NCBI GenBank assembly: GCA_943349045.1
Contig: CALQZC010000002.1
Location: forward strand, 1 to 52,398
DNA from: Candidatus Peribacteria bacterium
GTDB taxonomy: Bacteria > Patescibacteriota > Gracilibacteria > UBA1369 > UBA12463
Length of the DNA: 52,398 nt
Direction of reading: 5' to 3'
Shown: one piece after another, positions 1-52,398 of the stretch
Layout: the number at the start of each line of letters is the position of its first letter
Position numbering within the stretch: the stretch's first letter is position 1
Notes under the pieces: generated by a model
Told to the model about the DNA's origin: nothing
Databases searched by the model: none
What the model saw: only the letters and a program-made list of their open reading frames with translations
Program-made: the position numbers and the translations under genes

Positions 1-11
1 ATCGAAGATCA

Positions 12-548
12 ATGACACCGAGAGAACCAAAAGAATTTGAAGAAGAAGTTCTTCAGATTGATCGTGTGACCCGTGTGGTTGCTGGTGGTCGACGTCTTCG
101 CTTCCGAGCAACGGTCGTTATTGGAAATCGAAAAGGACGTGTCGGCATCGGACTTGGAAAGGCAGGTGAAGTCGCAATTGCGATTCAGAAAGCTATTGCC
201 AAGGCAAAGAAAAATTTGATCAATGTGCCAATTCGAAACAATACCATCCCACACGAGACGAATCAGAAATTCAAGGCTGCTATCATTATGATGAAGCCAG
301 CATCTGAAGGTACAGGTATCATCGCCGGTGGCGCTCTCCGAAAGATTCTCGATCTCGCTGGCGTCAAAAACGTCCTCAGTAAGCGATTTGGAACCACAAA
401 CAAAATTGCCAATGCACGAGCAACAATTATGGCACTCCAGAAGCTCGCACCATTTCCTCCAGAGAAAGTTGTGACCGCAGCTCCTGCGAAAGCTCCTGCA
501 GCAGTAAAGACAGAGGTCGCGTCTTCTGAAGAAGTATCAAAAGAATAA
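12..548 (+). CDS. rpsE: 30S ribosomal protein S5
   Basis: 178-aa ORF with the S5 signature VTRVVAGGRRLRFRATVVIGN..GRVGIGLGKAGEV..AI.KA. It heads the S5-L15-SecY-Adk-Map block. Its ATG overlaps a TGA at 13-15 that probably ends the upstream gene (L18). Confidence 0.95.
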   Translation: MTPREPKEFEEEVLQIDRVTRVVAGGRRLRFRATVVIGNRKGRVGIGLGKAGEVAIAIQKAIAKAKKNLINVPIRNNTIPHETNQKFKAAIIMMKPASEGTGIIAGGALRKILDLAGVKNVLSKRFGTTNKIANARATIMALQKLAPFPPEKVVTAAPAKAPAAVKTEVASSEEVSKE

Positions 549-571
549 TTCTAACGTAAACCAATTTTCCC

Positions 572-1054
572 ATGTCATCTCTTACGAATATCAAACCAGC
601 ATACGGAGCAAAAAAGACCAAGAAACGAGTTGGCCGTGGAAACGGATCTGGCCGTGGAACATTCTCAACACGAGGATGTAAAGGTCAGAAAGCGCGAAGT
701 GGTGGTAACATCGCTCCACGATTCGAAGGTGGACAGACTCCCCTCGTAAAGCGAATGCCAAAGCTCAAGGGATTCAAAAATCCAACTACCGTTCGTTTTC
801 AGGTTATCAATGTCAGCTCACTCAATGTCTTCAATGATGGTGATGCTGTTGATACGACCGCACTTTTCGAAAAAAAACTCATCAACAACAAGTCCCTCCC
901 AGTAAAAATTCTTGGCATGGGCGACCTTACGAAGAAACTCACCGTAAAAATTGATCGCGTTGCACAGTCGGCTCGTGCTAAAATTGAAGGCGCAAAGGGT
1001 TCTGTTCAGGAACTCATCTCCCGATCTGAAAAAACAGCCGCAGTAGAGGCATAA
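572..1054 (+). CDS. rplO: 50S ribosomal protein L15
   Basis: 160-aa ORF with the L15 signature KRVGRGNGSGRGTFSTRG.KGQKARSGG. It follows rpsE after a 23-nt gap that contains no L30 ORF. Confidence 0.95.
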   Translation: MSSLTNIKPAYGAKKTKKRVGRGNGSGRGTFSTRGCKGQKARSGGNIAPRFEGGQTPLVKRMPKLKGFKNPTTVRFQVINVSSLNVFNDGDAVDTTALFEKKLINNKSLPVKILGMGDLTKKLTVKIDRVAQSARAKIEGAKGSVQELISRSEKTAAVEA

Positions 1055-1104
1055 TGATTTCCTCATACTGACCCTCACTTTACACTCTTAATCTTTCCCA
1101 TTCC

Positions 1105-2403
1105 GTGACCAAATACCTCCTTCAAATCTGGAATTCACGCGATTTACGCACGAAGATTTTCTTCACGATTTTCATCGTGATCGTCTTCCGTCTTCTCAGT
1201 CAAATCAGCATCCCAGGTGCAAATCTCGATGCTATTCGAGGTATTTTCGCACAGAATCAGCTCCTCGGAGCATTCAACGTACTCACGGGTGGAAGCGCCG
1301 AAAACTTCTCCATCATCTTGATGGGCCTTTCTCCATACATTAATGCATCTATTATCATTCAGCTGCTCACGGTTATCATCCCAAGCTGGGAAGGACTCAA
1401 GAGCGAAGGTGAAATGGGGCAGCGAAAGATCAGCAAGTACACACGATGGTTGACGATTCCTCTCGCGCTTCTTCAGTCATATGGAACGATCATTCTCCTC
1501 AACACACAATCACAGGTGCCAATTATCGAGAACATGCGAGAGCCAAACGTGATTATTCCTATCATGCTCACGATTACCGCAGGAACCGTCTTGCTCATGT
1601 GGCTCGGTGAACTCATCTCAGAAAAAGGTATTGGAAACGGCATATCTATCCTCATCTTCGCGGGTATTATTACGAGCATTCCACAAGCACTGGGTGGGAA
1701 TCTCCTCGTAGCAGGCGCCAGTAACGACAAGATGATCGCCTTCATTCTCACACTCATTATTACGGTCGTCATATCTATTGTGGTTATTATGGTAACCGAG
1801 GGCCAGCGACGTATTCCAATTACCTACGCAGGACGCGGGGTTAAAACAGAAGGTAATGGAGATGCGACGCTGCCTATCCGTGTCAATCAGGCTGGAATGG
1901 TGCCAATTATCTTCGCCTTCGCGATTATCTCATTCCCAACCATCATCGCGCAGTTTCTCCAGAACGCAAAAACCGACTGGATCCAGGCAGGTGCCAAGTG
2001 GCTCATCACAAACTTCCAGACCAACTCTCTCATCTACATGTTGATCTACTTCCTCTTAAACATTCTCTTCACCTACTTCTACGTCTCGATCACCTTCAAT
2101 CCGAAGGAAGTCGCTGAGAATATTCAAAAGCGTGGTGGGTATGTTCCTGGAATTCGTCCTGGAACTCAGACCGCCGAGTACCTAGCAAAAGTATCGAGTC
2201 ATCTCAACCTCTTCGGTGGTATCTTCATCGGTCTCATCGGTGTAGCACCAATGATGTATCAATATTTCTTCCCGGGTTCGATCGGAAGCCTCCAGTCGAT
2301 CTTGAGTGGTGCGGGTATGATCATCGTCGTTGGTGTCGTTCTCGATCTGATTCGTCAGGTCAACGCCCAGCTCATCATGCACGATTATAAGAAGTTCTAT
2401 TAA
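1105..2403 (+). CDS. secY: Preprotein translocase subunit SecY
   Basis: 432-aa polytopic membrane ORF with a GTG start. It has SecY blocks (LSPYINASIIIQLL, GEMGQRKISKYTR, ISEKGIGNGISILIF) and the canonical position after rplO. Confidence 0.95.
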   Translation: MTKYLLQIWNSRDLRTKIFFTIFIVIVFRLLSQISIPGANLDAIRGIFAQNQLLGAFNVLTGGSAENFSIILMGLSPYINASIIIQLLTVIIPSWEGLKSEGEMGQRKISKYTRWLTIPLALLQSYGTIILLNTQSQVPIIENMREPNVIIPIMLTITAGTVLLMWLGELISEKGIGNGISILIFAGIITSIPQALGGNLLVAGASNDKMIAFILTLIITVVISIVVIMVTEGQRRIPITYAGRGVKTEGNGDATLPIRVNQAGMVPIIFAFAIISFPTIIAQFLQNAKTDWIQAGAKWLITNFQTNSLIYMLIYFLLNILFTYFYVSITFNPKEVAENIQKRGGYVPGIRPGTQTAEYLAKVSSHLNLFGGIFIGLIGVAPMMYQYFFPGSIGSLQSILSGAGMIIVVGVVLDLIRQVNAQLIMHDYKKFY

Positions 2404-2404
2404 C

Positions 2405-3043
2405 ATGGACATTGTATTACTCGGCATTCAGGGCTCTGGAAAAGGAACACAGAGTAAATTTTTGCAGGAGCAGTACGGGCTCGTCTACTTCGAGACGGGA
2501 CGTGAACTTCGCAAACTCTCACAAGAAGAGTCTGAACTCGGACAGAAGGTAAAGTCGATTATCGAGGCGGGTCACCTCGTTCCAAGTGAGGTGGTCATGG
2601 ATATTATCGCCGACTTCATGGGAAAACTTCCTGACGGCGCGCAGGTCTTATTCGATGGCATTCCACGAAAAAAAGACCAGGCAGAACAGTTTGAGCAGGT
2701 TCTAAAAGAGGCCAGCCGAGACTTCACCTGTGTCTATATTACCCTGGAAAAAGAGGAGGCAGTTCGACGTCTCACCACTCGACGCATCTGCGAGAAGTGC
2801 AAGTCAGTCTATCCAGCAACATTCGCGGGTGACGCTTGTGCCGCATGTGGCGGAAAGCTCATCACTCGCTCGGACGACAATCCAGAAAGTATCAACAACC
2901 GAATCAACGCATTTTTCAACGAGACAACTCCGGTCATCGAAGATTACCGCGCACGCAATATGCTCGTCGAGGTCAACGGTCAGCAGGCAATCGAAGAGGT
3001 TACTGATGAACTTTTCAGCAAGCTCGATCCACTTCTCGCCTAA
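2405..3043 (+). CDS. adk: Adenylate kinase
   Basis: P-loop GIQGSGKGTQ and a zinc-type LID (CEKC...CAACGG). The start is 1 nt after the secY stop. Confidence 0.95.
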   Translation: MDIVLLGIQGSGKGTQSKFLQEQYGLVYFETGRELRKLSQEESELGQKVKSIIEAGHLVPSEVVMDIIADFMGKLPDGAQVLFDGIPRKKDQAEQFEQVLKEASRDFTCVYITLEKEEAVRRLTTRRICEKCKSVYPATFAGDACAACGGKLITRSDDNPESINNRINAFFNETTPVIEDYRARNMLVEVNGQQAIEEVTDELFSKLDPLLA

Positions 3044-3052
3044 AACCCTTTC

Positions 3053-3850
3053 ATGAATATTAGTCACAAAACCCCGAAAGACATTGAGGCCATGCGGGAA
3101 GGAGGTGCCATTTTGGGACAGATTCTTCTCGACCTTGCGCGGATCGTTGAGCCTGGCATGACGACGATGCAGCTCGACACCAAGGCACGAGAACTGATGA
3201 AAAAATATGGTACACAGCCTTCCTTTCTCGGATACCGAGGTTTTCCAAGTGTCATCTGTACCGCTATCAACGAAGAGGTCGTCCACACCTTTCCCAGCGA
3301 GCGAGTCCTGCAGGATGGAGATCTTTTGAAAATCGACGGCGGAGTCTATCACAAAGGCTTCCATACCGACTCGGCCATCGCGGTCCCGGTGGGCCCGCTC
3401 GGCCGCGCCTCCGATACTATAAAAAAGCTCATCAAAACCGCGGAAATAGCGCTCAGTTCCGCCATCGACCTCGTCCGTCCAGACCTCCCCGTCCGTAAAA
3501 TATCAAGGATCATTCAGGAGGTCATCGAACGCAACGGCTACTCGGTTATTCGAGAGCTTTCCGGTCACGGCATCGGCAAGATGCTCCACGAAGACCCCTC
3601 GATTACCAACTACGAGGCGGACGCACCAAACTTCAATCTGAAAGCAGGCATGACGATCGCCATCGAGCCTATCTTCTGCGCCGGCAAGCCGGGGGTCAAA
3701 ACCATGGAAGATGGTTGGAATATTATCACCAAAGATCGCTCTTTTGCCGTCCAAGTCGAGCATACGATGCTCATCACCGAAACTGGCGTCGAAGTTCTCA
3801 CTCGCCGTACCGACCTCGATCCGCTGTATCCGACCCTCCTTCAAGGCTAA
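3053..3850 (+). CDS. map: Methionine aminopeptidase type I
   Basis: 265-aa ORF with MetAP blocks (LLKIDGGVYHKGFHTDSA, SGHGIGK.LHE, IAIEP, QVEHT). It has the canonical position after adk. Confidence 0.95.
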   Translation: MNISHKTPKDIEAMREGGAILGQILLDLARIVEPGMTTMQLDTKARELMKKYGTQPSFLGYRGFPSVICTAINEEVVHTFPSERVLQDGDLLKIDGGVYHKGFHTDSAIAVPVGPLGRASDTIKKLIKTAEIALSSAIDLVRPDLPVRKISRIIQEVIERNGYSVIRELSGHGIGKMLHEDPSITNYEADAPNFNLKAGMTIAIEPIFCAGKPGVKTMEDGWNIITKDRSFAVQVEHTMLITETGVEVLTRRTDLDPLYPTLLQG

Positions 3851-3927
3851 AAACCTCACTATATCCCTCAAAAAACTGGACAAAAACCCAGCTTCACGCA
3901 TATTGGGAAAAATACATTAAAATTTTC

Positions 3928-3956
3928 TTGCAATGCGAAATTCTATAGTGTAGAAT
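3928..3956 (+). promoter_or_regulatory. Candidate sigma70-type promoter for infA-rpmJ-rpsM
   Basis: TTGCAA (3928-3933), a 17-nt spacer, then TAGAAT (3951-3956). It lies about 45 nt upstream of the infA ATG in a 148-nt gap. Confidence 0.4.
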
Positions 3957-3998
3957 CCACTCGCTTTTTGTCCGTAAATCAGTGTTTTTCCCTAGATT

Positions 3999-4247
3999 AT
4001 GAGCAAAGAGGACAACTATATGGAAGTTCAGGGAGTCGTTGTTGAAACGCTACCGAACGCCCAGTTCAAGGTCAAAATTACTGGCCCAGCAACTCTACCG
4101 CAACCGTTCATTGGAAAGATCGTCCTCGCGCACATCGCCGGAAAAATGAAGATGCATTTCATCCGCATTCTCGAAGGTGACACCGTCACGATGGACTTAA
4201 GTCTCTACGATTACAACAGAGCCCGAATTACCTTCCGTAACAAATAA
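3999..4247 (+). CDS. infA: Translation initiation factor IF-1
   Basis: 82-aa S1-like OB fold ([16 protein letters not shown]...[19 protein letters not shown]...ITFR). It carries an insertion of about 10 aa ([13 protein letters not shown]) relative to the usual 72-aa IF-1. Confidence 0.9.
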
Positions 4248-4248
4248 T

Positions 4249-4362
4249 ATGAAAGTACGATCATCCGTTAAGCCAATCTGCATTAAGTGCAAAATCATCC
4301 GAAGAAAAGGTGTCATTCGCGTGATCTGTGAAACCAAGAAACACAAACAACGACAAGGATAA
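4249..4362 (+). CDS. rpmJ: 50S ribosomal protein L36
   Basis: 37-aa [40 protein letters not shown], too short for the ORF track. It has the zinc-ribbon C..C...C..H pattern and sits between infA and rpsM. Confidence 0.9.
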
Positions 4363-4364
4363 CA

Positions 4365-4393
4365 GACAAGCGTAGCTTGTCCTCCCCGCTCCC
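4365..4393 (+). repeat. Post-stop hairpin plus pyrimidine tract, copy A
   Basis: GACAAGC-GTA-GCTTGTC (7-bp stem, 3-nt loop) followed by CTCCCCGCTCCC. It starts 3 nt after the rpmJ stop. A near-identical copy lies at 9172-9203. Confidence 0.5.
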
Positions 4394-4419
4394 ACTAATT
4401 ACTCAGTAAGAAAATTCAT

Positions 4420-4794
4420 ATGGCACGTATCTCCGGAGTAAATCTTCCAAAAGAAAAGCGCGTAGAAATCGGTCTCACGTATATATACGGAATCGGAAAA
4501 GCAACGTCGACAAAAATTCTCAAAGACATGAACATCGACCTTGATAAAAAGGTTCAAGATCTTTCTGAAGAAGAGGTTAATAAACTTCGTGAAAAAATCG
4601 CCAAACTTCAGACAGAAGGTGATCTTCGTCGTAAAACCCAGATGGATATCAAGCATCTCGTTGATACCGGTACCTATCGTGGTTTCCGTCATCGAAGAGG
4701 CTTACCGGTCCGTGGACAGGGCACACGAAAGAATGCTCGAACTCGAAAGGGTAAGAAGAAGACAGTGGCAAACAAGAAGGTCGTAACTAAGTAA
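4420..4794 (+). CDS. rpsM: 30S ribosomal protein S13
   Basis: [24 protein letters not shown]...[20 protein letters not shown]. Confidence 0.95.
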
Positions 4795-4814
4795 TCTTAA
4801 CTCTCCCCGATCAC

Positions 4815-5276
4815 ATGGCAGAAAAGGAATTAAAAGCAAATAACACACCGAAGCGAAGCGAAGGTGCCGAACCCGTACCCGCAACGGCTGAAAAGGTGAA
4901 GGTAAAAAAGCCTAAGGGCAAGCGAAAAAGCGTTCCAGAAGGACACTTCTACGTTCACGCAGGATATAACAACACACTCATCAGCATCGCTGAACCAAGT
5001 GGTAATGTCATTGCATGGGCAAGTTCTGGCTCATGTGGATTCAAGGGAGCTCGAAAAGCAACTCCATACGCCGCTCAGGTGGCTGCAGAAACAGCATCAG
5101 AAAAAGCAAAGGCCTATGGACTTGAGCGTGTTCATGTCTTCGTAAAGGGCGGCGGCCCTGGTCGTGAACAGGCGCTTCGTGGTGTGATTCTCGCTGGAAT
5201 CTCCATCGAGTCGATCACTGATCAGACTGGCATTCCACACAACGGATGCCGAAAACCACGACATCGACGAGTCTAA
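4815..5276 (+). CDS. rpsK: 30S ribosomal protein S11 with an N-terminal extension of about 30 aa
   Basis: Core motif GHFYVHAGYNNTLISIAEPSGNVIAWASSG..GFKGARK.TPYAAQ, preceded by a Lys/Pro/Ala-rich tail. Confidence 0.93.
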   Translation: MAEKELKANNTPKRSEGAEPVPATAEKVKVKKPKGKRKSVPEGHFYVHAGYNNTLISIAEPSGNVIAWASSGSCGFKGARKATPYAAQVAAETASEKAKAYGLERVHVFVKGGGPGREQALRGVILAGISIESITDQTGIPHNGCRKPRHRRV

Positions 5277-5312
5277 TCCTCCCAAGCGAATACTTCTCTA
5301 ATTCTCTACGTA

Positions 5313-5936
5313 ATGAAATATACAGGTCCAGTTTGCAGACTTTGCCGACGAGAGGGTGAAAAACTCTACCTCAAGGGCGCACGCTGCGAAAGTCCAAAAT
5401 GTCCAATCACGAAAGGTAGACCTGCTCCAGGACAGCACGGTCTTACTTCAGCATCCTCAAAAAAATCCGAGTACGCGAAACAGATGCGAGCAAAACAGAA
5501 AGCGAAGCGAATTTTTACGCTCACAGAACGAGTATTCTCAAACTACTACCAGAAAGCAGAAAACAAGGAAGGTGTTACCGGTAATGAACTCCTCAAGATG
5601 CTCGAAAAACGTTTTGACAATGTTCTCTACCGAGCAGGCATCGCGAGTTCACGTAAGCAGGCTCGTCAGCTTATTAGTCACGGCCTCTGCAAACTCAACA
5701 GCCGGATCGTCGATATTCCATCAGTACAGGTACGAGTTGGAGATAAGTTCGAGATCAAGGACAGCCGAAAACAGGTCACGATTCTCAAAGAAGCATCAGC
5801 TCAGAAACCTACCGCACCACGTTGGATGAAGGTTGATCTCAAAAATCTCTCTGGCGAAGTCGTTGCCGAGCCAGAAAAAGATGATTTCGAGAAGACCATC
5901 GAGAGCCAGTACATCATTGAGTATTATTCTAAATAA
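5313..5936 (+). CDS. rpsD: 30S ribosomal protein S4
   Basis: MKYTGPVCRLCRREGEKLYLKG.RC zinc-type N-terminus and an S4 RNA-binding domain (RFDNVLYRAGIASSRKQARQLISHG). Confidence 0.95.
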   Translation: MKYTGPVCRLCRREGEKLYLKGARCESPKCPITKGRPAPGQHGLTSASSKKSEYAKQMRAKQKAKRIFTLTERVFSNYYQKAENKEGVTGNELLKMLEKRFDNVLYRAGIASSRKQARQLISHGLCKLNSRIVDIPSVQVRVGDKFEIKDSRKQVTILKEASAQKPTAPRWMKVDLKNLSGEVVAEPEKDDFEKTIESQYIIEYYSK

Positions 5937-6013
5937 TTTTTAGTAAAAAATTATTCCTGTCCCCGCTCCCCCGTACAATTTCTCCCTCTTTACCCTCTCT
6001 TATCCACCAACCT

Positions 6014-6988
6014 ATGCATCTCATCCAGGAAATAATTGGTATTCCAAAGATCAAAACGGTAAAGATTGCTGATAATCATGTGATTTTCACGCTGACTCCT
6101 CTACCTCCAGGTTATGGCGTTACTCTCGGTAATGCACTTCGACGTGTCCTTCTTTCTTCTATTCCTGGTGCCTGTTTAACAGGTGCAAAGATCAAGAACG
6201 TAAGCCACGAGTACTCAACGGTAAAAGGCGCAAAGGACAGCATCCTCGACATGATGTTGAACCTCAAGCTCATCGACATCAAGAAAATCTCAAAGGATCC
6301 ATCATGGATCACCCTGAACGTCAGCAAAGAAGGTGTGGTCACCGCAGCAGACATCAAGACAACATCAGACGTCGAGATCATGAACCCAGACCAGTACATC
6401 ACGACGCTCGATAAGGGCGCTGAACTGAATATGGAACTTCGTGTTGAAAAGGGCGTTGGATACGTCACCGCAAACATTCGACAACGAGAAGAGACGATCC
6501 CAAATATCATCACACTCGACTCTGTCTACTCTCCTGTCAAAAAGATCCGTTACGACGTCGAATCGACTCGTGTCGGTCAGATGACGAACCTCGACAAACT
6601 CACCCTTGAAATCAAGACGAATGGCTCAATCACGCCTGAAGATGCGATGAAGTTCTCTGCAAACATCTTGCAATCATACTTCAAACTGTTCAACGAAGAG
6701 AACATGGTCATCGAACCAGAGTTCATGAGCGACATCAACAAGATCATGACCAAGCAGCAGGAAGAAGAACAGAAGAAGCCAGCACAGGAGTCCTACACGC
6801 CAATTGAGATCCTCGGATTCTCTCCACGGACCCTCAACGCGCTCATCAATGGTGGCATCGGTTCAGTCGAACAGCTCTCACGATGCACAGAATCTAAATT
6901 GACAAATCTTCGTGGCTTCGGTAGAAAGGCTCTCGGAGAAGTTGCCGCCGCTCTCGAAACTCGCGGACTTACCTTATCAGAAGAATAA
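6014..6988 (+). CDS. rpoA: DNA-directed RNA polymerase subunit alpha
   Basis: 324-aa ORF. The N-terminal domain has LTPLPPGYGVTLGNALRRVLLSS. The C-terminal domain is helix-hairpin-helix (ILGFSPRTLNALINGGI...LRGFGRKALGEV). Confidence 0.95.
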   Translation: MHLIQEIIGIPKIKTVKIADNHVIFTLTPLPPGYGVTLGNALRRVLLSSIPGACLTGAKIKNVSHEYSTVKGAKDSILDMMLNLKLIDIKKISKDPSWITLNVSKEGVVTAADIKTTSDVEIMNPDQYITTLDKGAELNMELRVEKGVGYVTANIRQREETIPNIITLDSVYSPVKKIRYDVESTRVGQMTNLDKLTLEIKTNGSITPEDAMKFSANILQSYFKLFNEENMVIEPEFMSDINKIMTKQQEEEQKKPAQESYTPIEILGFSPRTLNALINGGIGSVEQLSRCTESKLTNLRGFGRKALGEVAAALETRGLTLSEE

Positions 6989-6997
6989 CACCATACT

Positions 6998-7354
6998 ATG
7001 CGACATCGCGTTAAAAAAACTCAAAAGCTCGGCATCGACCGAGAACACAGCACATCTATCGTTCGAAATATCGCCGTCAGTGTGATTATTAACGAAAAGG
7101 TGCAGACAACTCGACCACGAGCAAAGGCCGTTCAACCATTTGTGGAGAAACTCATTACGGTAGCCAAGAAGAACAACGTTGCCAATGCCGCTCGTCTCAT
7201 CGAGAAAGAGCTCCAGCACGTCAGTGCTTCAAAAAAGGTTATTGAAGAGCTCCTCAAGCGCTATGAAGGCCGAACCTCAGGATTCACACGACTCCTCCGA
7301 ATTGGAAACCGAAAAGGCGACAACGCTCCATTGGTACAACTTGAACTCGTATAA
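6998..7354 (+). CDS. rplQ: 50S ribosomal protein L17
   Basis: MRHRVKKTQKLGIDREH....RN......I.T...RAK..QPFVEKLIT.AK; follows rpoA. Confidence 0.93.
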   Translation: MRHRVKKTQKLGIDREHSTSIVRNIAVSVIINEKVQTTRPRAKAVQPFVEKLITVAKKNNVANAARLIEKELQHVSASKKVIEELLKRYEGRTSGFTRLLRIGNRKGDNAPLVQLELV

Positions 7355-7380
7355 CACGTTCGTATAACTCCCGACATCCC

Positions 7381-7824
7381 ATGGAAAAAGCACAAAAAAC
7401 ACACTCACCAAAAGCATCTGAAATTACACGAAAGTGGTTTCACATCGATGCTCAAGGAAAAGTACTCGGACGAGTCGCAACCAGAATTGCTGATCTCATC
7501 CGCGGCAAAAACAAGCCTTACTTCGCTCCACACGTTGACTGTGGCGACTTCGTCGTCGTCACCAACCTGGACGGTATCGTTCTTACAGGAAAGAAAGAGA
7601 CACAGAAACAGTACGCATCACACAGCGGATATCAGGGCGGTGAAAGTTTCATCACTCCAGAAGAACTTCGACGAAAGGGACAGGTAGACCGAATCCTCCT
7701 CATGGCGGTAAAAGGTATGCTTCCACGAAACAAGCTCCGCGACGAAGCTCTCTCGAAGTTAAAGATCTTCACGGGCGCAGAACATAACCACGAAGCTCAA
7801 AAACCTGTAACTATTGAACTCTAA
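7381..7824 (+). CDS. rplM: 50S ribosomal protein L13
   Basis: RKWFHIDAQGKVLGRVATRIADLIRGKNKPYFAPHVDCGDFVVV.N L13 signature. Confidence 0.95.
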   Translation: MEKAQKTHSPKASEITRKWFHIDAQGKVLGRVATRIADLIRGKNKPYFAPHVDCGDFVVVTNLDGIVLTGKKETQKQYASHSGYQGGESFITPEELRRKGQVDRILLMAVKGMLPRNKLRDEALSKLKIFTGAEHNHEAQKPVTIEL

Positions 7825-7837
7825 AATTTCACACCCT

Positions 7838-8395
7838 ATGGCAACTACCAAGAAAACTCCAGTAAAAGCAGTCGCAAAAAAGGCTCCAGCTCCCACAGCG
7901 AAGCGAAGCAAAGCTGCTGAACCCGTTCCCGCTCCCGAAGCAAAAGTCGCAAAAGCAGTCGCTCCGAAGGCTGAAAAAGTAGCTCCAAAAATTGCAACTC
8001 CAACCGGAGAGTTCTTCTACGCTGCTGGAAACCGAAAGACCTGTGTTGCCCGAGTACGTCTCTACGAAAAAGGTACTGGCCTCTTCACGGTCAACGGCAA
8101 GAAGCTCGAAGAGTATATCGTTCTCGCATCCAAGCGTGACTCAATCAAGGCTCCCCTTCGCATAACTGGTCAGCTCAAGACATTTGATATCTCAGTCGTC
8201 ACAAGCGGTGGTGGTCTCAACGGCCAAGCCGACGCGATCCGTCATGGCATCTCAAAGGCCCTTCTCGAGTTCGATCCATCTCTTCGTATCACCCTCAAAC
8301 GTGCCGGCTTCCTCACACGAGACCCACGTATGAAAGAACGAAAGAAGTACGGTCTCCACCGAGCACGACGCGCCCCACAGTGGAGCAAGCGTTAG
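7838..8395 (+). CDS. rpsI: 30S ribosomal protein S9 with an Ala/Lys/Pro-rich N-terminal extension of about 60 aa
   Basis: C-terminal S9 core (GGGLNGQADAIRHGISKAL...LTRDPRMKERKKYGL..ARRAPQWSKR). I prefer ATG 7838 because the ORF-track start at 7814 overlaps rplM by 11 nt. Either start is possible. Confidence 0.9.
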   Translation: MATTKKTPVKAVAKKAPAPTAKRSKAAEPVPAPEAKVAKAVAPKAEKVAPKIATPTGEFFYAAGNRKTCVARVRLYEKGTGLFTVNGKKLEEYIVLASKRDSIKAPLRITGQLKTFDISVVTSGGGLNGQADAIRHGISKALLEFDPSLRITLKRAGFLTRDPRMKERKKYGLHRARRAPQWSKR

Positions 8396-8416
8396 TCAGA
8401 TATTTTCACAACATTC

Positions 8417-8446
8417 AAAAGCCCCTGCAATTCCAGGGGCTTTTTT
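8417..8446 (+). terminator. Rho-independent terminator ending the ribosomal-protein operon
   Basis: GCCCCTG-CAATTC-CAGGGGC stem-loop (8421-8440) followed by TTTTTT (8441-8446), 25 nt after the rpsI stop. Confidence 0.8.
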
Positions 8447-8614
8447 GATAAAAAACTTCCATGGCAGCAACTTGCCAAAAAATGGTAGTATACGATTAGG
8501 CGTTTCGATCGTATATATAGGAAGTTGACACATTTTACAGATAAATTAATGTAAAATTCCTGTCCGGACAGAAATACTCATTACAAACTATTTAATTCTT
8601 TAATCAAGAACCGT

Positions 8615-9172
8615 ATGAAAAAACTCACCACCCTCCTCCTCACCGGCGTTCTCGCCCTCTCGCTCGCAGGCTGCTCAACACCAAGCACGCCACCAGCACA
8701 AAACATCCCGAACCCACCCGTAGCCCTAACCACCACCGATACCACCGTCTACGCCATCAAACTCAACGATAATGGCACATCATTAAACAGTGTTCAGGTG
8801 GGCTGTGGAGATAGTGCTATGCCCGTTCAAATGACGGCACCGAACGCCTACGATGATACCGATCCCGTAGCATCGATCAATGCCGCAATGATGACGCTGC
8901 TCAGCACCACGGCAACATCGTTCAATACCCAGGGGTATCAGAATCCTCTGAGCAATCAAGCAATGGTGATTCAGTCGGTCACACAAAGTGGAACCAACTA
9001 CACCGTTAAACTGAATGGAAGCTTCACCTTTGGTGGTGTCTGTGATATGCCACGTGTGCGTGCACAGGTCGAAGAAACCATTAAAAAGGCAGCCCTCACC
9101 GGAAACACTTTTACGATCGACTGGAATAGTGGCGGACAGGCAGCCTGGAACGCGGCATTCAGCCAGCAGTAG
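8615..9172 (+). CDS. Hypothetical lipoprotein
   Basis: The signal peptide ends in the lipobox LSLAGC|S (MKKLTTLLLTGVLALSLAGCSTP). I recognise no family for the mature part. Confidence 0.75.
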   Translation: MKKLTTLLLTGVLALSLAGCSTPSTPPAQNIPNPPVALTTTDTTVYAIKLNDNGTSLNSVQVGCGDSAMPVQMTAPNAYDDTDPVASINAAMMTLLSTTATSFNTQGYQNPLSNQAMVIQSVTQSGTNYTVKLNGSFTFGGVCDMPRVRAQVEETIKKAALTGNTFTIDWNSGGQAAWNAAFSQQ

Positions 9173-9203
9173 ACAAGCGAAGCTTGTCCTGATCCCGTTC
9201 CCG
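9172..9203 (+). repeat. Post-stop hairpin plus pyrimidine tract, copy B
   Basis: GACAAGC-GAA-GCTTGTC followed by CTGATCCCGTTCCCG and then TTTTT. The hairpin begins on the last base of the lipoprotein stop codon. 20 of 21 nt match copy A. Confidence 0.5.
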
Positions 9204-9228
9204 TTTTTAGTATCTATATAACGACTAA

Positions 9229-9894
9229 ATGCGCTTCGATATTCTCACCATATTTCCCGGCATGTTTGACTCATACTGCAACGAAAGTATGGTCAAACGC
9301 GCTCGCGCCAAAAAAATCATCGACATTCATATTCACGACATCCGCAAATTTTCCACCGAACGGCACGGAAAAGTCGATGCGATCCCCTACGGCGGTGGGC
9401 CAGGCATGGTTATGACACCACAGCCGCTCTACGACGCGATCATGCACGCCAAAACCCTGAACAAGGGCCCCGTCATCTACCTCTCCCCTCGCGGAAAACT
9501 ACTCACCCACAAAAAAGCCCAGAAACTCGCCCAGAGTAAAAAAAACTCCAAGCAAAAACCCGGCCTCATCCTTGTCTGCGGTCGCTACGAAGGTATCGAC
9601 CAGCGCGTCATCGACCTCTGTGTCGATGAGGAACTCTCCATTGGAAAGTATGTACTGACGGGCGGCGAGCTCGCCGCCCTCGTCGTCCTGGACGCCGTCT
9701 CTCGCTTCGTCCCGGACTTCATCGGCAAGCACGAGTCGACCGTCGAAGAGTCCTACTCCGAGGCGCTCGGAGGCAAAAAAGAGTACCCACACTACACCCG
9801 ACCCGCGCTCTTTATGAATCTCGAAGTCCCAGAGGTTCTTCAGTCGGGACACCACGCCAAAATCAAAGAGTGGAGAAAGAATAAACTCACCTAG
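9229..9894 (+). CDS. trmD: tRNA (guanine37-N1)-methyltransferase
   Basis: MRFDILTIFPGMF..., LVCGRYEGIDQRV and LSIGKYVLTGGELAALVVLDAVSR SPOUT-knot motifs. Confidence 0.93.
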   Translation: MRFDILTIFPGMFDSYCNESMVKRARAKKIIDIHIHDIRKFSTERHGKVDAIPYGGGPGMVMTPQPLYDAIMHAKTLNKGPVIYLSPRGKLLTHKKAQKLAQSKKNSKQKPGLILVCGRYEGIDQRVIDLCVDEELSIGKYVLTGGELAALVVLDAVSRFVPDFIGKHESTVEESYSEALGGKKEYPHYTRPALFMNLEVPEVLQSGHHAKIKEWRKNKLT

Positions 9895-9920
9895 CGTCCA
9901 CACCGAGTTAGCCATCCACG

Positions 9921-10850
9921 CTAAATTTCCAAAATATTGCCAGTATCCTCAAGCATCTGGTGACTCTCTTGAACTGTTTGCGGACGTGCAAGAGGATCAT
10001 ATGCCGTACTCGCAAAAGCAAAATTCAAAATAGCTCGTACCGTTCGACGAGACGAGCCAGGAAGGGTTGGAAGAAAATATTTCTCAAGACGGGAAAAAGC
10101 ATCTGGTCGAAAGAGGCGATTTTCAATATTCGCCCGAAAGAGCGCATGAGCTGAGTAATCTTTATCATAAACATTCCAAGGAACCGAAAATATATATTGC
10201 AAAATATCATAGGGTAAAAGTGAAAAAGCCGTCATGCCAAGACCATATCCATCAAGAGTAGAACTCGTATATCCTTGGACCTGTTCAGGAGCCATATGTT
10301 GAACGGTACCCTGGCAATACTCATCACGCTTTCCGGTGACTCGAGTCAAAAAATCGCTATCAATAATGAAAACATTTTCCGGAACAAGGGGCTGTGTAGG
10401 ATGAGCAAGAATGAGATTCTCAGGTTTAATATCACGATGAGTAATACCCGCAGATCGTAACGTATTGAGATGCACTGAAACCGCCTTGAGAAGAGATCGA
10501 ATCTGATCCATCGTAAAGGAAATATTTGACATCACATCACATAAATCTGTACCAGGCACATAATCGGCAACAGCGATGTGATCATCGACATGTCGAAATG
10601 GAGCAATGTGAGCATGTTGTAGTGCTGTTGGCTCCTGCTGAGCCAGCTCAAAAGAGTCCTGTACACAGCTCCAGAGCATAGAAGCCATAGGATCGGACGA
10701 TTTACTTTCTTTCACAACAACTGGCCTGCCATCCGGATCAACACCCAAAAAGACATTGAATTTTGTTCCACCCTTGAGAGTTTTCTGAAGGGTAACAGAT
10801 TCACTCCCTGCGCTGATAACTTGTTCGCCAAATTGTAAACCGGTAAGCAT
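9921..10850 (-). CDS. Eukaryotic-like (Hanks-type) Ser/Thr protein kinase, catalytic domain only
   Basis: Catalytic loop ITHRDIKPENLIL, an APE motif (GTVQHMAPEQ), a beta3-Lys candidate (RPVVVKES), and DFG replaced by DSDFL. I chose ATG 10850 (MLTGLQFGEQ). The longer ORF-track version running to 11330 overlaps the oppositely oriented gene and is low-complexity. Confidence 0.8.
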   Translation of the reverse strand: MLTGLQFGEQVISAGSESVTLQKTLKGGTKFNVFLGVDPDGRPVVVKESKSSDPMASMLWSCVQDSFELAQQEPTALQHAHIAPFRHVDDHIAVADYVPGTDLCDVMSNISFTMDQIRSLLKAVSVHLNTLRSAGITHRDIKPENLILAHPTQPLVPENVFIIDSDFLTRVTGKRDEYCQGTVQHMAPEQVQGYTSSTLDGYGLGMTAFSLLPYDILQYIFSVPWNVYDKDYSAHALFRANIENRLFRPDAFSRLEKYFLPTLPGSSRRTVRAILNFAFASTAYDPLARPQTVQESHQMLEDTGNILEI

Positions 10851-10908
10851 AACTATGCTATAGAGTAAAAAAGTAATTATGTCAATAAAGGAAGCTAATA
10901 ACAACCCA

Positions 10909-10937
10909 TTGATCTCAAGAAGCAAAGCTCGTACACT
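10909..10937 (+). promoter_or_regulatory. Candidate promoter for the coiled-coil/ATPase operon
   Basis: TTGATC (10909-10914), a 17-nt spacer, then TACACT (10932-10937), about 25 nt before ATG 10963. Confidence 0.3.
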
Positions 10938-10962
10938 TGAGCAAAGATCATATCCCCTCAAT

Positions 10963-12459
10963 ATGCAAAACTTCACACAACGCATCATCGCTCTGGTAGC
11001 GATACTCACACTCACGGTTGGAACCGCGCAGCTCTTAGCGGTGAATAACGTGGCAAATGCTATCCAACAGGTAAATCCCTCGAAGGTGGCGATTGCAAAG
11101 AAAACCGCAACAGGGAAAAATGGATCAGGTGGTCCAATGTCAAAAGAGGCGGCGGGAGTAAAATCAGCGGCAGTAAGTTCAGAGGCAAAAGGAAAAACTG
11201 GAACAAAATCTAACGAAAAAATAGACAAAGAGGTAAAAAAGAGTGAAAAAGCTCTCAAAAAAGTTGAAAAGGAGGCCAAAAAGGAGGCGACAGCCATCGT
11301 CCTTCCAAAACTCATTAAATATTTGGACAATAATGTTCCCCAGCCACTCGTGGATGCCTATAAAGGAACAACGCTGAAAAATACGGTACAAGACGTCACA
11401 TCATCCCTGAATAAAATGGTCCTCGAGGGAAATATCAGCGACACCAAAGTGGAAGGTGTCTTGCGAGATGTTTTTTCCACGGCACTCTCAGACACCAATA
11501 GTTTCGCCGGTGAACTCCTTACAAAACACAGCCTCCAAAACATCGCGACCACGATTCTCCAAAATCCAAAAGACCTCGACGCACTGAAAAAAACCGTCGA
11601 AGACGAGATCAAGGCCTACGCAGAACAGGAGCTCAATAAACTGGCCAATCAAGCCATTGGAACGCTCTTTCCAATCATGCAGGGAATCGAGTTTGATTTC
11701 GCAAAAATGAACAAGGATACTTTCAAAGCAACATTGCGAAGTGCGATCATCAATGCGCTCGCACAAAGCTACCTTGGCCCGGGATATGCTGTTGCCTACA
11801 TGGCCGTCGCCACCATCTGTCCACCGTGCATGGAAAAAGTGCACGCCGAACTTCGACGATTTGATAAAAAATACCTTCAGCCTGGCACCGAAAAAATTGG
11901 TGAGGAGTGGAATAGATTTGCTGACAAAGTAAGCGAGGAGAGTAATCGTGTAAAAAAACAGATCTCTGCAGAGTATGAGCGATTGAAAAAGAGAGTTTCT
12001 GCGGAAGCACAGCGACAAAAAGAAGATGTTGAGGCAGAGGCAAAACGGGCGGGAAAACAGATCAACGAGCAGTTCGAAAAGGCAAAGAATTCGAAAGTTG
12101 GCAAGGAAGTGGAGCGGGAATTCAATGATGTGATCGCCGCACACAGCCTGATCGCAGAAAAAGCCGTCGCTGAGTTTAATCGGGAAGCACAGGACGCGCT
12201 CGATGAGGCCAAAAGAGTAAGTGTTCGAATGAGTAAGGAGCTCGAACGAGAAGTAAAACAGCACATAAACATGGTAAAAAACGCAGGGAGTGCGGCGAAA
12301 AAAGAGCTCCAAAAAGAGGCAAAACAACTCACGAATGAGGCACAGCGACTGAAAGATAAGATTGCCGAAGAGCTCAAGCGTGCTGAAGATAAAGTAAAGG
12401 CGGAAGCCAACCGATTAAAAAAGAAGATAAAGAAGGCGAAGAAAAAACTGGGATTGTAG
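10963..12459 (+). CDS. Signal-anchored Lys/Glu-rich coiled-coil protein, unknown function
   Basis: MQNFTQRIIALVAILTLTVGTAQLLA is a hydrophobic N-terminus. It is followed by a Lys-rich spacer, a globular middle region and about 170 aa of charged heptad-like repeats at the C-terminus. The alternative start at 10879 would add 28 polar residues. Confidence 0.7.
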   Translation: MQNFTQRIIALVAILTLTVGTAQLLAVNNVANAIQQVNPSKVAIAKKTATGKNGSGGPMSKEAAGVKSAAVSSEAKGKTGTKSNEKIDKEVKKSEKALKKVEKEAKKEATAIVLPKLIKYLDNNVPQPLVDAYKGTTLKNTVQDVTSSLNKMVLEGNISDTKVEGVLRDVFSTALSDTNSFAGELLTKHSLQNIATTILQNPKDLDALKKTVEDEIKAYAEQELNKLANQAIGTLFPIMQGIEFDFAKMNKDTFKATLRSAIINALAQSYLGPGYAVAYMAVATICPPCMEKVHAELRRFDKKYLQPGTEKIGEEWNRFADKVSEESNRVKKQISAEYERLKKRVSAEAQRQKEDVEAEAKRAGKQINEQFEKAKNSKVGKEVEREFNDVIAAHSLIAEKAVAEFNREAQDALDEAKRVSVRMSKELEREVKQHINMVKNAGSAAKKELQKEAKQLTNEAQRLKDKIAEELKRAEDKVKAEANRLKKKIKKAKKKLGL

Positions 12460-12482
12460 AAGTCATTTCATTCTGAAAAATC

Positions 12483-15092
12483 ATGCACGTAGCATCAAAC
12501 CCATCTGGACTATCCACATCGGAAGTCAAGCAACGCCAAATACAGTATGGAAAAAATCAGCTCGAACTGAAGGATAAGAAATCTCTTTTTTTATCCTTCT
12601 TTGAGGAGTTCAAGGATCTCATGGTGATCATTCTTGTCGTCGCGACGGTGATTTCATTTGTCGCGGGTGAGGTAAAAGATGGGAGTGTGATCGCCTGTAT
12701 CGTGCTCTTGAATGCAACGATTGGATTCTTGCAAAAGTATCGGGCAGAGAAGGCGGTGGAGGCATTGAATAAGATGCTCGCGCCGCAGGCGCGAGTGATT
12801 CGCGATGGAGTGCAGATAGTGATTGCCGCTGATCAACTGGTACCGGGAGACGTGATTATCTTAAATGAAGGAGATCGCGTACCAGCCGACGCCGAACTTT
12901 TTCTCGCCAATGAACTTGAAGTACAGGAATCAATTCTTACCGGAGAATCGCTTCCAGTAGCCAAAACAACCGATAAACCAAGCAATCAGCTCTTCATGGG
13001 CACTGTCATATCCCATGGAACGGGGCGAGCCATCGTCACGCATACAGGCATGACGACCTCATTTGGAAAAATCGCCCGACTCACGACCACCACCGAAAAA
13101 GACAAAAGCCCGCTCGAAAAAGAGCTCGATCACGTCGGAGTATTTGTGGGGAAAATCACACTCGTCATCGCGGCATTTCTCGGGGCATACGGCGTATTTA
13201 TTCAGCATGAACCCATCGCAACCGCCATTCTTTTTGCCGCATCCGTCGCCGTCGCCGCCGTTCCCGAAGGACTTCCAACCACGATCACGATTGCGCTCGC
13301 GCTCGGCGTCCAGCGCCTCGCAAAAAAGAAGGCTATCGTCAAACAACTCTCATCAGTCGAAACGCTGGGCTCAACCACCGTGATCGTCACCGACAAAACC
13401 GGCACTCTGACAAAAAACGAAATGACGGTGCAGGAGTTCACAACCACTGATCTCCACGCCAATGTCAGTGGTGCAGGATACGATCCGAAAGGCGACGTGA
13501 TTAACAACAAGACACAAAAAGATCTTGAAGTAACATCTGATATAGAGCTGGTACGGCTCGTCTGCACGCTCTGCAACAACGCAAAACTCACCTACGATCA
13601 CGAAACGCAAACTTGGAAAACACTCGGCGATCCAACAGAAGGAGCCCTCCTCACATTTGCACAAAAACTTGGACTCTCTCAAGAAGAGGCACTCGCCAAC
13701 AGCGAACTCATTCACGAACTTTCCTTCGACTCAAAGCGCAAGCGTATGAGCGTCATCATCAAGCACGACAACAAAACATACATCCTCTGTAAAGGCGCAC
13801 CAGATAGCGTACTTCAGGCGTGCACAGACTCGACTCCCCGCGACCAGATTCAAAAGATCAATGAAGAAGGTGCCGCAAATGCCCTCCGCATGATCGCCTT
13901 CGCCTACCGAGAAATAACTGAAAAAAATGACGGACCATATACCATAGAAAACGTTGAAAAAAATCTCACCTATCTCGGCATGGTCGGCATCATCGATCCA
14001 CCACGTGACGAGGTGGCGCATGCGATCGAACTCGCACAAAAAGCAGGTATAAGAATTTACATTCTCACCGGCGACCACGGCCTGACCGCAAAAGCCATTG
14101 GTGAAAAAATTGGCCTGATTAAGCCAGATATAGCCCATAGAGTTATCACGGGAGATGAGCTGAAGATTACATCGGATGAAAATCTGAAGGCACTCTTTGC
14201 AAGTCGAACTCCAGCAATTTTTGCACGCGTCAGTCCGGAAGATAAACTTCGTGTCGTCTCACTTCTGAAAGATATGGGTGAAATTGTCGCGGTCACAGGC
14301 GATGGAGTCAACGACGCACCCGCCCTGAAACGTGCAGATATTGGGATTGCCATGGGCATCACGGGAACCGACGTCTCGAAAGAAGCCGCGAATATGGTGC
14401 TAGCAGACGACAGTTTCTCGACGATCGTCGTCGCGATTCAGGAAGGCCGAACTATTTATGAAAATCTGAAAAAATTTATTATGTATATTTTTTCCAGCAA
14501 CGTCGGAGAGCTCATGGTTATTTTTGCGGCGATGATTCTCGGACTGAAATCCCCTCTCAGTGCGATCATGATCCTCATTATCAATGTGGGAACTGATGTC
14601 TTCCCTGCCCTCGCACTTGGCCTAGAAGAGAGCAAAGAGGCCTACATGGAGCGATCCCCTCGCAATCCATCTGACAAGATTTTACAAAAAACATTCGTCT
14701 CGCGAATTTTCTTTCTCGGTACACTCGTGGGCGTCACCTCATTCGCCGCCTACATCATCGGCCTGCAATACTACTCAGTAGAAACCGCCATGACCCTGAC
14801 CTTCACAACGCTCGTTCTTGGCCAGATGTTCAACACCTTCAGCTCACGCGACACGCGAGAATCTGCATTCAAGCATCCATTTTCAAATCTCTATCTCCTT
14901 ACCGCTATCGCCTTTTCACTCGCACTCATTATCGCTGCCGTTCATCTTCCGGCACTCCAGCACTACCTGGAAACCACGCCACTTACGCGTGAGCAGTGGC
15001 TTCTATCAGCCGGTCTCGGATTCCTCGTTCTCATCGGTGAAGAAATCAGAAAACTCATCATTCGATCACGCACCACACAAACTACGCTATGA
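12483..15092 (+). CDS. P2-type (Ca2+/cation) P-type ATPase
   Basis: 869 aa with TGES (LTGESLP), DKTGTLT, PEGLP in M4 and TGDGVNDAPALKRADIGIAMG. The N-terminus has GLS..EV..R...YG.N. Confidence 0.92.
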   Translation: MHVASNPSGLSTSEVKQRQIQYGKNQLELKDKKSLFLSFFEEFKDLMVIILVVATVISFVAGEVKDGSVIACIVLLNATIGFLQKYRAEKAVEALNKMLAPQARVIRDGVQIVIAADQLVPGDVIILNEGDRVPADAELFLANELEVQESILTGESLPVAKTTDKPSNQLFMGTVISHGTGRAIVTHTGMTTSFGKIARLTTTTEKDKSPLEKELDHVGVFVGKITLVIAAFLGAYGVFIQHEPIATAILFAASVAVAAVPEGLPTTITIALALGVQRLAKKKAIVKQLSSVETLGSTTVIVTDKTGTLTKNEMTVQEFTTTDLHANVSGAGYDPKGDVINNKTQKDLEVTSDIELVRLVCTLCNNAKLTYDHETQTWKTLGDPTEGALLTFAQKLGLSQEEALANSELIHELSFDSKRKRMSVIIKHDNKTYILCKGAPDSVLQACTDSTPRDQIQKINEEGAANALRMIAFAYREITEKNDGPYTIENVEKNLTYLGMVGIIDPPRDEVAHAIELAQKAGIRIYILTGDHGLTAKAIGEKIGLIKPDIAHRVITGDELKITSDENLKALFASRTPAIFARVSPEDKLRVVSLLKDMGEIVAVTGDGVNDAPALKRADIGIAMGITGTDVSKEAANMVLADDSFSTIVVAIQEGRTIYENLKKFIMYIFSSNVGELMVIFAAMILGLKSPLSAIMILIINVGTDVFPALALGLEESKEAYMERSPRNPSDKILQKTFVSRIFFLGTLVGVTSFAAYIIGLQYYSVETAMTLTFTTLVLGQMFNTFSSRDTRESAFKHPFSNLYLLTAIAFSLALIIAAVHLPALQHYLETTPLTREQWLLSAGLGFLVLIGEEIRKLIIRSRTTQTTL

Positions 15093-15361
15093 ACATTGAT
15101 CTTCTCCAGCATCTTCAGCAATCCGGAAAACGTGATGTCACGCTCAAAGTAAAAGTCACGCCATCAGCACCACATGATGAAATTACCGGATTCATGAGTG
15201 ATGGAACGCTCAAAATTCGGATTCACGCAGCACCAGAACATGGAAAAGCAACAGCGCGACTTATCGCTTTCCTCAGCGAAGAACTCGAAACCAGCGAAGA
15301 AAATATTGAACTCGTATCCGGCCACACCAATACCCGCAAACAACTCGTCATCCATCTTTGA
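15089..15361 (+). CDS. yggU: YggU/DUF167 family protein
   Basis: 90 aa with the pattern LKVKVTPSAP.DEI.G.....LKIRI.A.PE.GKA...L..FL...L......I.LVSG.T...K. Its ATG overlaps the ATPase stop (ATGA). Confidence 0.75.
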   Translation: MNIDLLQHLQQSGKRDVTLKVKVTPSAPHDEITGFMSDGTLKIRIHAAPEHGKATARLIAFLSEELETSEENIELVSGHTNTRKQLVIHL

Positions 15362-15371
15362 AACACACGCC

Positions 15372-16241
15372 ATGATTCACAAACTCACGGACACCAGCTA
15401 CATCAAATATTTGCTCAACAAGTATACGACCACCAACGCCAAGAAAAAATTTGGTCAAAACTTTCTGATCAGCGAACATGTCCTCAATCAAATTATAGAG
15501 ACCGCACAGATCGAACCCACTGATACCATCGTAGAGATTGGCCCCGGACTTGGCGTCCTGACCCGAGAACTCTGTCTTCGCGCTGGTAAAATTATCTCAA
15601 TCGAAAAAGATCGTGACATGCTTCGAGTTCTCCAGGAAACCATTCTCGATGACACGCGCGGTGCACGAGAAAAAACAACCATCCTAGAACAAGACGCTCT
15701 GCGTTTCAACATTGAAACCATCAACACACCCTACAAGCTCGTCGCGAATCTTCCCTACAACGTCGCCACCGCAATTCTCCAAAACTTCCTCGTCAACACC
15801 GCACACACCAAACACCAGCCAACCCGCATCGCAGTACTCGTCCAAAAAGAAGTTGCAGAAAAAGCCTGCGCAAAGACGGGCGACCATAACGTTCTCTCGC
15901 TCACCCTCCAGCCATTTGGAAAACCAGAAATTATCGCCCACGTCCCACCCGGCTCGTTCTTTCCCTCCCCAAAAGTCACCTCATCCATCCTGCTCATCAC
16001 TCCCTACGAGACTCCCCTGCTTCCACAGGAGCTGACCAAGCCGTACTTCCGCTTCATCCACGCCGCCTTCTCCCAAAAACGTAAAATGCTCGGCAAAAGC
16101 CTCCAGCAAATCGCCTCAAAAGAGACGATCATCCAGCTTCTTACCAAAGCTAATATCCCCCCCGAAATTCGCCCCCAAGAGCTCACCCTCGAACACTGGC
16201 TCACCATCGCAAGTCTCGCAGGACAAAAGGGGCTATCTTGA
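15372..16241 (+). CDS. rsmA: 16S rRNA (adenine1518/1519-N6)-dimethyltransferase
   Basis: KKKFGQNFL, VEIGPGLGVLT and ANLPYNVAT motifs. I chose ATG 15372; the longer ORF-track start overlaps yggU. Confidence 0.9.
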   Translation: MIHKLTDTSYIKYLLNKYTTTNAKKKFGQNFLISEHVLNQIIETAQIEPTDTIVEIGPGLGVLTRELCLRAGKIISIEKDRDMLRVLQETILDDTRGAREKTTILEQDALRFNIETINTPYKLVANLPYNVATAILQNFLVNTAHTKHQPTRIAVLVQKEVAEKACAKTGDHNVLSLTLQPFGKPEIIAHVPPGSFFPSPKVTSSILLITPYETPLLPQELTKPYFRFIHAAFSQKRKMLGKSLQQIASKETIIQLLTKANIPPEIRPQELTLEHWLTIASLAGQKGLS

Positions 16242-16295
16242 AGCGATGCATTAAATATGCTACGATACACTCGACAAGTCGGGGCGTACTCGAAC

Positions 16296-16326
16296 AAAGA
16301 ACCACTCAATACTGAGTGGTTCTTTT
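16296..16326. terminator. Bidirectional hairpin terminator between rsmA and the tRNA-like gene
   Basis: Perfect 13-bp stem AAAGAACCACTCA / TGAGTGGTTCTTT with the loop ATAC. A T-run follows on the plus strand and TTTG follows on the minus strand. Confidence 0.7.
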
Positions 16327-16338
16327 ATATGCCAGAAA

Positions 16339-16410
16339 TGGTGGAGAGGACGGGAATCGAACCCGCCCGCCCGAATGACAAGTCGGGGCGTCTTAACCAT
16401 AAGCCTCCCC
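16339..16410 (-). tRNA. Non-canonical tRNA-like gene with alanine-type acceptor stem and encoded CCA
   Basis: The minus strand reads GGGGAGG CUUAUGGUUAAGACGC CCCGA CUUGUCAU UCGGG CGG GCGGG UUCGAUU CCCGU CCUCUCC A CCA. The T-arm and 7-bp acceptor stem (G3-U70, A73) are canonical. The D region is shortened, the anticodon loop has 8 nt and the variable region has 3 nt. Confidence 0.55.
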
Positions 16411-16569
16411 ACTGTCTGCCATCTCTGGCAAAAACCACGTTATCAAACCGACATTACAGGAATCTAACACAACCCTAACATAATCTTAAAACGGCTCACC
16501 AAAGCCAAAAAATAAACTATGCAACGAGAAAAATCATGCCAGAATCATCCTATGATCACCCATTCCTAG

Positions 16570-16598
16570 TTGTCAAAAGAATAAAAATATGGTATTAT
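16570..16598 (+). promoter_or_regulatory. Candidate promoter for ORF 16637
   Basis: TTGTCA (16570-16575), a 17-nt spacer, then TATTAT (16593-16598) preceded by TGG. Confidence 0.35.
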
Positions 16599-16636
16599 AA
16601 TAAAAACAAAAACATATATCCCAAACACCTCATACC

Positions 16637-17047
16637 ATGAGCGACACATCTACTCAAAATCAGCGACCATTAGGGCCAGAGATTCCAGTGGCGATCAATA
16701 GCGAACTGTTATTTCAGCAAGTTACCACAGCGCGTGACGCCCTCGAAATGATCACGACCGACGAAAGAGAAAGGGCAATTATAGATGCTGCTCGCACACG
16801 AATCAGTGGCATAACTGAATTGGATGGACTCGATCAAGCAGGAGAGCGGCTGAAAATAAAAGTCATTACGGCACTTCGCGCAGCGGAAAAGTTAATACAA
16901 AATGGAAAAGCAAGAATTAACGATCCTGAAATTTCACTGGAACTTATTCAAGGATGGCAGAGTGATCTGGAGAGAAATGTGCCAACACGTGTCTATCGAA
17001 TTCACACCTCCCTTCTCGATATCATGCGAAGTATCGAACCAGTCTAG
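16637..17047 (+). CDS. Hypothetical protein (orphan, 136 aa)
   Basis: Clean ORF with a candidate promoter. I recognise no motif. Its end overlaps the pyrF stop by 4 nt (convergent genes). Confidence 0.5.
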   Translation: MSDTSTQNQRPLGPEIPVAINSELLFQQVTTARDALEMITTDERERAIIDAARTRISGITELDGLDQAGERLKIKVITALRAAEKLIQNGKARINDPEISLELIQGWQSDLERNVPTRVYRIHTSLLDIMRSIEPV

Positions 17048-17985
17048 CCAAACACGACCTTCAGCTCCTCATTCATCGAGAGAACTTTTTCACGTGCGGC
17101 AGCGGCATACTCCGCCTCGCCAAATGTCTTAGACGACTCGTACGCGAAGATCACATCACGCGAAGAGTTAACGATGGCACCCATGCCGCCAGCATTAAAA
17201 CATGGTAACACATCCTCAACGGTACCACCCTGTGCGCCAAAACCTGGAACAAGGAAGATCGTTTCTGGCATAAGGGCGCGTAGCTTCGCGGCCTGCTGGG
17301 GATAGGTCGCACCGACAACCGCACCGACACACGAGTAACCCTCTTCGCCCACATCATCAGCACCCCACGACTCAACGAAGTGACCGACAGTTTCGTATAA
17401 AGGATGGACCTTATCACCACCGACACCGACCGCCAGATCCTGTAAATCTCCCGAGCTCTTATTCGACGTTTTCACCAAGACAAACAAACCTTTTCCATGC
17501 TTTTTCGCAACATCAATAAATGGCTTCACGCCGTCCCATCCGAGATACGGTGTCACCGTGATACTGTCCGCCTCAAACGGCGAAACGTTTTCACCGAAAA
17601 CACTCACGCTACCAAGATACGCATTCGCATAAGCCTCGGCAGTTGAACCAATATCATTTCGTTTTGCATCAGCGATCGTGACCAAACCTTTCGATTTCGC
17701 GTACTTCAAGGTATCCGCAAACGCCTGCATACCCGCCACTCCGTACATTTCATAGAACGCAATCTGTGGCTTCACCGCCGGAACCAGATCGGCAACCGCA
17801 TCGATAATCCCCTTATTGAAAAGAAAAATCGCCTCCCCTGCCGCCGCCATCGCATCCTCAGGAAATTTTGCACGTGCCGCATTTCGCACCGCCGCAGGAA
17901 TTTTTTCCAGACGTGGATCAAGACCAACGCACACGACACTTTTTTTTGCGCGAATTTTTTTGATGAGGTTGTCAGAGAAATGCAT
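17044..17985 (-). CDS. pyrF: Orotidine 5'-phosphate decarboxylase, type 2 (long form)
   Basis: 313 aa with VVCVGLDPR, ADAKRNDIGSTAEAY and FLVPGFGAQGG. Confidence 0.9.
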   Translation of the reverse strand: MHFSDNLIKKIRAKKSVVCVGLDPRLEKIPAAVRNAARAKFPEDAMAAAGEAIFLFNKGIIDAVADLVPAVKPQIAFYEMYGVAGMQAFADTLKYAKSKGLVTIADAKRNDIGSTAEAYANAYLGSVSVFGENVSPFEADSITVTPYLGWDGVKPFIDVAKKHGKGLFVLVKTSNKSSGDLQDLAVGVGGDKVHPLYETVGHFVESWGADDVGEEGYSCVGAVVGATYPQQAAKLRALMPETIFLVPGFGAQGGTVEDVLPCFNAGGMGAIVNSSRDVIFAYESSKTFGEAEYAAAAREKVLSMNEELKVVFG

Positions 17986-18003
17986 AGAAGAAAAATTATA
18001 ATA

Positions 18004-18648
18004 TTAGAGCCCCATCTTCGCCGCCCAACCCTCCGGGTCCGACTTATACTCGAGAATTTTTGCGTACTGATCGGCATCAATCATGCCACGTTCGCGAGCC
18101 ACATCCAGAAGCGTCTCGAAGTCAGTGAGAACATGAAGCTCCACACCTCCCTCATCGAGCGCCTGGTACATCTTCTCAAATCCATAGGTAAAGATTGCCA
18201 AGAGATGCACAACGTGAGCACCGCCTTCTCCGCGAAGGGCCGCAACCGTCCCAAGCGAACTCCCGCCAGTTGTCACAAGATCCTCAACCACCACGACCTC
18301 TCGGCCAGCCGGAAGTGACCCCTCAATCTGTTTACCAGTCCCGTGGTCCTTTGGTTTTGGACGAACATAAATCATCGGCATATCCGTTCGATCAGCGAGA
18401 ATCGCCGCCCACGGAATACCCGCAGTCGCCGTTCCAGAAAAATAAACCTCTCCAGTCAGGCCTAAACTCTTCCATAACTGCCGCAACCCCTCAGCAACCA
18501 AGTCTCGCTCCTTAACAAGGGACACCAAAACACGGTTATCGGTATAAATAGGTGCACGCATCCCAGACGAGTAGGTAAACGGTGGATCAAAGCTGATTTT
18601 CACCGCCTTGGCGTCGAGCAGAAGTCCAGCAATCTCACGAGCGTTCAT
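18004..18648 (-). CDS. pyrE: Orotate phosphoribosyltransferase
   Basis: PRPP-binding motif VVVVEDLVTTGGS and FTYSSGMRAPIYTDNR. I chose ATG 18648 (MNAREIAG). Confidence 0.9.
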   Translation of the reverse strand: MNAREIAGLLLDAKAVKISFDPPFTYSSGMRAPIYTDNRVLVSLVKERDLVAEGLRQLWKSLGLTGEVYFSGTATAGIPWAAILADRTDMPMIYVRPKPKDHGTGKQIEGSLPAGREVVVVEDLVTTGGSSLGTVAALRGEGGAHVVHLLAIFTYGFEKMYQALDEGGVELHVLTDFETLLDVARERGMIDADQYAKILEYKSDPEGWAAKMGL

Positions 18649-18761
18649 AGAGAGATAGGATAATAGGCTACCTGGCCGAGTATAGCGAACCCGCACCATA
18701 CTTGTAAATACCAGCGAAAAGTGGTATAATGAGATCAAATAAAATTTTAACCAAAACAAAC

Positions 18762-19046
18762 ATGAAGGCCTCAGCCCTTTCACGTCAGTCCCCCTTCGTT
18801 TATTTCTGGCTTGGTATGCTCACCGGCATTCTGCTCGTGATCGGTTCATTCATGATCCGTTCAATGGCAGACGAAGGCGCAACCTCAATTTTCCGTTCAG
18901 GTCGGGCAGTTCAAAATATGGCCCCAAGCGCAGCTCGAAGTATGGAAGCTCCGAATATGGTAAATTCACAAACAAACAGCATCAACAACCCTGACATGAA
19001 GGTTGGCATCAACAACCCTGACATGAAGGTTGGCAAGGGATATTAA
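18762..19046 (+). CDS. Small membrane protein containing a tandem 9-aa repeat
   Basis: One TM segment (FVYFWLGMLTGILLVIGSF). The C-terminus has INNPDMKVG repeated twice. The alternative start is at 18729. Confidence 0.5.
   Translation: MKASALSRQSPFVYFWLGMLTGILLVIGSFMIRSMADEGATSIFRSGRAVQNMAPSAARSMEAPNMVNSQTNSINNPDMKVGINNPDMKVGKGY
18981..19034 (+). repeat. Perfect 27-bp tandem duplication
   Basis: ATCAACAACCCTGACATGAAGGTTGGC occurs at 18981-19007 and again at 19008-19034. Confidence 0.95.
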
Positions 19047-19058
19047 TATTTCGAAAGA

Positions 19059-22000
19059 CTAGACCTTTTTCGTAGGAAAGAGACTCTTCACCCGCCGATC
19101 TGCAATAGCAAGATCAGCAATCTTCTGCTCCAGAACCGCTGCATATTGAGGAATATTTGTCTTCAATGTCGGCGGTTCTTGATCGTTCTTACCGTGAAGG
19201 TAGGAAACCAGGCCATCTTCATTGATCAACTGTGCTGCCTCGGTAGCAAGAGCCGGAATGGCACTGGCAAATGAAGCTTTTGAAGGATCTGTTGAGAGAA
19301 CGATGTCCAGAAGTTGTGGATATTGTTCTAGGCGAGACATATGTCTCATAAGACGCGCAAGGAATGGGGCAATATAGAAAGACCAGTACTCGTCGGGATT
19401 ACCCTGGGCATCAAGTGCACGATGATCATCTAAAAAAGAGGTTGTCTGATTTGGTCCGATCTCAGTTATACGACGTACCGTATCTCCAATAAAATAGTTG
19501 CATTGAGAAGTAGGGGAAAGAGAACTCGGATCATCAACTGAATTTCCATGAAATGTTGCTGCCTCGGCTACGGTAGAAAGCGCGCTCAATAAATTAACAA
19601 GGGCGACATCATGGTAAGACTTATGGAGGGGACTTCCACCGGAATTGGCAAGGTTTTTGAATGTCGTAGCAGCAAGACTTGAGTAGTGCGCCGCCCATTG
19701 GAGAATAAAGTATGAGGCAGTTGGCACAGGTATATTATTCTCATATGCTGAGAGAGTAGCACCCGGCTCATTACGCTCGATAAGTCGTGCAACCTGAGAA
19801 ATCTGTTCACGAACAGAAGGATCATTGGTTGTCTGATAATATTGAATAAGTTTAGGAAGCACGGAGCTCATGGAACTCAATGTATCAGCATAGCGTTCAG
19901 TATCTCCATATTTAATACAATCGCTTCGAGCATCAAAAAAGTACTGCATGGATGACATAAAATTCCCCAAACGTCCTTCTATAACACCAAGTGATTTGCG
20001 GGAACGATAGAGCTGGGTACGGTCTGGAACCAGTTCAGGACGAGTGCGCGCAACATCAAAGAACTTAAGATAATGCTTACGTGACTGAAGAAGATTTGCA
20101 TGCAATGAATTATCTGAAGACAGAGCAGCGAAATCGGCAGCATCATCATCTCCATAGGCAATATAGCCCTTATCATATCCATCTCCACCCGGAGCAATAA
20201 CGAGGTTCCATCCCATGTGAAAAGCGCTCGCAAAAATACGGTTCCCCTCGAGATCGACGCGCTGAAATCGAATATCATTGGCAAACTCTGGAAATGCTTT
20301 CAAGAGGCTATCTCGATTATTCGTATAGGTATCAGCATGATCATCGCACGCCTGCGCATATCGACGCATGAGGTATTCTCCGCGTAACTTATTGAACTTC
20401 GCCTTGAGATCCATAAAATCACGCTCCCCCGGAGAAAAAACCTGCTTTGCATCATCCGATAAATACTCGGCCATTCCCTTACCCCATTCATCGAGTTTTG
20501 ACACGCTCGCGAGACGCACCTTTTTATCAGAACCTCGAAGGAAGTAAAAATCGCACATGAGATCATGAAGACGTTCAATACATGCATAATCATCTTTTGC
20601 AAGCATCTGATCCTTGCCGAGACCAGCAGTTTTACCAGCATAAAAGTATCGTACTTTGTCACCAAGTGCCTCAATCTCCGTGGCATATACATTACGCTTT
20701 ACCTGCATACACTGGATAAGATCGAGCTGAAGACCAATATTTTTTCCAAAATTAAGCATCACGGGAGCCAGAGACGGCTCGCTCTTCATGTATTCATACA
20801 CCGAGAGGGCCACATCAAACTGACCGCGTGCGTAGGCATCCTTGAAGGCCTCAAGCACAAATTCTTTAACCATTTCAGGCACCTTAGCCTTGGTTGCCAT
20901 CGCATAGATAGCAAAGGGGGAACAGCGATCCAAAACAGCGAGAAAAGCATCGCGATTGGCAGCATTCTTCGGATCATCCAGATTATGTTTCAACGTATCG
21001 CGAGTGAAAAGCATATATCGCGCAATCTCTTTATAGGCCTCAGCCATCGGATTTTCCTGGGCTAGAGCCGGGTTACCAAAGATACCCTTCAAACGACGCT
21101 CATCAGCATCACGCGCAAATCCAATAGTAGCAGTAGGATGTATCTCCTCGGTACTATCAATTTTTTGAAGATTAAACACACCCTGCTTACACAACTGAGC
21201 AAAAACCATAATCAAATCAGGACGCTTCAAATGGGAACGGAAAAAATTAGCAAGAAACTGATACGTGCACTCGCCTGTTTCACGAAGGAACATGACATAC
21301 TGGAGCACCTCTCTTTGAAGAGGTTTCGTCAAAAGACGATCAACACGAGCTGCCGCCAACACGTCGGCTTCACCCATCGTTGTCCATGCAAAGAATCGAT
21401 CATCATAGGTCACATTTGAGTGTTTCACGGTGAGTACCCCCTCTTGAACCATACTATTAATCATCTCCGTCAAAAGACCCGGATTACCCTGAGCGCCACC
21501 GACAGCTTGCGCCAGACGCTCAAAGACAACCGCATCGATCGTTGTATGAGCTGGGTCAACCTTGAGGAGGCCATACACGAACGAAATGAAAAGTGGGGTT
21601 GGGACTCCATGCTTATCGAGAAATTCAAGAGGCTTAAGGGAAAGCTGACTGACATTCGGAGCACTCTGTAAAATTTGGAGAAGCTCTTGGTTCATCACCT
21701 GATCACCCGTTCGAGCCAAATTCAAAAGTGCCAAATGGCCGAGCTCACCCTGACCATCCTTGGCAAATGTCTGTTTCAAAAGATCGCACGACTCGCTATC
21801 CGCCCACTGCATATCATCCGTAACAATTAAAAAACGGCGACCGGATCTCTCTAATCGACGCAGCGCACGAGAAAGCATTTTTGGGCCCTCCTTGGCCAAT
21901 GTCGTCGCATCAAGAGCATCGAAGTTTTCGAGGGCCTTACAGCCATTGGGAAGTGGTGTATCGCCGGTAAAAACCTCTTGAGCCGCATGCAAAATCTGTT

Positions 22001-23102
22001 TTGCATAGGTTCGGAAAAATGAGAGAGAATCACCCATCCGGGTATCCTTCGCAGGAACGAAAATAATAAAAGGTGTATGTTTTGGAAGCGCCTCGACTTC
22101 TTGGTCAAACCGATCAAGGGTCTGTTTCAGGCTCTTCGGATGACTCATTGGATGATTAACAATGTAGTCTTCTTTACGTTGCGGAAGATCTTGAATCTGT
22201 TTTTGAATAGTCCGAATTGCCTTGATCATCTCCTCCGCCATTCTCGTCTTACCCATCATCGCATCACCATGCACCGTGAAACTCGAAAACATGGGCGCAT
22301 CCGCCCCCATAAATTTCGTCATCCAGTCAAGCATCCCCTTCATCTCGGTATCACGACCATACTGCTTCTCAGCACCACCAGCACGGAGTTCATTAATAAC
22401 TGATTTGAGTTCACTCAACACATAAACCGCTTTATCTCCGATGAGACCATGAGCTTTTACCTCTTTATGAACATAAATCGCGACACGAGGATGCTTCAGG
22501 AGGGAATAAAAAGTATCTGAAGTAACCACGCTCCCCGCCGTGCATCGCCGAAGCATTTGAGGAAGAGCAGCCAAAAATTTGGCATCAATAGGAGGAGTAC
22601 CACTCCCGCTCGAGTAGGTATCCAAATAAGCACGAGGGAGCGAGCAACCATGACGCTGTGAAAGTTCAGAAATCTCCGTATTTACATCAGCAAATGTGGA
22701 GGCGACACGTTCACCACTTCCATGAAAGAGCCAGAGAGACCCTCGACGTTCAACCTGAAGATGAAGCTTCTTAAAAATAGGAGCAACCTGATCTTCCGGA
22801 AGCTCGGTCTCAATACATCCCCGAGCCGCAGACGTAGAAGACATAACATCACGATGCTCCGACGCGGCCTTCGCCGCCCAAAGTTCCTCATCGCCAACGA
22901 GATCAAATGTCTCCATAGGAATAACGACCGGCAAAAAATCTTCCGGCGTTTTGCTCAGCATCGTCTCTGCTATAGGCTCCCCAGCATCTTCAAGCACATC
23001 AGCCGCCAGTCCCTCAGGAGGTAGTGGAATAACAGGTGCAAAACCAAGTTCAGCCGTCTCAGTCGCAGGTTCTGATGATGATGTCGGATCAACTACATTC
23101 AT
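19059..23102 (-). CDS. Large STAND/AAA_16-type NTPase with a degenerate class III cyclase-like N-domain and a long helical C-terminal region
   Basis: 1347 aa. It has Walker A GDAMMGKT (nt 22245-22268) and Walker B RFLIVTDDMQWADSES. Residues about 83-230 resemble a cyclase homology domain that lacks the metal-binding Asp residues. Confidence 0.7.
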   Translation of the reverse strand: MNVVDPTSSSEPATETAELGFAPVIPLPPEGLAADVLEDAGEPIAETMLSKTPEDFLPVVIPMETFDLVGDEELWAAKAASEHRDVMSSTSAARGCIETELPEDQVAPIFKKLHLQVERRGSLWLFHGSGERVASTFADVNTEISELSQRHGCSLPRAYLDTYSSGSGTPPIDAKFLAALPQMLRRCTAGSVVTSDTFYSLLKHPRVAIYVHKEVKAHGLIGDKAVYVLSELKSVINELRAGGAEKQYGRDTEMKGMLDWMTKFMGADAPMFSSFTVHGDAMMGKTRMAEEMIKAIRTIQKQIQDLPQRKEDYIVNHPMSHPKSLKQTLDRFDQEVEALPKHTPFIIFVPAKDTRMGDSLSFFRTYAKQILHAAQEVFTGDTPLPNGCKALENFDALDATTLAKEGPKMLSRALRRLERSGRRFLIVTDDMQWADSESCDLLKQTFAKDGQGELGHLALLNLARTGDQVMNQELLQILQSAPNVSQLSLKPLEFLDKHGVPTPLFISFVYGLLKVDPAHTTIDAVVFERLAQAVGGAQGNPGLLTEMINSMVQEGVLTVKHSNVTYDDRFFAWTTMGEADVLAAARVDRLLTKPLQREVLQYVMFLRETGECTYQFLANFFRSHLKRPDLIMVFAQLCKQGVFNLQKIDSTEEIHPTATIGFARDADERRLKGIFGNPALAQENPMAEAYKEIARYMLFTRDTLKHNLDDPKNAANRDAFLAVLDRCSPFAIYAMATKAKVPEMVKEFVLEAFKDAYARGQFDVALSVYEYMKSEPSLAPVMLNFGKNIGLQLDLIQCMQVKRNVYATEIEALGDKVRYFYAGKTAGLGKDQMLAKDDYACIERLHDLMCDFYFLRGSDKKVRLASVSKLDEWGKGMAEYLSDDAKQVFSPGERDFMDLKAKFNKLRGEYLMRRYAQACDDHADTYTNNRDSLLKAFPEFANDIRFQRVDLEGNRIFASAFHMGWNLVIAPGGDGYDKGYIAYGDDDAADFAALSSDNSLHANLLQSRKHYLKFFDVARTRPELVPDRTQLYRSRKSLGVIEGRLGNFMSSMQYFFDARSDCIKYGDTERYADTLSSMSSVLPKLIQYYQTTNDPSVREQISQVARLIERNEPGATLSAYENNIPVPTASYFILQWAAHYSSLAATTFKNLANSGGSPLHKSYHDVALVNLLSALSTVAEAATFHGNSVDDPSSLSPTSQCNYFIGDTVRRITEIGPNQTTSFLDDHRALDAQGNPDEYWSFYIAPFLARLMRHMSRLEQYPQLLDIVLSTDPSKASFASAIPALATEAAQLINEDGLVSYLHGKNDQEPPTLKTNIPQYAAVLEQKIADLAIADRRVKSLFPTKKV

Positions 23103-23253
23103 AACACGTCATCAATAAGGTAAAATAAAGCTAAGGAAGGAACTATACTATTTTTTATCAAAATAGCAAGGGTAAAAATAGGCATATCACCAAATTACAG
23201 CTTCAGTATGCTACTATAGTGAAAGATTTTTTTACTTTTTCACACTCCATCGT

Positions 23254-23775
23254 ATGCGGAAACAGGCTGTCATCTCTCTCGCAATTCTCAGTATTCTCGC
23301 TGCCGGCTTCGGCTGTGCCAAGGAAGCACCCGTTGCCGTTTCACCTACACCTGCTCCTGCAGTGACGCAAGATGCAACTCCAGCACCTGTTGTGACTCCA
23401 GTAGCGTCTGGCATGACCGTTGCGGACATCGGTGCAAAACTCACAAGCGCTGGACTCACCTTCACTGAAAAGGATGAAACTGAGGATGCAAAGGCACTTG
23501 CTTCCGGGAGTGCCGTAACCGTATCCACAAAATTCAAGGTAGTTGGCGGAAAAGGAACCGTTCGAGTCACCGTGATGGCACTCAACGATGTAAGTAAATC
23601 AGGAAGCATAAAGAGTGACGTCGAAGCGCAATGGGCAGCCGTAAAAAAGATCAGCAGCAAGATGAATATGCAGTTTGTGGATGTCGGTGCTGCAAACGTA
23701 CTCGTTGCGTTGAGCTACGAAAACGGCGACGAAGAAACCGCTGCAAAGGCAAAGTTGGCAGTAGCGAAAGAATAA
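23254..23775 (+). CDS. Hypothetical lipoprotein
   Basis: Lipobox LAAGFGC|A after MRKQAVISLAILSI, a Pro/Ala/Val/Thr linker, then a domain of about 120 aa with no recognised family. Confidence 0.7.
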   Translation: MRKQAVISLAILSILAAGFGCAKEAPVAVSPTPAPAVTQDATPAPVVTPVASGMTVADIGAKLTSAGLTFTEKDETEDAKALASGSAVTVSTKFKVVGGKGTVRVTVMALNDVSKSGSIKSDVEAQWAAVKKISSKMNMQFVDVGAANVLVALSYENGDEETAAKAKLAVAKE

Positions 23776-23799
23776 ACAAAGAGAAAATGCGTTTCGAAA

Positions 23800-23836
23800 G
23801 GGTCAGAATGGGAATGAAAACCACTGGCCCTTTTTT
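23800..23836 (+). terminator. Possible terminator after the lipoprotein gene
   Basis: GGGTCAG ... CTGGCCC forms a 7-bp stem with one G-U pair and a 17-nt loop, followed by TTTTTT. Confidence 0.3.
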
Positions 23837-23843
23837 GTGGACC

Positions 23844-25193
23844 CTACTGAAGAAAATCAAGCTCGCCAGCCCGACGCGAGGAAACGAATTTACCGACACC
23901 AGCGCTAGCGCCTCCAGCACCGCCACCGCTCTCATACATAACTTCACCTCCAATAATTGTCATAACCGGCCAGCCCTTCAGCGTCATGCCGTCCCACGGC
24001 GTCCACGCACACTTCGTCAGCATCTGGGCATTACTGATCTTTTTTTCCACATCCATATCGATAATCACGAGATCCGCATCATAGCCGACCTCAATTCGAC
24101 CTTTTCCCTTGATACCAAAAATCCGGGCAGGACCAGCGCTCAATAACTGCGCAACACGATCAAGATTCAAAAGTCCTTTATTCACAGCATCAAGCATGAC
24201 CGGAAGAATCGTCTCAACACCGGGAATACCCGCAGGGCAGGCCTCATACTCGGCATCTTTTTCCGACAACAAGTGGGGCGCATGATCAGAAGCGACAATA
24301 TCAACCGTGCCATCAGTAATAGCCGCCCACAAAGCCTCAACATCCGCCCGCGTTCGAATTGGAGGATTCACCTTCAACTTCAAACCAAGTTTTTCATACG
24401 ACGTATCATCAAACACCAAATGATGTGGAGTAACCTCGCACGTGACTTTATCCGTTTTGAATTTACGAATCACATCAATCTCTTCAGCCGTCGAGGCATG
24501 GGCGATATGAACACGAGCGTCATATTTTTTTGCCAAATGTAACACATGCTTCACCGCCTCTCGAGCACACTCCGAAGGACGAACCACCGAGTGAAAATCA
24601 GCACGAGACCGCGCGTCAGAACCCGCATACTCTTCAGCAAATCGAGTAAGGCACTCCTGGCTCTCAGCATGCGCCACCACCGGAAATTTTCCATAGGAAA
24701 AAATCTGTTCGAGAACTTCATCTTTACGAACGATAAGATTCCCCGTCGATTGTCCCATATAGACTTTTATACCCGGAACATTTGAAATTCGTTTGATCTC
24801 GTCAACATTATCATCCGTCGCACCGAAGAAAAATCCATAGTTCGCAAACGACTGACCATCAGCGAGTCCACGCTTTTCTGTCAGCATTTTTTTAGAAATA
24901 ATCGGCGGAACATTATTCGGCATATCGAGAAAACTCGTCACGCCACCCGAAACCGCAGCCATCGATCCCGTCGCAAAATCTTCCTTATATTCCGTTCCCG
25001 GTACACGCATGTGGACGTGAGCATCAATCACCCCAGGAAAAATAAACTTATCCTGGCAGTCAATAACTCGCGTCGCCTCTTCTCGATAATCAGCAGCAAT
25101 CTCCACAATCTTCCCTCCATTGACGACCACATCGCCCTCACGAATACCATCCATGAAAACAATTTTTCCTTTCTTCAGAAGAAGATCAGCCAT
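23844..25193 (-). CDS. pyrC: Dihydroorotase
   Basis: DAHVHMRVPG (HxH), VASDHAPH and DADLVIID amidohydrolase motifs. I chose ATG 25193 (MADLLLKKGKIV). Confidence 0.9.
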   Translation of the reverse strand: MADLLLKKGKIVFMDGIREGDVVVNGGKIVEIAADYREEATRVIDCQDKFIFPGVIDAHVHMRVPGTEYKEDFATGSMAAVSGGVTSFLDMPNNVPPIISKKMLTEKRGLADGQSFANYGFFFGATDDNVDEIKRISNVPGIKVYMGQSTGNLIVRKDEVLEQIFSYGKFPVVAHAESQECLTRFAEEYAGSDARSRADFHSVVRPSECAREAVKHVLHLAKKYDARVHIAHASTAEEIDVIRKFKTDKVTCEVTPHHLVFDDTSYEKLGLKLKVNPPIRTRADVEALWAAITDGTVDIVASDHAPHLLSEKDAEYEACPAGIPGVETILPVMLDAVNKGLLNLDRVAQLLSAGPARIFGIKGKGRIEVGYDADLVIIDMDVEKKISNAQMLTKCAWTPWDGMTLKGWPVMTIIGGEVMYESGGGAGGASAGVGKFVSSRRAGELDFLQ

Positions 25194-25194
25194 G

Positions 25195-25797
25195 TTATTT
25201 TTTTCGAGAATAAAAAGTCGCGTACAAACCAACAACAAATACCGCTCCAAGTGTATCCATCAACATATCTTTTTGTGCATCCCAAATATCACCCTGGCTT
25301 CCAAGGAATGCTAAACCTGCCTCAGGATCGCTGATAGCCGCATATCCCCACTCAATAAGTTCATAGCTCATCGCAACAAAAGCGATCGAAAAGATCGCAA
25401 AAGTATAGGCGAGGGCCCGTGACATTTTTTTCTTGGCAAGAAGATACTCGACAAGGGGAAAGGCATAGAAACCAACCGAAAAGTGACCAATCCGATCGTA
25501 CATATTTCGCTCAAATCCAAAGAGATCACTGAACCAGTCGAACGGAACAAGTTCAAAAGTATAGTGTCCACCAATCGTATGCCAGATAAGGAGGAACGAC
25601 ATGAGTACATAGGAAGTATTCGAAAATTTCACTCCCCTCACATACAAAACAGTGAGAAATGCTGCAATCGCAAAAATCGGTCCATTCTCCACATACCACA
25701 CCGCACGAGAAAACGGCTCAATCGCACCCCAGATAAAGACACCAAGGTAGAGTGCGAGAAGCGTATGCGGCAGAAAACGGAGGGGGGATTTTTTCAT
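25195..25797 (-). CDS. DUF2238 (YjdF-like) inner-membrane protein
   Basis: 200-aa polytopic protein. FSNTSYVLMSFLLIWHTIGGHYTF..VPF and FGFERNMYDRIGHF match my recollection of the DUF2238 signature. Its stop is 1 nt before the pyrC start. Confidence 0.65.
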   Translation of the reverse strand: MKKSPLRFLPHTLLALYLGVFIWGAIEPFSRAVWYVENGPIFAIAAFLTVLYVRGVKFSNTSYVLMSFLLIWHTIGGHYTFELVPFDWFSDLFGFERNMYDRIGHFSVGFYAFPLVEYLLAKKKMSRALAYTFAIFSIAFVAMSYELIEWGYAAISDPEAGLAFLGSQGDIWDAQKDMLMDTLGAVFVVGLYATFYSRKK

Positions 25798-25955
25798 GTC
25801 GACAGTATAGCACAGGAATCACCGGTGGGAGAGGTGAGCAAAAACTCACCATAGAATATTTAGATGGCTTGTCATGTAGAAATGGCTTACTGAAGTGGTT
25901 TTTCAGTCATTTTTCTGATAGAATTTTAATTCAAAATCATTCACCACACCAATCT

Positions 25956-26831
25956 ATGATCACCGCGACATCATCGACAGCAACTCCTCATCTCACCACA
26001 TTCACCGACCTCTCCATGCTCTCGGACGATCAGCTCTACTGGCAATGTGTCTATCTCGGAGCCGAAGCGAGAAAATGGCACAACAAATTTCTCGGCCTTC
26101 TCGGCGAAGTATACAAGCGAGAACTCTACCGACAAAAAGGATTCGACTCTATTTATGAATTCGCGGGCAAACTCGCAAGCGCCAGTCACGCGCAGGTAGA
26201 CGAGGCGATACGCATCGAAAAACAGATAAAAGAAAAATCGGCGCTCCTCCATCGAGCGCTAGTAGAAGGCGAAATCAGCATGCACAAACTCGCGAGAGTG
26301 GCATCAGTGGTGACGCATGAAAATGAAGAGGCGCTTCTGCATCAGGTGAAATTGTTATCAAGAAAAGGACTCGATCAGCTGGTGAGGGATATGAAAAATG
26401 AGAAGGGTGATGAACAAATTTTCTTGGACGTCCAAGAGGAATACGACGAATTTGAATTCAGTAAAGAACTGCTCAGTCGCCTCAGAGATATGAAGCAAAA
26501 AGGCATCAACCTCAATGAAGCACTCATGGAAGGCCTGAATCTACGGAAAGAAAAAATAGAAGAGCAGAAAGACGAGCTATCCCAAGAATGTGAGAAAAAA
26601 GAGGCAACTCGATACATTCCAAAAAAAATTCAAAACATTATTCGGAAACAGTACGGAAACAAATGCGCAAAACCAGGCTGTAATAAACCATGGAAAGTCA
26701 TCCACCACACGGCCCGCTTCGCCCTCACGAAATCAAACGATCCATACTACCTCGCGCCCCTCTGCAGCGCACACCACGAAATCGCCCACGCCATTGATGT
26801 GAAGGTGCAAAAACATAAGTGGAAAAAATAG
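25956..26831 (+). CDS. HNH endonuclease with DUF222-like helical N-domain (paralogue 1)
   Basis: The C-terminus CAKPGCNKPWKVIHHTARFALTKSNDPYYLAPLCSAHHEIAH is an HNH/zinc-hook motif. The N-terminus shares ARKWHNKFLG, EFA.K.. and KLARVASV blocks with ORF 43851-44699. I chose ATG 25956. Confidence 0.8.
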   Translation: MITATSSTATPHLTTFTDLSMLSDDQLYWQCVYLGAEARKWHNKFLGLLGEVYKRELYRQKGFDSIYEFAGKLASASHAQVDEAIRIEKQIKEKSALLHRALVEGEISMHKLARVASVVTHENEEALLHQVKLLSRKGLDQLVRDMKNEKGDEQIFLDVQEEYDEFEFSKELLSRLRDMKQKGINLNEALMEGLNLRKEKIEEQKDELSQECEKKEATRYIPKKIQNIIRKQYGNKCAKPGCNKPWKVIHHTARFALTKSNDPYYLAPLCSAHHEIAHAIDVKVQKHKWKK

Positions 26832-26876
26832 CGTGCCGCTATATACAAGCTGACGTGCGATCGTGACCACGCACCC

Positions 26877-27803
26877 CTACACCTTCCCCAGCACCAAAGC
26901 CAAAAGCGCCATTCTCACCTGAACACCATTCGCGGCCTGACGGAAGTAGGCTGCACCAGGAAGCCCATCCACATCCACGGCGATCTCTCCAACACGTGGC
27001 AATGGATGCATCACGGTAATGCCTGAATGATTTTTTTCCAATAAATCCCGAGACAACACAAACGCCAACTTCAATCGCTCATACTGCTCCTTATCTTCAA
27101 ATCGCTCGCCCTGCACGCGGGTCGCATAGACGACATCAGACTTCTTCAAGCCCTCTTCGAGCGTCAGCACTTCTTCGAATGCCACTCCCCGCCCTCGTAA
27201 ATCATCAAGATAATTCGTCGGCATCTTCAGCTCCTCTGGCGAAGAAAAAATGATCTTCACGTCAAAGTGCCGCAACAACATACAAAGAGAGTGCACCGTT
27301 CGTCCATATTTCAAGTCACCTGACATCATAATCGTCAGTCCATCAATCTTCCCCTTTTCCTTCATCAACGTATACATATCGAGCAGCGCCTGCGTCGGAT
27401 GCTGGCCGGGACCATCGCCCCCATTCAAGACAGGAACATTGGCACCACGAGCCATCTCAGCAGCCGAACCTTCCGTAGGATGACGCACCACGATGACATC
27501 GGCATACGCCTCCACCATCTTCGCCGTATCCCACAAAGACTCCCCTTTTGCCAAAGACGAGTAATCCTGACCGACAGCCGTAATCGTCTGTCCGCCCAGT
27601 CGCTTCATCGCCGTCTCAAAAGAAAATCTCGTTCGTGTCGAAGGTTCATAGAAAAGTGACGCCATCACATTTCCCTTCAAAAGCTCACTCGTCTGACGTT
27701 TTTCGGAAATTGCCTCAAAGGTCCTCGCAACATCACAAATGCGCAGAATATCCTCCTTTGAGAACTGTTCTGTGCTTAAAATGTCTTGGCCTTTGAAATC
27801 CAT
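26877..27803 (-). CDS. pyrB: Aspartate carbamoyltransferase catalytic subunit
   Basis: EPSTRTRFSFE, GQHPTQALLD and VMHPLPRV. I chose ATG 27803 (MDFKGQDILS). Confidence 0.92.
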   Translation of the reverse strand: MDFKGQDILSTEQFSKEDILRICDVARTFEAISEKRQTSELLKGNVMASLFYEPSTRTRFSFETAMKRLGGQTITAVGQDYSSLAKGESLWDTAKMVEAYADVIVVRHPTEGSAAEMARGANVPVLNGGDGPGQHPTQALLDMYTLMKEKGKIDGLTIMMSGDLKYGRTVHSLCMLLRHFDVKIIFSSPEELKMPTNYLDDLRGRGVAFEEVLTLEEGLKKSDVVYATRVQGERFEDKEQYERLKLAFVLSRDLLEKNHSGITVMHPLPRVGEIAVDVDGLPGAAYFRQAANGVQVRMALLALVLGKV

Positions 27804-27820
27804 AGCGGCGATAGTATAAT
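27793..27820 (+). promoter_or_regulatory. carA promoter that would give a leaderless or near-leaderless mRNA
   Basis: TTGAAA (27793-27798, inside the first codons of pyrB), a 16-nt spacer, then TATAAT (27815-27820). The carA ATG at 27829 is only 8 nt after the -10 box. Confidence 0.5.
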
Positions 27821-27828
27821 CCCCCCAA

Positions 27829-28926
27829 ATGACCAAGGCAACTCTCATCCTCGAAGATGGATCGAAATTTGAAGGAATCTCGTTTGGAGCCGAAAAATCA
27901 GCTTTAGGCGAGGTAGTTTTTAATACGGGCATGATGGGCTATCCGGAGACCCTGACCGACCCTTCGTACGAGGCCCAGATCGTGACCTTCACCTTTCCCC
28001 TCATTGGAAACTACGGAGTTCCCGACGATTCAATGAAAGACGGGCTGGAGGTTCACTTCGAGAGTAACCGCATTCACCCAGCTGGCATTATCGTCTCGGA
28101 GTACTCGGAAAAGCACAGCCACTGGGAGGCAACTCGCTCTCTGGGCGATTGGCTAAAAATCAATAACGTTCCGGCCATTACCGGACTCGACACCCGTGCC
28201 ATCACTCAGCACCTCCGCACGAACGGTGCAATGCTTGGAAAAATTCTGGTCGGAAAAGATGCAGGAAAAGTTTCGAGCAGCAAATTTTACGATCCCAACA
28301 AAGACAACCTCGTCGCACAGGTCTGCGTGAAAGAGCCAATGACCTACAAGACCGAGCACGCCAAAGGAAAAGCAAAAACGATCGTCCTTCTCGACTGCGG
28401 CATCAAAAATAACTCGATCCGCAGCTTCCTCGATCGCGGGGCCAATATCATCCGCGTGCCATGGAACTACGACTTCATCAGTAAGGGCATCAAGTGCGAC
28501 GGCCTCTTTCTCAGCAACGGTCCTGGCGACCCAATGCTCATCAAAGAAACGCACGCCATCGTGAAAAAAGCGCTGAAGGCAAAACTCCCAACTTTTGGGA
28601 TCTGTCTGGGAAACCAGCTCATGTCGATCGCCGCCGGAGCCAAGACCTATAAGTTGAAGTTTGGCCATCGCTCCCAGAATCAGCCATGCATGGATCTCGA
28701 CACGAAGCGCTGCTACATCACGACACAGAATCACGGCTTCGCCGTCGACGCCAAAACCCTTCCAAAAAAAGATTGGTCAGTCTGGTTCGAAAACGTCAAC
28801 GACGGCACGGTCGAAGGCGTCAAACACAAAACCCTCCCCTTCTTCGCGGTCCAGTTCCACCCAGAATCCACCCCTGGTCCACTCGACACCGGCTGGATGT
28901 TCGACAAGTTTATTAAGGTCTTATAA
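27829..28926 (+). CDS. carA: Carbamoyl-phosphate synthase small (glutaminase) subunit
   Basis: N-terminus has TG..GY.E.LTDPSY..QI. The GATase triad context is GICLGNQL and QFHPE. No carB follows. Confidence 0.92.
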   Translation: MTKATLILEDGSKFEGISFGAEKSALGEVVFNTGMMGYPETLTDPSYEAQIVTFTFPLIGNYGVPDDSMKDGLEVHFESNRIHPAGIIVSEYSEKHSHWEATRSLGDWLKINNVPAITGLDTRAITQHLRTNGAMLGKILVGKDAGKVSSSKFYDPNKDNLVAQVCVKEPMTYKTEHAKGKAKTIVLLDCGIKNNSIRSFLDRGANIIRVPWNYDFISKGIKCDGLFLSNGPGDPMLIKETHAIVKKALKAKLPTFGICLGNQLMSIAAGAKTYKLKFGHRSQNQPCMDLDTKRCYITTQNHGFAVDAKTLPKKDWSVWFENVNDGTVEGVKHKTLPFFAVQFHPESTPGPLDTGWMFDKFIKVL

Positions 28927-28935
28927 AAGCTCAGA

Positions 28936-31299
28936 ATGTATATAGCACTCGACCTAGAAACCACCGGTTTTGATCCGGTTGCAGATGATCCGATAGAAGT
29001 GGCAGCCATTCGATTTGATGAACATGGCATTTACGAAACATTTCAGACCCTCGTAAATCCTGGCGTGGGGATTCCGCAGATCGTCACGCACATCACCGGA
29101 ATTCATGATGAAGACGTTAAAGATGCCCCAACGCTCGAGTCTGTGAAACAGCAAATTCTCGACTTCATCGGTGACTCACCAATCGTCGGTCACAACATTA
29201 CCTTCGACACCACCTTCCTCAGAAATAAAGGGTTTGATTTGAAAAATGTCGAGTTCGATACGCTTCCGATCACAAGCATCCTCTATCCGAAACTCCCCTC
29301 CTATAGTCTGGAAACTATTTCAGCAGCCTTCGGTATTGCTGAGAAACAAGACCACCGCGCCCTCAGTGACACGATCGCCTCTGCGAAACTGTTTCAGAAA
29401 CTTTTGAAAAAAATTCAGACGCTCTCACCCGAAACACTGAGCGCTCTCCACACAATATTCGAAAAGACGGCACCCCACATGGCAGATCTTTTCAGCGAAG
29501 GAACACCGGGCGGAGCCTATCAGGAAGAATTATTTCTTCAACGAACTAAAAAACCACTTCTCACCAGTTCGCGTCAGGATGAAATTGAAACGACAATTCA
29601 CGCCGCCCTCGAAAAACGTGAGACACTCCTCATCGAGGCAGGTATTGGAAATGGAAAATACACCGCGCTCACCAAGGCAATTCTCAAGCATCATCATCAC
29701 ACAAAAGAAAAAACGTTGATCTCGCTTGCAAGTACCGGACTCCAGGAAGTACTCTTTCAGGAACATGCAGATATCGTTCTCGTGAAGGAAATACATAAAT
29801 ATATTTCTCCGAAGCGCTTCGCGCAGTATTTGGAAAAGCCGAAAAAAACATTCGAAGAGGCGTGCTTCATGGCAAAGATCAACCTCTGGCTCACCTACAC
29901 CGACAACGGCGAACAGGATGAAATATCACTCACCAACGAAGAGTATCGACGCTGGGAAAACATCAACGTCAATCCATGGCAGTGCGATATTGCGAAAGAA
30001 GTCTATCTCCAAAAAGCCTATAAGAAAGAGGAAAACGCCAGTATTCTCGTATGCTACCACCGAGCCCTGGCCAAAGAAGTCATGAGCCCAGTAAACCATC
30101 TGAAGGGTATTCAGAACCTCATCATCTGCGAAGCGCATCTTTTTGAAAAACATATTCTCGCCGCCACATCACGCATCTTCTCTCTCGACTATCTCCGAGA
30201 GCGTTTCGATCTTCCGACGGAGGTAACACAAAAACTCGAGTTCTTCTTTGGCATGCTCAGCATGCTCTTCAGTAAGCACACGACGAATCCCGTCGAAAAT
30301 CTACTCATTCAAAACACGCACCGAAATACCAAAGATTGGGTACAAATCCAGCAACTTTTCACGAGCATCGTTGAGCAACTCAAGGAAATGTTCGATACGA
30401 ATCCAAGTCTTTATGGTGAACTCCTCGAGGAATTAAGTATCATTGAAAATCTTTTCAGCAATGAAGAACAGACCTCTTCAGCCATACTGTTCCAAAACCA
30501 CGAAGAACAGATTCGCCTGCGCTACATGCCAATCGAAAGAATGGATACACTCTGGAACATGGAGTTTTTCAAAGAGCAAACATCACGCATTTTCATGTCT
30601 TCAACCATGCGTGTCGCGAAGTCATTCGATTATATTCGTGATCGACTTCAAATTCCCGAAGAGGCAAAAGAGTGCGTTATCCCAGCCAATCCAGAAATGA
30701 CAAAAAATCTACGCGTCATCATTCCGAGCGCACTTCCCGACCAGGAAAAATCAGATTACATGATGCACGCGAATGCCCTCATGTTGAATATCATCAAAGG
30801 CACACCTGGAAAAACTATCGCCATCTTCGGCTCGAAACGTACGCTGCATCAGGCCTATTACGCCCAGGCAACCAACCTTAAAAACAATGGTATCCAGCTC
30901 CTCAGTCAGGACTTCAGCGGAGGTCGCGGAAAAATCGTCGAAAAATATATCGCCGACGCCAATCATATGGCACTCTTCGGAACCATGAGTTTTCTCGAGA
31001 AACTCGACCTCAACAAGCTCCCATGTGAAAATTTTATCTTTCAAAAACTCCCATTCGATCCACCATTTGATCCCATGATCCAAATGCAGATAAACCGATA
31101 TATGGATCCATTCACCGAGTACGCTCTTCCAGAAACCATCATGCGATTTCTCGGATTTCTCAACCAATTTCTGAAAAACCCACTCTCCCACGATGCTCCA
31201 AAGAACCTCTACATCCTCGACAACCGTCTCCTGAAAAAAAGCTACGGCAAAGCATTTCTCGACTCACTCCCGGAAGGAACGGAGATCGTGCAAGCATAA
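28936..31299 (+). CDS. dinG: DnaQ-type 3'-5' exonuclease fused to a DinG-family helicase-like domain
   Basis: The N-terminus has DEDDh motifs (ALDLETTG, GHNITFD, HRALSD). The helicase part has GIGNGKY in place of the Walker A GKT/S, and CEAH in place of DEAH. Confidence 0.8.
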   Translation: MYIALDLETTGFDPVADDPIEVAAIRFDEHGIYETFQTLVNPGVGIPQIVTHITGIHDEDVKDAPTLESVKQQILDFIGDSPIVGHNITFDTTFLRNKGFDLKNVEFDTLPITSILYPKLPSYSLETISAAFGIAEKQDHRALSDTIASAKLFQKLLKKIQTLSPETLSALHTIFEKTAPHMADLFSEGTPGGAYQEELFLQRTKKPLLTSSRQDEIETTIHAALEKRETLLIEAGIGNGKYTALTKAILKHHHHTKEKTLISLASTGLQEVLFQEHADIVLVKEIHKYISPKRFAQYLEKPKKTFEEACFMAKINLWLTYTDNGEQDEISLTNEEYRRWENINVNPWQCDIAKEVYLQKAYKKEENASILVCYHRALAKEVMSPVNHLKGIQNLIICEAHLFEKHILAATSRIFSLDYLRERFDLPTEVTQKLEFFFGMLSMLFSKHTTNPVENLLIQNTHRNTKDWVQIQQLFTSIVEQLKEMFDTNPSLYGELLEELSIIENLFSNEEQTSSAILFQNHEEQIRLRYMPIERMDTLWNMEFFKEQTSRIFMSSTMRVAKSFDYIRDRLQIPEEAKECVIPANPEMTKNLRVIIPSALPDQEKSDYMMHANALMLNIIKGTPGKTIAIFGSKRTLHQAYYAQATNLKNNGIQLLSQDFSGGRGKIVEKYIADANHMALFGTMSFLEKLDLNKLPCENFIFQKLPFDPPFDPMIQMQINRYMDPFTEYALPETIMRFLGFLNQFLKNPLSHDAPKNLYILDNRLLKKSYGKAFLDSLPEGTEIVQA

Positions 31300-31315
31300 T
31301 TTCAAAAACATACCT

Positions 31316-33292
31316 CTACTTCTCAGCCAGAACTTTATTCAGCGCATCGATTTGATCGCGGATATCTGCGGCTTTTTCGAACTCGAGATTTTCAGAAGCG
31401 AGCTCCATCTGTGACTCGAGCATATGGAGTACGTGAGGAATTTCCTGTTTTGGAACCTTCTTTGGATTGAACTTTTTAGTGTCTTCTTTTTTACGACCCA
31501 TCGCAATATCCTTGATCGCCTTGATAATTGTCTGGGGTGTGATGCCATGCTTCTCATTGTATGCCACCTGGATAGCTCGACGTCGATCTGTCTCCTCGAG
31601 AGCAATTTTCATAGCAGCGGTCATGCGATCAGCGTAGAGCGCGACCGTTCCGTTAATATTTCGAGCAGCACGTCCAATCGTCTGAATAAGTGCCGGTGCC
31701 GATCGCAAGAAGCCCTCTTTATCCGCATCCATAATAGCAATAAACGAAACCTCAGGAAGATCGAGACCCTCTCGAAGCAGGTTAATTCCCACGACAACAT
31801 CGAGAACTCCGAGTCGTAGTTCGCGAAGAATTTCGATACGCTCCATCGTGTCGATATCAGAATGGAGATACTTCACTTTGACACCAGCATCCACTAAGAA
31901 TTCGGTTAAATCCTCAGCTGACCGCTTCGTCAACGTCGTGATCAACGTGCGCTCATTCACTTTGTTTCGCGCCTGAATTTCATTGAGAATATCATCAATC
32001 TGATGTTTCGTTGGACGAACCTCAACAACCGGATCAATAAGCCCAGTTGGACGAATAATGAGTTCCACAATTTTCTCGGGATCATTCTTTACAATGCCCA
32101 TTTCATACTTCGCCGGAGTCGCGGATACATACATCGCCTGATTGATATGCTTCTCAAACTCTTCAAACTTGAGCGGTCGATTATCATGGGCCGATGGGAG
32201 ACGGAAACCATAATCAATGAGTGTCTGTTTTCGAGAATAGTTACCATTATACATACCACCAATCTGCGGAATCGTGATGTGCGACTCATCCACAATCAAC
32301 AAGAAATCATCGGGGAAATAGTCGAGGAGTGTCGCGCACTGAGCACCGGGCTCACGGTTTGCGAGATATCGAGTATAGTTCTCAATACCGCTACAGTATC
32401 CCGTTTCCATGAGAAGTTCGATATCATATTCCGTTCGAGTTTTTGTACGTTCCGCCTCAACAATTTTACCCATCGAGAGGAGCTCCTTATGTCGAATATC
32501 CAAGTCAGCACGAATTCGATCAACAGCGCCCTGAATTTTTTCAGGTGTCGTCACATCATGCTTCGCCGGAAATATCTTGATCGATTTCAAATCCGTAATC
32601 ACCTCACCGGTAATCGCATCCACTTCAGAAATTTTTTCAATCTCGTCACCGAAAAACTCGAGTCGATAGACGGTATCTTTATGTGGTGGGAAAATTTCCA
32701 AACTATCTCCGAGTACATGAAACATGCCCTGCTTGAACTCAAGATCCGAGCGTCGATACTGGATATCCGTGAGATGTCGAAGGAGTTTATCACGCTTTCG
32801 CTCTTCTCCAACCTTCAACTCAATCGCTAATCCATCATAAGAACGCACATCGCCCAAGCCATAAATACACGAAACAGAAGCCACAATAAGCGTATCAGGT
32901 CGCGTCAGTAAATTCACCGTCGCGGCGTGTCGAAACTTTTCAATCTCTTCATTAATCGAAGCATCTTTTTCAATATAGGTATCCGTGGACGGCATATACG
33001 CCTCCGGCTGATAGTAGTCGTAATATGAGACGAAATACGAAACCGCATTATCCGGAAAGAGCTCTTTGAACTCACTACAGAGCTGAGCCGTCAACGTCTT
33101 ATTATGAGCAAGAATCAGGGTCGGTTTCTGCAACTGCTGGATCGCCTGCGCCATCACAAACGTCTTACCCGTGCCCGTCGCACCAAGCAGGACCTGATCG
33201 CGCATACCAGCTTTTGCGTTCTTCACAAGCTTTTCGATGGCCTTTGGCTGATCACCTCGAGGCTCAAATTTTGAAACAAGTTTAAATTCCAT
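31316..33292 (-). CDS. uvrB: Excinuclease ABC subunit B
   Basis: 658 aa with GATGTGKTF, VDESH, a beta-hairpin region and a C-terminal UVR domain (FEKAADIRDQI). Confidence 0.95.
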   Translation of the reverse strand: MEFKLVSKFEPRGDQPKAIEKLVKNAKAGMRDQVLLGATGTGKTFVMAQAIQQLQKPTLILAHNKTLTAQLCSEFKELFPDNAVSYFVSYYDYYQPEAYMPSTDTYIEKDASINEEIEKFRHAATVNLLTRPDTLIVASVSCIYGLGDVRSYDGLAIELKVGEERKRDKLLRHLTDIQYRRSDLEFKQGMFHVLGDSLEIFPPHKDTVYRLEFFGDEIEKISEVDAITGEVITDLKSIKIFPAKHDVTTPEKIQGAVDRIRADLDIRHKELLSMGKIVEAERTKTRTEYDIELLMETGYCSGIENYTRYLANREPGAQCATLLDYFPDDFLLIVDESHITIPQIGGMYNGNYSRKQTLIDYGFRLPSAHDNRPLKFEEFEKHINQAMYVSATPAKYEMGIVKNDPEKIVELIIRPTGLIDPVVEVRPTKHQIDDILNEIQARNKVNERTLITTLTKRSAEDLTEFLVDAGVKVKYLHSDIDTMERIEILRELRLGVLDVVVGINLLREGLDLPEVSFIAIMDADKEGFLRSAPALIQTIGRAARNINGTVALYADRMTAAMKIALEETDRRRAIQVAYNEKHGITPQTIIKAIKDIAMGRKKEDTKKFNPKKVPKQEIPHVLHMLESQMELASENLEFEKAADIRDQIDALNKVLAEK

Positions 33293-33340
33293 GACGACTT
33301 AGTGTACATCGTCATATCAGGAAAATCAAGAAGAGCTCGT

Positions 33341-33772
33341 CTAATTCATGTTTTCTGAAGCCATTCTTTTCCAGATATATTGGAAAAACTGAACCATAGC
33401 GACCGTTATCCGAGGATTCTGAACCAGAGAAGGTGCCGCTTGAGCGGAAAATTCATCGAAACTCATATCATGAGAGTCCGGAAATGGCCCAGGAAAGAGA
33501 AGATCACTCTTGAATTGAAGAGCAATATTATTACAAAGATCAGCCCAAACATACACTGGGTGAGGGTGAGAAAAGTCCTCTACGATAGCCGCTAACTCTT
33601 CGAGAGAAAACTTTTGTGCTATTTCGAGCTCCGAACGACTCATGTCACGAATAAGCTCAAACGCCCGAATAAGCTCAGGAGAAGGCGCTTTATGAAGCTT
33701 TGAGAGAGGGCCTGTATAAAGAGGTGCGCCCTGAGGAGCACGAGGAGAACCACCATCTGCAGCCATATGCAC
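33341..33772 (-). CDS. Hypothetical protein (orphan, 143 aa)
   Basis: ORF only. I recognise no motif. Confidence 0.4.
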   Translation of the reverse strand: MHMAADGGSPRAPQGAPLYTGPLSKLHKAPSPELIRAFELIRDMSRSELEIAQKFSLEELAAIVEDFSHPHPVYVWADLCNNIALQFKSDLLFPGPFPDSHDMSFDEFSAQAAPSLVQNPRITVAMVQFFQYIWKRMASENMN

Positions 33773-33852
33773 AAAAATAACAGAATAAAGGGAAATGTGT
33801 CCGTAGCTTTATATCAGGAAAAACAGGAATAATCAAGCATGAGAATGAAAAA

Positions 33853-36066
33853 CTACCTCCCTATCGCCGGCATGACGACGGTATAGACGTTGCTCGCGTT
33901 CCAGAAAACGAAGCCGTCCCCTTGTGCATCCCGAGCGGCACGAATCTGCTGATACATGTAGTCGCTATTGTATGGGATGGTCACCCGATAGGTGAAACCC
34001 TGTAGCCACGGACGGATGGTCGTCTCAGTTCCACGAGCATACTTCACGAAATTATCATTCGTCTCTTTATTGAAATAGTAAGGCTCATCAGCGGGGTTAT
34101 TGTGTCCACCAAATCCCGGACCAAAATGGGAAGGATATCCCATCGGATAGATCGTATCAAGATACGGCGCGATACATTCAATCCTCTGACCAAGCGTCTT
34201 ATAGTTCGGAGCGGGCTGCCAGCCAACGATGCCAAATACATCCGCACTCAATTTCACACCCATCGGAAATGTCTGTCGCCGAGCCTCTTTCAAGAAATCA
34301 CGGATCACCTCCCACTTCTGTTTTTTCGCCGGATCATACTTGAATCTCGCCGCACCAATATTTCCCTCCGTTGGAAATCGTACGTAATCAAATTGCACCT
34401 CGTCAACTCCCATTGCAGCGGCCTCCTTGGCCATATCGATGGCATACTGCACGACATCAGGATTCGAAGGATCGAGCCACACATAACCAGCCCGATCACG
34501 CCACACGCCCCCTCCCGCATTCTGAATCGCCATATCAGGCCGAACCCGAGCAATCTTCTTTTCTTTAAACGCCACCACACGTGCCACCACAAATATATTC
34601 TTTGATTTCAAGTACTCAATAAACGGCTTCATATCTCGCAACACCGAGTTCTCCCCGCCAGCCTTATACTTCAACGCCCCATCGGATTCATCGAGATCAA
34701 AGACGACCATATTCCCACCCGAAGCGATCAATTTCTCAACGAGCACTTTGCCATTATTACCAAGCGCCGTGGAGGCGGTAATATAAATGCCCCGAAAAAA
34801 CGACACACCACTGGCCGAATCGACCATCGACTTCAAAAACTTCGGCCCTTCCGTAAAATATTTCCAGCTAAACTGAAGATGCTCAGGAAGCATCGCCCCA
34901 TCCCGTTTATAGGAAATATAGGTATCAGCATCGGGATCCTTACAAGCATCATACGGATACACCTCCCGCGGTTTTTTCATCGGAACCACCTCCATTTTCT
35001 TCTCGATCTTTTGAACTTTCTCTTCAATTTTCTCTTCAACTTTCTCCACGCTCGCCGCAACCTGCTCAACTTTTTCCAACATCACACCATCCCACACCTT
35101 CGCCACAACACCAGCACGCAAACGATCCTTCACCAAAATTTTCTCATCGGCAACCGCTGCAACCGCAACCACATCCGGATTTCCATCGCTCACATACGGA
35201 GCAAAAATTTCACTTCCCAATTTTTTCCCCGTCTCACCCTTCTTCCTTTTGAACCATCGACTCCACTCATCATCAATCGCCTGGATTCTCGGAACTCGCA
35301 TCGCGTCAAACTTCGCATGATACGGCGACCACGAAGGCTCCGCACCCACCAGCAAACCAAGTCTGAATTTTTTCTTCATCACCTCATATCCAGCACCCTT
35401 CGGCACTCCGCCAAACGGATAGGCGATGCTATCAAGAGTATGTGAACCAAGATCAAATTTCTTCAGATAATCCTCAAGCTGCTGGACTTTTCCAGCAACC
35501 GCCGCAGGAGCAATCAACGACAGATTCGAGTGATCAATCGTATGATTTCCGAGCTCACGACCCGTCTTCAAAAGATACTTCAGCGCCTCGCCCGTCTTCT
35601 CCGTCAGCTTAAAAGGATTCTGATTCACATAAAAAATCGCCGCCGACCCAAAGTCGGGATACTCCACGAGAAACTGATCCATAATGCCAACGGCCGTATA
35701 CGGATCAACCTTCCCATCTTTCATCAAGAGTTGCGTATACCCACCATCATCAAATGTAAACACGACCGGCTTTTTCCCAAACGGAACCCGAATCGTCTGA
35801 TTCAAAAAGTCCTGCGTTGAGATCGCCCGATAATCGTTATTATAGAGCCACTCAAGATCCTTCCGAAACTGCTCAAACGAGCGCGTCCATCGATCTTCTT
35901 TCGGCCCAACTTGGTGGTACTCCAAAAAAGGAATCCGTCCCATCTCGTTCGGGGTAAGGGCTACGGGCGACACAACAGGTGCGGATTTCACCGCAGCCAC
36001 CGCCACCGGAATCATAGAAAAAAGAACACTGCACACCATCACCGAAGAAAGAAGTCGTTTGATCAT
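33853..36066 (-). CDS. Secreted CE4 polysaccharide deacetylase fused to a TIM-barrel glycoside-hydrolase-like (DUF4015-type) domain
   Basis: Signal peptide, NodB motifs FTFDDGG and GNHTIDH, a charged linker (EKVEEKIEEKVQKIEKK), then GGNMVVFDLDESDG...VDEVQFDYVRFP. Confidence 0.75.
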   Translation of the reverse strand: MIKRLLSSVMVCSVLFSMIPVAVAAVKSAPVVSPVALTPNEMGRIPFLEYHQVGPKEDRWTRSFEQFRKDLEWLYNNDYRAISTQDFLNQTIRVPFGKKPVVFTFDDGGYTQLLMKDGKVDPYTAVGIMDQFLVEYPDFGSAAIFYVNQNPFKLTEKTGEALKYLLKTGRELGNHTIDHSNLSLIAPAAVAGKVQQLEDYLKKFDLGSHTLDSIAYPFGGVPKGAGYEVMKKKFRLGLLVGAEPSWSPYHAKFDAMRVPRIQAIDDEWSRWFKRKKGETGKKLGSEIFAPYVSDGNPDVVAVAAVADEKILVKDRLRAGVVAKVWDGVMLEKVEQVAASVEKVEEKIEEKVQKIEKKMEVVPMKKPREVYPYDACKDPDADTYISYKRDGAMLPEHLQFSWKYFTEGPKFLKSMVDSASGVSFFRGIYITASTALGNNGKVLVEKLIASGGNMVVFDLDESDGALKYKAGGENSVLRDMKPFIEYLKSKNIFVVARVVAFKEKKIARVRPDMAIQNAGGGVWRDRAGYVWLDPSNPDVVQYAIDMAKEAAAMGVDEVQFDYVRFPTEGNIGAARFKYDPAKKQKWEVIRDFLKEARRQTFPMGVKLSADVFGIVGWQPAPNYKTLGQRIECIAPYLDTIYPMGYPSHFGPGFGGHNNPADEPYYFNKETNDNFVKYARGTETTIRPWLQGFTYRVTIPYNSDYMYQQIRAARDAQGDGFVFWNASNVYTVVMPAIGR

Positions 36067-36166
36067 ATCGCCATACTAACAAACATCGATTTTGATGCAA
36101 TCCAAAGCAAGAAAACCGTCTCTATTAGATTGCAAAAACACTCAAAATACGGTATAATTCCAGTAT

Positions 36167-36718
36167 ATGTTATCGTCTCACACTCAACAGTCCGAAAGCC
36201 CCGAAAGCATTGAAACAATGCTTGGGATTATACAACAGAAAGAACCGGAACGATGGATCGCAAGATTTTTCAATAATTTCCAACACGAACTACCAGGTGG
36301 ATATGTACGAGATGCGCAAGATATGGATCAGTTGACACAGGAGCGCCACGCGAGCAACTTTAAAAAAACATTATCATGCGGGGAATTCTACAGCCACATC
36401 GATCAAGCACTTGAAAAATACCACGTTGATGTAGGAAGAGTGCGTCAATTATTTGACATGATCAGGCAATCACCAAAATCAAAGCATCCAGAAATACAGG
36501 CCGAAATAGATGCCACAAAAAAACTTATTGCGTCAATGAGAGCAATGGGATTGAGTGACAAAGAAATTTCCGAGATCTACATTATTCCTCCAAGCGAAGA
36601 AGAACATCAGGAAAGAGTCGCCGAACTCTGGAAGATACTTGGTCCAGTCTATACAGACCTTCGGGCACTGGGTTACTCTCACTACGATCTGACCGGCATC
36701 ATGCCAAACCAAGTCTAA
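36167..36718 (+). CDS. Hypothetical protein (orphan, 183 aa)
   Basis: ORF only. I recognise no motif. Confidence 0.4.
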   Translation: MLSSHTQQSESPESIETMLGIIQQKEPERWIARFFNNFQHELPGGYVRDAQDMDQLTQERHASNFKKTLSCGEFYSHIDQALEKYHVDVGRVRQLFDMIRQSPKSKHPEIQAEIDATKKLIASMRAMGLSDKEISEIYIIPPSEEEHQERVAELWKILGPVYTDLRALGYSHYDLTGIMPNQV

Positions 36719-36720
36719 AG

Positions 36721-38727
36721 TTAGTCCATCTTGAGTGCCTTCTTGATCCGATATACCAATGCGGCGATTTCTGCACGGGTCAAAGGCACATCAGGACCAA
36801 CCTTTCCATTTACCATCTCAAAAATTTCAAAAGAAGGATCTGTCTTCTTGAGATCAAGAAGCTGAACGATCCACTCAGCAGCCTCTCCACGCGTAATTTT
36901 TCGTGCGCCACCAAACTGATTTTTCGGGAAGAATGTCGCAGGAATTCCGGCCGGAAGTTGATAGGCATATTGAGAAAACCATGCCGTCGCAGGAACATCG
37001 GTGAAGATCATTTTTGCATCCTTCAGGGTTTTCTTTGCTGGACCAAAGGTTCGAACGAGAATCGAGGCGAACTCAGCACGTCGAATATGAAGATCAGGAC
37101 GGAAGAAGCTTTCTCCATTTTCAGTAAATCCACGAATAACATCCTGCTGAGTCATGACGCTAATCGCCGGAAACGCCCAGTGCTCAGGCGTCAGATCCTT
37201 ATAATAATTCACCCGCAACTTCGAGTGCACGAGACGCTCTTGAAGTTTTTTCACATCAATATTACGAGGTTGTTTTTTCTCAAGAGAGGCCATCGCCGCA
37301 GCCGCACCAGCAGCCTGTCCAATCGAGGCGGCAATCGGCTGAAGACGCGTTCGTCCATTCGCAATATGAGACACGGAAATATTTTTCTCAGCCCCAATCA
37401 AGCCATCAACTTTCTGAGGGATAAGTGCCGAATAAGGCACCTGGAATGGAGGGTAAACGAGAAAAAGATCATTAGCGCCACGCTCACACGAGTGAATATC
37501 GAGCGGATAATCACCCACGGCAACCGCATCATCCCAGAAGCGCATCTCACCGAGCGAATCTGGTATGACATCAGCCTCAGTAATGCGTGTCACACCTCGT
37601 AAACGTCGACTCTCGCGAACGTAAGGAATGAGCGCAAGACCATCATCCGTTCCAAACTCATTACTCAACGCATACGTATTTTTTCCCAACTCAGTCTGGA
37701 AATAACGAATAATACCAAGCGAATTCTTCCGAGCTAGTGCGATAACCTCCTCTCGTGCAAGAGGATCGTATTCCGAGCGATCAACATCAAAGTCATTACC
37801 ATATGAGTGAGTCGGGATATTCACCATGACCTTTCCATTTGGAAGTTGACCATAGCTCTTCAAAAATTCCCAGTCGCGGAACTCCGTCGAAGAGTCTGGA
37901 CACTTGCTATTCGGAATCGTACAGAAGTACCTCGTTGGATCGTAATCATCCGGCGCAGGCACGGGTACCTGAACTTTGCCAGTATCTTTAATAATGGCGG
38001 TCACAGTAATTGGCTGCACGCAGTCTTTTGTTTTTCTCGCATGCTCTTCTTTCGAGTCAAGATCAACGCCAAGATCAAAAGGAACATCACCTAAATACAG
38101 TACGTCTCCCAACTCCGTAGCCTCAACCGTCACCGGGGCACGGAAGGTAATATCTTTTCCATTCTGTTCGGCCACGATACCCTCAATCACATTCCCCGTT
38201 CTCAGAACACGCTTCAACTTTGCGTTTAGGTAGAGATTAATATTTGACTCCTGGGCAACCATACCTTTCAAAACCGTATGTCCCACACTCGGCTCAAAAC
38301 AAAACGGCGCAAGACAAAGTTCGGTCTGCCAGATCTTCACCCCATACGATTTTTTCACCTTCTGAACGAATTCGCCGAGTAGTCCGGTATAGTTCCAGGA
38401 ATTTCCATCCATTGAAGAAACACCCGCAGCCGTAATCATGCCACCAATCCACGCAGTTGGTTCAACTAAACATGTCTTCGCGCCATCACGTGCCGACTGA
38501 AGTGCAGCAAACGTTCCACCCGTTCCAGCCCCAACGACCAATACATCGCACGACACCACCGAGCCAGATGAGCTGTTTCCACTTCCAGGACCGCCACTCT
38601 GTTTGAAGGCCAGGAGTTGTTTATCCACAAAAAATGCACCCTTAAAAAAATCTGAACTGCCAAGAACCACAGCTATAACCGCGATAAGCACTACTCCGAC
38701 GACTCCGTATATAGTTTTGTGATTCAT
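36721..38727 (-). CDS. Membrane-anchored FAD-dependent oxidoreductase-like protein with C-terminal SLH-like repeats
   Basis: N-terminal TM segment and a dinucleotide-binding motif VLVVGAGTGGTFAAL. The C-terminus has SLH-like segments (RAEFASILVRTFG, FTDVPATAWF, ITRGEAAEWIV, LTRAEIAALVY). I chose ATG 38727 because the ORF-track N-terminus reads through the tRNA. Confidence 0.7.
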   Translation of the reverse strand: MNHKTIYGVVGVVLIAVIAVVLGSSDFFKGAFFVDKQLLAFKQSGGPGSGNSSSGSVVSCDVLVVGAGTGGTFAALQSARDGAKTCLVEPTAWIGGMITAAGVSSMDGNSWNYTGLLGEFVQKVKKSYGVKIWQTELCLAPFCFEPSVGHTVLKGMVAQESNINLYLNAKLKRVLRTGNVIEGIVAEQNGKDITFRAPVTVEATELGDVLYLGDVPFDLGVDLDSKEEHARKTKDCVQPITVTAIIKDTGKVQVPVPAPDDYDPTRYFCTIPNSKCPDSSTEFRDWEFLKSYGQLPNGKVMVNIPTHSYGNDFDVDRSEYDPLAREEVIALARKNSLGIIRYFQTELGKNTYALSNEFGTDDGLALIPYVRESRRLRGVTRITEADVIPDSLGEMRFWDDAVAVGDYPLDIHSCERGANDLFLVYPPFQVPYSALIPQKVDGLIGAEKNISVSHIANGRTRLQPIAASIGQAAGAAAAMASLEKKQPRNIDVKKLQERLVHSKLRVNYYKDLTPEHWAFPAISVMTQQDVIRGFTENGESFFRPDLHIRRAEFASILVRTFGPAKKTLKDAKMIFTDVPATAWFSQYAYQLPAGIPATFFPKNQFGGARKITRGEAAEWIVQLLDLKKTDPSFEIFEMVNGKVGPDVPLTRAEIAALVYRIKKALKMD

Positions 38728-38742
38728 ACAATCATAGAATAA

Positions 38743-38818
38743 TGGTGCGCCCGGCAGGATTCGAACCTGCGGCCCCCAGCTCCGCAAGCTGATGCTCTAT
38801 CCCCTGAGCTACGAGCGC
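38743..38818 (-). tRNA. tRNA-Arg (anticodon GCG), CCA encoded
   Basis: A 76-nt canonical cloverleaf on the minus strand: GCGCTCG TA GCTC AGGGGATA GAGC A TCAGC TTGCGGA GCTGG GGGCC GCAGG TTCGAAT CCTGC CGGGCGC A CCA. Confidence 0.9.
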
Positions 38819-38865
38819 GCGCAAAAACGACCTCTTAACCAGCTCATCTTAATAGTACTCCGGTT

Positions 38866-41214
38866 TTAGCGCAAGGACTGATGTACCTCCGTACCAATAG
38901 TGAGATGCTCAGTCGGCAGCTTCATGCCACCCTCTTTAGCAATGTGGTCCACGCGACTAAGGAGAATACGATTAAGCGCATCACCAACAAAGTGTGCTTT
39001 TCGAAAATCTCTTCTATCCGGATCATCAGTAATATGAAGCACCCCATTCATAGGAGCTCCATAGGGAGATTTACGAAAATCATTAACCACCGTAAAGTTT
39101 TCGAAATTCCGAATAACCGCAGAATGACCCCTCCTTCTCTCTCCTCCCTGTTCCGGATCAACTTCGCAGAGTGCTCGCAACGGTGCTCTCGTAAGAGAAT
39201 GAATATCGAGAGGAATACATGCCGCGCCAATAGGAGCATTGGCAACACCAAAACTTCCCAGAAATCGATCATGGTTCGCAATACCTGGAGTCGTATCATG
39301 AATGCTGACCTGCTGTTTTTTGCCACCAAACATCGTAAAGAAAAAGGCATGCACGAGGCCAATGAGCTCGCGACGCTCGTGAGGCGTATACAACTCACCG
39401 GCAACCGATGCGCTCGATCGGGGTGATGCTTTTTTAACCACAAGAGAAGTAAGTGCGCGCTTAATTTGTTCAAACGACCATTTTCGAATTGAGCCAGGCT
39501 CCTTATCGGGCTGCTCAAACTCACTCGTTCGATCAATGTCACGGAGCACACCAAGAAGCGAGGTGGAGTACGACTTCAGGTTCGCATGCATATTCAGAAG
39601 ATGTTCAACTGAGGCAGGATCATCCAATAAAAGAGCAGCATGCGCCTTGCCCATATACTCAGCACAATACTGATGACGATCTTGAAAGACCCGAAACGCG
39701 CCAAAACCAAAGGAATCCTCAGGAACAGAACCTTTTTTAAACGCTGCATGGAGACCCGTATTGATCATCGCTTTGGGATGAAGATCAGAACGAAAATCAT
39801 ATTCCTTTCCAAATACTCCCTGGGACTCAGAAAACTGGGATTGAGTATAGTGAGGAAAAAGGTCCGGAATAATATTATCTCGAAGCATACTCACCAGCCT
39901 TTGATTCGCCTCAGGATCAGGAGACGTAGGGACAAAGTTCACAAAATTATTGAATTGTAGTCCATTACTCTCAGGCGTTCCATCGCGACGCGCCACCTCA
40001 TTTAGCTTCATGAAACGTATACCTCGTGGTCGAAAAATAATCTGCAGATCACCACGAGAAAAGCCATGCGCCTCTATCGCCTGATATATACGATCCACAA
40101 ATTTCGCCGGCAGATCATGAATACACTGATCCTCAATTCGACGAAACTGATGCTTCATTCGCTCATCACCCTGAACTCTCTGAAGCAAATCAAAAAACCA
40201 CTCACGCGTATTTTTCATGTGAAGCGCCTTGGTAAGCCAGAGATAGAAGTAACAAGTCTCAAGCCAGATAGCCGTAAAACGATCTTTATTGAGAGAGGCA
40301 ATCGTCGCATCATTATCGATACGGTCACAAATTTTTATCAGGAGAACACGGGTTCCATACTTCAAGAAATCCTCAGGACTCATCTCGGAAAGTCGACTAA
40401 TGAGACACATGAGAGCTTCGGTGCGCGTCGCTTCACGTCCAAGAGTTTTATCGGCATAACTTTTATCAACCAGGTCGAGAAGACGATTAATATCAACCGT
40501 TTTTTCCGGATCCTCATCTTGTACCTGAACAGCGCCACTCGCAACAAACCTATGAGAAATATGCATGGCATCGGCATGTTTCATACCAGCACGATTGACC
40601 AGCATACCCTTTCCCATATCTTCGTTCACATCATGAAGCAGCTCGGCAATAAAAGTCTCTTCATCAAGAACACCTGCCTTATAAATCATCGCATCGAAAG
40701 CAGCTCTCTTAGGATGCTGGACATACGGAAGTGGATTTCCCTTAGGATCTTTCTCGCCTTTTCGATGAACGCCATAGTGTGACACAAAGGCAAAGTATGC
40801 GGCATTACGAATACGCGTCTGCCACCCCGGGCGGAAATGTTTTTCATGATTCGGAAGAACCTTAACCGCCGTCTCGAGCTGCACCATATCTTTTTCGATA
40901 TCAACGAGATACTCAGCAAACGAGTCAGCAAAGTGAAGCGTCTCTTGTTGGCGAACAGCTTGGTCTTTCGATCGAGTAAAAAGAGAGCCCGAGACACGAC
41001 TCGACACCTCCTGGAGAAAAAAACTTATCGGCTGAATATGTTGTTGCAACTTCGTCCCCGTGAGTTTATAGGCAAGACGTTCTAGAAAAAGTTGATGGCC
41101 TTTGTCTGATAACCTACCGTTGAGAAGTATTTCGGTTCCTTTTGAGATAATTCCCTGAAGCATACAGAAAAAAATAGGAGATGTTAATCTACCGTCATTA
41201 TAGCTGTTTGTCAA
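38866..41214 (-). CDS. Divergent RelA/SpoT-homologue-like protein (HD hydrolase domain, degenerate synthetase-like domain, unknown C-terminus)
   Basis: 782 aa. HD-domain blocks are PYVQHPKRAAF, AELLHDVNEDM and LIKICDRIDN. A downstream segment, HPKAMINTGLHAAF...GAFRVFQDRHQYCAEYMGKAHAAL, resembles the (p)ppGpp synthetase core. Confidence 0.6.
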   Translation of the reverse strand: MTNSYNDGRLTSPIFFCMLQGIISKGTEILLNGRLSDKGHQLFLERLAYKLTGTKLQQHIQPISFFLQEVSSRVSGSLFTRSKDQAVRQQETLHFADSFAEYLVDIEKDMVQLETAVKVLPNHEKHFRPGWQTRIRNAAYFAFVSHYGVHRKGEKDPKGNPLPYVQHPKRAAFDAMIYKAGVLDEETFIAELLHDVNEDMGKGMLVNRAGMKHADAMHISHRFVASGAVQVQDEDPEKTVDINRLLDLVDKSYADKTLGREATRTEALMCLISRLSEMSPEDFLKYGTRVLLIKICDRIDNDATIASLNKDRFTAIWLETCYFYLWLTKALHMKNTREWFFDLLQRVQGDERMKHQFRRIEDQCIHDLPAKFVDRIYQAIEAHGFSRGDLQIIFRPRGIRFMKLNEVARRDGTPESNGLQFNNFVNFVPTSPDPEANQRLVSMLRDNIIPDLFPHYTQSQFSESQGVFGKEYDFRSDLHPKAMINTGLHAAFKKGSVPEDSFGFGAFRVFQDRHQYCAEYMGKAHAALLLDDPASVEHLLNMHANLKSYSTSLLGVLRDIDRTSEFEQPDKEPGSIRKWSFEQIKRALTSLVVKKASPRSSASVAGELYTPHERRELIGLVHAFFFTMFGGKKQQVSIHDTTPGIANHDRFLGSFGVANAPIGAACIPLDIHSLTRAPLRALCEVDPEQGGERRRGHSAVIRNFENFTVVNDFRKSPYGAPMNGVLHITDDPDRRDFRKAHFVGDALNRILLSRVDHIAKEGGMKLPTEHLTIGTEVHQSLR

Positions 41215-41232
41215 TAATTTGAAGCTAAAAGA

Positions 41233-41886
41233 TTAACCTCGAAGACTCTCTAAAGCTGTTTTTCGGTCTGGAGCACCGAAGACATAGTTACCGGCAACGA
41301 AGATATTCGCTCCTGCCTGCCTCGCTACCCGAGCCGTCTCAAGATTAATACCTCCATCAACTTCAATATGCAGATCTGGCCGCAATGCCCGAAGTTGAGA
41401 AATTTTTGGCATCACTGACTCGATAAATTTTTGTCCACCGAAACCCGGATTCACCGTCATACAGAGAACCATATCAACATCATCAAGCACATCCTCAAGT
41501 GTATCGAGCGACGTCGCAGGATTCAGAGCAACACCAACCTTCATGCCAAGCGCTTTGACCATCCGCACCGTGCCAACAAGATCTTTAGTCGCCTCCTGAT
41601 GCACCACCAGAAAACTGCGCGCATACAACTCCGAGCCCACAGCCTGCATCACACCATCTGCAAAGTCTTTCAAATATTTTTCAGGATTTTCGATCATCAA
41701 ATGCACATCGAATGGCTTATTCGCACGCATTTTTCCAACCTGTCCGGGACCAAAGGTGATGTTCGGAACAAAGTGCCCGTCCATGATATCAACATGAATG
41801 AGGTCACTAAACAGCTCAACAGACGCGATCTCGCTATTGAGATTACCGAAGTCCGCAGAGAGAATGGATGGAGCAACAAGAATCAT
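41233..41886 (-). CDS. rpe: Ribulose-phosphate 3-epimerase
   Basis: APSILSADF, HVDIMDGHFVPN and MTVNPGFGGQKF. Confidence 0.93.
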   Translation of the reverse strand: MILVAPSILSADFGNLNSEIASVELFSDLIHVDIMDGHFVPNITFGPGQVGKMRANKPFDVHLMIENPEKYLKDFADGVMQAVGSELYARSFLVVHQEATKDLVGTVRMVKALGMKVGVALNPATSLDTLEDVLDDVDMVLCMTVNPGFGGQKFIESVMPKISQLRALRPDLHIEVDGGINLETARVARQAGANIFVAGNYVFGAPDRKTALESLRG

Positions 41887-41898
41887 AGTGCGAAAAAA

Positions 41899-42348
41899 TT
41901 ATTTTCGATTTTTTTCAATGTCAGAAATTTTATCCACACGTCGCTGATGACGCTCATCCGTATCGAAAGGCGTCTCGATAAAAATTTTCACAAAATGCTT
42001 CGCTTTTTCGATGTCAATAAGCCGTGAACCAAGAGCCATCACGTTTGCATTATTATGTCGTCGAGCCATCTCGGCCATGGTTTCATTAGTGACCGATGCC
42101 GCTCGAACACCATTCAGTTTGTTCGCTGCAATCGACATGCCCGTCCCTGTTCCGCAAATCAGAATACCAAACGAACCAGGATTTTCAGAAACTTTTTCCG
42201 CAACTTCACGAGCTATATCGGGATAATCTGCGGAGTCTCCAGTGAAAACACCGAGGTCAACGCATTCCTGCTTGAGCTCCTGCATATAATCCCCAAGAGC
42301 ATTTTTCATCTCATAGCCAGCGTGATCGGAGCCAAGGTATATCATCAA
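41899..42348 (-). CDS. rpiB: Ribose-5-phosphate isomerase B
   Basis: GSDHAGYEMK and ILICGTGTGMSIAANK. Confidence 0.92.
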   Translation of the reverse strand: MMIYLGSDHAGYEMKNALGDYMQELKQECVDLGVFTGDSADYPDIAREVAEKVSENPGSFGILICGTGTGMSIAANKLNGVRAASVTNETMAEMARRHNNANVMALGSRLIDIEKAKHFVKIFIETPFDTDERHQRRVDKISDIEKNRK

Positions 42349-42379
42349 ATATCAGGTAACAAAAAATAAAAAAGATACG

Positions 42380-43324
42380 TTAGTCAAAAACTTTCGTCAC
42401 CGACTTCGAGTCGTGAACATTCTGAATAATCTGCGCAAGCAGCGGAGCGACCGAGAGCACCGTCAACCCCTTAAATCGCTTGGCAGCAGGAAGCGGAATC
42501 GTATTGGAAACCACCACCTCCTTGAATCCAGCCGCCTTCATACGCTCAACCGCCGGATCGGAAAATACTGGATGAACCGACGCAAGATACATATCTTTAT
42601 TCGCACCATTTTTCCTGAGAGCCGCGACCGCCGCGCACGCACTGCCCGCGGTATCAATCATATCGTCGTAAATCAGACAGGTTTTTCCATCGACATCACC
42701 CACCACATGCAGGGCCTCAGCGACATTCATCTTCGGTCGAGTCTTGTGCACGAGAGCGAAGTCCACACCACACAGGTCCGCAAATTTCTTAACATCTTTT
42801 GCGCCACCAGCATCAGTACTGACGATCACGAGGTCCTTAATTTTTTTCTTCTTGAAGTAATCAACAAAAAGTTTTCGTGGATTCAGGTTGTCGACCGGAA
42901 GGTCAAAGAACCCCTGAGCCTGGTCAGAGTGAAGTGCCATAGTGATGACGTGATCGGCTCCAGCAGCCACAATCAGATCAGCAACGAGTTTCGCCGTAAT
43001 CGGTTCTCTCGGCTGAGCTACACGATCCTGTCTCGCATATCCATAATGCGGAATCACGACATGCACCTTCGAAGCGAAGGATCGCTTGAGTGAGTCGAGC
43101 AAAATAAAGAGCTCCATGAGATCCTCATTGACGCGATCCGTACAGGTCTGCACGACGAAAACATCACATCCTCGCACCGTATCTACCGGCCGGATGTAAA
43201 TTTCTCCATTCGCAAAGTGCGTATTGATCGTTTCGGAAAGCTCAATCTTCAACTGTCGAGCAATTTCCTGCGCAAGGGCAGGATGCGAGCTTCCAGCGAA
43301 GAGTTTGAGAGGTGACGAAGTCAT
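42380..43324 (-). CDS. prs: Ribose-phosphate pyrophosphokinase
   Basis: IPHYGYARQDR and the PRPP loop LIYDDMIDTAGS. Confidence 0.93.
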   Translation of the reverse strand: MTSSPLKLFAGSSHPALAQEIARQLKIELSETINTHFANGEIYIRPVDTVRGCDVFVVQTCTDRVNEDLMELFILLDSLKRSFASKVHVVIPHYGYARQDRVAQPREPITAKLVADLIVAAGADHVITMALHSDQAQGFFDLPVDNLNPRKLFVDYFKKKKIKDLVIVSTDAGGAKDVKKFADLCGVDFALVHKTRPKMNVAEALHVVGDVDGKTCLIYDDMIDTAGSACAAVAALRKNGANKDMYLASVHPVFSDPAVERMKAAGFKEVVVSNTIPLPAAKRFKGLTVLSVAPLLAQIIQNVHDSKSVTKVFD

Positions 43325-43348
43325 GCAGGGCTATAGTAACGCAAAAAA

Positions 43349-43843
43349 CTAGATTCCATCAAGTACAATTTTCTCCCCCACCTTCAGTTTCAGTTTTGCC
43401 GCAAGTCCTCCATTGATCTCAAGAACGTACTTCGCCGGCTTATACGACTCATATAATGGACATACTGGTTGTGTACCACATGGTTTCGCCTGTTTTTGAA
43501 TCGAAACGATGTTTCCCTCTCGATCCGCAAAAATCATATCCAGTGAAATCAGCGTATTTTTCATCCAGAACGTCCGGGGCTCCTCTTTTGGAAAAATAAA
43601 AAGCATCCCTTGATTTTTCGCCAGCTTCTCACGATACATAAGCCCCTTCGATCGCTCCTCATCATCATCAGCGATCTCAACGGCAAAGGTGGTGTTTTTC
43701 AGGGTAACGGTACTATGTGAGTCTTTCTGCGCGCTCAATACGTCAGCACCAACAACGCCGAGAAAGGGCTGAAAAAGAAACGTAAAAAATGTAACAATAA
43801 GGAGAAAAACCATGTCGGAAGTATAGCACAATATTTGGCGCAC
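43349..43843 (-). CDS. DUF192 family protein (secreted or membrane-anchored)
   Basis: SKGLMYRE.L..NQGMLFIF......FWMKNTLISLDMIF matches the DUF192 signature. An alternative start at 43813 (MVFLLIV) is possible. Confidence 0.75.
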   Translation of the reverse strand: MRQILCYTSDMVFLLIVTFFTFLFQPFLGVVGADVLSAQKDSHSTVTLKNTTFAVEIADDDEERSKGLMYREKLAKNQGMLFIFPKEEPRTFWMKNTLISLDMIFADREGNIVSIQKQAKPCGTQPVCPLYESYKPAKYVLEINGGLAAKLKLKVGEKIVLDGI

Positions 43844-43850
43844 GTCGTTT

Positions 43851-44699
43851 TCATCTTCTCCGCTTCCTCTCCTGGTATTTCACATCGATCGTATGGGCGA
43901 TCTCATGGTGTTCTTCACAGAGCGGAGAGAGGTAGCGTGGATCATTCGTCGGATCCACTCTCCAGCGTTTCTCATGGTGGATGTCTGCTGCTGGTTTGCT
44001 GCATCCGCTTCTGGAACAGATGTTTCCGTATTCTTTCTTAATGACTTTCTGCACCCTAGCAGGAAGGTATCGTGTTTGTGGTTTTTCCTGGGTGGCAAGT
44101 TTTTGGGCAATCTGATTCTTTTCTTCTTCGATCGCTTGTTTCCGCTGTTCGAGAAAAAGTCTGAGTTCTTCGTTGATATTGATGCCTTTGCGTTGTAAAT
44201 TTTTGAGCGCCTGCTCAACATCTTCATCAAGTCTTAGTGGCTCTTGTGGTAATTCCTGTTTGTATTCTGGCTTGTCCCCAAGGGACGCCCTTGCTAGGGT
44301 GTGCGTACGCACATCTCGAACAAAAGTTTCTAGAGCACTTTGAGACAAGAGCTGAACCTGATTGACGAGTATTTCTTCGTTTTCTGGCAAAGCAATGGAG
44401 GCCACTCGTGCCAGTTTGTTGACACTTACCGCTCCACTCGTTAAAAGATGCTGAAGCTCAGGTGTTGACGTAAATTTTTTATGAACATTGAGGACTCGCG
44501 AGACCTGTTCTTCTGACACCCCACCAATCTTCTTCGCAAACTCAACCACGGACGAACACCCCTCCTTCACATAGAGTTTCCTCCTCTCTATTTCCGGTAA
44601 CATCCCCAGAAATTTATTCCTCCATTTCCGTGCCTCTTCTCCGTACCTTACACACACCGACAATAATACTTCATCTGACATCAATGTTGGATCGAACAT
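43851..44699 (-). CDS. HNH endonuclease with DUF222-like helical N-domain (paralogue 2)
   Basis: The C-terminus is CSRSGCSKPAADIHHEKRWRVDPTNDPRYLSPLCEEHHEIAH. The N-terminal blocks are shared with ORF 25956-26831. Confidence 0.8.
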   Translation of the reverse strand: MFDPTLMSDEVLLSVCVRYGEEARKWRNKFLGMLPEIERRKLYVKEGCSSVVEFAKKIGGVSEEQVSRVLNVHKKFTSTPELQHLLTSGAVSVNKLARVASIALPENEEILVNQVQLLSQSALETFVRDVRTHTLARASLGDKPEYKQELPQEPLRLDEDVEQALKNLQRKGININEELRLFLEQRKQAIEEEKNQIAQKLATQEKPQTRYLPARVQKVIKKEYGNICSRSGCSKPAADIHHEKRWRVDPTNDPRYLSPLCEEHHEIAHTIDVKYQERKRRR

Positions 44700-44904
44700 A
44701 GAGAAAGGGGTTACAAGAAATATAAACTGGTAACAAAACTGCTACCATTTTCTTGCGGGCCTTTCCGGTAATACTGATGCTGATTGCCGCTACCTGAATA
44801 TACACAAAGAATAGCAGAAACAAGCCAGGAAAACAAATTCTAGGACTTGCAAAACATACAAAGTTATGGTGGAAAAAACCGGGGGAATTTCTACCAAAAT
44901 CCCT

Positions 44905-45438
44905 TCACCACCTCTCTGGAGAAACAAAAACCTTATGTTCATCCACCGACCGTCGCAACAACTCCACCACCGTCACTCCCAACACGGGATGCACCACCTC
45001 CCCGGCAATTTCCGCCAACGGTACCAACACAAAATTCCGCTCACTCATCAATACATGAGGAACCACCAACCGCGGCGCATCATTCACAACAACTGAACCA
45101 TAGATCAACACATCAATATCGATCGTCCGCGCACCCCAGCGCTCTACGCCCTCACGCACCCGACCCAACAACCCCTCCACCTCCATGCACACACCCAGCA
45201 GCTCATCCGCGCTCAACTCCGTCTCCACCTCCACCACCGCATTCAAAAAATTCCCACGCGCATCACAAGCATCCGCACCAGGATCGCGCTGCCACTCACC
45301 CACCACCGGCTGCGTTTCATACAACGACGACTTCGCCACCACGACCACTCCCCGCTCCTCAAGCAAAACCAAAGCATCCCGCATTAACCGCGAACATTCG
45401 CCACAATTCGATCCGAGTCCCAGAAAAATACCACGCAT
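44905..45438 (-). CDS. folK: 2-amino-4-hydroxy-6-hydroxymethyldihydropteridine diphosphokinase (HPPK)
   Basis: IFLGLGSN, WGARTIDIDVLIYG and LVVPHVLMSERNFVLVPLAEI. I chose ATG 45438. Confidence 0.88.
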   Translation of the reverse strand: MRGIFLGLGSNCGECSRLMRDALVLLEERGVVVVAKSSLYETQPVVGEWQRDPGADACDARGNFLNAVVEVETELSADELLGVCMEVEGLLGRVREGVERWGARTIDIDVLIYGSVVVNDAPRLVVPHVLMSERNFVLVPLAEIAGEVVHPVLGVTVVELLRRSVDEHKVFVSPERW

Positions 45439-45454
45439 AATAAAGAGGAAAATA

Positions 45455-45910
45455 TTACGCCCGCAAAGCAACACTCGATCCCTCCGTCTCCCACAACCGA
45501 ACTTCATATAACCGCACCTCGTAATTCGTCCCATCACGAATATCGGCACCAGAAACCGTCTCCCCATCTTTCAGAAATTTCCGCATCCCCTCAGCAATAT
45601 TCGGATCACTCACCTCCTCCCTCAACAACTCAGACATCCCCTCCAGCTGTTTCCAGATCCACTCACATACTCGCTCCGCCGAAGGATTTTCGAAAAGATC
45701 ATTCAGGTGATGGTGATCCAACTGATCAATCACCCGCCTCACCACCACGCGCTTCAACACCCCAAAATCAATCACCATATCATTCTCGCCAACCTCGCCT
45801 TCAACCGTTACGGCGAGTCGATACGAGTGCCCATGCAGCCGCTCACACTTGCCATAATATTTGGTAAGAAAATGAGATGCATGAAATGTAAACTCTTTCG
45901 TAACCAGCAT
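45455..45910 (-). CDS. 6-pyruvoyl-tetrahydropterin synthase family protein (QueD/PTPS)
   Basis: FTFHASHFL...GKCERLHGHSYRL..TVEGE....MVIDF T-fold signature. I chose ATG 45910. Confidence 0.85.
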   Translation of the reverse strand: MLVTKEFTFHASHFLTKYYGKCERLHGHSYRLAVTVEGEVGENDMVIDFGVLKRVVVRRVIDQLDHHHLNDLFENPSAERVCEWIWKQLEGMSELLREEVSDPNIAEGMRKFLKDGETVSGADIRDGTNYEVRLYEVRLWETEGSSVALRA

Positions 45911-46020
45911 AAAACTCACAAAATAATAAAATAGTTGTAAAGCGAAACCAATCCATCGTACAATCAGATCACAACATACCACATCCCCGTTTTTAAACAA
46001 CAAAGCCTCACCTCTTCTGT

Positions 46021-47211
46021 ATGTCTGACAGATTGAACGAAAGCCCACGCCTCAATGTGCATATACGCCAGCGAGGTTTAGTTGTTGATACCACCCTTCA
46101 TAATCCAAAGCCGAATCAAGCAGCCAAACGGGAAATCCGGGACACACAAGTCCTCATTCGGGATACCCATGAATTCACACGACCAAATGGAGTCAGTGGC
46201 CTGGCTTTCAACACAGAAGCACACCAGCACGATCGAAAATATGAAATCGACCACGAAGGAAGTCACACAAGTATTGGGGGAAATGCCGTAAACGTAGGTA
46301 TCGCCTATCTCAACACCCTCCGAGCATTTGATACGACAGGGACACTCGCACCAGAGACATTTTTTCACAGCAAAGTAACGAATGCAGAGGTACAACGTCT
46401 CCTGCAGGGAGTTATTCCTGATGAGCAGTATCAACTTTCATCTCGTCCAAAAAGTGAAACCCGAGAGGGATACTACGTTCCACACCAAGATCGATTACTT
46501 TATTTAGCAGTCCACAAGCCACATCTTCAGGAAGAACACGATCCACTCGGGGGTGATCAGCATCGAGCTGAGACGCATTTCATTAGCTCAACAGCAGAAA
46601 AAACACCCGTCTGGCACGAACTCATCGCGCGAATAAAAAATAATCCGGGAAGTAATCTCGTGCTGATGCCAGGAAAAAATCGCCTCACGGAAAGCGTCGA
46701 AGACGAAGTCATGAAGGTCACCGATCTCATTACTTTCAACAAAGCGGAAGCAGTCGCTTATCTGAAAAGAAGACACCCGGATCTTCTGAAAAACATTGAA
46801 GAAAGAACCGATCTCCTCGCTATGGCCATATCCGTGATGGGCCCACAGCGAGCACTCATTACAAATGGAGGTGACACAGTCGCCCTCTATGAACGGGGCA
46901 TGAAAGAGGCAATATTGGTCGAGCCACCAGCAATCGAGGCAAGTCGAGAAATAGTCCGGGATAAAGTACAGAACATCGTGACGAGCGCGATACCAATTTA
47001 CACCGGATGCGGAGACACACTCGTTGGCGTATTTATGGCACTCGAAAAGCTTACAAAAGTGGGGACTCTGGACCTTTCAATCAAAGAGCAGCTCCAGCTC
47101 GCCGTAAATATTTCAAGCTGTCACGCCTGGAGTCCAGCTTCAAACATCTCATATCTCCAGCCTAACCAAATGCGACAACTCGCAAAGGCTGTAACAAAGA
47201 AGGCTGCCTAG
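46021..47211 (+). CDS. PfkB-family kinase with an N-terminal extension, substrate unknown
   Basis: Motifs GGNAVNVGIAYL, FNKAEAVAYL (NxxE) and YTGCGDTLVG (GAGD-type anion hole and catalytic Asp). Confidence 0.65.
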   Translation: MSDRLNESPRLNVHIRQRGLVVDTTLHNPKPNQAAKREIRDTQVLIRDTHEFTRPNGVSGLAFNTEAHQHDRKYEIDHEGSHTSIGGNAVNVGIAYLNTLRAFDTTGTLAPETFFHSKVTNAEVQRLLQGVIPDEQYQLSSRPKSETREGYYVPHQDRLLYLAVHKPHLQEEHDPLGGDQHRAETHFISSTAEKTPVWHELIARIKNNPGSNLVLMPGKNRLTESVEDEVMKVTDLITFNKAEAVAYLKRRHPDLLKNIEERTDLLAMAISVMGPQRALITNGGDTVALYERGMKEAILVEPPAIEASREIVRDKVQNIVTSAIPIYTGCGDTLVGVFMALEKLTKVGTLDLSIKEQLQLAVNISSCHAWSPASNISYLQPNQMRQLAKAVTKKAA

Positions 47212-47346
47212 CGTATTAAAGGGCATGAAGTACGCAATATTTGCCATCGAAAAAGTAGCCTTCATCACGATCACCGCGAGCTGGGTGATGATGATCTTCT
47301 GGCTTACCAGATAACAGATAAATTCGAAATGCGTAGCATGAAGAAT

Positions 47347-48540
47347 TTATCCTCCCCCTGTTCCCGTTCCCTGAATTCCCCAAACCATATCCAGAGTCCT
47401 TCGCGCCGCCTGCACATCGTGCATTCGCAAAATAGAAGCCCCATGCATATAGGCCATCATCGCACTCGCCAACCCACCCTCCTGGCGTTCTTCAAGTTTG
47501 CCGGGAATAAATGATTTTCGTGAAGGGCCAACCAGAATCGGCAATCCAAAAACCTTCAACTCACGAAGTCGCCGCAACACTTCGAAACTATATTTCGGAT
47601 CTCCACTCACAAACGCACCCATGCCCGGATCGAGAATAATCTGTTCACGCTTCACGCCTGCCGCCTCCGCATATCGCAATTGCTCTTCAAAAAACTCGAT
47701 AATCGTCTGCATCACATCGTCATACTGAACCGCATCTCGTGTCGTTCGAGGGGTTGGATCTTTGGCGTACATCAATGCAACCGAAGGTTGCAGCCCCCCT
47801 CCTCCTGTTCCCGCTCCCATTTTTGCCACCACCTCAGCCATCTTCGAATCCCCACGCAACGCCGTCACGTCATTCACCATCGTGCACCCCGCATCCAGAG
47901 CCGCACGCGCCACCTCCGATTTCCAGGTATCGATAGAGAACTTCACACGACCGGAAAATGTTCCACTTCGCAACACGGCAAACACTGGCTCCAACCTCGC
48001 CAATTCTTCTTCCACGGAAACGTCGCTCGACCCAGGACCCGTCGACTCCGCCCCAATATCAATCCAGTCCGCACCCTCGGCGATATATCGTTCAATCACC
48101 TCCTCTCCAAACACCTTTTCACTATGGAAAAACGAGTCAGGTGTCACATTCAACACCGCCATAATTTGTGGCTTTTCATAGCCATCCCTGACGGCTCGCA
48201 ACAAAACCTGCAGTCGCTCCCCCACCTCTTTCAGTCCAAATGGCTGCGCCCGCAAATTCAACAACAACATTTCAAGTTGTGATGCACTGGCCATCAAGAC
48301 AGCATCCGTCGACTCACCTTCCAGAAAAGAGGCAGCCTTCGGAAGCGCCAAATCCGCGCCCACCGCAATGCACTCCTGTTTCAAAATATTCGCCGCACGC
48401 ACCGATAAACCTTTCAACGCAAAAACACGCATCACCATTTTCTTCGCCATAATTCCCACACCCGCACTATCAACACCCAGACGCCGCAACTCACCCTGCG
48501 CCTCGTTCAAACTCTCAATGTGTCGGAGAAAAATATCCAT
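47347..48540 (-). CDS. folP: Dihydropteroate synthase with an extra N-terminal domain of about 125 aa
   Basis: VLNVTPDSFF, WIDIGAESTGPG and ILVGPSRKSF. The N-domain contains RAANILKQE. There are Gly-rich segments GAGTGGGG (internal) and GTGTGGG (C-terminus). Confidence 0.9.
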   Translation of the reverse strand: MDIFLRHIESLNEAQGELRRLGVDSAGVGIMAKKMVMRVFALKGLSVRAANILKQECIAVGADLALPKAASFLEGESTDAVLMASASQLEMLLLNLRAQPFGLKEVGERLQVLLRAVRDGYEKPQIMAVLNVTPDSFFHSEKVFGEEVIERYIAEGADWIDIGAESTGPGSSDVSVEEELARLEPVFAVLRSGTFSGRVKFSIDTWKSEVARAALDAGCTMVNDVTALRGDSKMAEVVAKMGAGTGGGGLQPSVALMYAKDPTPRTTRDAVQYDDVMQTIIEFFEEQLRYAEAAGVKREQIILDPGMGAFVSGDPKYSFEVLRRLRELKVFGLPILVGPSRKSFIPGKLEERQEGGLASAMMAYMHGASILRMHDVQAARRTLDMVWGIQGTGTGGG

Positions 48541-48563
48541 GAGCCCGTAGATTACCCGTGTGG

Positions 48564-49412
48564 CTACAGCGAGTCAATAAACGCCTGATAGATAGCTTTG
48601 GTAACCGGCCCTGCCTTCCCCTTTCCAATCGCCGTATCGCCCACCTTCACCACACTCACCACGCCACTCGGAGCATTCGTCAGAAACACCTCGTCCGCCG
48701 CCCGAACAAATGATTTTTTGAAATAGGCATACACAATTTTCTTCAGAATTTTTTTACGGACGAGTGCGCGCGCCATCTTCAAGACCGCATCTCGCGTCAC
48801 CCCCTGAAGCACACCCGCCTTCGGCGTGTACAACACCCCGCGCCGCACCACAAACACATTACTCACCGAACCCTCGCTCACATATCCTTCACGATCCACC
48901 AACATCACATCAAATAAACTCTGCTGCAACGCATGCATTCGCGCCATCACGAGCGGAAACATACTCGTCGTCTTGATCGTCGGAAATGACCGCTCCACCG
49001 GAAAAAAATCTGCCACTACCTCTGGCAACGCCACCTTTCCCGTAAATAGCGGAATCGGATAACACGCAATACACACGGTAACTCGGCCTTTCATGTTGGG
49101 CTGAAATTTCGCACCCTTACTCGCACTCACCCCACGTGTCACCATCACCCGAACGCGCGCCTCGCGATATCCATTTTTTCGCACCAGCGCCTTCGCCTGA
49201 TCAATCAGCCGCGCCAACGCGTACGGAAGTTTCATGCCCGCCGCCGCCAGCGACTTCTCCAGTCGCTTCATATGCACATCCGGTTTCCACAAAACCCCCC
49301 GATAGGTCCGCATCGTCTCATACACCCCATCTCCATACAAAAATCCCTGGTCAAACACCGACACCTTCGCCTCCTGCTCCTCCACATATTTTCCATTAAA
49401 AAAGACAATCAT
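48564..49412 (-). CDS. Class IV PLP enzyme (aminodeoxychorismate lyase or branched-chain/D-amino-acid aminotransferase family)
   Basis: FDQGFLYGDGVYET and EGSVSNVFVV. Its position next to folP favours PabC, but I cannot decide this from sequence alone. Confidence 0.8.
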   Translation of the reverse strand: MIVFFNGKYVEEQEAKVSVFDQGFLYGDGVYETMRTYRGVLWKPDVHMKRLEKSLAAAGMKLPYALARLIDQAKALVRKNGYREARVRVMVTRGVSASKGAKFQPNMKGRVTVCIACYPIPLFTGKVALPEVVADFFPVERSFPTIKTTSMFPLVMARMHALQQSLFDVMLVDREGYVSEGSVSNVFVVRRGVLYTPKAGVLQGVTRDAVLKMARALVRKKILKKIVYAYFKKSFVRAADEVFLTNAPSGVVSVVKVGDTAIGKGKAGPVTKAIYQAFIDSL

Positions 49413-49458
49413 GGCCTGATTATAGCAGCATTCATCACCTCTTGTCAGTAAAAAATAA

Positions 49459-49776
49459 TCAATCCTTCAGTGCCAAATCGCGGAGATAAGCAGAGATTGA
49501 GGTGTAGCCTTTTTTAAGAGCCTTTTTCTCAATTTTCTTTTTGTATTCTGAGCCTATTCTAAAACGCACAATCTCCTCACGCTTTTCATACTCACGCGCA
49601 TCAAGAATATGATCAGGAAGATACTGAATCAATTCAGGAACATCCTCATTTAAAAAACCCTGATTAATTCTCGCAGCTGGACACTCTACATAAGTTTCCA
49701 TTTCATTCACTTTTTTGAGCGTACAAGGATATTTTTTATTACCGATATTAACATAAAAAGTTATGGTTTTTTTCAT
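49459..49776 (-). CDS. Ribbon-helix-helix antitoxin (in the HicB position)
   Basis: The C-terminus VRFRIGSEYKKKIEKKALKKGYTSISAYLRDLAL is a CopG/RHH-like motif. Its start overlaps the hicA stop by 4 nt. Confidence 0.65.
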   Translation of the reverse strand: MKKTITFYVNIGNKKYPCTLKKVNEMETYVECPAARINQGFLNEDVPELIQYLPDHILDAREYEKREEIVRFRIGSEYKKKIEKKALKKGYTSISAYLRDLALKD

Positions 49777-50021
49777 GGAAAGATGAGAAGAAATAATTTA
49801 ATAACATTTGAAGCTTCAACCTTATAATACGTAGCGCAGTCATTATGATGCAATGGGAGAATAATATCTCTAGGTATTTTAGGATGATGAAATTTATTAT
49901 GACTTCCTTTTCCCTGCGAATGACGAAAACCAAGGCTGAGAAGAACATGAACAATTTCCAAATACCGAAGCGTTGCCGGCCTTTCCAGAAACCTCTTCAA
50001 TAACTTCTTTTTTTGTGACAT
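49773..50021 (-). CDS. hicA: HicA-family mRNA interferase toxin
   Basis: LSLGFRHSQGKGSHNKFHHP......ILPLHH matches the HicA (YcfA) signature. The toxin-first gene order is typical of hicAB. Confidence 0.75.
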   Translation of the reverse strand: MSQKKKLLKRFLERPATLRYLEIVHVLLSLGFRHSQGKGSHNKFHHPKIPRDIILPLHHNDCATYYKVEASNVIKLFLLIFP

Positions 50022-50036
50022 ATTTCATATGGTTAC

Positions 50037-50065
50037 ATTATACAAAAGTGTAGCTACAAAAGCAA
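50037..50065 (-). promoter_or_regulatory. Candidate hicA promoter with an embedded palindromic operator
   Basis: The minus strand has TTGCTT (50065-50060), a 17-nt spacer, then TATAAT (50042-50037). The 10-bp palindrome TGTAGCTACA (50049-50058) lies in the spacer. Confidence 0.45.
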
Positions 50066-50078
50066 GCGATAAAAACAC

Positions 50079-50900
50079 TCACAACGGACTCCGAATCTGA
50101 CTCAATCCCCTGCTCGTCACCTGCGTATATCGCTGTGTCGTGCGGATATTTTCATGTCCCAACAACTCTTGAATGTACCGAATATCAACGCCATTCTCCA
50201 GCAGGTGCGTCGCAAAACTATGCCGCAACGAATGAAAGGTTGCTGCCTTCTTCAATCCCACCCGCACCATCGCCCGCTCAAAAATCTTCTGCGCCGTCCG
50301 ACTCGTCAGCCGCCCTCCCCTCTCACTCATAAAGACAAAAGCCTCCCCGCCTCTTCCAAAAACCATACCCCGCAACTCATCCCGAATCCTCTCCGGAAAA
50401 ATCGTTACCCGATCCTTTCCGCCCTTTCCACAGCGCACCCACAAACGAAAATTCTCAAAATCCAGATCCCGCACCCGTAGCGCGACCACCTCACTCACGC
50501 GCAACCCCGCCCCATACGCCAACGTAATCATGAGTCGATGCTTCACATTCACCACACTCGCAATAATACTCCGAATCTCCTCCCTCGACAGCACAACCGG
50601 CAGCTTCCGACTCCGCTTCGCAAAGCGAATATCCAGCCCCCTTCCCAACTTCAAAATCCGCCGATACACAAACGAAATCGCATTGAGATAGAGGTTAATC
50701 GTTTGCGACGCATATCCATCATCTCGCTTCATCAACAAAAACTGCATCACCTCCTCCCGCCTCATCTTGCCAATATCGCCACCCACAAATTTCAAATATT
50801 CCTCAACGCATCGCACATAACTCACCACCGTCCGCGGACTATATCCCCTCACTCTGAGCTCCCCCCGCAACTGTTCAACAACAGATTCCATACCCCTCAC
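50079..50900 (-). CDS. Tyrosine recombinase (XerC/D- and IntI-like)
   Basis: Motifs R...HxxR...Y (GLRVSEV, HSLRHSFATHLL, LLGHENIRTTQRYTQV). The blocks KLPVVLSREE, LRVRDLDF and CGKGGKDR, plus the C-terminal IRSPL, resemble integron-integrase relatives. I do not see the IntI-specific insertion. Confidence 0.88.
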   Translation of the reverse strand: MRGMESVVEQLRGELRVRGYSPRTVVSYVRCVEEYLKFVGGDIGKMRREEVMQFLLMKRDDGYASQTINLYLNAISFVYRRILKLGRGLDIRFAKRSRKLPVVLSREEIRSIIASVVNVKHRLMITLAYGAGLRVSEVVALRVRDLDFENFRLWVRCGKGGKDRVTIFPERIRDELRGMVFGRGGEAFVFMSERGGRLTSRTAQKIFERAMVRVGLKKAATFHSLRHSFATHLLENGVDIRYIQELLGHENIRTTQRYTQVTSRGLSQIRSPL

Positions 50901-51072
50901 CCTACCACCCCAACCTTACCAATTCGTAACATTTTTCTGAAAAATTCCTCACATTTTCCTAACAAATTCATAAACAAATCCTAACAAAAAGATTACAAAA
51001 TTCTGACACGAAAATGGCTAAAGTAAGCCATAAAATATTGATAATTCAAAAATCATGTGATAGCATTCAAGA

Positions 51073-51483
51073 ATGCAATACTATCAAGCAAAGGCAGGGA
51101 AAATCCCAGGAACAAATTTTAAAGAAGTATACACTAAAGCCTTCTCAATTTTCTTAGTCATAAAGAAAAAATCAAAAAGAAAACCACACATACGATCAAA
51201 ATATTTCAAGAAAGAAAAGATTTTTCTTCATCTCTACTGGGAACATTTATTCGGAAAAGAAAACTGGAGAGATCGAATGCGGCGAATTGCATTGTATGCT
51301 GCAGCACTTGAGGTAATGCAAAAAAGCACAGTAGCGCCAGAGATAAAACAAAACCCAAATAGAAAGAGTGAAATTCTCTATCGCTTTTTCGGAATTACAA
51401 AAGAAAAGGAGAAATTGGTGGTTCAGATCAAAGAAGATGTGAAATCAAAGCAAAAATTCCTAATTTCTATATTTCCAGCATAA
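51073..51483 (+). CDS. Hypothetical protein (basic, 136 aa)
   Basis: AT-rich ORF divergent from the recombinase gene. I recognise no family. Confidence 0.45.
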   Translation: MQYYQAKAGKIPGTNFKEVYTKAFSIFLVIKKKSKRKPHIRSKYFKKEKIFLHLYWEHLFGKENWRDRMRRIALYAAALEVMQKSTVAPEIKQNPNRKSEILYRFFGITKEKEKLVVQIKEDVKSKQKFLISIFPA

Positions 51484-51633
51484 AAAAATCTCCCGCTTAT
51501 TGCGCAGTGCAAAAACTGCAGGCCGGAGATCTTTCTAAGAAAATTGTAGCAAACCCAAAACTAATATACAAGATCCATTTTGAATTCCTCGCCACCCCAA
51601 AGCCAAATTTCGCATATCCACCCCAAACTCGTT

Positions 51634-51660
51634 TTCTATACGAAGTATTTTCGTATAGAA
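51634..51660. repeat. Perfect 11-5-11 inverted repeat (candidate recombinase core site)
   Basis: TTCTATACGAA-GTATT-TTCGTATAGAA in the 343-bp non-coding spacer, about 730 bp from the recombinase gene. Confidence 0.4.
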
Positions 51661-51826
51661 TGGAGTTATATGAAATACATGTTTTCCTTTTGATCTGCGA
51701 TCAGCTTTTTAATACGGAAACGAATTTGATTTTTTCATTTTTGATAGAGGGGGTATAGGATGTTTTCTCCCCGACAAAGCGGGGTCGAAAACACTTAATC
51801 GTCTGTAATGTTTCCAGAAATTACTT

Positions 51827-52342
51827 TTACTCCATCATCAGCTTCAATGTTCGTAAATATATAACAAGTCGAGAACAGTAGGCTTCGATATCATATATGG
51901 GTAGGGGAAAACCAAACATGAAAAGCAGTTTAATCAACTTGTCGGGGATGCGGAAATTTTTGCTCCGATTACATAATGTTGGATCGATCTGTTTCAGTAA
52001 AACATATACTTTTGGAGAATATATGGTTTCGTGAAGATCGCTCAAGTCGCTCAGTGGAACTTTGCAGTTCACAAACATATCGTGAAGTTCTTTTTCAAAA
52101 ATGGGTATATCCTTGGTAAGATATGGCCGACCATTCAAAAGTGGAACGGGAATTTTTTTAGCAGAACGGGTATACGACCCTCCGGGCTTCAGGGAAAAAT
52201 ATCCATCATCCCAGTGTTCAGCAATTTTAGTGCGAAAAAAAAGTATCTCAGCATGTAATGGTAGATTTTTGCTGTCATCCAATCTGTTCAGACATCTACT
52301 GAATTGATTCAAAACATCAAGAAACGAAAGATATCGAAGCAT
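51827..52342 (-). CDS. Hypothetical protein (171 aa)
   Basis: AT-rich ORF. I recognise no family. Confidence 0.45.
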   Translation of the reverse strand: MLRYLSFLDVLNQFSRCLNRLDDSKNLPLHAEILFFRTKIAEHWDDGYFSLKPGGSYTRSAKKIPVPLLNGRPYLTKDIPIFEKELHDMFVNCKVPLSDLSDLHETIYSPKVYVLLKQIDPTLCNRSKNFRIPDKLIKLLFMFGFPLPIYDIEAYCSRLVIYLRTLKLMME

Positions 52343-52398
52343 GATTCGAATTCCATCATCGGACGATGCTAAAACTTCTTGAGCAGATAATTGACGAA

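What the first reader, a model, noticed from the sequence alone, without database searches (positions are those of the whole stretch)
16339..16410. tRNA-like gene with full alanine identity set but non-canonical D arm and an 8-nt anticodon loop
**Canonical features**
- The 72-nt minus-strand sequence has a canonical T arm (GCGGG-UUCGAUU-CCCGU).
- It encodes the CCA end.
- Its acceptor stem has G1-C72, G2-C71, G3-U70 and G4-C69 plus A73. These are the AlaRS identity elements shared by tRNA-Ala and tmRNA.

**Aberrant features**
- The D region is CUUAUGGUUAAGACG. It forms at most a 4-bp stem with a 4-nt loop, and it resembles the tmRNA D-loop analogue (E. coli AUUCUGGAUUCGACG, from memory).
- The stem CCCGA/UCGGG closes the 8-nt loop CUUGUCAU. 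That is the tRNA-Ala(UGC) loop CUUGCAU with one extra U.
- The variable region is only 3 nt.

**Possible interpretations**
- A decayed tRNA-Ala.
- An expanded-anticodon-loop tRNA.
- An alanine-accepting tRNA-like domain with some other role.
- An assembly indel artefact.
Basis: partly seen in the sequence, partly recalled or inferred. Interest (0 to 1): 0.6.

Follow-up and report, generated by a model that had tools for sequence, protein, structure and literature searches.

The report
Alanine tRNA mimic with private antisense RNA
The odd 72-base "tRNA" is a real, conserved gene for a compact alanine-type tRNA look-alike that sits next to its own tiny antisense RNA gene. This RNA-only two-gene module recurs in ultra-small (CPR/Patescibacteria) bacteria; I found no published description and its function is untested.

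Summary
It is not a decayed tRNA-Ala, an assembly indel or ssrA.

- **Family.** It is one of five copies in this 1.0-Mb Peribacteria-like genome. The 70-74-nt family occurs in at least 20 of 60 relatives, and more sparsely across the class and phylum.
- **Structure.** On 79 members, 96% of cells pair and 18 of 21 pairs show compensatory changes. G3·U70 is G·U in 76 of 76 rows that have letters there. The anticodon-like arm is not tRNA-like (5-9 bp, loops of 7-9 nt).
- **Partner gene.** The 15-nt repeat after the terminator (16273-16287) is the 5' seed of a convergent ~55-nt small RNA on the + strand. This RNA has its own promoter (TTGAAG-17-TACGAT) and shares the terminator.
  - The seed is perfectly complementary to the loop plus the 5' strand of the mimic's arm.
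  - It co-varies locus by locus: 46/79 cognate pairs score ≥11, against 0/395 mismatched pairs.
  - The same pairing recurs in four different gene arrangements.
- **Best reading.** This is an alanine-chargeable tRNA mimic controlled by a private antisense RNA, an RNA-only module similar to a toxin-antitoxin pair. Expression, charging and function are untested.
- **Earlier notes.** This scan has already reported the same module on other genomes. I reached it independently before reading those notes.

The parts
16339..16410 (-). 72-nt alanine-type tRNA mimic. It has a 7-bp acceptor stem with G3·U70, A73 and CCA, a 4-bp D-like hairpin with a UGGU loop, an anticodon-like arm with the 8-nt loop CUUGUCAU, a 3-nt variable region and a canonical T arm.
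   Evidence: Sequence. CM R1 scores it 60.9 bits and R2 77 bits.
16377..16391 (-). Target segment (DR1): nucleotides 20-34 of the mimic, ACGCCCCGACUUGUC. It covers the linker, the 5' strand of the anticodon-like stem and the first 6 loop nucleotides.
   Evidence: It is identical to 16273-16287. The predicted duplex with the antisense seed is -34.6 kcal/mol.
16437..16445 (-). Putative extended -10 (TGATAACGT) of the mimic's promoter. The inferred start is about 16430.
   Evidence: This block is conserved as TGnTA(G/A)(T/C)GT, 6-9 nt before the leader, in 20 aligned upstream regions. The generic promoter scan did not flag it.
16424..16430 (-). Leader segment UGCCAGA at the inferred 5' end of the primary transcript. 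It pairs with the trailer.
   Evidence: The leader-trailer duplex is -13.6 kcal/mol here. Across the family the cognate median is -12.1 against -8.6 for non-cognate pairs.
16330..16336 (-). Trailer segment UCUGGCA, 2 nt after CCA, complementary to the leader.
16296..16325 (.). Shared bidirectional terminator-like hairpin: AAAGAACCACUC, a 6-nt loop, GAGUGGUUCUUU. A and U runs on both sides let it serve both convergent RNAs and ksgA.
   Evidence: Sequence; fold. The same element follows the mimic in most family loci. The generic terminator scan did not list it.
16273..16287 (+). Seed of the antisense small RNA: GACAAGUCGGGGCGU on the + strand. This is the reverse complement of the direct repeat 'DR2'. 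It is perfectly complementary to nucleotides 20-34 of the mimic.
   Evidence: Repeats match their own locus in 46/79 loci against 0/395 mismatched pairs.
16238..16266 (+). Promoter of the antisense RNA: -35 TTGAAG (16238-16243), a 17-nt spacer, -10 TACGAT (16261-16266). The inferred start is about 16273. The ksgA stop codon (16239-16241) lies inside the -35.
   Evidence: A strict TTGnnn-N16-18-TAnnnT lies in this position in 37 of 50 loci with the downstream repeat; its -10 ends 1-9 nt (mode 6-7) from the repeat. It matches only 8/12 consensus positions, so the generic scan missed it.
16273..16330 (+). Inferred ~55-58-nt antisense small RNA: a 15-nt 5' seed, an 8-nt linker, the terminator hairpin and a U-rich tail. 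The ends are inferred, not mapped.
   Evidence: The architecture matches the 48-nt pMV158 RNAII, which is a 5' tail plus a terminator (PMC4485353).

Best explanation
**What it is**
- The element is a genuine gene for a compact tRNA mimic.
- It keeps the parts of tRNA-Ala that RNase P, the CCA enzyme and above all alanyl-tRNA synthetase read. These are the acceptor stem with G1-C72, G2-C71, G3·U70, A73 and CCA, the T arm, and a GG-containing mini D hairpin for the elbow.
- It has replaced the decoding end by a variable hairpin of 5-9 bp with a 7-9-nt loop, usually N-U-(U/C)-G-(A/U)-C-A.

**The module**
- The gene forms a two-gene, RNA-only module with a ~55-nt small RNA encoded convergently on the + strand.
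- That small RNA has its own sigma-70-type promoter. Its 5' tail is complementary to the loop plus the 5' strand of the mimic's anticodon-like arm. It shares the bidirectional terminator.

**Inferred mechanism**
- The mimic is transcribed with a leader that pairs with its trailer. It is then processed like a tRNA and charged with alanine.
- The antisense RNA docks by its single-stranded 5' tail on the mimic's anticodon-type loop, in the loop-linear manner of hok/sok and pMV158 RNAII.
- It then invades the stem, unfolds the arm, and so masks the mimic or marks it for decay.

**Likely role (inference, roughly one chance in three)**
- The pair looks like an RNA-only addiction or regulatory pair of the type I/type VIII toxin-antitoxin sort. 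Copies have private specificities, no protein partner is encoded nearby, distribution is patchy, and this copy is missing from the matching ksgA locus in four relatives.
- The free alanyl-mimic would interfere with translation. It could be a dead-end competitor in ribosome rescue, as the CDS-less phage DS6A tmRNA is in E. coli. Or it could misinsert alanine.

**Shown versus inferred**
- Shown here: the anatomy, conservation and covariation, and the co-evolving complementarity.
- Inferred: expression, transcript ends, charging, and any effect of the pairing.
For: **Family and structure**
- There are 5 copies in this genome.
- Hits of 70-73 nt at ≥38 bits occur in 20 of 60 relatives, in about 15 of 150 genomes of a class sample and in 3 genomes of other classes.
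- On 79 members, 96.4% of cells pair against 63.9% when shuffled. 18 of 21 pairs carry compensatory changes, and the covariation score is 0.771 against 0.168.
- G3·U70 is G·U in 76 of 76 rows with letters there, and never G-C.

**Not a decoder**
- The arm has 5-9 bp, and loops are 7 nt (29 members), 8 nt (22) or 9 nt (11).
- ARAGORN misses the compact members. It calls the D-arm-bearing ones Ser, Thr, Leu or '???(cgtc)' although they carry alanine identity.
- Canonical tRNA-Ala(UGC) and tRNA-Ala(GGC) are present.

**Not ssrA**
- SmpB is present.
- A standard ~410-nt tmRNA is found in 33 of 41 genomes searched (40 relatives plus this one), including 7 of 8 of the same genus.

**Antisense partner**
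- An own-locus repeat scoring ≥11 is present in 46 of 79 loci, against 0 of 395 mismatched pairs.
- 37 of the 50 loci with a repeat have TTGnnn-N16-18-TAnnnT on the opposite strand, ending 1-9 nt from the repeat.
- Cognate duplexes have a median of -32.2 kcal/mol, against -13.4 for non-cognate pairs.
- Four gene arrangements all yield a small RNA complementary to the loop plus one strand of the arm: convergent, divergent-upstream, tandem-upstream and tandem-downstream.
- Mismatches between target and seed favour G·U-preserving transitions over A·C-creating ones, 41 to 16.

**Free-standing and patchy**
- No protein family recurs next to the module in 38 loci.
- The module is absent from the ksgA-pyrF locus of four close relatives.

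**Literature**
- G3:U70 is sufficient for AlaRS (PMC11415595).
- Antisense RNAs made of a 5' tail plus a terminator, and loop-linear pairing, are established (PMC4485353).
- The CDS-less phage DS6A tmRNA inhibits endogenous tmRNA in E. coli (PMC11915505).
Against: - Both transcripts, their ends and the charging are therefore inferred.
- The generic promoter/terminator scan did not flag the antisense promoter (8/12 consensus matches) or the shared hairpin. It found another promoter-like site further upstream, at 16576-16547.
- About 15 of 83 members examined have no detectable partner within ±440 nt. One is this genome's own contig-12 copy.
- Only 47 of 79 loops contain a strict YUNR motif.
- The mismatch asymmetry could partly reflect G·U tolerance inside the mimic's own stem.
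- Related genomes are not independent samples.
- Nothing tested here shows toxicity, and a plain regulatory role fits the same data.
Confidence: 0.6

Rival explanations
1. CDS-less tmRNA-type RNA. The mimic is a tRNA-like-domain-only relative of ssrA. It works with SmpB on stalled ribosomes, either rescuing without tagging or modulating or inhibiting trans-translation. The antisense RNA tunes its level.
For: - It has alanine identity, a T arm, a reduced D region with GG, and no usable anticodon.
- RF00023 matches it locally at 34.8 bits.
- SmpB is encoded in the genome.
- CDS-less tmRNA forms exist in jakobid mitochondria, in plastids (~65 bp) and in phage DS6A, and the DS6A form inhibits tmRNA in E. 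coli (PMC11915505).
- Many loops contain UCGACA, which resembles the UUCGACA of the relatives' tmRNA 5' region.
Against: - The canonical tRNA-Ala of the same genome scores as well or better on RF00023 (36.3 bits).
- The mimic has a closed, covarying D hairpin and an anticodon-type arm where SmpB would sit on tmRNA.
- There are 5 copies per genome, each with a different arm.
- A standard tmRNA coexists in relatives.
- SmpB binding was not tested.
Confidence: 0.15
2. Dedicated alanine donor for a non-ribosomal aminoacyl-tRNA-dependent enzyme. Candidates include Fem/MurM-type peptidoglycan branch transferases and Ala-phosphatidylglycerol synthase. This would parallel the non-proteinogenic tRNA-Gly of staphylococci, with supply regulated by the antisense RNA.
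For: - The invariant parts (G1-G2-G3·U70, A73, CCA, T arm) are those such enzymes and AlaRS read. The decoding end is free to vary.
- FemAB-family genes are present in this genome.
Against: - FemAB is near-universal in the class sample (146 of 151). The mimic occurs in only about 15 of 150. Fem enzymes there evidently work without it.
- Nothing in this role calls for several copies with private antisense specificities.
- No Fem or other candidate gene is linked to the module.
Confidence: 0.1
3. A working decoder. It would be an alanine-charged tRNA that reads non-alanine triplets (register 1: UGU here, UGA or CGA elsewhere) or quadruplets (UGUC in the 8-nt loop). That would give deliberate mistranslation or +1 frameshifting, gated by the antisense RNA that masks the anticodon.
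For: - Family members that kept a normal D arm are called tRNA-Ser(tga), Thr(tgt), Leu(tag) or a 4-base anticodon (cgtc) by ARAGORN, yet they carry G3·U70 and A73.
- AlaRS ignores the anticodon, and tRNA-Ala anticodon variants mistranslate (PMC10543346, PMC11415595).
- Natural dual-identity tRNAs exist in bacteria (tRNA-ProX).
- The antisense seed always covers part of the loop.
Against: - Stem length (5-9 bp) and loop size (7-9 nt) are not fixed.
- Position 37 is mostly C instead of a purine.
- Most members lack nucleotides 8-9 and a normal D arm and variable region.
- No frameshift sites or recoded genes were sought or seen.
Confidence: 0.1
4. Relic rather than function. The element would be a decayed tRNA-Ala or an assembly error. 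The 15-nt repeat would be a scar of site-specific integration into a tRNA-like gene (att-type duplication).
For: - tRNA and tmRNA genes are common integration sites.
- Two family loci (L134, L031) do carry a downstream duplicate of the 3' end, T arm to CCA, of the classic att kind.
Against: - Compensatory covariation is seen in all helices and G3·U70 is invariant.
- The repeat covers the 5' strand plus the loop, not the 3' end.
- It sits at a fixed distance from an opposite-strand promoter.
- It co-varies with its own gene in dozens of diverged loci and appears in four arrangements, including inverted ones.
- A mobile 3' half could not keep the acceptor stems complementary.
Confidence: 0.03

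Closest known systems
tRNA-Ala (Rfam RF00005; AlaRS substrates including the alanine minihelix)
   Same: - A 7-bp acceptor stem with G1-C72, G2-C71, G3·U70, A73 and CCA.
- A canonical T arm (GGGUUCGAUUCCC).
- A GG in the D-type loop.
- Among this genome's canonical tRNAs, tRNA-Ala(UGC) scores highest on the family model (45.2 bits). Many loops read as the tRNA-Ala CUUGCA loop with one base inserted.
   Different: - No nucleotides 8-9.
- A 4-bp, 4-5-nt D hairpin and a 2-3-nt variable region.
- An arm of 5-9 bp with a 7-9-nt loop, usually with C at position 37.
- Below the RF00005 gathering score and not called by ARAGORN.
- Its own promoter, leader-trailer helix and terminator.
- A private antisense partner.
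tRNA-like domain of tmRNA, and the CDS-less forms: jakobid mitochondria, ~65-bp plastid genes, mycobacteriophage DS6A (PMC11915505; Jacob et al. 2004 as cited there)
   Same: - An alanine-charged tRNA-shaped RNA without a usable anticodon and without a tag reading frame.
- The DS6A form shows that such an RNA can interfere with trans-translation.
   Different: - A standard tmRNA coexists in the relatives.
- The mimic is multi-copy.
- It has a paired D hairpin and a closed anticodon-type arm instead of helix 2 and an SmpB site.
- Homology to tmRNA rather than to tRNA-Ala is not shown.
- No antisense partner is reported for those forms in the paper read.
Small antisense RNAs that pair by a 5' tail with a target hairpin loop: Sok/hok, pMV158 RNAII (48 nt: 17-nt tail plus terminator), RNA-IN/RNA-OUT; convergent type I toxin-antitoxin pairs such as bsrG/SR4 (PMC4485353, PMC3834814)
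   Same: - The partner RNA has the same minimal build: a 5' single-stranded seed plus an intrinsic terminator.
- Gene order is convergent with a shared terminator.
- The target loop is often of U-turn (YUNR) type.
- Each pair has its own specificity.
   Different: - The target is not an mRNA and there is no toxin reading frame.
- The target is a tRNA-shaped, presumably aminoacylated RNA.
- The partner is often encoded beside the target, divergent or in tandem, rather than opposite it. Complementarity is therefore maintained by selection, not by overlap.
Type VIII toxin-antitoxin systems (RNA toxin plus RNA antitoxin, e.g. CreT/CreA; PMC10767807, PMC10097628)
   Same: Both partners are RNAs. 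The precedent toxin, CreT, acts on the translation apparatus.
   Different: CreA works through a CRISPR effector that represses the creT promoter. Here neutralisation would be by direct base pairing, no Cas genes are involved, and toxicity is untested.
Natural dual-identity or mistranslating tRNAs (tRNA-ProX of Streptomyces; tRNA-Ala anticodon variants; PMC11415595, PMC10543346)
   Same: The acceptor identity for one amino acid is combined with anticodon-position triplets of others. Members that retain a D arm are called Ser, Thr or Leu by ARAGORN.
   Different: The anticodon arm geometry is non-canonical, there is no dedicated synthetase, and an antisense partner is present. Decoding is not shown.

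Membership tests
Canonical tRNA (RF00005) | Cloverleaf scoring at or above the family's gathering score, or called by a tRNA finder | tested here: not met
   There is no RF00005 match at gathering score. The best match in the clan is tRNA-Sec at 26.7 bits against 47. ARAGORN makes no call.
Canonical tRNA (RF00005) | 5-bp anticodon stem closing a 7-nt loop with U33 and a purine at 37 | tested here: not met
   The window copy has an 8-nt loop, CUUGUCAU. Across the family, loops are 7-9 nt, arms are 5-9 bp, and position 37 is mostly C.
Canonical tRNA (RF00005) | D arm joined through nucleotides 8-9, and a 4-5-nt or long variable region | tested here: not met
   A 4-bp hairpin with a UGGU loop abuts the acceptor stem, and the variable region is 3 nt.
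Canonical tRNA (RF00005) | 7-bp acceptor stem, discriminator base, and a T arm with a UUCRANY loop | tested here: met
   The helices pair in 99.4% and 98.2% of cells.
AlaRS substrates (alanine identity) | G3·U70 wobble pair, A73, G1-C72 and G2-C71 | tested here: met
   G·U in 76 of 76 rows with letters there. G1-C72 in 73 of 77 and G2-C71 in 76 of 77. A73 is present in the window.
AlaRS substrates (alanine identity) | Actual aminoacylation with alanine | not testable with these tools
   This needs an in vitro charging assay or an acid-urea Northern.
tmRNA / ssrA (RF00023) | mRNA-like domain with a resume codon, tag reading frame and stop, plus pseudoknots | tested here: not met
   The RNA is 72 nt and closed by a hairpin. 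RF00023 matches only through the ends, at 34.8 bits against 47.
tmRNA / ssrA (RF00023) | The genome's single trans-translation RNA, partner of SmpB | tested here: not met
   There are five copies. A standard tmRNA is present in 33 of 41 genomes searched (40 relatives plus this one) that also carry the family.
CDS-less (TLD-only) tmRNA | Closer homology to tmRNA than to tRNA | tested here: inconclusive
   On RF00023 it scores 34.8 bits against 36.3 for this genome's own tRNA-Ala. Its acceptor and T arms resemble both.
Antisense-RNA-controlled pair / type I-like module | A neighbouring small RNA gene with its own promoter and terminator and extended complementarity to the target | tested here: met
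   Complementarity is 15/15 nt, at -34.6 kcal/mol. The promoter is positioned in 37 of 50 loci. Four gene arrangements occur. Promoters and ends are inferred from sequence only, and the generic scan did not flag them.
Antisense-RNA-controlled pair / type I-like module | Complementarity maintained by co-variation | tested here: met
   46 of 79 cognate pairs against 0 of 395 mismatched pairs. Duplex medians are -32.2 against -13.4 kcal/mol. G·U-preserving mismatches outnumber A·C-creating ones 41 to 16.
Type I toxin-antitoxin | The target encodes a small toxic peptide | tested here: not met
   The target is a 72-nt tRNA-shaped RNA with no reading frame.
Type VIII toxin-antitoxin (RNA toxin, RNA antitoxin) | The RNA is toxic when expressed alone and is neutralised by the partner RNA | not testable with these tools
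   This needs expression of the mimic with and without its partner.

The most novel reading that the evidence does not exclude
The module is an RNA-only toxin-antitoxin (addiction or abortive-infection) system. Its toxin is an alanine-charged tRNA / tmRNA-TLD mimic that poisons translation. It would do so either by entering stalled ribosomes as a dead-end substitute for tmRNA or by inserting alanine at wrong codons. Its antitoxin is a short-lived private antisense RNA. The several copies per genome would be mutually orthogonal pairs.
Probability: 0.3. Interest if true: 0.9.

Novelty: new variant of a known kind. Interest (0 to 1): 0.75.

Why it matters
- **Why tRNA, tmRNA and small-RNA biologists would be surprised.**
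  - A tRNA-shaped, presumably alanine-charged RNA that does not decode is unusual.
  - It is present in several copies per 1-Mb genome, and each copy has its own co-evolving antisense RNA.
  - It is invisible to ARAGORN and to Rfam 15.
- **Possible annotation consequence.** ARAGORN calls relatives that retain a D arm tRNA-Ser, Thr or Leu. Some tRNA inventories of CPR genomes, and the codon-usage inferences drawn from them, may therefore be wrong.
- **Possible new mechanism.** If the mimic interferes with translation or ribosome rescue under antisense control, it would be a new mechanism of RNA-based regulation or addiction. It would occur in a poorly understood, largely uncultured lineage.
- **Testability.** The question is directly testable with two short synthetic genes in a laboratory host.
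- **Literature.** I found no description in the papers searched.
- **Within this scan.** The same module has already been reported on other genomes.

Tried and rejected
**Searches that failed or found nothing**
- The orthologous ksgA loci of relatives (L047-L050 and others) carry no family member. Synteny-based covariation at this locus was therefore impossible.
- A viral-contig pattern scan followed by a CM search found only ordinary tRNA or tmRNA ends among the 80 loci returned.
- The RqcH/NFACT_N idea (alanine tailing) was dropped because the family was not found in this genome.
- Pfam and NCBIfam gave nothing informative for the neighbouring 136-aa and 191-aa ORFs.
- Literature searches for a tRNA-like RNA in Peregrinibacteria or Patescibacteria, or one with an antisense partner, found nothing relevant.

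**Ideas tested and set aside**
- Fem-linkage idea: FemAB is nearly universal in the class, so no informative correlation is possible.
- 'Remnant of a zinc-ribbon gene' downstream of the repeat. Four close loci have a convergent CxxC-x17-CxxC protein gene ending ...YCEKCYLEAVY, and the window carries GYLEAMH in another frame. I now read the conserved DNA there as the antisense promoter (its -35 is TTGAAG), which those genes merely overlap.
- Target-site duplication by a mobile 3' half was rejected because acceptor stems covary between loci.
- Permuted tmRNA (RF04321, 20.7 bits against 47) was rejected because the unit is self-contained.
- The MAFFT alignment of the four copies (A1) was structurally wrong and was replaced by CM-based alignments.
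Full report
**1. Observation**

- Acceptor GGGGAGG/CCUCUCC with G3·U70, A73 and an encoded CCA.
- A hairpin CUUA-UGGU-UAAG directly abutting the acceptor stem.
- An arm CCCGA/UCGGG closing the loop CUUGUCAU. The MFE fold gives a longer stem with a bulged C and the same loop.
- A 3-nt variable region.
- A canonical T arm GCGGG-UUCGAUU-CCCGU.

Standard tools do not recognise it:
- ARAGORN finds only tRNA-Arg(GCG) in the window.
- Rfam at gathering scores finds only that tRNA.
- At relaxed thresholds the best match is tRNA-Sec, 26.7 bits against a cut-off of 47.
- RF00023 (tmRNA) matches through its tRNA-like ends only, at 34.8 bits. This genome's ordinary tRNA-Ala(GGC) scores 36.3 bits on the same model.

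**2. The genome**

- The window is contig 2 of a 1.01-Mb, 54-contig, 47% G+C genome.
- The closest KsgA homologues come from MAGs labelled Candidatus Peribacteria, Peregrinibacteria or Gracilibacteria, so this is a CPR/Patescibacteria bacterium.
- Canonical tRNA-Ala(UGC) and tRNA-Ala(GGC) are present on contig 50.
- SmpB is present, but no ssrA is found in this assembly.
- A standard ~400-440-nt tmRNA is found above cut-off in 33 of 41 genomes searched (40 relatives plus this one), including 7 of 8 of the same genus. Its absence here is therefore most simply an assembly gap.
- Only 31 tRNAs are found, with none for Phe, Tyr or Ile. That points the same way.
- The element is not the lineage's tmRNA.

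**3. A family, not a relic**

Copies in this genome:
- BLAST and a covariance model built from two paralogues on contig 15 (R1) find five copies. These are the window copy, two on contig 15, one on contig 12, and one on contig 40.
- The contig-40 copy carries a 26-nt insertion in its T loop.

Distribution:
- 70-73-nt matches of 38 bits or more occur in 20 of 60 relatives, often several per genome.
- A better model (R2) finds the family in about 15 of 150 genomes sampled from the class.
- It also finds it in three genomes of other classes of the phylum.

Covariation on a 79-member model-based alignment:
- 96.4% of cells pair, against 63.9% after shuffling.
- 18 of 21 pairs carry compensatory changes.
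- The covariation score is 0.771, against 0.168 shuffled and at most 0.105 when the partners are slid.
- The alignment was fitted to the model, which favours the structure. Even so, the margin is large and all four helices covary.
- G3·U70 is G·U in all 76 rows with letters there, and never G-C. G1-C72 and G2-C71 are nearly invariant.

What is conserved is therefore the set read by AlaRS. G3:U70 is sufficient for AlaRS recognition (PMC11415595). The T arm and a GG-bearing mini D hairpin are conserved too.

The 'anticodon' arm is conserved as a hairpin, but not in tRNA geometry:
- It has 5-9 bp and loops of 7 nt (29 members), 8 nt (22) or 9 nt (11).
- The consensus is N-U-(U/C)-G-(A/U)-C-A, with C where a purine 37 should be.

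Some members outside the order keep a normal D arm. ARAGORN calls these tRNA-Ser(tga), Thr(tgt), Leu(tag) or '???(cgtc)' although they have the alanine acceptor.

**4. The repeat is a gene for an antisense RNA**

In the window, nucleotides 20-34 of the mimic (ACGCCCCGACUUGUC, 16391-16377) recur exactly at 16287-16273. That is just past a strong hairpin with A and U runs on both sides (16325-16296). This is a general property of the family:
- 46 of 79 loci have an own-locus repeat scoring 11 or more. None of 395 comparisons of a mimic with another locus's flank does; the control maximum is 10.
- The repeat always covers part of the loop and the adjoining 5' strand, and sometimes the D hairpin too.
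- It changes in step with the arm from locus to locus.
- In 37 of the 50 loci with a repeat scoring 10 or more, the opposite strand carries a strict TTGnnn-N16-18-TAnnnT, often TGnTATAAT. Its -10 ends 1-9 nt (mostly 6-7) from the repeat. Transcription should therefore start at the first base of the reverse-complemented repeat and run into the shared hairpin.

In the window:
- The -35 is TTGAAG at 16238-16243. It contains the ksgA stop codon.
- The -10 is TACGAT at 16261-16266.
- The inferred start is about 16273.
- The predicted ~55-58-nt RNA has a 15-nt seed, an 8-nt linker, the hairpin and a U-rich tail.

Strength and specificity of pairing:
- The seed's predicted duplex with the mimic is -34.6 kcal/mol.
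- Over 50 loci, cognate duplexes have a median of -32.2 kcal/mol, against -13.4 for non-cognate pairs.

Three other gene arrangements give the same relationship:
- The same promoter-seed-terminator gene upstream and divergent.
- A tandem upstream small RNA whose internal seed is complementary to the loop plus the 3' strand.
- In other classes, a tandem downstream gene (TTGAAA-17-TATAAT, then seed, then its own terminator).

Independent arrangements that preserve complementarity argue for a functional RNA-RNA pair and against a recombination scar.

Mismatches between target and seed are biased. Forty-one are transitions that keep a G·U pair in the intermolecular duplex, 16 would create A·C, and 22 are transversions. 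G·U tolerance within the mimic's own stem could contribute to this bias.

**5. Other anatomy**

- Upstream regions share an extended -10 (TGnTA(G/A)(T/C)GT). It is followed after 6-9 nt by TG(C/T)CAGA.
- That leader segment is complementary to the trailer just after CCA. In the window, UGCCAGA at 16430-16424 pairs with UCUGGCA at 16336-16330, at -13.6 kcal/mol.
- Across the family the cognate median is -12.1 against -8.6 kcal/mol for non-cognate pairs. The contrast is modest because the sequences themselves are conserved.
- The generic promoter/terminator scan did not flag these promoters or the hairpin. It did list a TTGACA-18-TAGGAT further upstream, at 16576-16547. The transcript ends given here are therefore inferences.

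**6. Context**

- No protein family recurs next to the module in 38 loci with ±1.5 kb of flank. Neighbours are unrelated housekeeping genes.
- The ksgA-pyrF locus of four close relatives lacks the module.
- Distribution is patchy at every rank.

**7. Mechanism**

Shown:
- A conserved, covarying tRNA-shaped RNA gene with an invariant alanine identity set.
- A neighbouring small-RNA gene whose seed co-evolves to pair with the loop plus one strand of the mimic's arm.

Inferred from established knowledge:
- RNase P-type processing.
- Charging by AlaRS.
- Loop-linear docking of the partner's 5' tail, followed by strand invasion. This is the mechanism described for hok/sok, and for antisense RNAs as small as the 48-nt pMV158 RNAII (PMC4485353).

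The consequence of pairing is unknown. It could be masking, decay, or assembly of a two-piece RNA.

I favour an RNA-only regulatory or addiction module, for three reasons:
- Copies have private specificities.
- No protein partner is encoded nearby.
- Distribution is patchy, and this copy is absent from the matching locus in four relatives.

There is a precedent for how such a mimic could act on cells. The CDS-less tmRNA of phage DS6A inhibits endogenous tmRNA in E. coli (PMC11915505). Alanine misincorporation by a G3:U70 RNA is the other obvious route (PMC10543346, PMC11415595).

**8. Rivals**

- A dedicated alanine donor for Fem-type enzymes is weakened. FemAB is present in 146 of 151 class genomes, whereas the mimic is rare.
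- RqcH was not found.
- A true decoder, triplet or quadruplet, is not excluded but fits the variable arm geometry poorly.
- Relic or artefact readings are contradicted.

**9. Novelty**

- Rfam 15 has no matching family.
- Full-text searches found no description.
- The nearest catalogued objects are the nine 'Standard, no CDS' tmRNAs of the 2025 tmRNA database.
- After reaching the reading above, I found that this scan's earlier agents had reported the same two-RNA module on many other genomes. Their notes agree with mine, and they gave me the lead to the CDS-less tmRNA paper, which I then read.
- Expression data could not be obtained.

Noticed in passing
G000 contig 40: 2851-2948 (-) (locus L015:1501-1598): The fifth copy of the mimic is 98 nt long because 26 nt are inserted in the T loop between UUC and AAUU. 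Its partner seed has 2 mismatches. It may be a decaying copy or a mini-insertion. tmRNA genes are known to carry group I introns in this loop, but 26 nt is far too short for one.
   Followed up: partly
whole genome G000; SmpB at contig 15: 20514-20936 (+): SmpB is present but no ssrA is found, and only 31 tRNAs are detected (none for Phe, Tyr or Ile), although marker-gene completeness is '100%'. Relatives have a standard tmRNA, so stable-RNA genes are probably lost in assembly gaps.
   Followed up: partly
window 16239-16243 and the ksgA ORF 15198-16241 (+): The ksgA stop codon lies inside the -35 hexamer of the antisense RNA promoter. The last ~5-9 residues of KsgA are not conserved with relatives. 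The module therefore seems to have been inserted into, or to have reshaped, the 3' end of ksgA.
   Followed up: partly
L011:3545-5221 (+) and L012:4824-6005 (+) (contig 15), also L019 and L023: Paralogous 390-560-aa proteins of unknown function end in a CxxC-x17-CxxC zinc ribbon (...TTYSPDRPExxYCEKCYLEAVY). They converge on mimic copies, and their last codons overlap the antisense promoter.
   Followed up: partly
L134 (G039 contig 8) and L031 (G043 contig 9), about 58-82 nt after CCA: A second copy of the mimic's 3' end (T arm to CCA) lies downstream. This is the classic footprint of an element integrated into a tRNA-type gene, so these mimics may also serve as attachment sites.
   Followed up: no
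window 16535-16543 (-) and 16329-16337 (-): The 9-mer TTCTGGCAT of the trailer recurs ~125 nt upstream of the mimic, just after a promoter-like TTGACA-18-TAGGAT (16576-16547). This could be chance or a trace of an older copy.
   Followed up: no
upstream regions of ~20 family loci, about -100 to -40: T(G/T)T(C/T)AGA-like boxes repeat, together with a conserved block GTCAGAAAAATAGCAACAATTATTCAA that is present in several genomes. These may be regulator binding sites for the mimic's promoter.
   Followed up: no
window 38743-38818 (-): The only canonical tRNA in the window is tRNA-Arg with a GCG anticodon (66.4 bits).
   Followed up: no
class-level genome sample: FemAB-family (aminoacyl-tRNA-dependent peptidoglycan branch) genes are present in 146 of 151 genomes of this CPR class, usually in 1-3 copies. 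That suggests branched cell-wall peptides are the rule there.
   Followed up: no

Follow-up and report, generated by a model that had tools for sequence, protein, structure and literature searches.

Genes and features of the locus

The window, that is, the whole stretch of DNA that was analysed (52,398 nucleotides), belongs to a genome of the Peregrinibacteria (candidate phyla radiation) and has the gene order pyrF, pyrE, a small gene encoding a transmembrane (TM) protein, a large STAND gene, a lipoprotein gene and pyrC. An earlier note on this DNA had correctly located the STAND gene between pyrE and pyrC together with two small envelope genes. The STAND ORF starts with ATG, stops with TAG and encodes a 1347-aa product. 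The small TM gene (here called the partner gene) is convergent with it, and the two stop codons are 12 bp apart. The features, with the basis of each assignment, are as follows:

18702-18730, plus strand: promoter-like site 5′ of the partner gene, TTGTAA-17-TATAAT with an extended TG (consensus scan)
18762-19046, plus strand: partner gene, encoding a 94-aa bitopic membrane protein (translation, family alignment)
18979-19035, plus strand: perfect 27-bp tandem DNA repeat, 2.1 copies, encoding peptide repeats (Tandem Repeats Finder)
19059-23102 including the stop, minus strand: gene for the 1347-aa pseudo-cyclase/AAA_16 STAND NTPase/TPR-like solenoid protein (ORF list, translation)
19062-21098, minus strand: all-alpha TPR-like solenoid, putative sensor, residues ~669-1347 (AF2, Foldseek)
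21117-21323, minus strand: winged-helix domain, residues ~594-662 (AF2 model)
21333-22361, minus strand: AAA_16 nucleotide-binding oligomerisation domain, residues 248-590 (PF13191, Foldseek, L020 alignment)
21813-21830, minus strand: Walker B, L425-I-V-T-D-D430, followed by MQWAD (translation)
22245-22268, minus strand: Walker A, G279-D-A-M-M-G-K-T286 (translation)
22362-22397, minus strand: near-invariant linker I-N-E-L-R-A-G-G-A-E-K-Q, residues 236-247 (family alignment)
22398-22838, minus strand: degenerate class III cyclase homology domain, residues 89-235 (AF2, Foldseek, BLASTP, TIGR03903)
22839-23102, minus strand: acidic, proline-rich disordered N-terminal tail, residues 1-88 (composition, pLDDT, alignment)
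23142-23169, minus strand: promoter-like site 5′ of the STAND gene, TTGCTA-16-TATAGT (consensus scan)
23254-23775, plus strand: divergent gene for a 173-aa lipoprotein, signal peptide with a lipobox-like ...AAGFGC (translation)

The promoter-like sites, which agree with the consensus at 10 of 12 positions (partner gene) and 9 of 12 positions (STAND gene), are consensus matches only.

The ATPase core and the C-terminal solenoid

AAA_16 (PF13191) was the sole Pfam domain found in the 1347-aa protein, at 38.5 bits and above the cut-off of 32.6. Translation placed the Walker A motif at the nucleotides where the earlier note had read GDAMMGKT (residues 279-286), and G279, G284, K285 and T286 are invariant in all nine family members. 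The Walker B assignment was likewise borne out: the stretch RFLIVTDDMQWADSES covers residues 423-438, and the Asp pair D429 and D430 is invariant in the same nine members. The YGRDTEM motif, described as preceding the ATPase, was found at residues 248-254 and falls on profile position 3 of AAA_16. The domain also contains a GNPGLL (GxP) motif and a clade-specific helical insert at residues ~297-345, and its Foldseek matches were NRC3/NRC2 NLRs, ORC/Cdc6 and TnsC. The linker at residues 236-247 had a low pLDDT in the AF2 model, and the distant proteins of L032 and L034 have it in a GG-P-D/K form.

The C-terminal ~750 aa were predicted to be all-helical except for the winged helix (AF2 pLDDT 81.7, pTM 0.70), in keeping with the helical C-terminus proposed previously. 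In the AF2 model of residues 590-1347, the winged helix consists of three helices and a beta hairpin. The best Foldseek matches of the solenoid were the TPR/alpha-solenoid proteins LGN/Pins, Ctr9, IFIT1 and OGT (E 1e-3 to 1e-2), a likeness that includes peptide-binding TPR superhelices such as LGN/Pins. A Pfam scan of the protein gave no TPR and no HTH match, and an HTH was absent from the model of residues 590-1347. Pfam, AF2 and Foldseek therefore agree on an Rv0386-like domain order without a C-terminal HTH.

Because AAA_16 scored above its cut-off, the Walker A and B motifs are invariant, the structural matches are to NLRs, ORC/Cdc6 and TnsC, and a GxP motif and winged helix are present, there is strong support for the gene product being a cytoplasmic AAA_16 STAND NTPase with an intact P-loop, as the earlier note had suggested. 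Its homologues (n = 9, identity 29-64%) came exclusively from Peregrinibacteria, Peribacteria or 'Gracilibacteria' MAGs and are rare, with only ~10 relatives among 5.8 billion clusters searched. To judge from these sequence searches, the protein family appears to have been undescribed so far.

A predicted cyclase fold at the N-terminus

The acidic 80-aa N-terminus noticed earlier is confirmed by composition: the first 80 residues include 17 D/E, 2 K/R and 10 P. The modelled part of this tail (residues 60-89) had a pLDDT of ~30, and the family alignment revealed the short conserved motifs TAELGF and IPxPPxG.

The AF2 model of about residues 92-234 has the strand and helix order b-a-b-b-a-b followed by a-b-a-b-b, which is the class III cyclase topology, with a pLDDT of 80-90 in the domain; the MSA contained nine sequences, and the mean pLDDT of the five models was 62-75. 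Foldseek matched the model to >25 chains of class III cyclases, among them Ma1120, Rv1900c, Cya2, Rv1264 and sGC (E 1e-4 to 1e-3, probability 1.00 for many), with TM values of 0.55-0.64 and rmsd of 3.8-4.5 over ~165 columns relative to solved cyclases. The earlier reading of a class III cyclase domain therefore holds for the fold, but not for a match to PF00211 or another profile: PF00211 did not match the STAND protein even at E ≤ 10, the hhalign probability was 3.6-7.7%, and no relatives of the N-domain were found among 1.84 billion representatives. Because the domain is undetected by profiles, the mapping of residues in its N-terminal half rests on the nine-sequence model.

For the last third of the domain, BLASTP aligned residues 182-606 collinearly (E 3e-9) with a metagenomic protein of 1090 aa (L020:4353-7625) in which Pfam finds Guanylate_cyc, AAA_16 and TPR. 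TIGR03903, a kinase/cyclase/ATPase fusion family, matched residues 180-302 (27.7 bits, E 5.8e-7, relative to a family cut-off of 705.75). Three independent sequence methods gave a single register for residues ~180-230, which fall on the final third of a cyclase domain, directly ahead of AAA_16. The predicted structure and this collinear alignment together support the assignment of a putative cyclase homology domain. It is quite improbable that the cyclase likeness was produced artefactually by an AlphaFold model with a shallow alignment and that the N-domain represents a new type of alpha/beta domain without relationship to cyclases. The small MSA, the five-model pLDDT and the lack of a significant profile match would fit such an artefact, but the pLDDT of the domain itself, the many independent cyclase structures matched, the single register and a domain order identical to that of true cyclase-AAA_16-TPR proteins all speak against it.

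Loss of the catalytic positions

The catalytic columns were read in nine family members, using registers from hhalign, BLASTP and structure. In the structural register, Glu98 of the window protein occupies the first metal site (E/N/D/Q/H/Q/S/S/S in the family). The second metal Asp is replaced by Ser122 (S/K/A/S/S/S/N/N/T), the transition-state Asn by Ala178 (A/S/T/H/T/A/D/R/R) and the transition-state Arg by Gln182 (Q/H/Q/H/H/H/E/S/S). None of these four positions is conserved, and no member retains the second metal Asp, the Asn or the Arg. The claim that both metal-binding Asp residues had become Ser, Thr or Gly was thus right for the second site, whereas the first is acidic, although not conserved; the broader claim that the catalytic set is missing from the domain agrees with all four columns. 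For the first metal site the register is uncertain: positions 98 and 100 are both candidates, and each is Glu in the window protein.

Because none of the catalytic positions is conserved across the family, it is strongly supported that the domain is a pseudo-cyclase, which has kept the cyclase fold but no longer has the residues for metal binding, substrate specificity and the transition state. We infer from the alignment and the model that it probably does not carry out canonical cyclic-nucleotide synthesis. The N-domain retains new residues that are invariant in the family, including T99, L101, W124, E131-R132 and H204-P-R-V207, and therefore it has, with strong support, been maintained for a role other than catalysis.

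We consider it very improbable that the protein is a still-active, non-canonical nucleotide cyclase whose product would act either on the membrane partner or through it, in the manner of Pycsar- or Pucsar-like systems on a STAND chassis. Replacement of three catalytic residues (second metal Asp, Asn and Arg) in all members, variation of the first-site residue, and a shortened beta4-beta5 purine-binding arm in the AF2 model argue against activity, as does a partner protein in which a Pfam search found no family and no cyclic-nucleotide-binding domain. On the other side are the retention of the fold under purifying selection, the two candidate Glu residues of the window protein, and the precedent of cyclase plus TM-effector pairs known in defence (10.64898/2026.08.12.744502).

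Relationship to known architectures

The window protein and the cyclase-AAA_16-TPR proteins (L020; the mycobacterial Rv0386/Rv1358/Rv2488c type) have the same order of cyclase domain, GR-x-x-E linker, AAA_16, GxP and helical repeats, and share a DDMQWAD Walker B, in addition to the collinearity with the L020 protein. Descent of the STAND protein from these widespread signalling proteins is strongly supported. In contrast to them, the window protein has a PF00211-undetectable cyclase domain with all catalytic residues replaced, no Pfam-detectable TPRs, an acidic disordered N-terminus and an obligate small membrane-protein neighbour. Rv0386-type proteins have a LuxR HTH, which the window protein lacks. 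TIGR03903, which matched weakly and locally over the cyclase-ATPase junction, likewise describes large cyclase/ATPase/repeat proteins and is named for TOMM (modified-peptide natural-product) systems; the window protein is far below its cut-off and has no kinase domain, the neighbouring gene does not encode an NHLP/Nif11-type precursor, and modification enzymes are absent nearby. The cyclase-AAA_16-TPR architecture is already known and widespread, which leaves the degenerate cyclase domain and the two-gene pairing as the novel part. In these two respects the claim of an undescribed module stands; for the architecture as such it does not.

A conserved tail-to-tail gene pair

The partner protein has a conserved N-terminus, a GxxxG TM helix and a tail ending in two tandem INNPDMKVG repeats; the underlying 27-bp DNA repeat had 100% matches (score 114). 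Its family has ~30 members, each with one conserved TM helix in which GxxxG is invariant and with 2-7 tandem I-x-x-P-x-x repeats separated by short, often basic spacers. The net charge summed over 28 members was +72 for the N-segment and -1 for the C-flank, from which the positive-inside rule predicts an N-in/C-out topology with extracytoplasmic repeats.

It was found that the partner gene is convergent with a large AAA_16 protein gene in 12 of the 12 loci examined, which represent a few deep lineages of one candidate phylum and not 12 independent events. Seven of the loci were reached via the STAND protein (window, L002, L003, L007, L009, L001 and L013) and five via the small protein alone (L027, L028, L030, L032 and L034). 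In the latter five, a convergent 1223-1502-aa AAA_16 protein gene lies 0-30 bp from the small gene, and the encoded STANDs have ≤20% identity to the window protein or are beyond BLAST detection. These data strongly support a conserved tail-to-tail two-gene module. The comparison upheld co-occurrence of the STAND with the small envelope gene; of the two flanking genes proposed as partners, the lipoprotein gene did not hold. Its orthologues are confined to L002, L007 and L009, L003 and L032 lack it, and its product has no relationship to the clade-B lipoprotein (BLASTP E = 16). The lipoprotein gene is a neighbour specific to its clade and lies outside the conserved pair.

Both the window clade and the very distant L032 have the pair within the pyr cluster, either between pyrE and pyrC (window, L002, L007) or between pyrE and pyrD (L032). 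The description 'inserted in the pyr cluster' is better replaced by old, inherited lineage synteny. In L001, L013, L028, L030 and L034 the pair is found in contexts unrelated to this cluster, and therefore a functional tie to pyrimidine synthesis is unlikely. A MalT/LAL-type transcription regulator of the flanking pyrimidine genes would account for these pyr-cluster positions, and Rv0386-type and LAL proteins have a common ATPase-TPR core. Such a regulator is nevertheless hardly probable at all, given the absence of an HTH by Pfam and in the AF2 model, the five relatives elsewhere, and a conserved neighbour that is a small membrane protein and no pyr gene.

Interpretation

We lean modestly toward a signalling module in which the pseudo-cyclase STAND works with its membrane partner and has a dimerising or scaffolding output. 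The TPR-like solenoid would keep the NTPase off until it binds a partner-derived cue, and nucleotide exchange would then lead to oligomerisation, as in other STAND proteins. Instead of acting enzymatically, the clustered pseudo-cyclase domains might provide a dimerising or scaffolding output and recruit a downstream factor. The cyclase-like folds without catalytic sites in AdvA of Acinetobacter (PMC13060281) and in the inactive cNMP cyclase domains of vWA-MoxR NTPase conflict systems (PMC7159879) are precedents for such presumed binding or scaffold use; unlike these, the window domain is fused to a STAND NTPase, and a sequence relationship to them is undetectable.

The repeats are predicted to be outside the cell, whereas the STAND protein is cytoplasmic, a mismatch of location for this mechanism. 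A candidate cue is the partner's short conserved cytoplasmic N-terminus beside the GxxxG helix; alternatively, peptides could be freed from the repeat tail and re-imported. The latter would resemble, in logic only, RNPP-type pairs (Rap-Phr, PlcR-PapR, NprR-NprX) and yeast alpha-factor tandem-core precursors, in which a cytoplasmic helical-repeat receptor is found beside a small exported protein with C-terminal short peptide units, here in 2-7 tandem copies. The receptor in the window differs in being a STAND NTPase without an HTH, and the partner differs from the pro-peptides in having a conserved GxxxG TM helix as its hydrophobic segment in place of a typical signal peptide, with processing and re-import putative.

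An anti-phage, Avs-like STAND, with a solenoid that senses a phage protein, an NTPase that oligomerises, and the membrane protein or the pseudo-cyclase as abortive-infection effector, is unlikely. Like Avs and NLR-like proteins, the window protein combines a STAND NOD with a putative sensor of C-terminal helical repeats, and matches to NRC2/NRC3 resistosomes were obtained; both genes diverge rapidly, the L028 copy has toxin-antitoxin and Fic genes around it, and inactive cyclase domains occur in NTP-dependent conflict systems (PMC7159879). However, PADLOC models matched none of the three genes, and zero relatives were found in 2.9 million viral contigs. The protein has no nuclease, protease, TIR or other recognisable toxic effector domain, and a single-pass partner with a short extracellular tail is untypical of pore-formers. 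The GC content is like that of the surroundings, and the pair in L032, at 20% identity, occupies the same core-genome position (pyr cluster) as in the window clade, which suggests vertical descent and not a mobile island.

Returning to the signalling reading, the partner-STAND gene pair is newly recognised, and within it is a variant of a known architecture. Together, the gene pair and the dead cyclase domain point to an undescribed two-gene signalling module.

Genomic Context

The window belongs to the core chromosome; in it we found ribosomal protein genes, secY, adk, map, rpoA, trmD, a P-type ATPase gene and rsmA, as well as pyrF, pyrE, pyrC, pyrB, carA and uvrB, with a uniform GC content of about 47%. 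The codon TGA is the stop of 3 of the 30 confident genes and is genuine, though rare; therefore, the standard genetic code applies, and the alternative code 25 was ruled out. Some close relatives have been deposited under 'Candidatus Gracilibacteria', a label that we suspect reflects class-level taxonomy and not code-25 organisms.

Features of the window discussed in the text
18004-18783, minus strand: pyrE ORF as listed, 259 aa from a GTG start
18762-19046, plus strand: small membrane protein gene, tail to tail with the STAND gene, 12 bp separating their stop codons
18979-19035: perfect 27-bp × 2.1 tandem DNA repeat encoding INNPDMKVG units
19059-23102, minus strand: STAND gene, ATG start, TAG stop, 1347 aa
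9921-11330, minus strand: Ser/Thr protein kinase, 469 aa
33853-36066, minus strand: DUF4015 glycosyl-hydrolase-like and polysaccharide deacetylase fusion
36721-38787, minus strand: FAD-dependent oxidoreductase and S-layer-homology domain fusion
38866-41214, minus strand: ORF of 782 aa, no Pfam family at E ≤ 0.001
46021-47211, plus strand: ORF of 396 aa, no Pfam family at E ≤ 0.001
43851-44699, minus strand: ORF of 282 aa, no Pfam family at E ≤ 0.001
8615-9172, plus strand: ORF of 185 aa, no Pfam family at E ≤ 0.001

The pyrE ORF is probably over-extended, because its orthologues are 214 aa in length; in its listed form it overlaps both the beginning of the small gene and the promoter-like site of that gene at 18702-18730. 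The two fusion proteins are envelope-related enzymes. The kinase gene adjoins trmD and the P-type ATPase gene, and a kinase is found at the same place in the related locus L002; it is therefore syntenic.

An Intact STAND NTPase

The AAA_16 profile (PF13191) matched residues 248-451 of the STAND protein with 38.5 bits, exceeding the Pfam gathering score of 32.6, and so this assignment of the earlier note passed the profile check. AAA_16 was the sole Pfam family reported, and with the whole protein the cyclase, TPR, NB-ARC/NACHT and HTH models gave no Pfam match at E ≤ 1. The elements previously read from the sequence were found where they had been placed: the YGRDTEM linker at residues 248-254, the Walker A motif GDAMMGKT at residues 279-286 (nt 22245-22268) and the Walker B segment RFLIVTDDMQWADSES at residues 423-438. 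The first 80 residues, which had been called acidic, are so and are also proline-rich. Residues G279 and G284-K-T286 of Walker A and D429-D430 of Walker B are invariant in all nine family members, and GNPGLL of the window protein aligned in BLASTP with GGNPLF of a bona fide AAA_16 member, encoded at the metagenomic locus L020.

A Foldseek search of the PDB with the NTPase part of the model matched the NLR resistosome subunits NRC3/NRC2, ORC/Cdc6 and TnsC. In the model of residues 590-1347 (pLDDT 81.7, pTM 0.70), a winged helix at about 594-662 is followed by an unbroken all-α solenoid that runs to the end of the protein, for which Foldseek returned only generic TPR/α-solenoid proteins (LGN/Pins, Ctr9, IFIT1 and OGT; E 1e-3 to 1e-2). 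No C-terminal HTH family was found by Pfam at E ≤ 1 and the model ends in long solenoid helices, as the earlier note had anticipated in recognising no HTH there. The AlphaFold2 models, Foldseek matches and alignments together give the STAND order of NOD, GxP/helical module, winged helix and repeat-type sensor. Taken together, these results strongly support the interpretation that 19059-23102 encodes an intact P-loop STAND NTPase.

Just eight other relatives were found among 5.8 billion clusters, with 29-64% identity to the window protein; AAA_16 is precomputed for every one, and all eight are from MAGs that carry a Peregrinibacteria, Peribacteria or Gracilibacteria label. The family splits into a close clade A (50-64% identity to the window protein) and a distant clade B (29-31%). 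A metagenome scan with the family motifs yielded only distant AAA_16 proteins, fused to kinases or cyclases, and zero new family members. Searches of PDB sequences with the whole protein and with profiles built from residues 60-660 and 590-1347 turned up nothing useful.

A helical hairpin of about 50 aa is inserted right after the Walker A helix in clade A and is absent from clade B (residues about 297-345; window about 22068-22214). The disordered acidic tail (residues 1-88; window 22839-23102) carries short linear motifs, of which T-A-E-L-G-F is common to the window protein and clade B and I-P-x-P-P-x-G occurs throughout clade A; they are possible docking motifs.

A Cyclase-Like N-Terminal Domain

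An AlphaFold2 model of residues 60-660, built on a nine-sequence MSA (mean pLDDT 74.9), contains a compact α/β domain at residues about 92-234 (pLDDT 80-90). Its predicted elements, a β-α-β-β-α-β core followed by an α-β-α-β-β extension, are in the order of class III cyclases. Foldseek matched this domain to more than 25 class III cyclase chains in the PDB, including Ma1120, Rv1900c, Cya2, Rv1264 and soluble and rhodopsin guanylyl cyclases (E 1e-4 to 1e-3, probability 1.00, target-normalised TM 0.55-0.64), and the predicted structure superposed on them with an rmsd of 3.8-4.5 Å over about 165 columns at 7-13% identity. The cyclase domain that had been called by eye thus gained support from the predicted fold.

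The cyclase resemblance might instead be a modelling artefact, and the sequence profiles by themselves did not recover it. The profile proposed for this purpose, PF00211, gave no match to the whole protein at E ≤ 1 or to the N-domains of nine members at E ≤ 10. A profile of residues 60-246 found nothing in Pfam at E ≤ 10 and nothing among PDB sequences, and in 1.84 billion representatives it found only its own family and P0011, an 840-aa low-complexity repeat protein; this hit (E 5e-8, over four short stretches) was judged to be spurious and repeat-driven. A home-made cyclase-domain HMM gave the N-domains at most 5 bits. The hhalign probability for the N-domain against the cyclase profile was 3.6-7.7%, and it stayed at or below 7.7% after L032, P0010 and L013 were added to the N-domain profile, in which MAFFT misaligned L032, and L020 and L023 to the cyclase profile.

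Against an artefact stands the L020 protein (L020:4353-7625), a true cyclase-AAA_16-TPR comparator in which Pfam identifies a Zn-ribbon, Guanylate_cyc, AAA_16 and TPR. It aligned with residues 182-606 of the window protein in BLASTP (E 3e-9), in an alignment that begins within cyclase helix α4 and stays collinear across the linker, both Walker motifs (Walker B as DDMQWAD) and the GNP motif. The TOMM kinase/cyclase fusion model TIGR03903 (TOMM_kin_cyc) gave a weak local NCBIfam match to residues 180-302; its 27.7 bits fall far short of the cut-off, 705.75, and do not place the window protein in that family. For residues about 175-230, hhalign, the home-made HMM and TIGR03903, each insignificant alone, gave the same register. 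This independent sequence evidence supports the cyclase assignment of the last third of the domain. Because of it and the AlphaFold2 and Foldseek matches, we consider residues about 92-234 very probably to be a cyclase homology domain.

Residues at the catalytic positions of class III cyclases (window residue; family column)
First metal Asp, end of β1, by model register: predicted Glu98; E/N/D/Q/H/Q/S/S/S
First metal Asp, under a two-residue shift: Glu100; E/D/D/D/D/D/E/T/T
Second metal Asp (IGD, β2-β3 turn), reading R-R-G-S122: Ser122; S/K/A/S/S/S/N/N/T
Transition-state Asn, helix α4: Ala178; A/S/T/H/T/A/D/R/R
Transition-state Arg, helix α4: Gln182; Q/H/Q/H/H/H/E/S/S
Substrate-specifying Lys: Glu118

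The N-domain has neither the pair of metal-binding Asp residues of class III cyclases nor their transition-state Asn and Arg. The register in helix α4 agrees among the hhalign, BLASTP and HMM alignments, and that of the first metal site is uncertain. The earlier note had placed Ser, Thr or Gly at both metal sites; this holds for the second (Ser122), and the first is acidic (Glu98 or Glu100) yet unconserved. A still-active, non-canonical cyclase, for which an acidic first site might be cited, is an unlikely alternative. The N-domain also has its own invariant residues (T99, L101, W124, E131-R132 and H204-P-R-V207), as does the linker (I-N-x-x-R-A-G-G-A-E), and the domain is therefore selected for something else. 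In the far more distant L032 protein, an unscored by-eye alignment gives the same pattern, reading IMKL for FADI, SGSS for IGDA and VKHAID for VNxAxR, and a G-E-R motif is kept. A cyclase-fold N-domain that lacks the catalytic residues is thus strongly supported.

Pairing with a Small Membrane Protein Gene

In clade A (the window, L002, L003, L007 and L009), pyrE-pyrF lie downstream of the STAND gene, and in most cases a lipoprotein gene and pyrC lie upstream. In clade B (L001 and L013), the locus lies between smpB/nadE and unrelated genes. The small convergent gene is the one neighbour conserved in both clades. At five distant loci chosen by means of the small protein alone, the adjacent convergent gene encoded an AAA_16 protein of 1223-1502 aa in every case, one of these copies being truncated at a contig end.

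Spacing of the small gene and the AAA_16 gene at loci found with the small protein
L027: 30 bp
L028: 26 bp
L030: 4 bp
L032: 8 bp
L034: 4-nt overlap

The pairing was therefore found at 12/12 loci with enough flank, those found with the STAND protein included, which strongly supports an obligate genetic linkage of the STAND protein to a bitopic repeat protein. The linkage spans great divergence: family HMM scores on the STAND proteins found in this way were weak, the L032 protein was 20% identical to the window protein over residues 193-795 (BLASTP, E 2e-6), and the L030 protein was not alignable to it by BLASTP. At L034, a pair of pseudo-cyclase/AAA_16 paralogues flanks the small gene (3-773 and 1184-5191, minus strand), one convergent and complete and the other with only its N-terminal 257 aa on the contig; the linker motifs T-x-E-R and I-G-G-P-D occur in both.

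Of the two flanking envelope genes noted earlier, the small gene is thus a constant partner, and the lipoprotein gene is not: the lipoproteins of clades A and B are not related to each other, L003 and L032 are without one, and a conserved third component was rejected. The window lipoprotein had no match in Pfam, NCBIfam or PADLOC searches.

A role of the STAND protein as a pyr regulator would fit the order at L032, which is pyrB-pyrC-pyrD, STAND, small gene, pyrE-x-pyrF. A functional tie to pyrimidine synthesis was rejected, as the neighbourhood is unconserved outside two lineages. The L032 copy also indicates that the pyr position is an old synteny in one lineage, not a recent insertion; the other contexts are unrelated to pyr genes. 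The clade-B-like copy at L028 lies among toxin-antitoxin and Fic genes (HigB/HTH, NTP_transf_2/HepT and Fic, at 2038-6938 and 13272-14288), a neighbourhood unlike that of other loci; the window, L002, L007 and L032 copies are in the conserved core pyr cluster.

At the STAND loci, the small proteins are about 90-118 aa long, with a short basic N terminus (MKASALSRQSPF as the first 12 residues in the window copy), followed by a single hydrophobic helix, F-V-Y-F-W-L-G-x-L-T-G-A-L-I, in which GxxxG is invariant, and by a tail that closes with peptide units in tandem. The small protein of the window has two INNPDMKVG repeats and its closest relative, P0013, has five units, so that the copy number looks dynamic. 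Relatives carry IINPDMKT ×5, IGTPGM ×3-5, ISTPGT ×4, INPPGM ×3 or ITNPQT ×5-7. An eight-protein profile found about 30 clusters, none of them from outside the one candidate phylum, which add the motifs ITDPQT, ITTPQT, INVPTS, INPPQF, IGSPDGN and IGGPMPPG; some distant members are without repeats. Pfam, NCBIfam and PADLOC gave no match to the small protein.

Summed over 28 family members, the net charge is +72 before the helix versus -1 in the 15 residues after it, and the positive-inside rule therefore predicts an N-in/C-out orientation with extracellular repeats. The helix, of about 20 residues with an invariant GxxxG, is better conserved than the tail, which favours a retained membrane anchor; a cleaved signal peptide was dropped as the preferred reading on these grounds. 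Cleavage at an S-x-A site after the helix is possible.

Comparison with Known Systems

The window protein shares the overall cyclase-ATPase-helical repeat order of the known cyclase-AAA_16-TPR class. Mycobacterial Rv0386-type proteins end in a LuxR HTH, which the window protein lacks. Mycobacterial cyclases are surveyed in PMC2447327. There are precedents for the use of inactive cyclase-fold domains as binding modules. In conflict systems centred on NTPases, inactive cNMP cyclase domains have been described (PMC7159879), in a paper that also reports AP-ATPase+TPR proteins with a link to peptide-processing systems; AdvA is a further case (PMC13060281).

The STAND and small genes could be an Avs-like defence system, as might be argued from the STAND architecture, the fast evolution and the toxin-antitoxin-rich L028 context. 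However, the PADLOC comparison that had been proposed gave no match in PADLOC-DB for the STAND protein, the small membrane protein or the lipoprotein at E ≤ 0.01, and scans of viral contigs found no relatives carried there. Moreover, the core-genome position is kept across deep divergence, and a toxic domain is absent. A Pycsar-type system needs an active cyclase and a cNMP-binding effector, whereas here the catalytic residues are absent and the partner has no Pfam domain. In RNPP-like pairs, considered here as a functional analogy, a cytoplasmic receptor made of helical repeats is genetically linked to a small exported peptide precursor. The window pair shows linkage at all 12 loci and a tail predicted to be extracytoplasmic; the conserved GxxxG helix of the partner argues for a retained anchor.

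Proposed Function and Significance

As the most likely mechanism, we propose that the solenoid senses a cue delivered by the partner, which could be its conserved cytoplasmic N terminus or repeat-tail peptides that are processed and then re-imported. NTP-dependent oligomerisation would follow, as in other STANDs, and the clustered pseudo-cyclase domains would provide a scaffolding output. We further raise, as a tentative and rather doubtful possibility, that in Peregrinibacteria the STAND and small proteins form a hitherto unknown system of peptide signalling from the cell surface to the cytoplasm. In such a system, the small protein would serve as a tandem-core precursor or a bitopic receptor, its I-x-x-P-x-x units (ITNPQT, ITDPQT, IGTPGM, ISTPGT, INPPGM, INNPDM, INVPTS and others) would diversify like pherotypes, and the STAND protein would be the cognate cytoplasmic receptor or transducer, with the dead cyclase domain re-used as an oligomerisation-dependent output. 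If that holds, RNPP quorum sensing would have a STAND-based analogue here. To our knowledge, cell-cell or symbiont-host communication is essentially uncharted in this lineage.

The cyclase-AAA_16-TPR architecture class is already known, as are pseudo-cyclase domains elsewhere. What is new is a sequence-orphan family restricted to Peregrinibacteria, the loss, throughout the family, of catalytic residues in a domain carried on a STAND chassis and, above all, the conserved pairing with a novel small-protein family bearing diversifying tandem peptide units. The STAND family offers a clear example of the evolution of a signalling enzyme domain into a pseudo-enzyme, and structure prediction recovered the cyclase domain called by eye, which no sequence profile had detected. 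The partner defines a new small-protein family, characterised by a GxxxG anchor and I-x-x-P-x-x units repeated in tandem. Bacteria of the candidate phyla radiation are uncultured, with tiny genomes and many unannotated genes. Because a 4-kb gene and a dedicated 0.3-kb partner have been kept in the core genome across very deep divergence, the pair likely matters for the biology of these bacteria, and it provides a testable hypothesis on how such organisms may sense their surface environment or each other.
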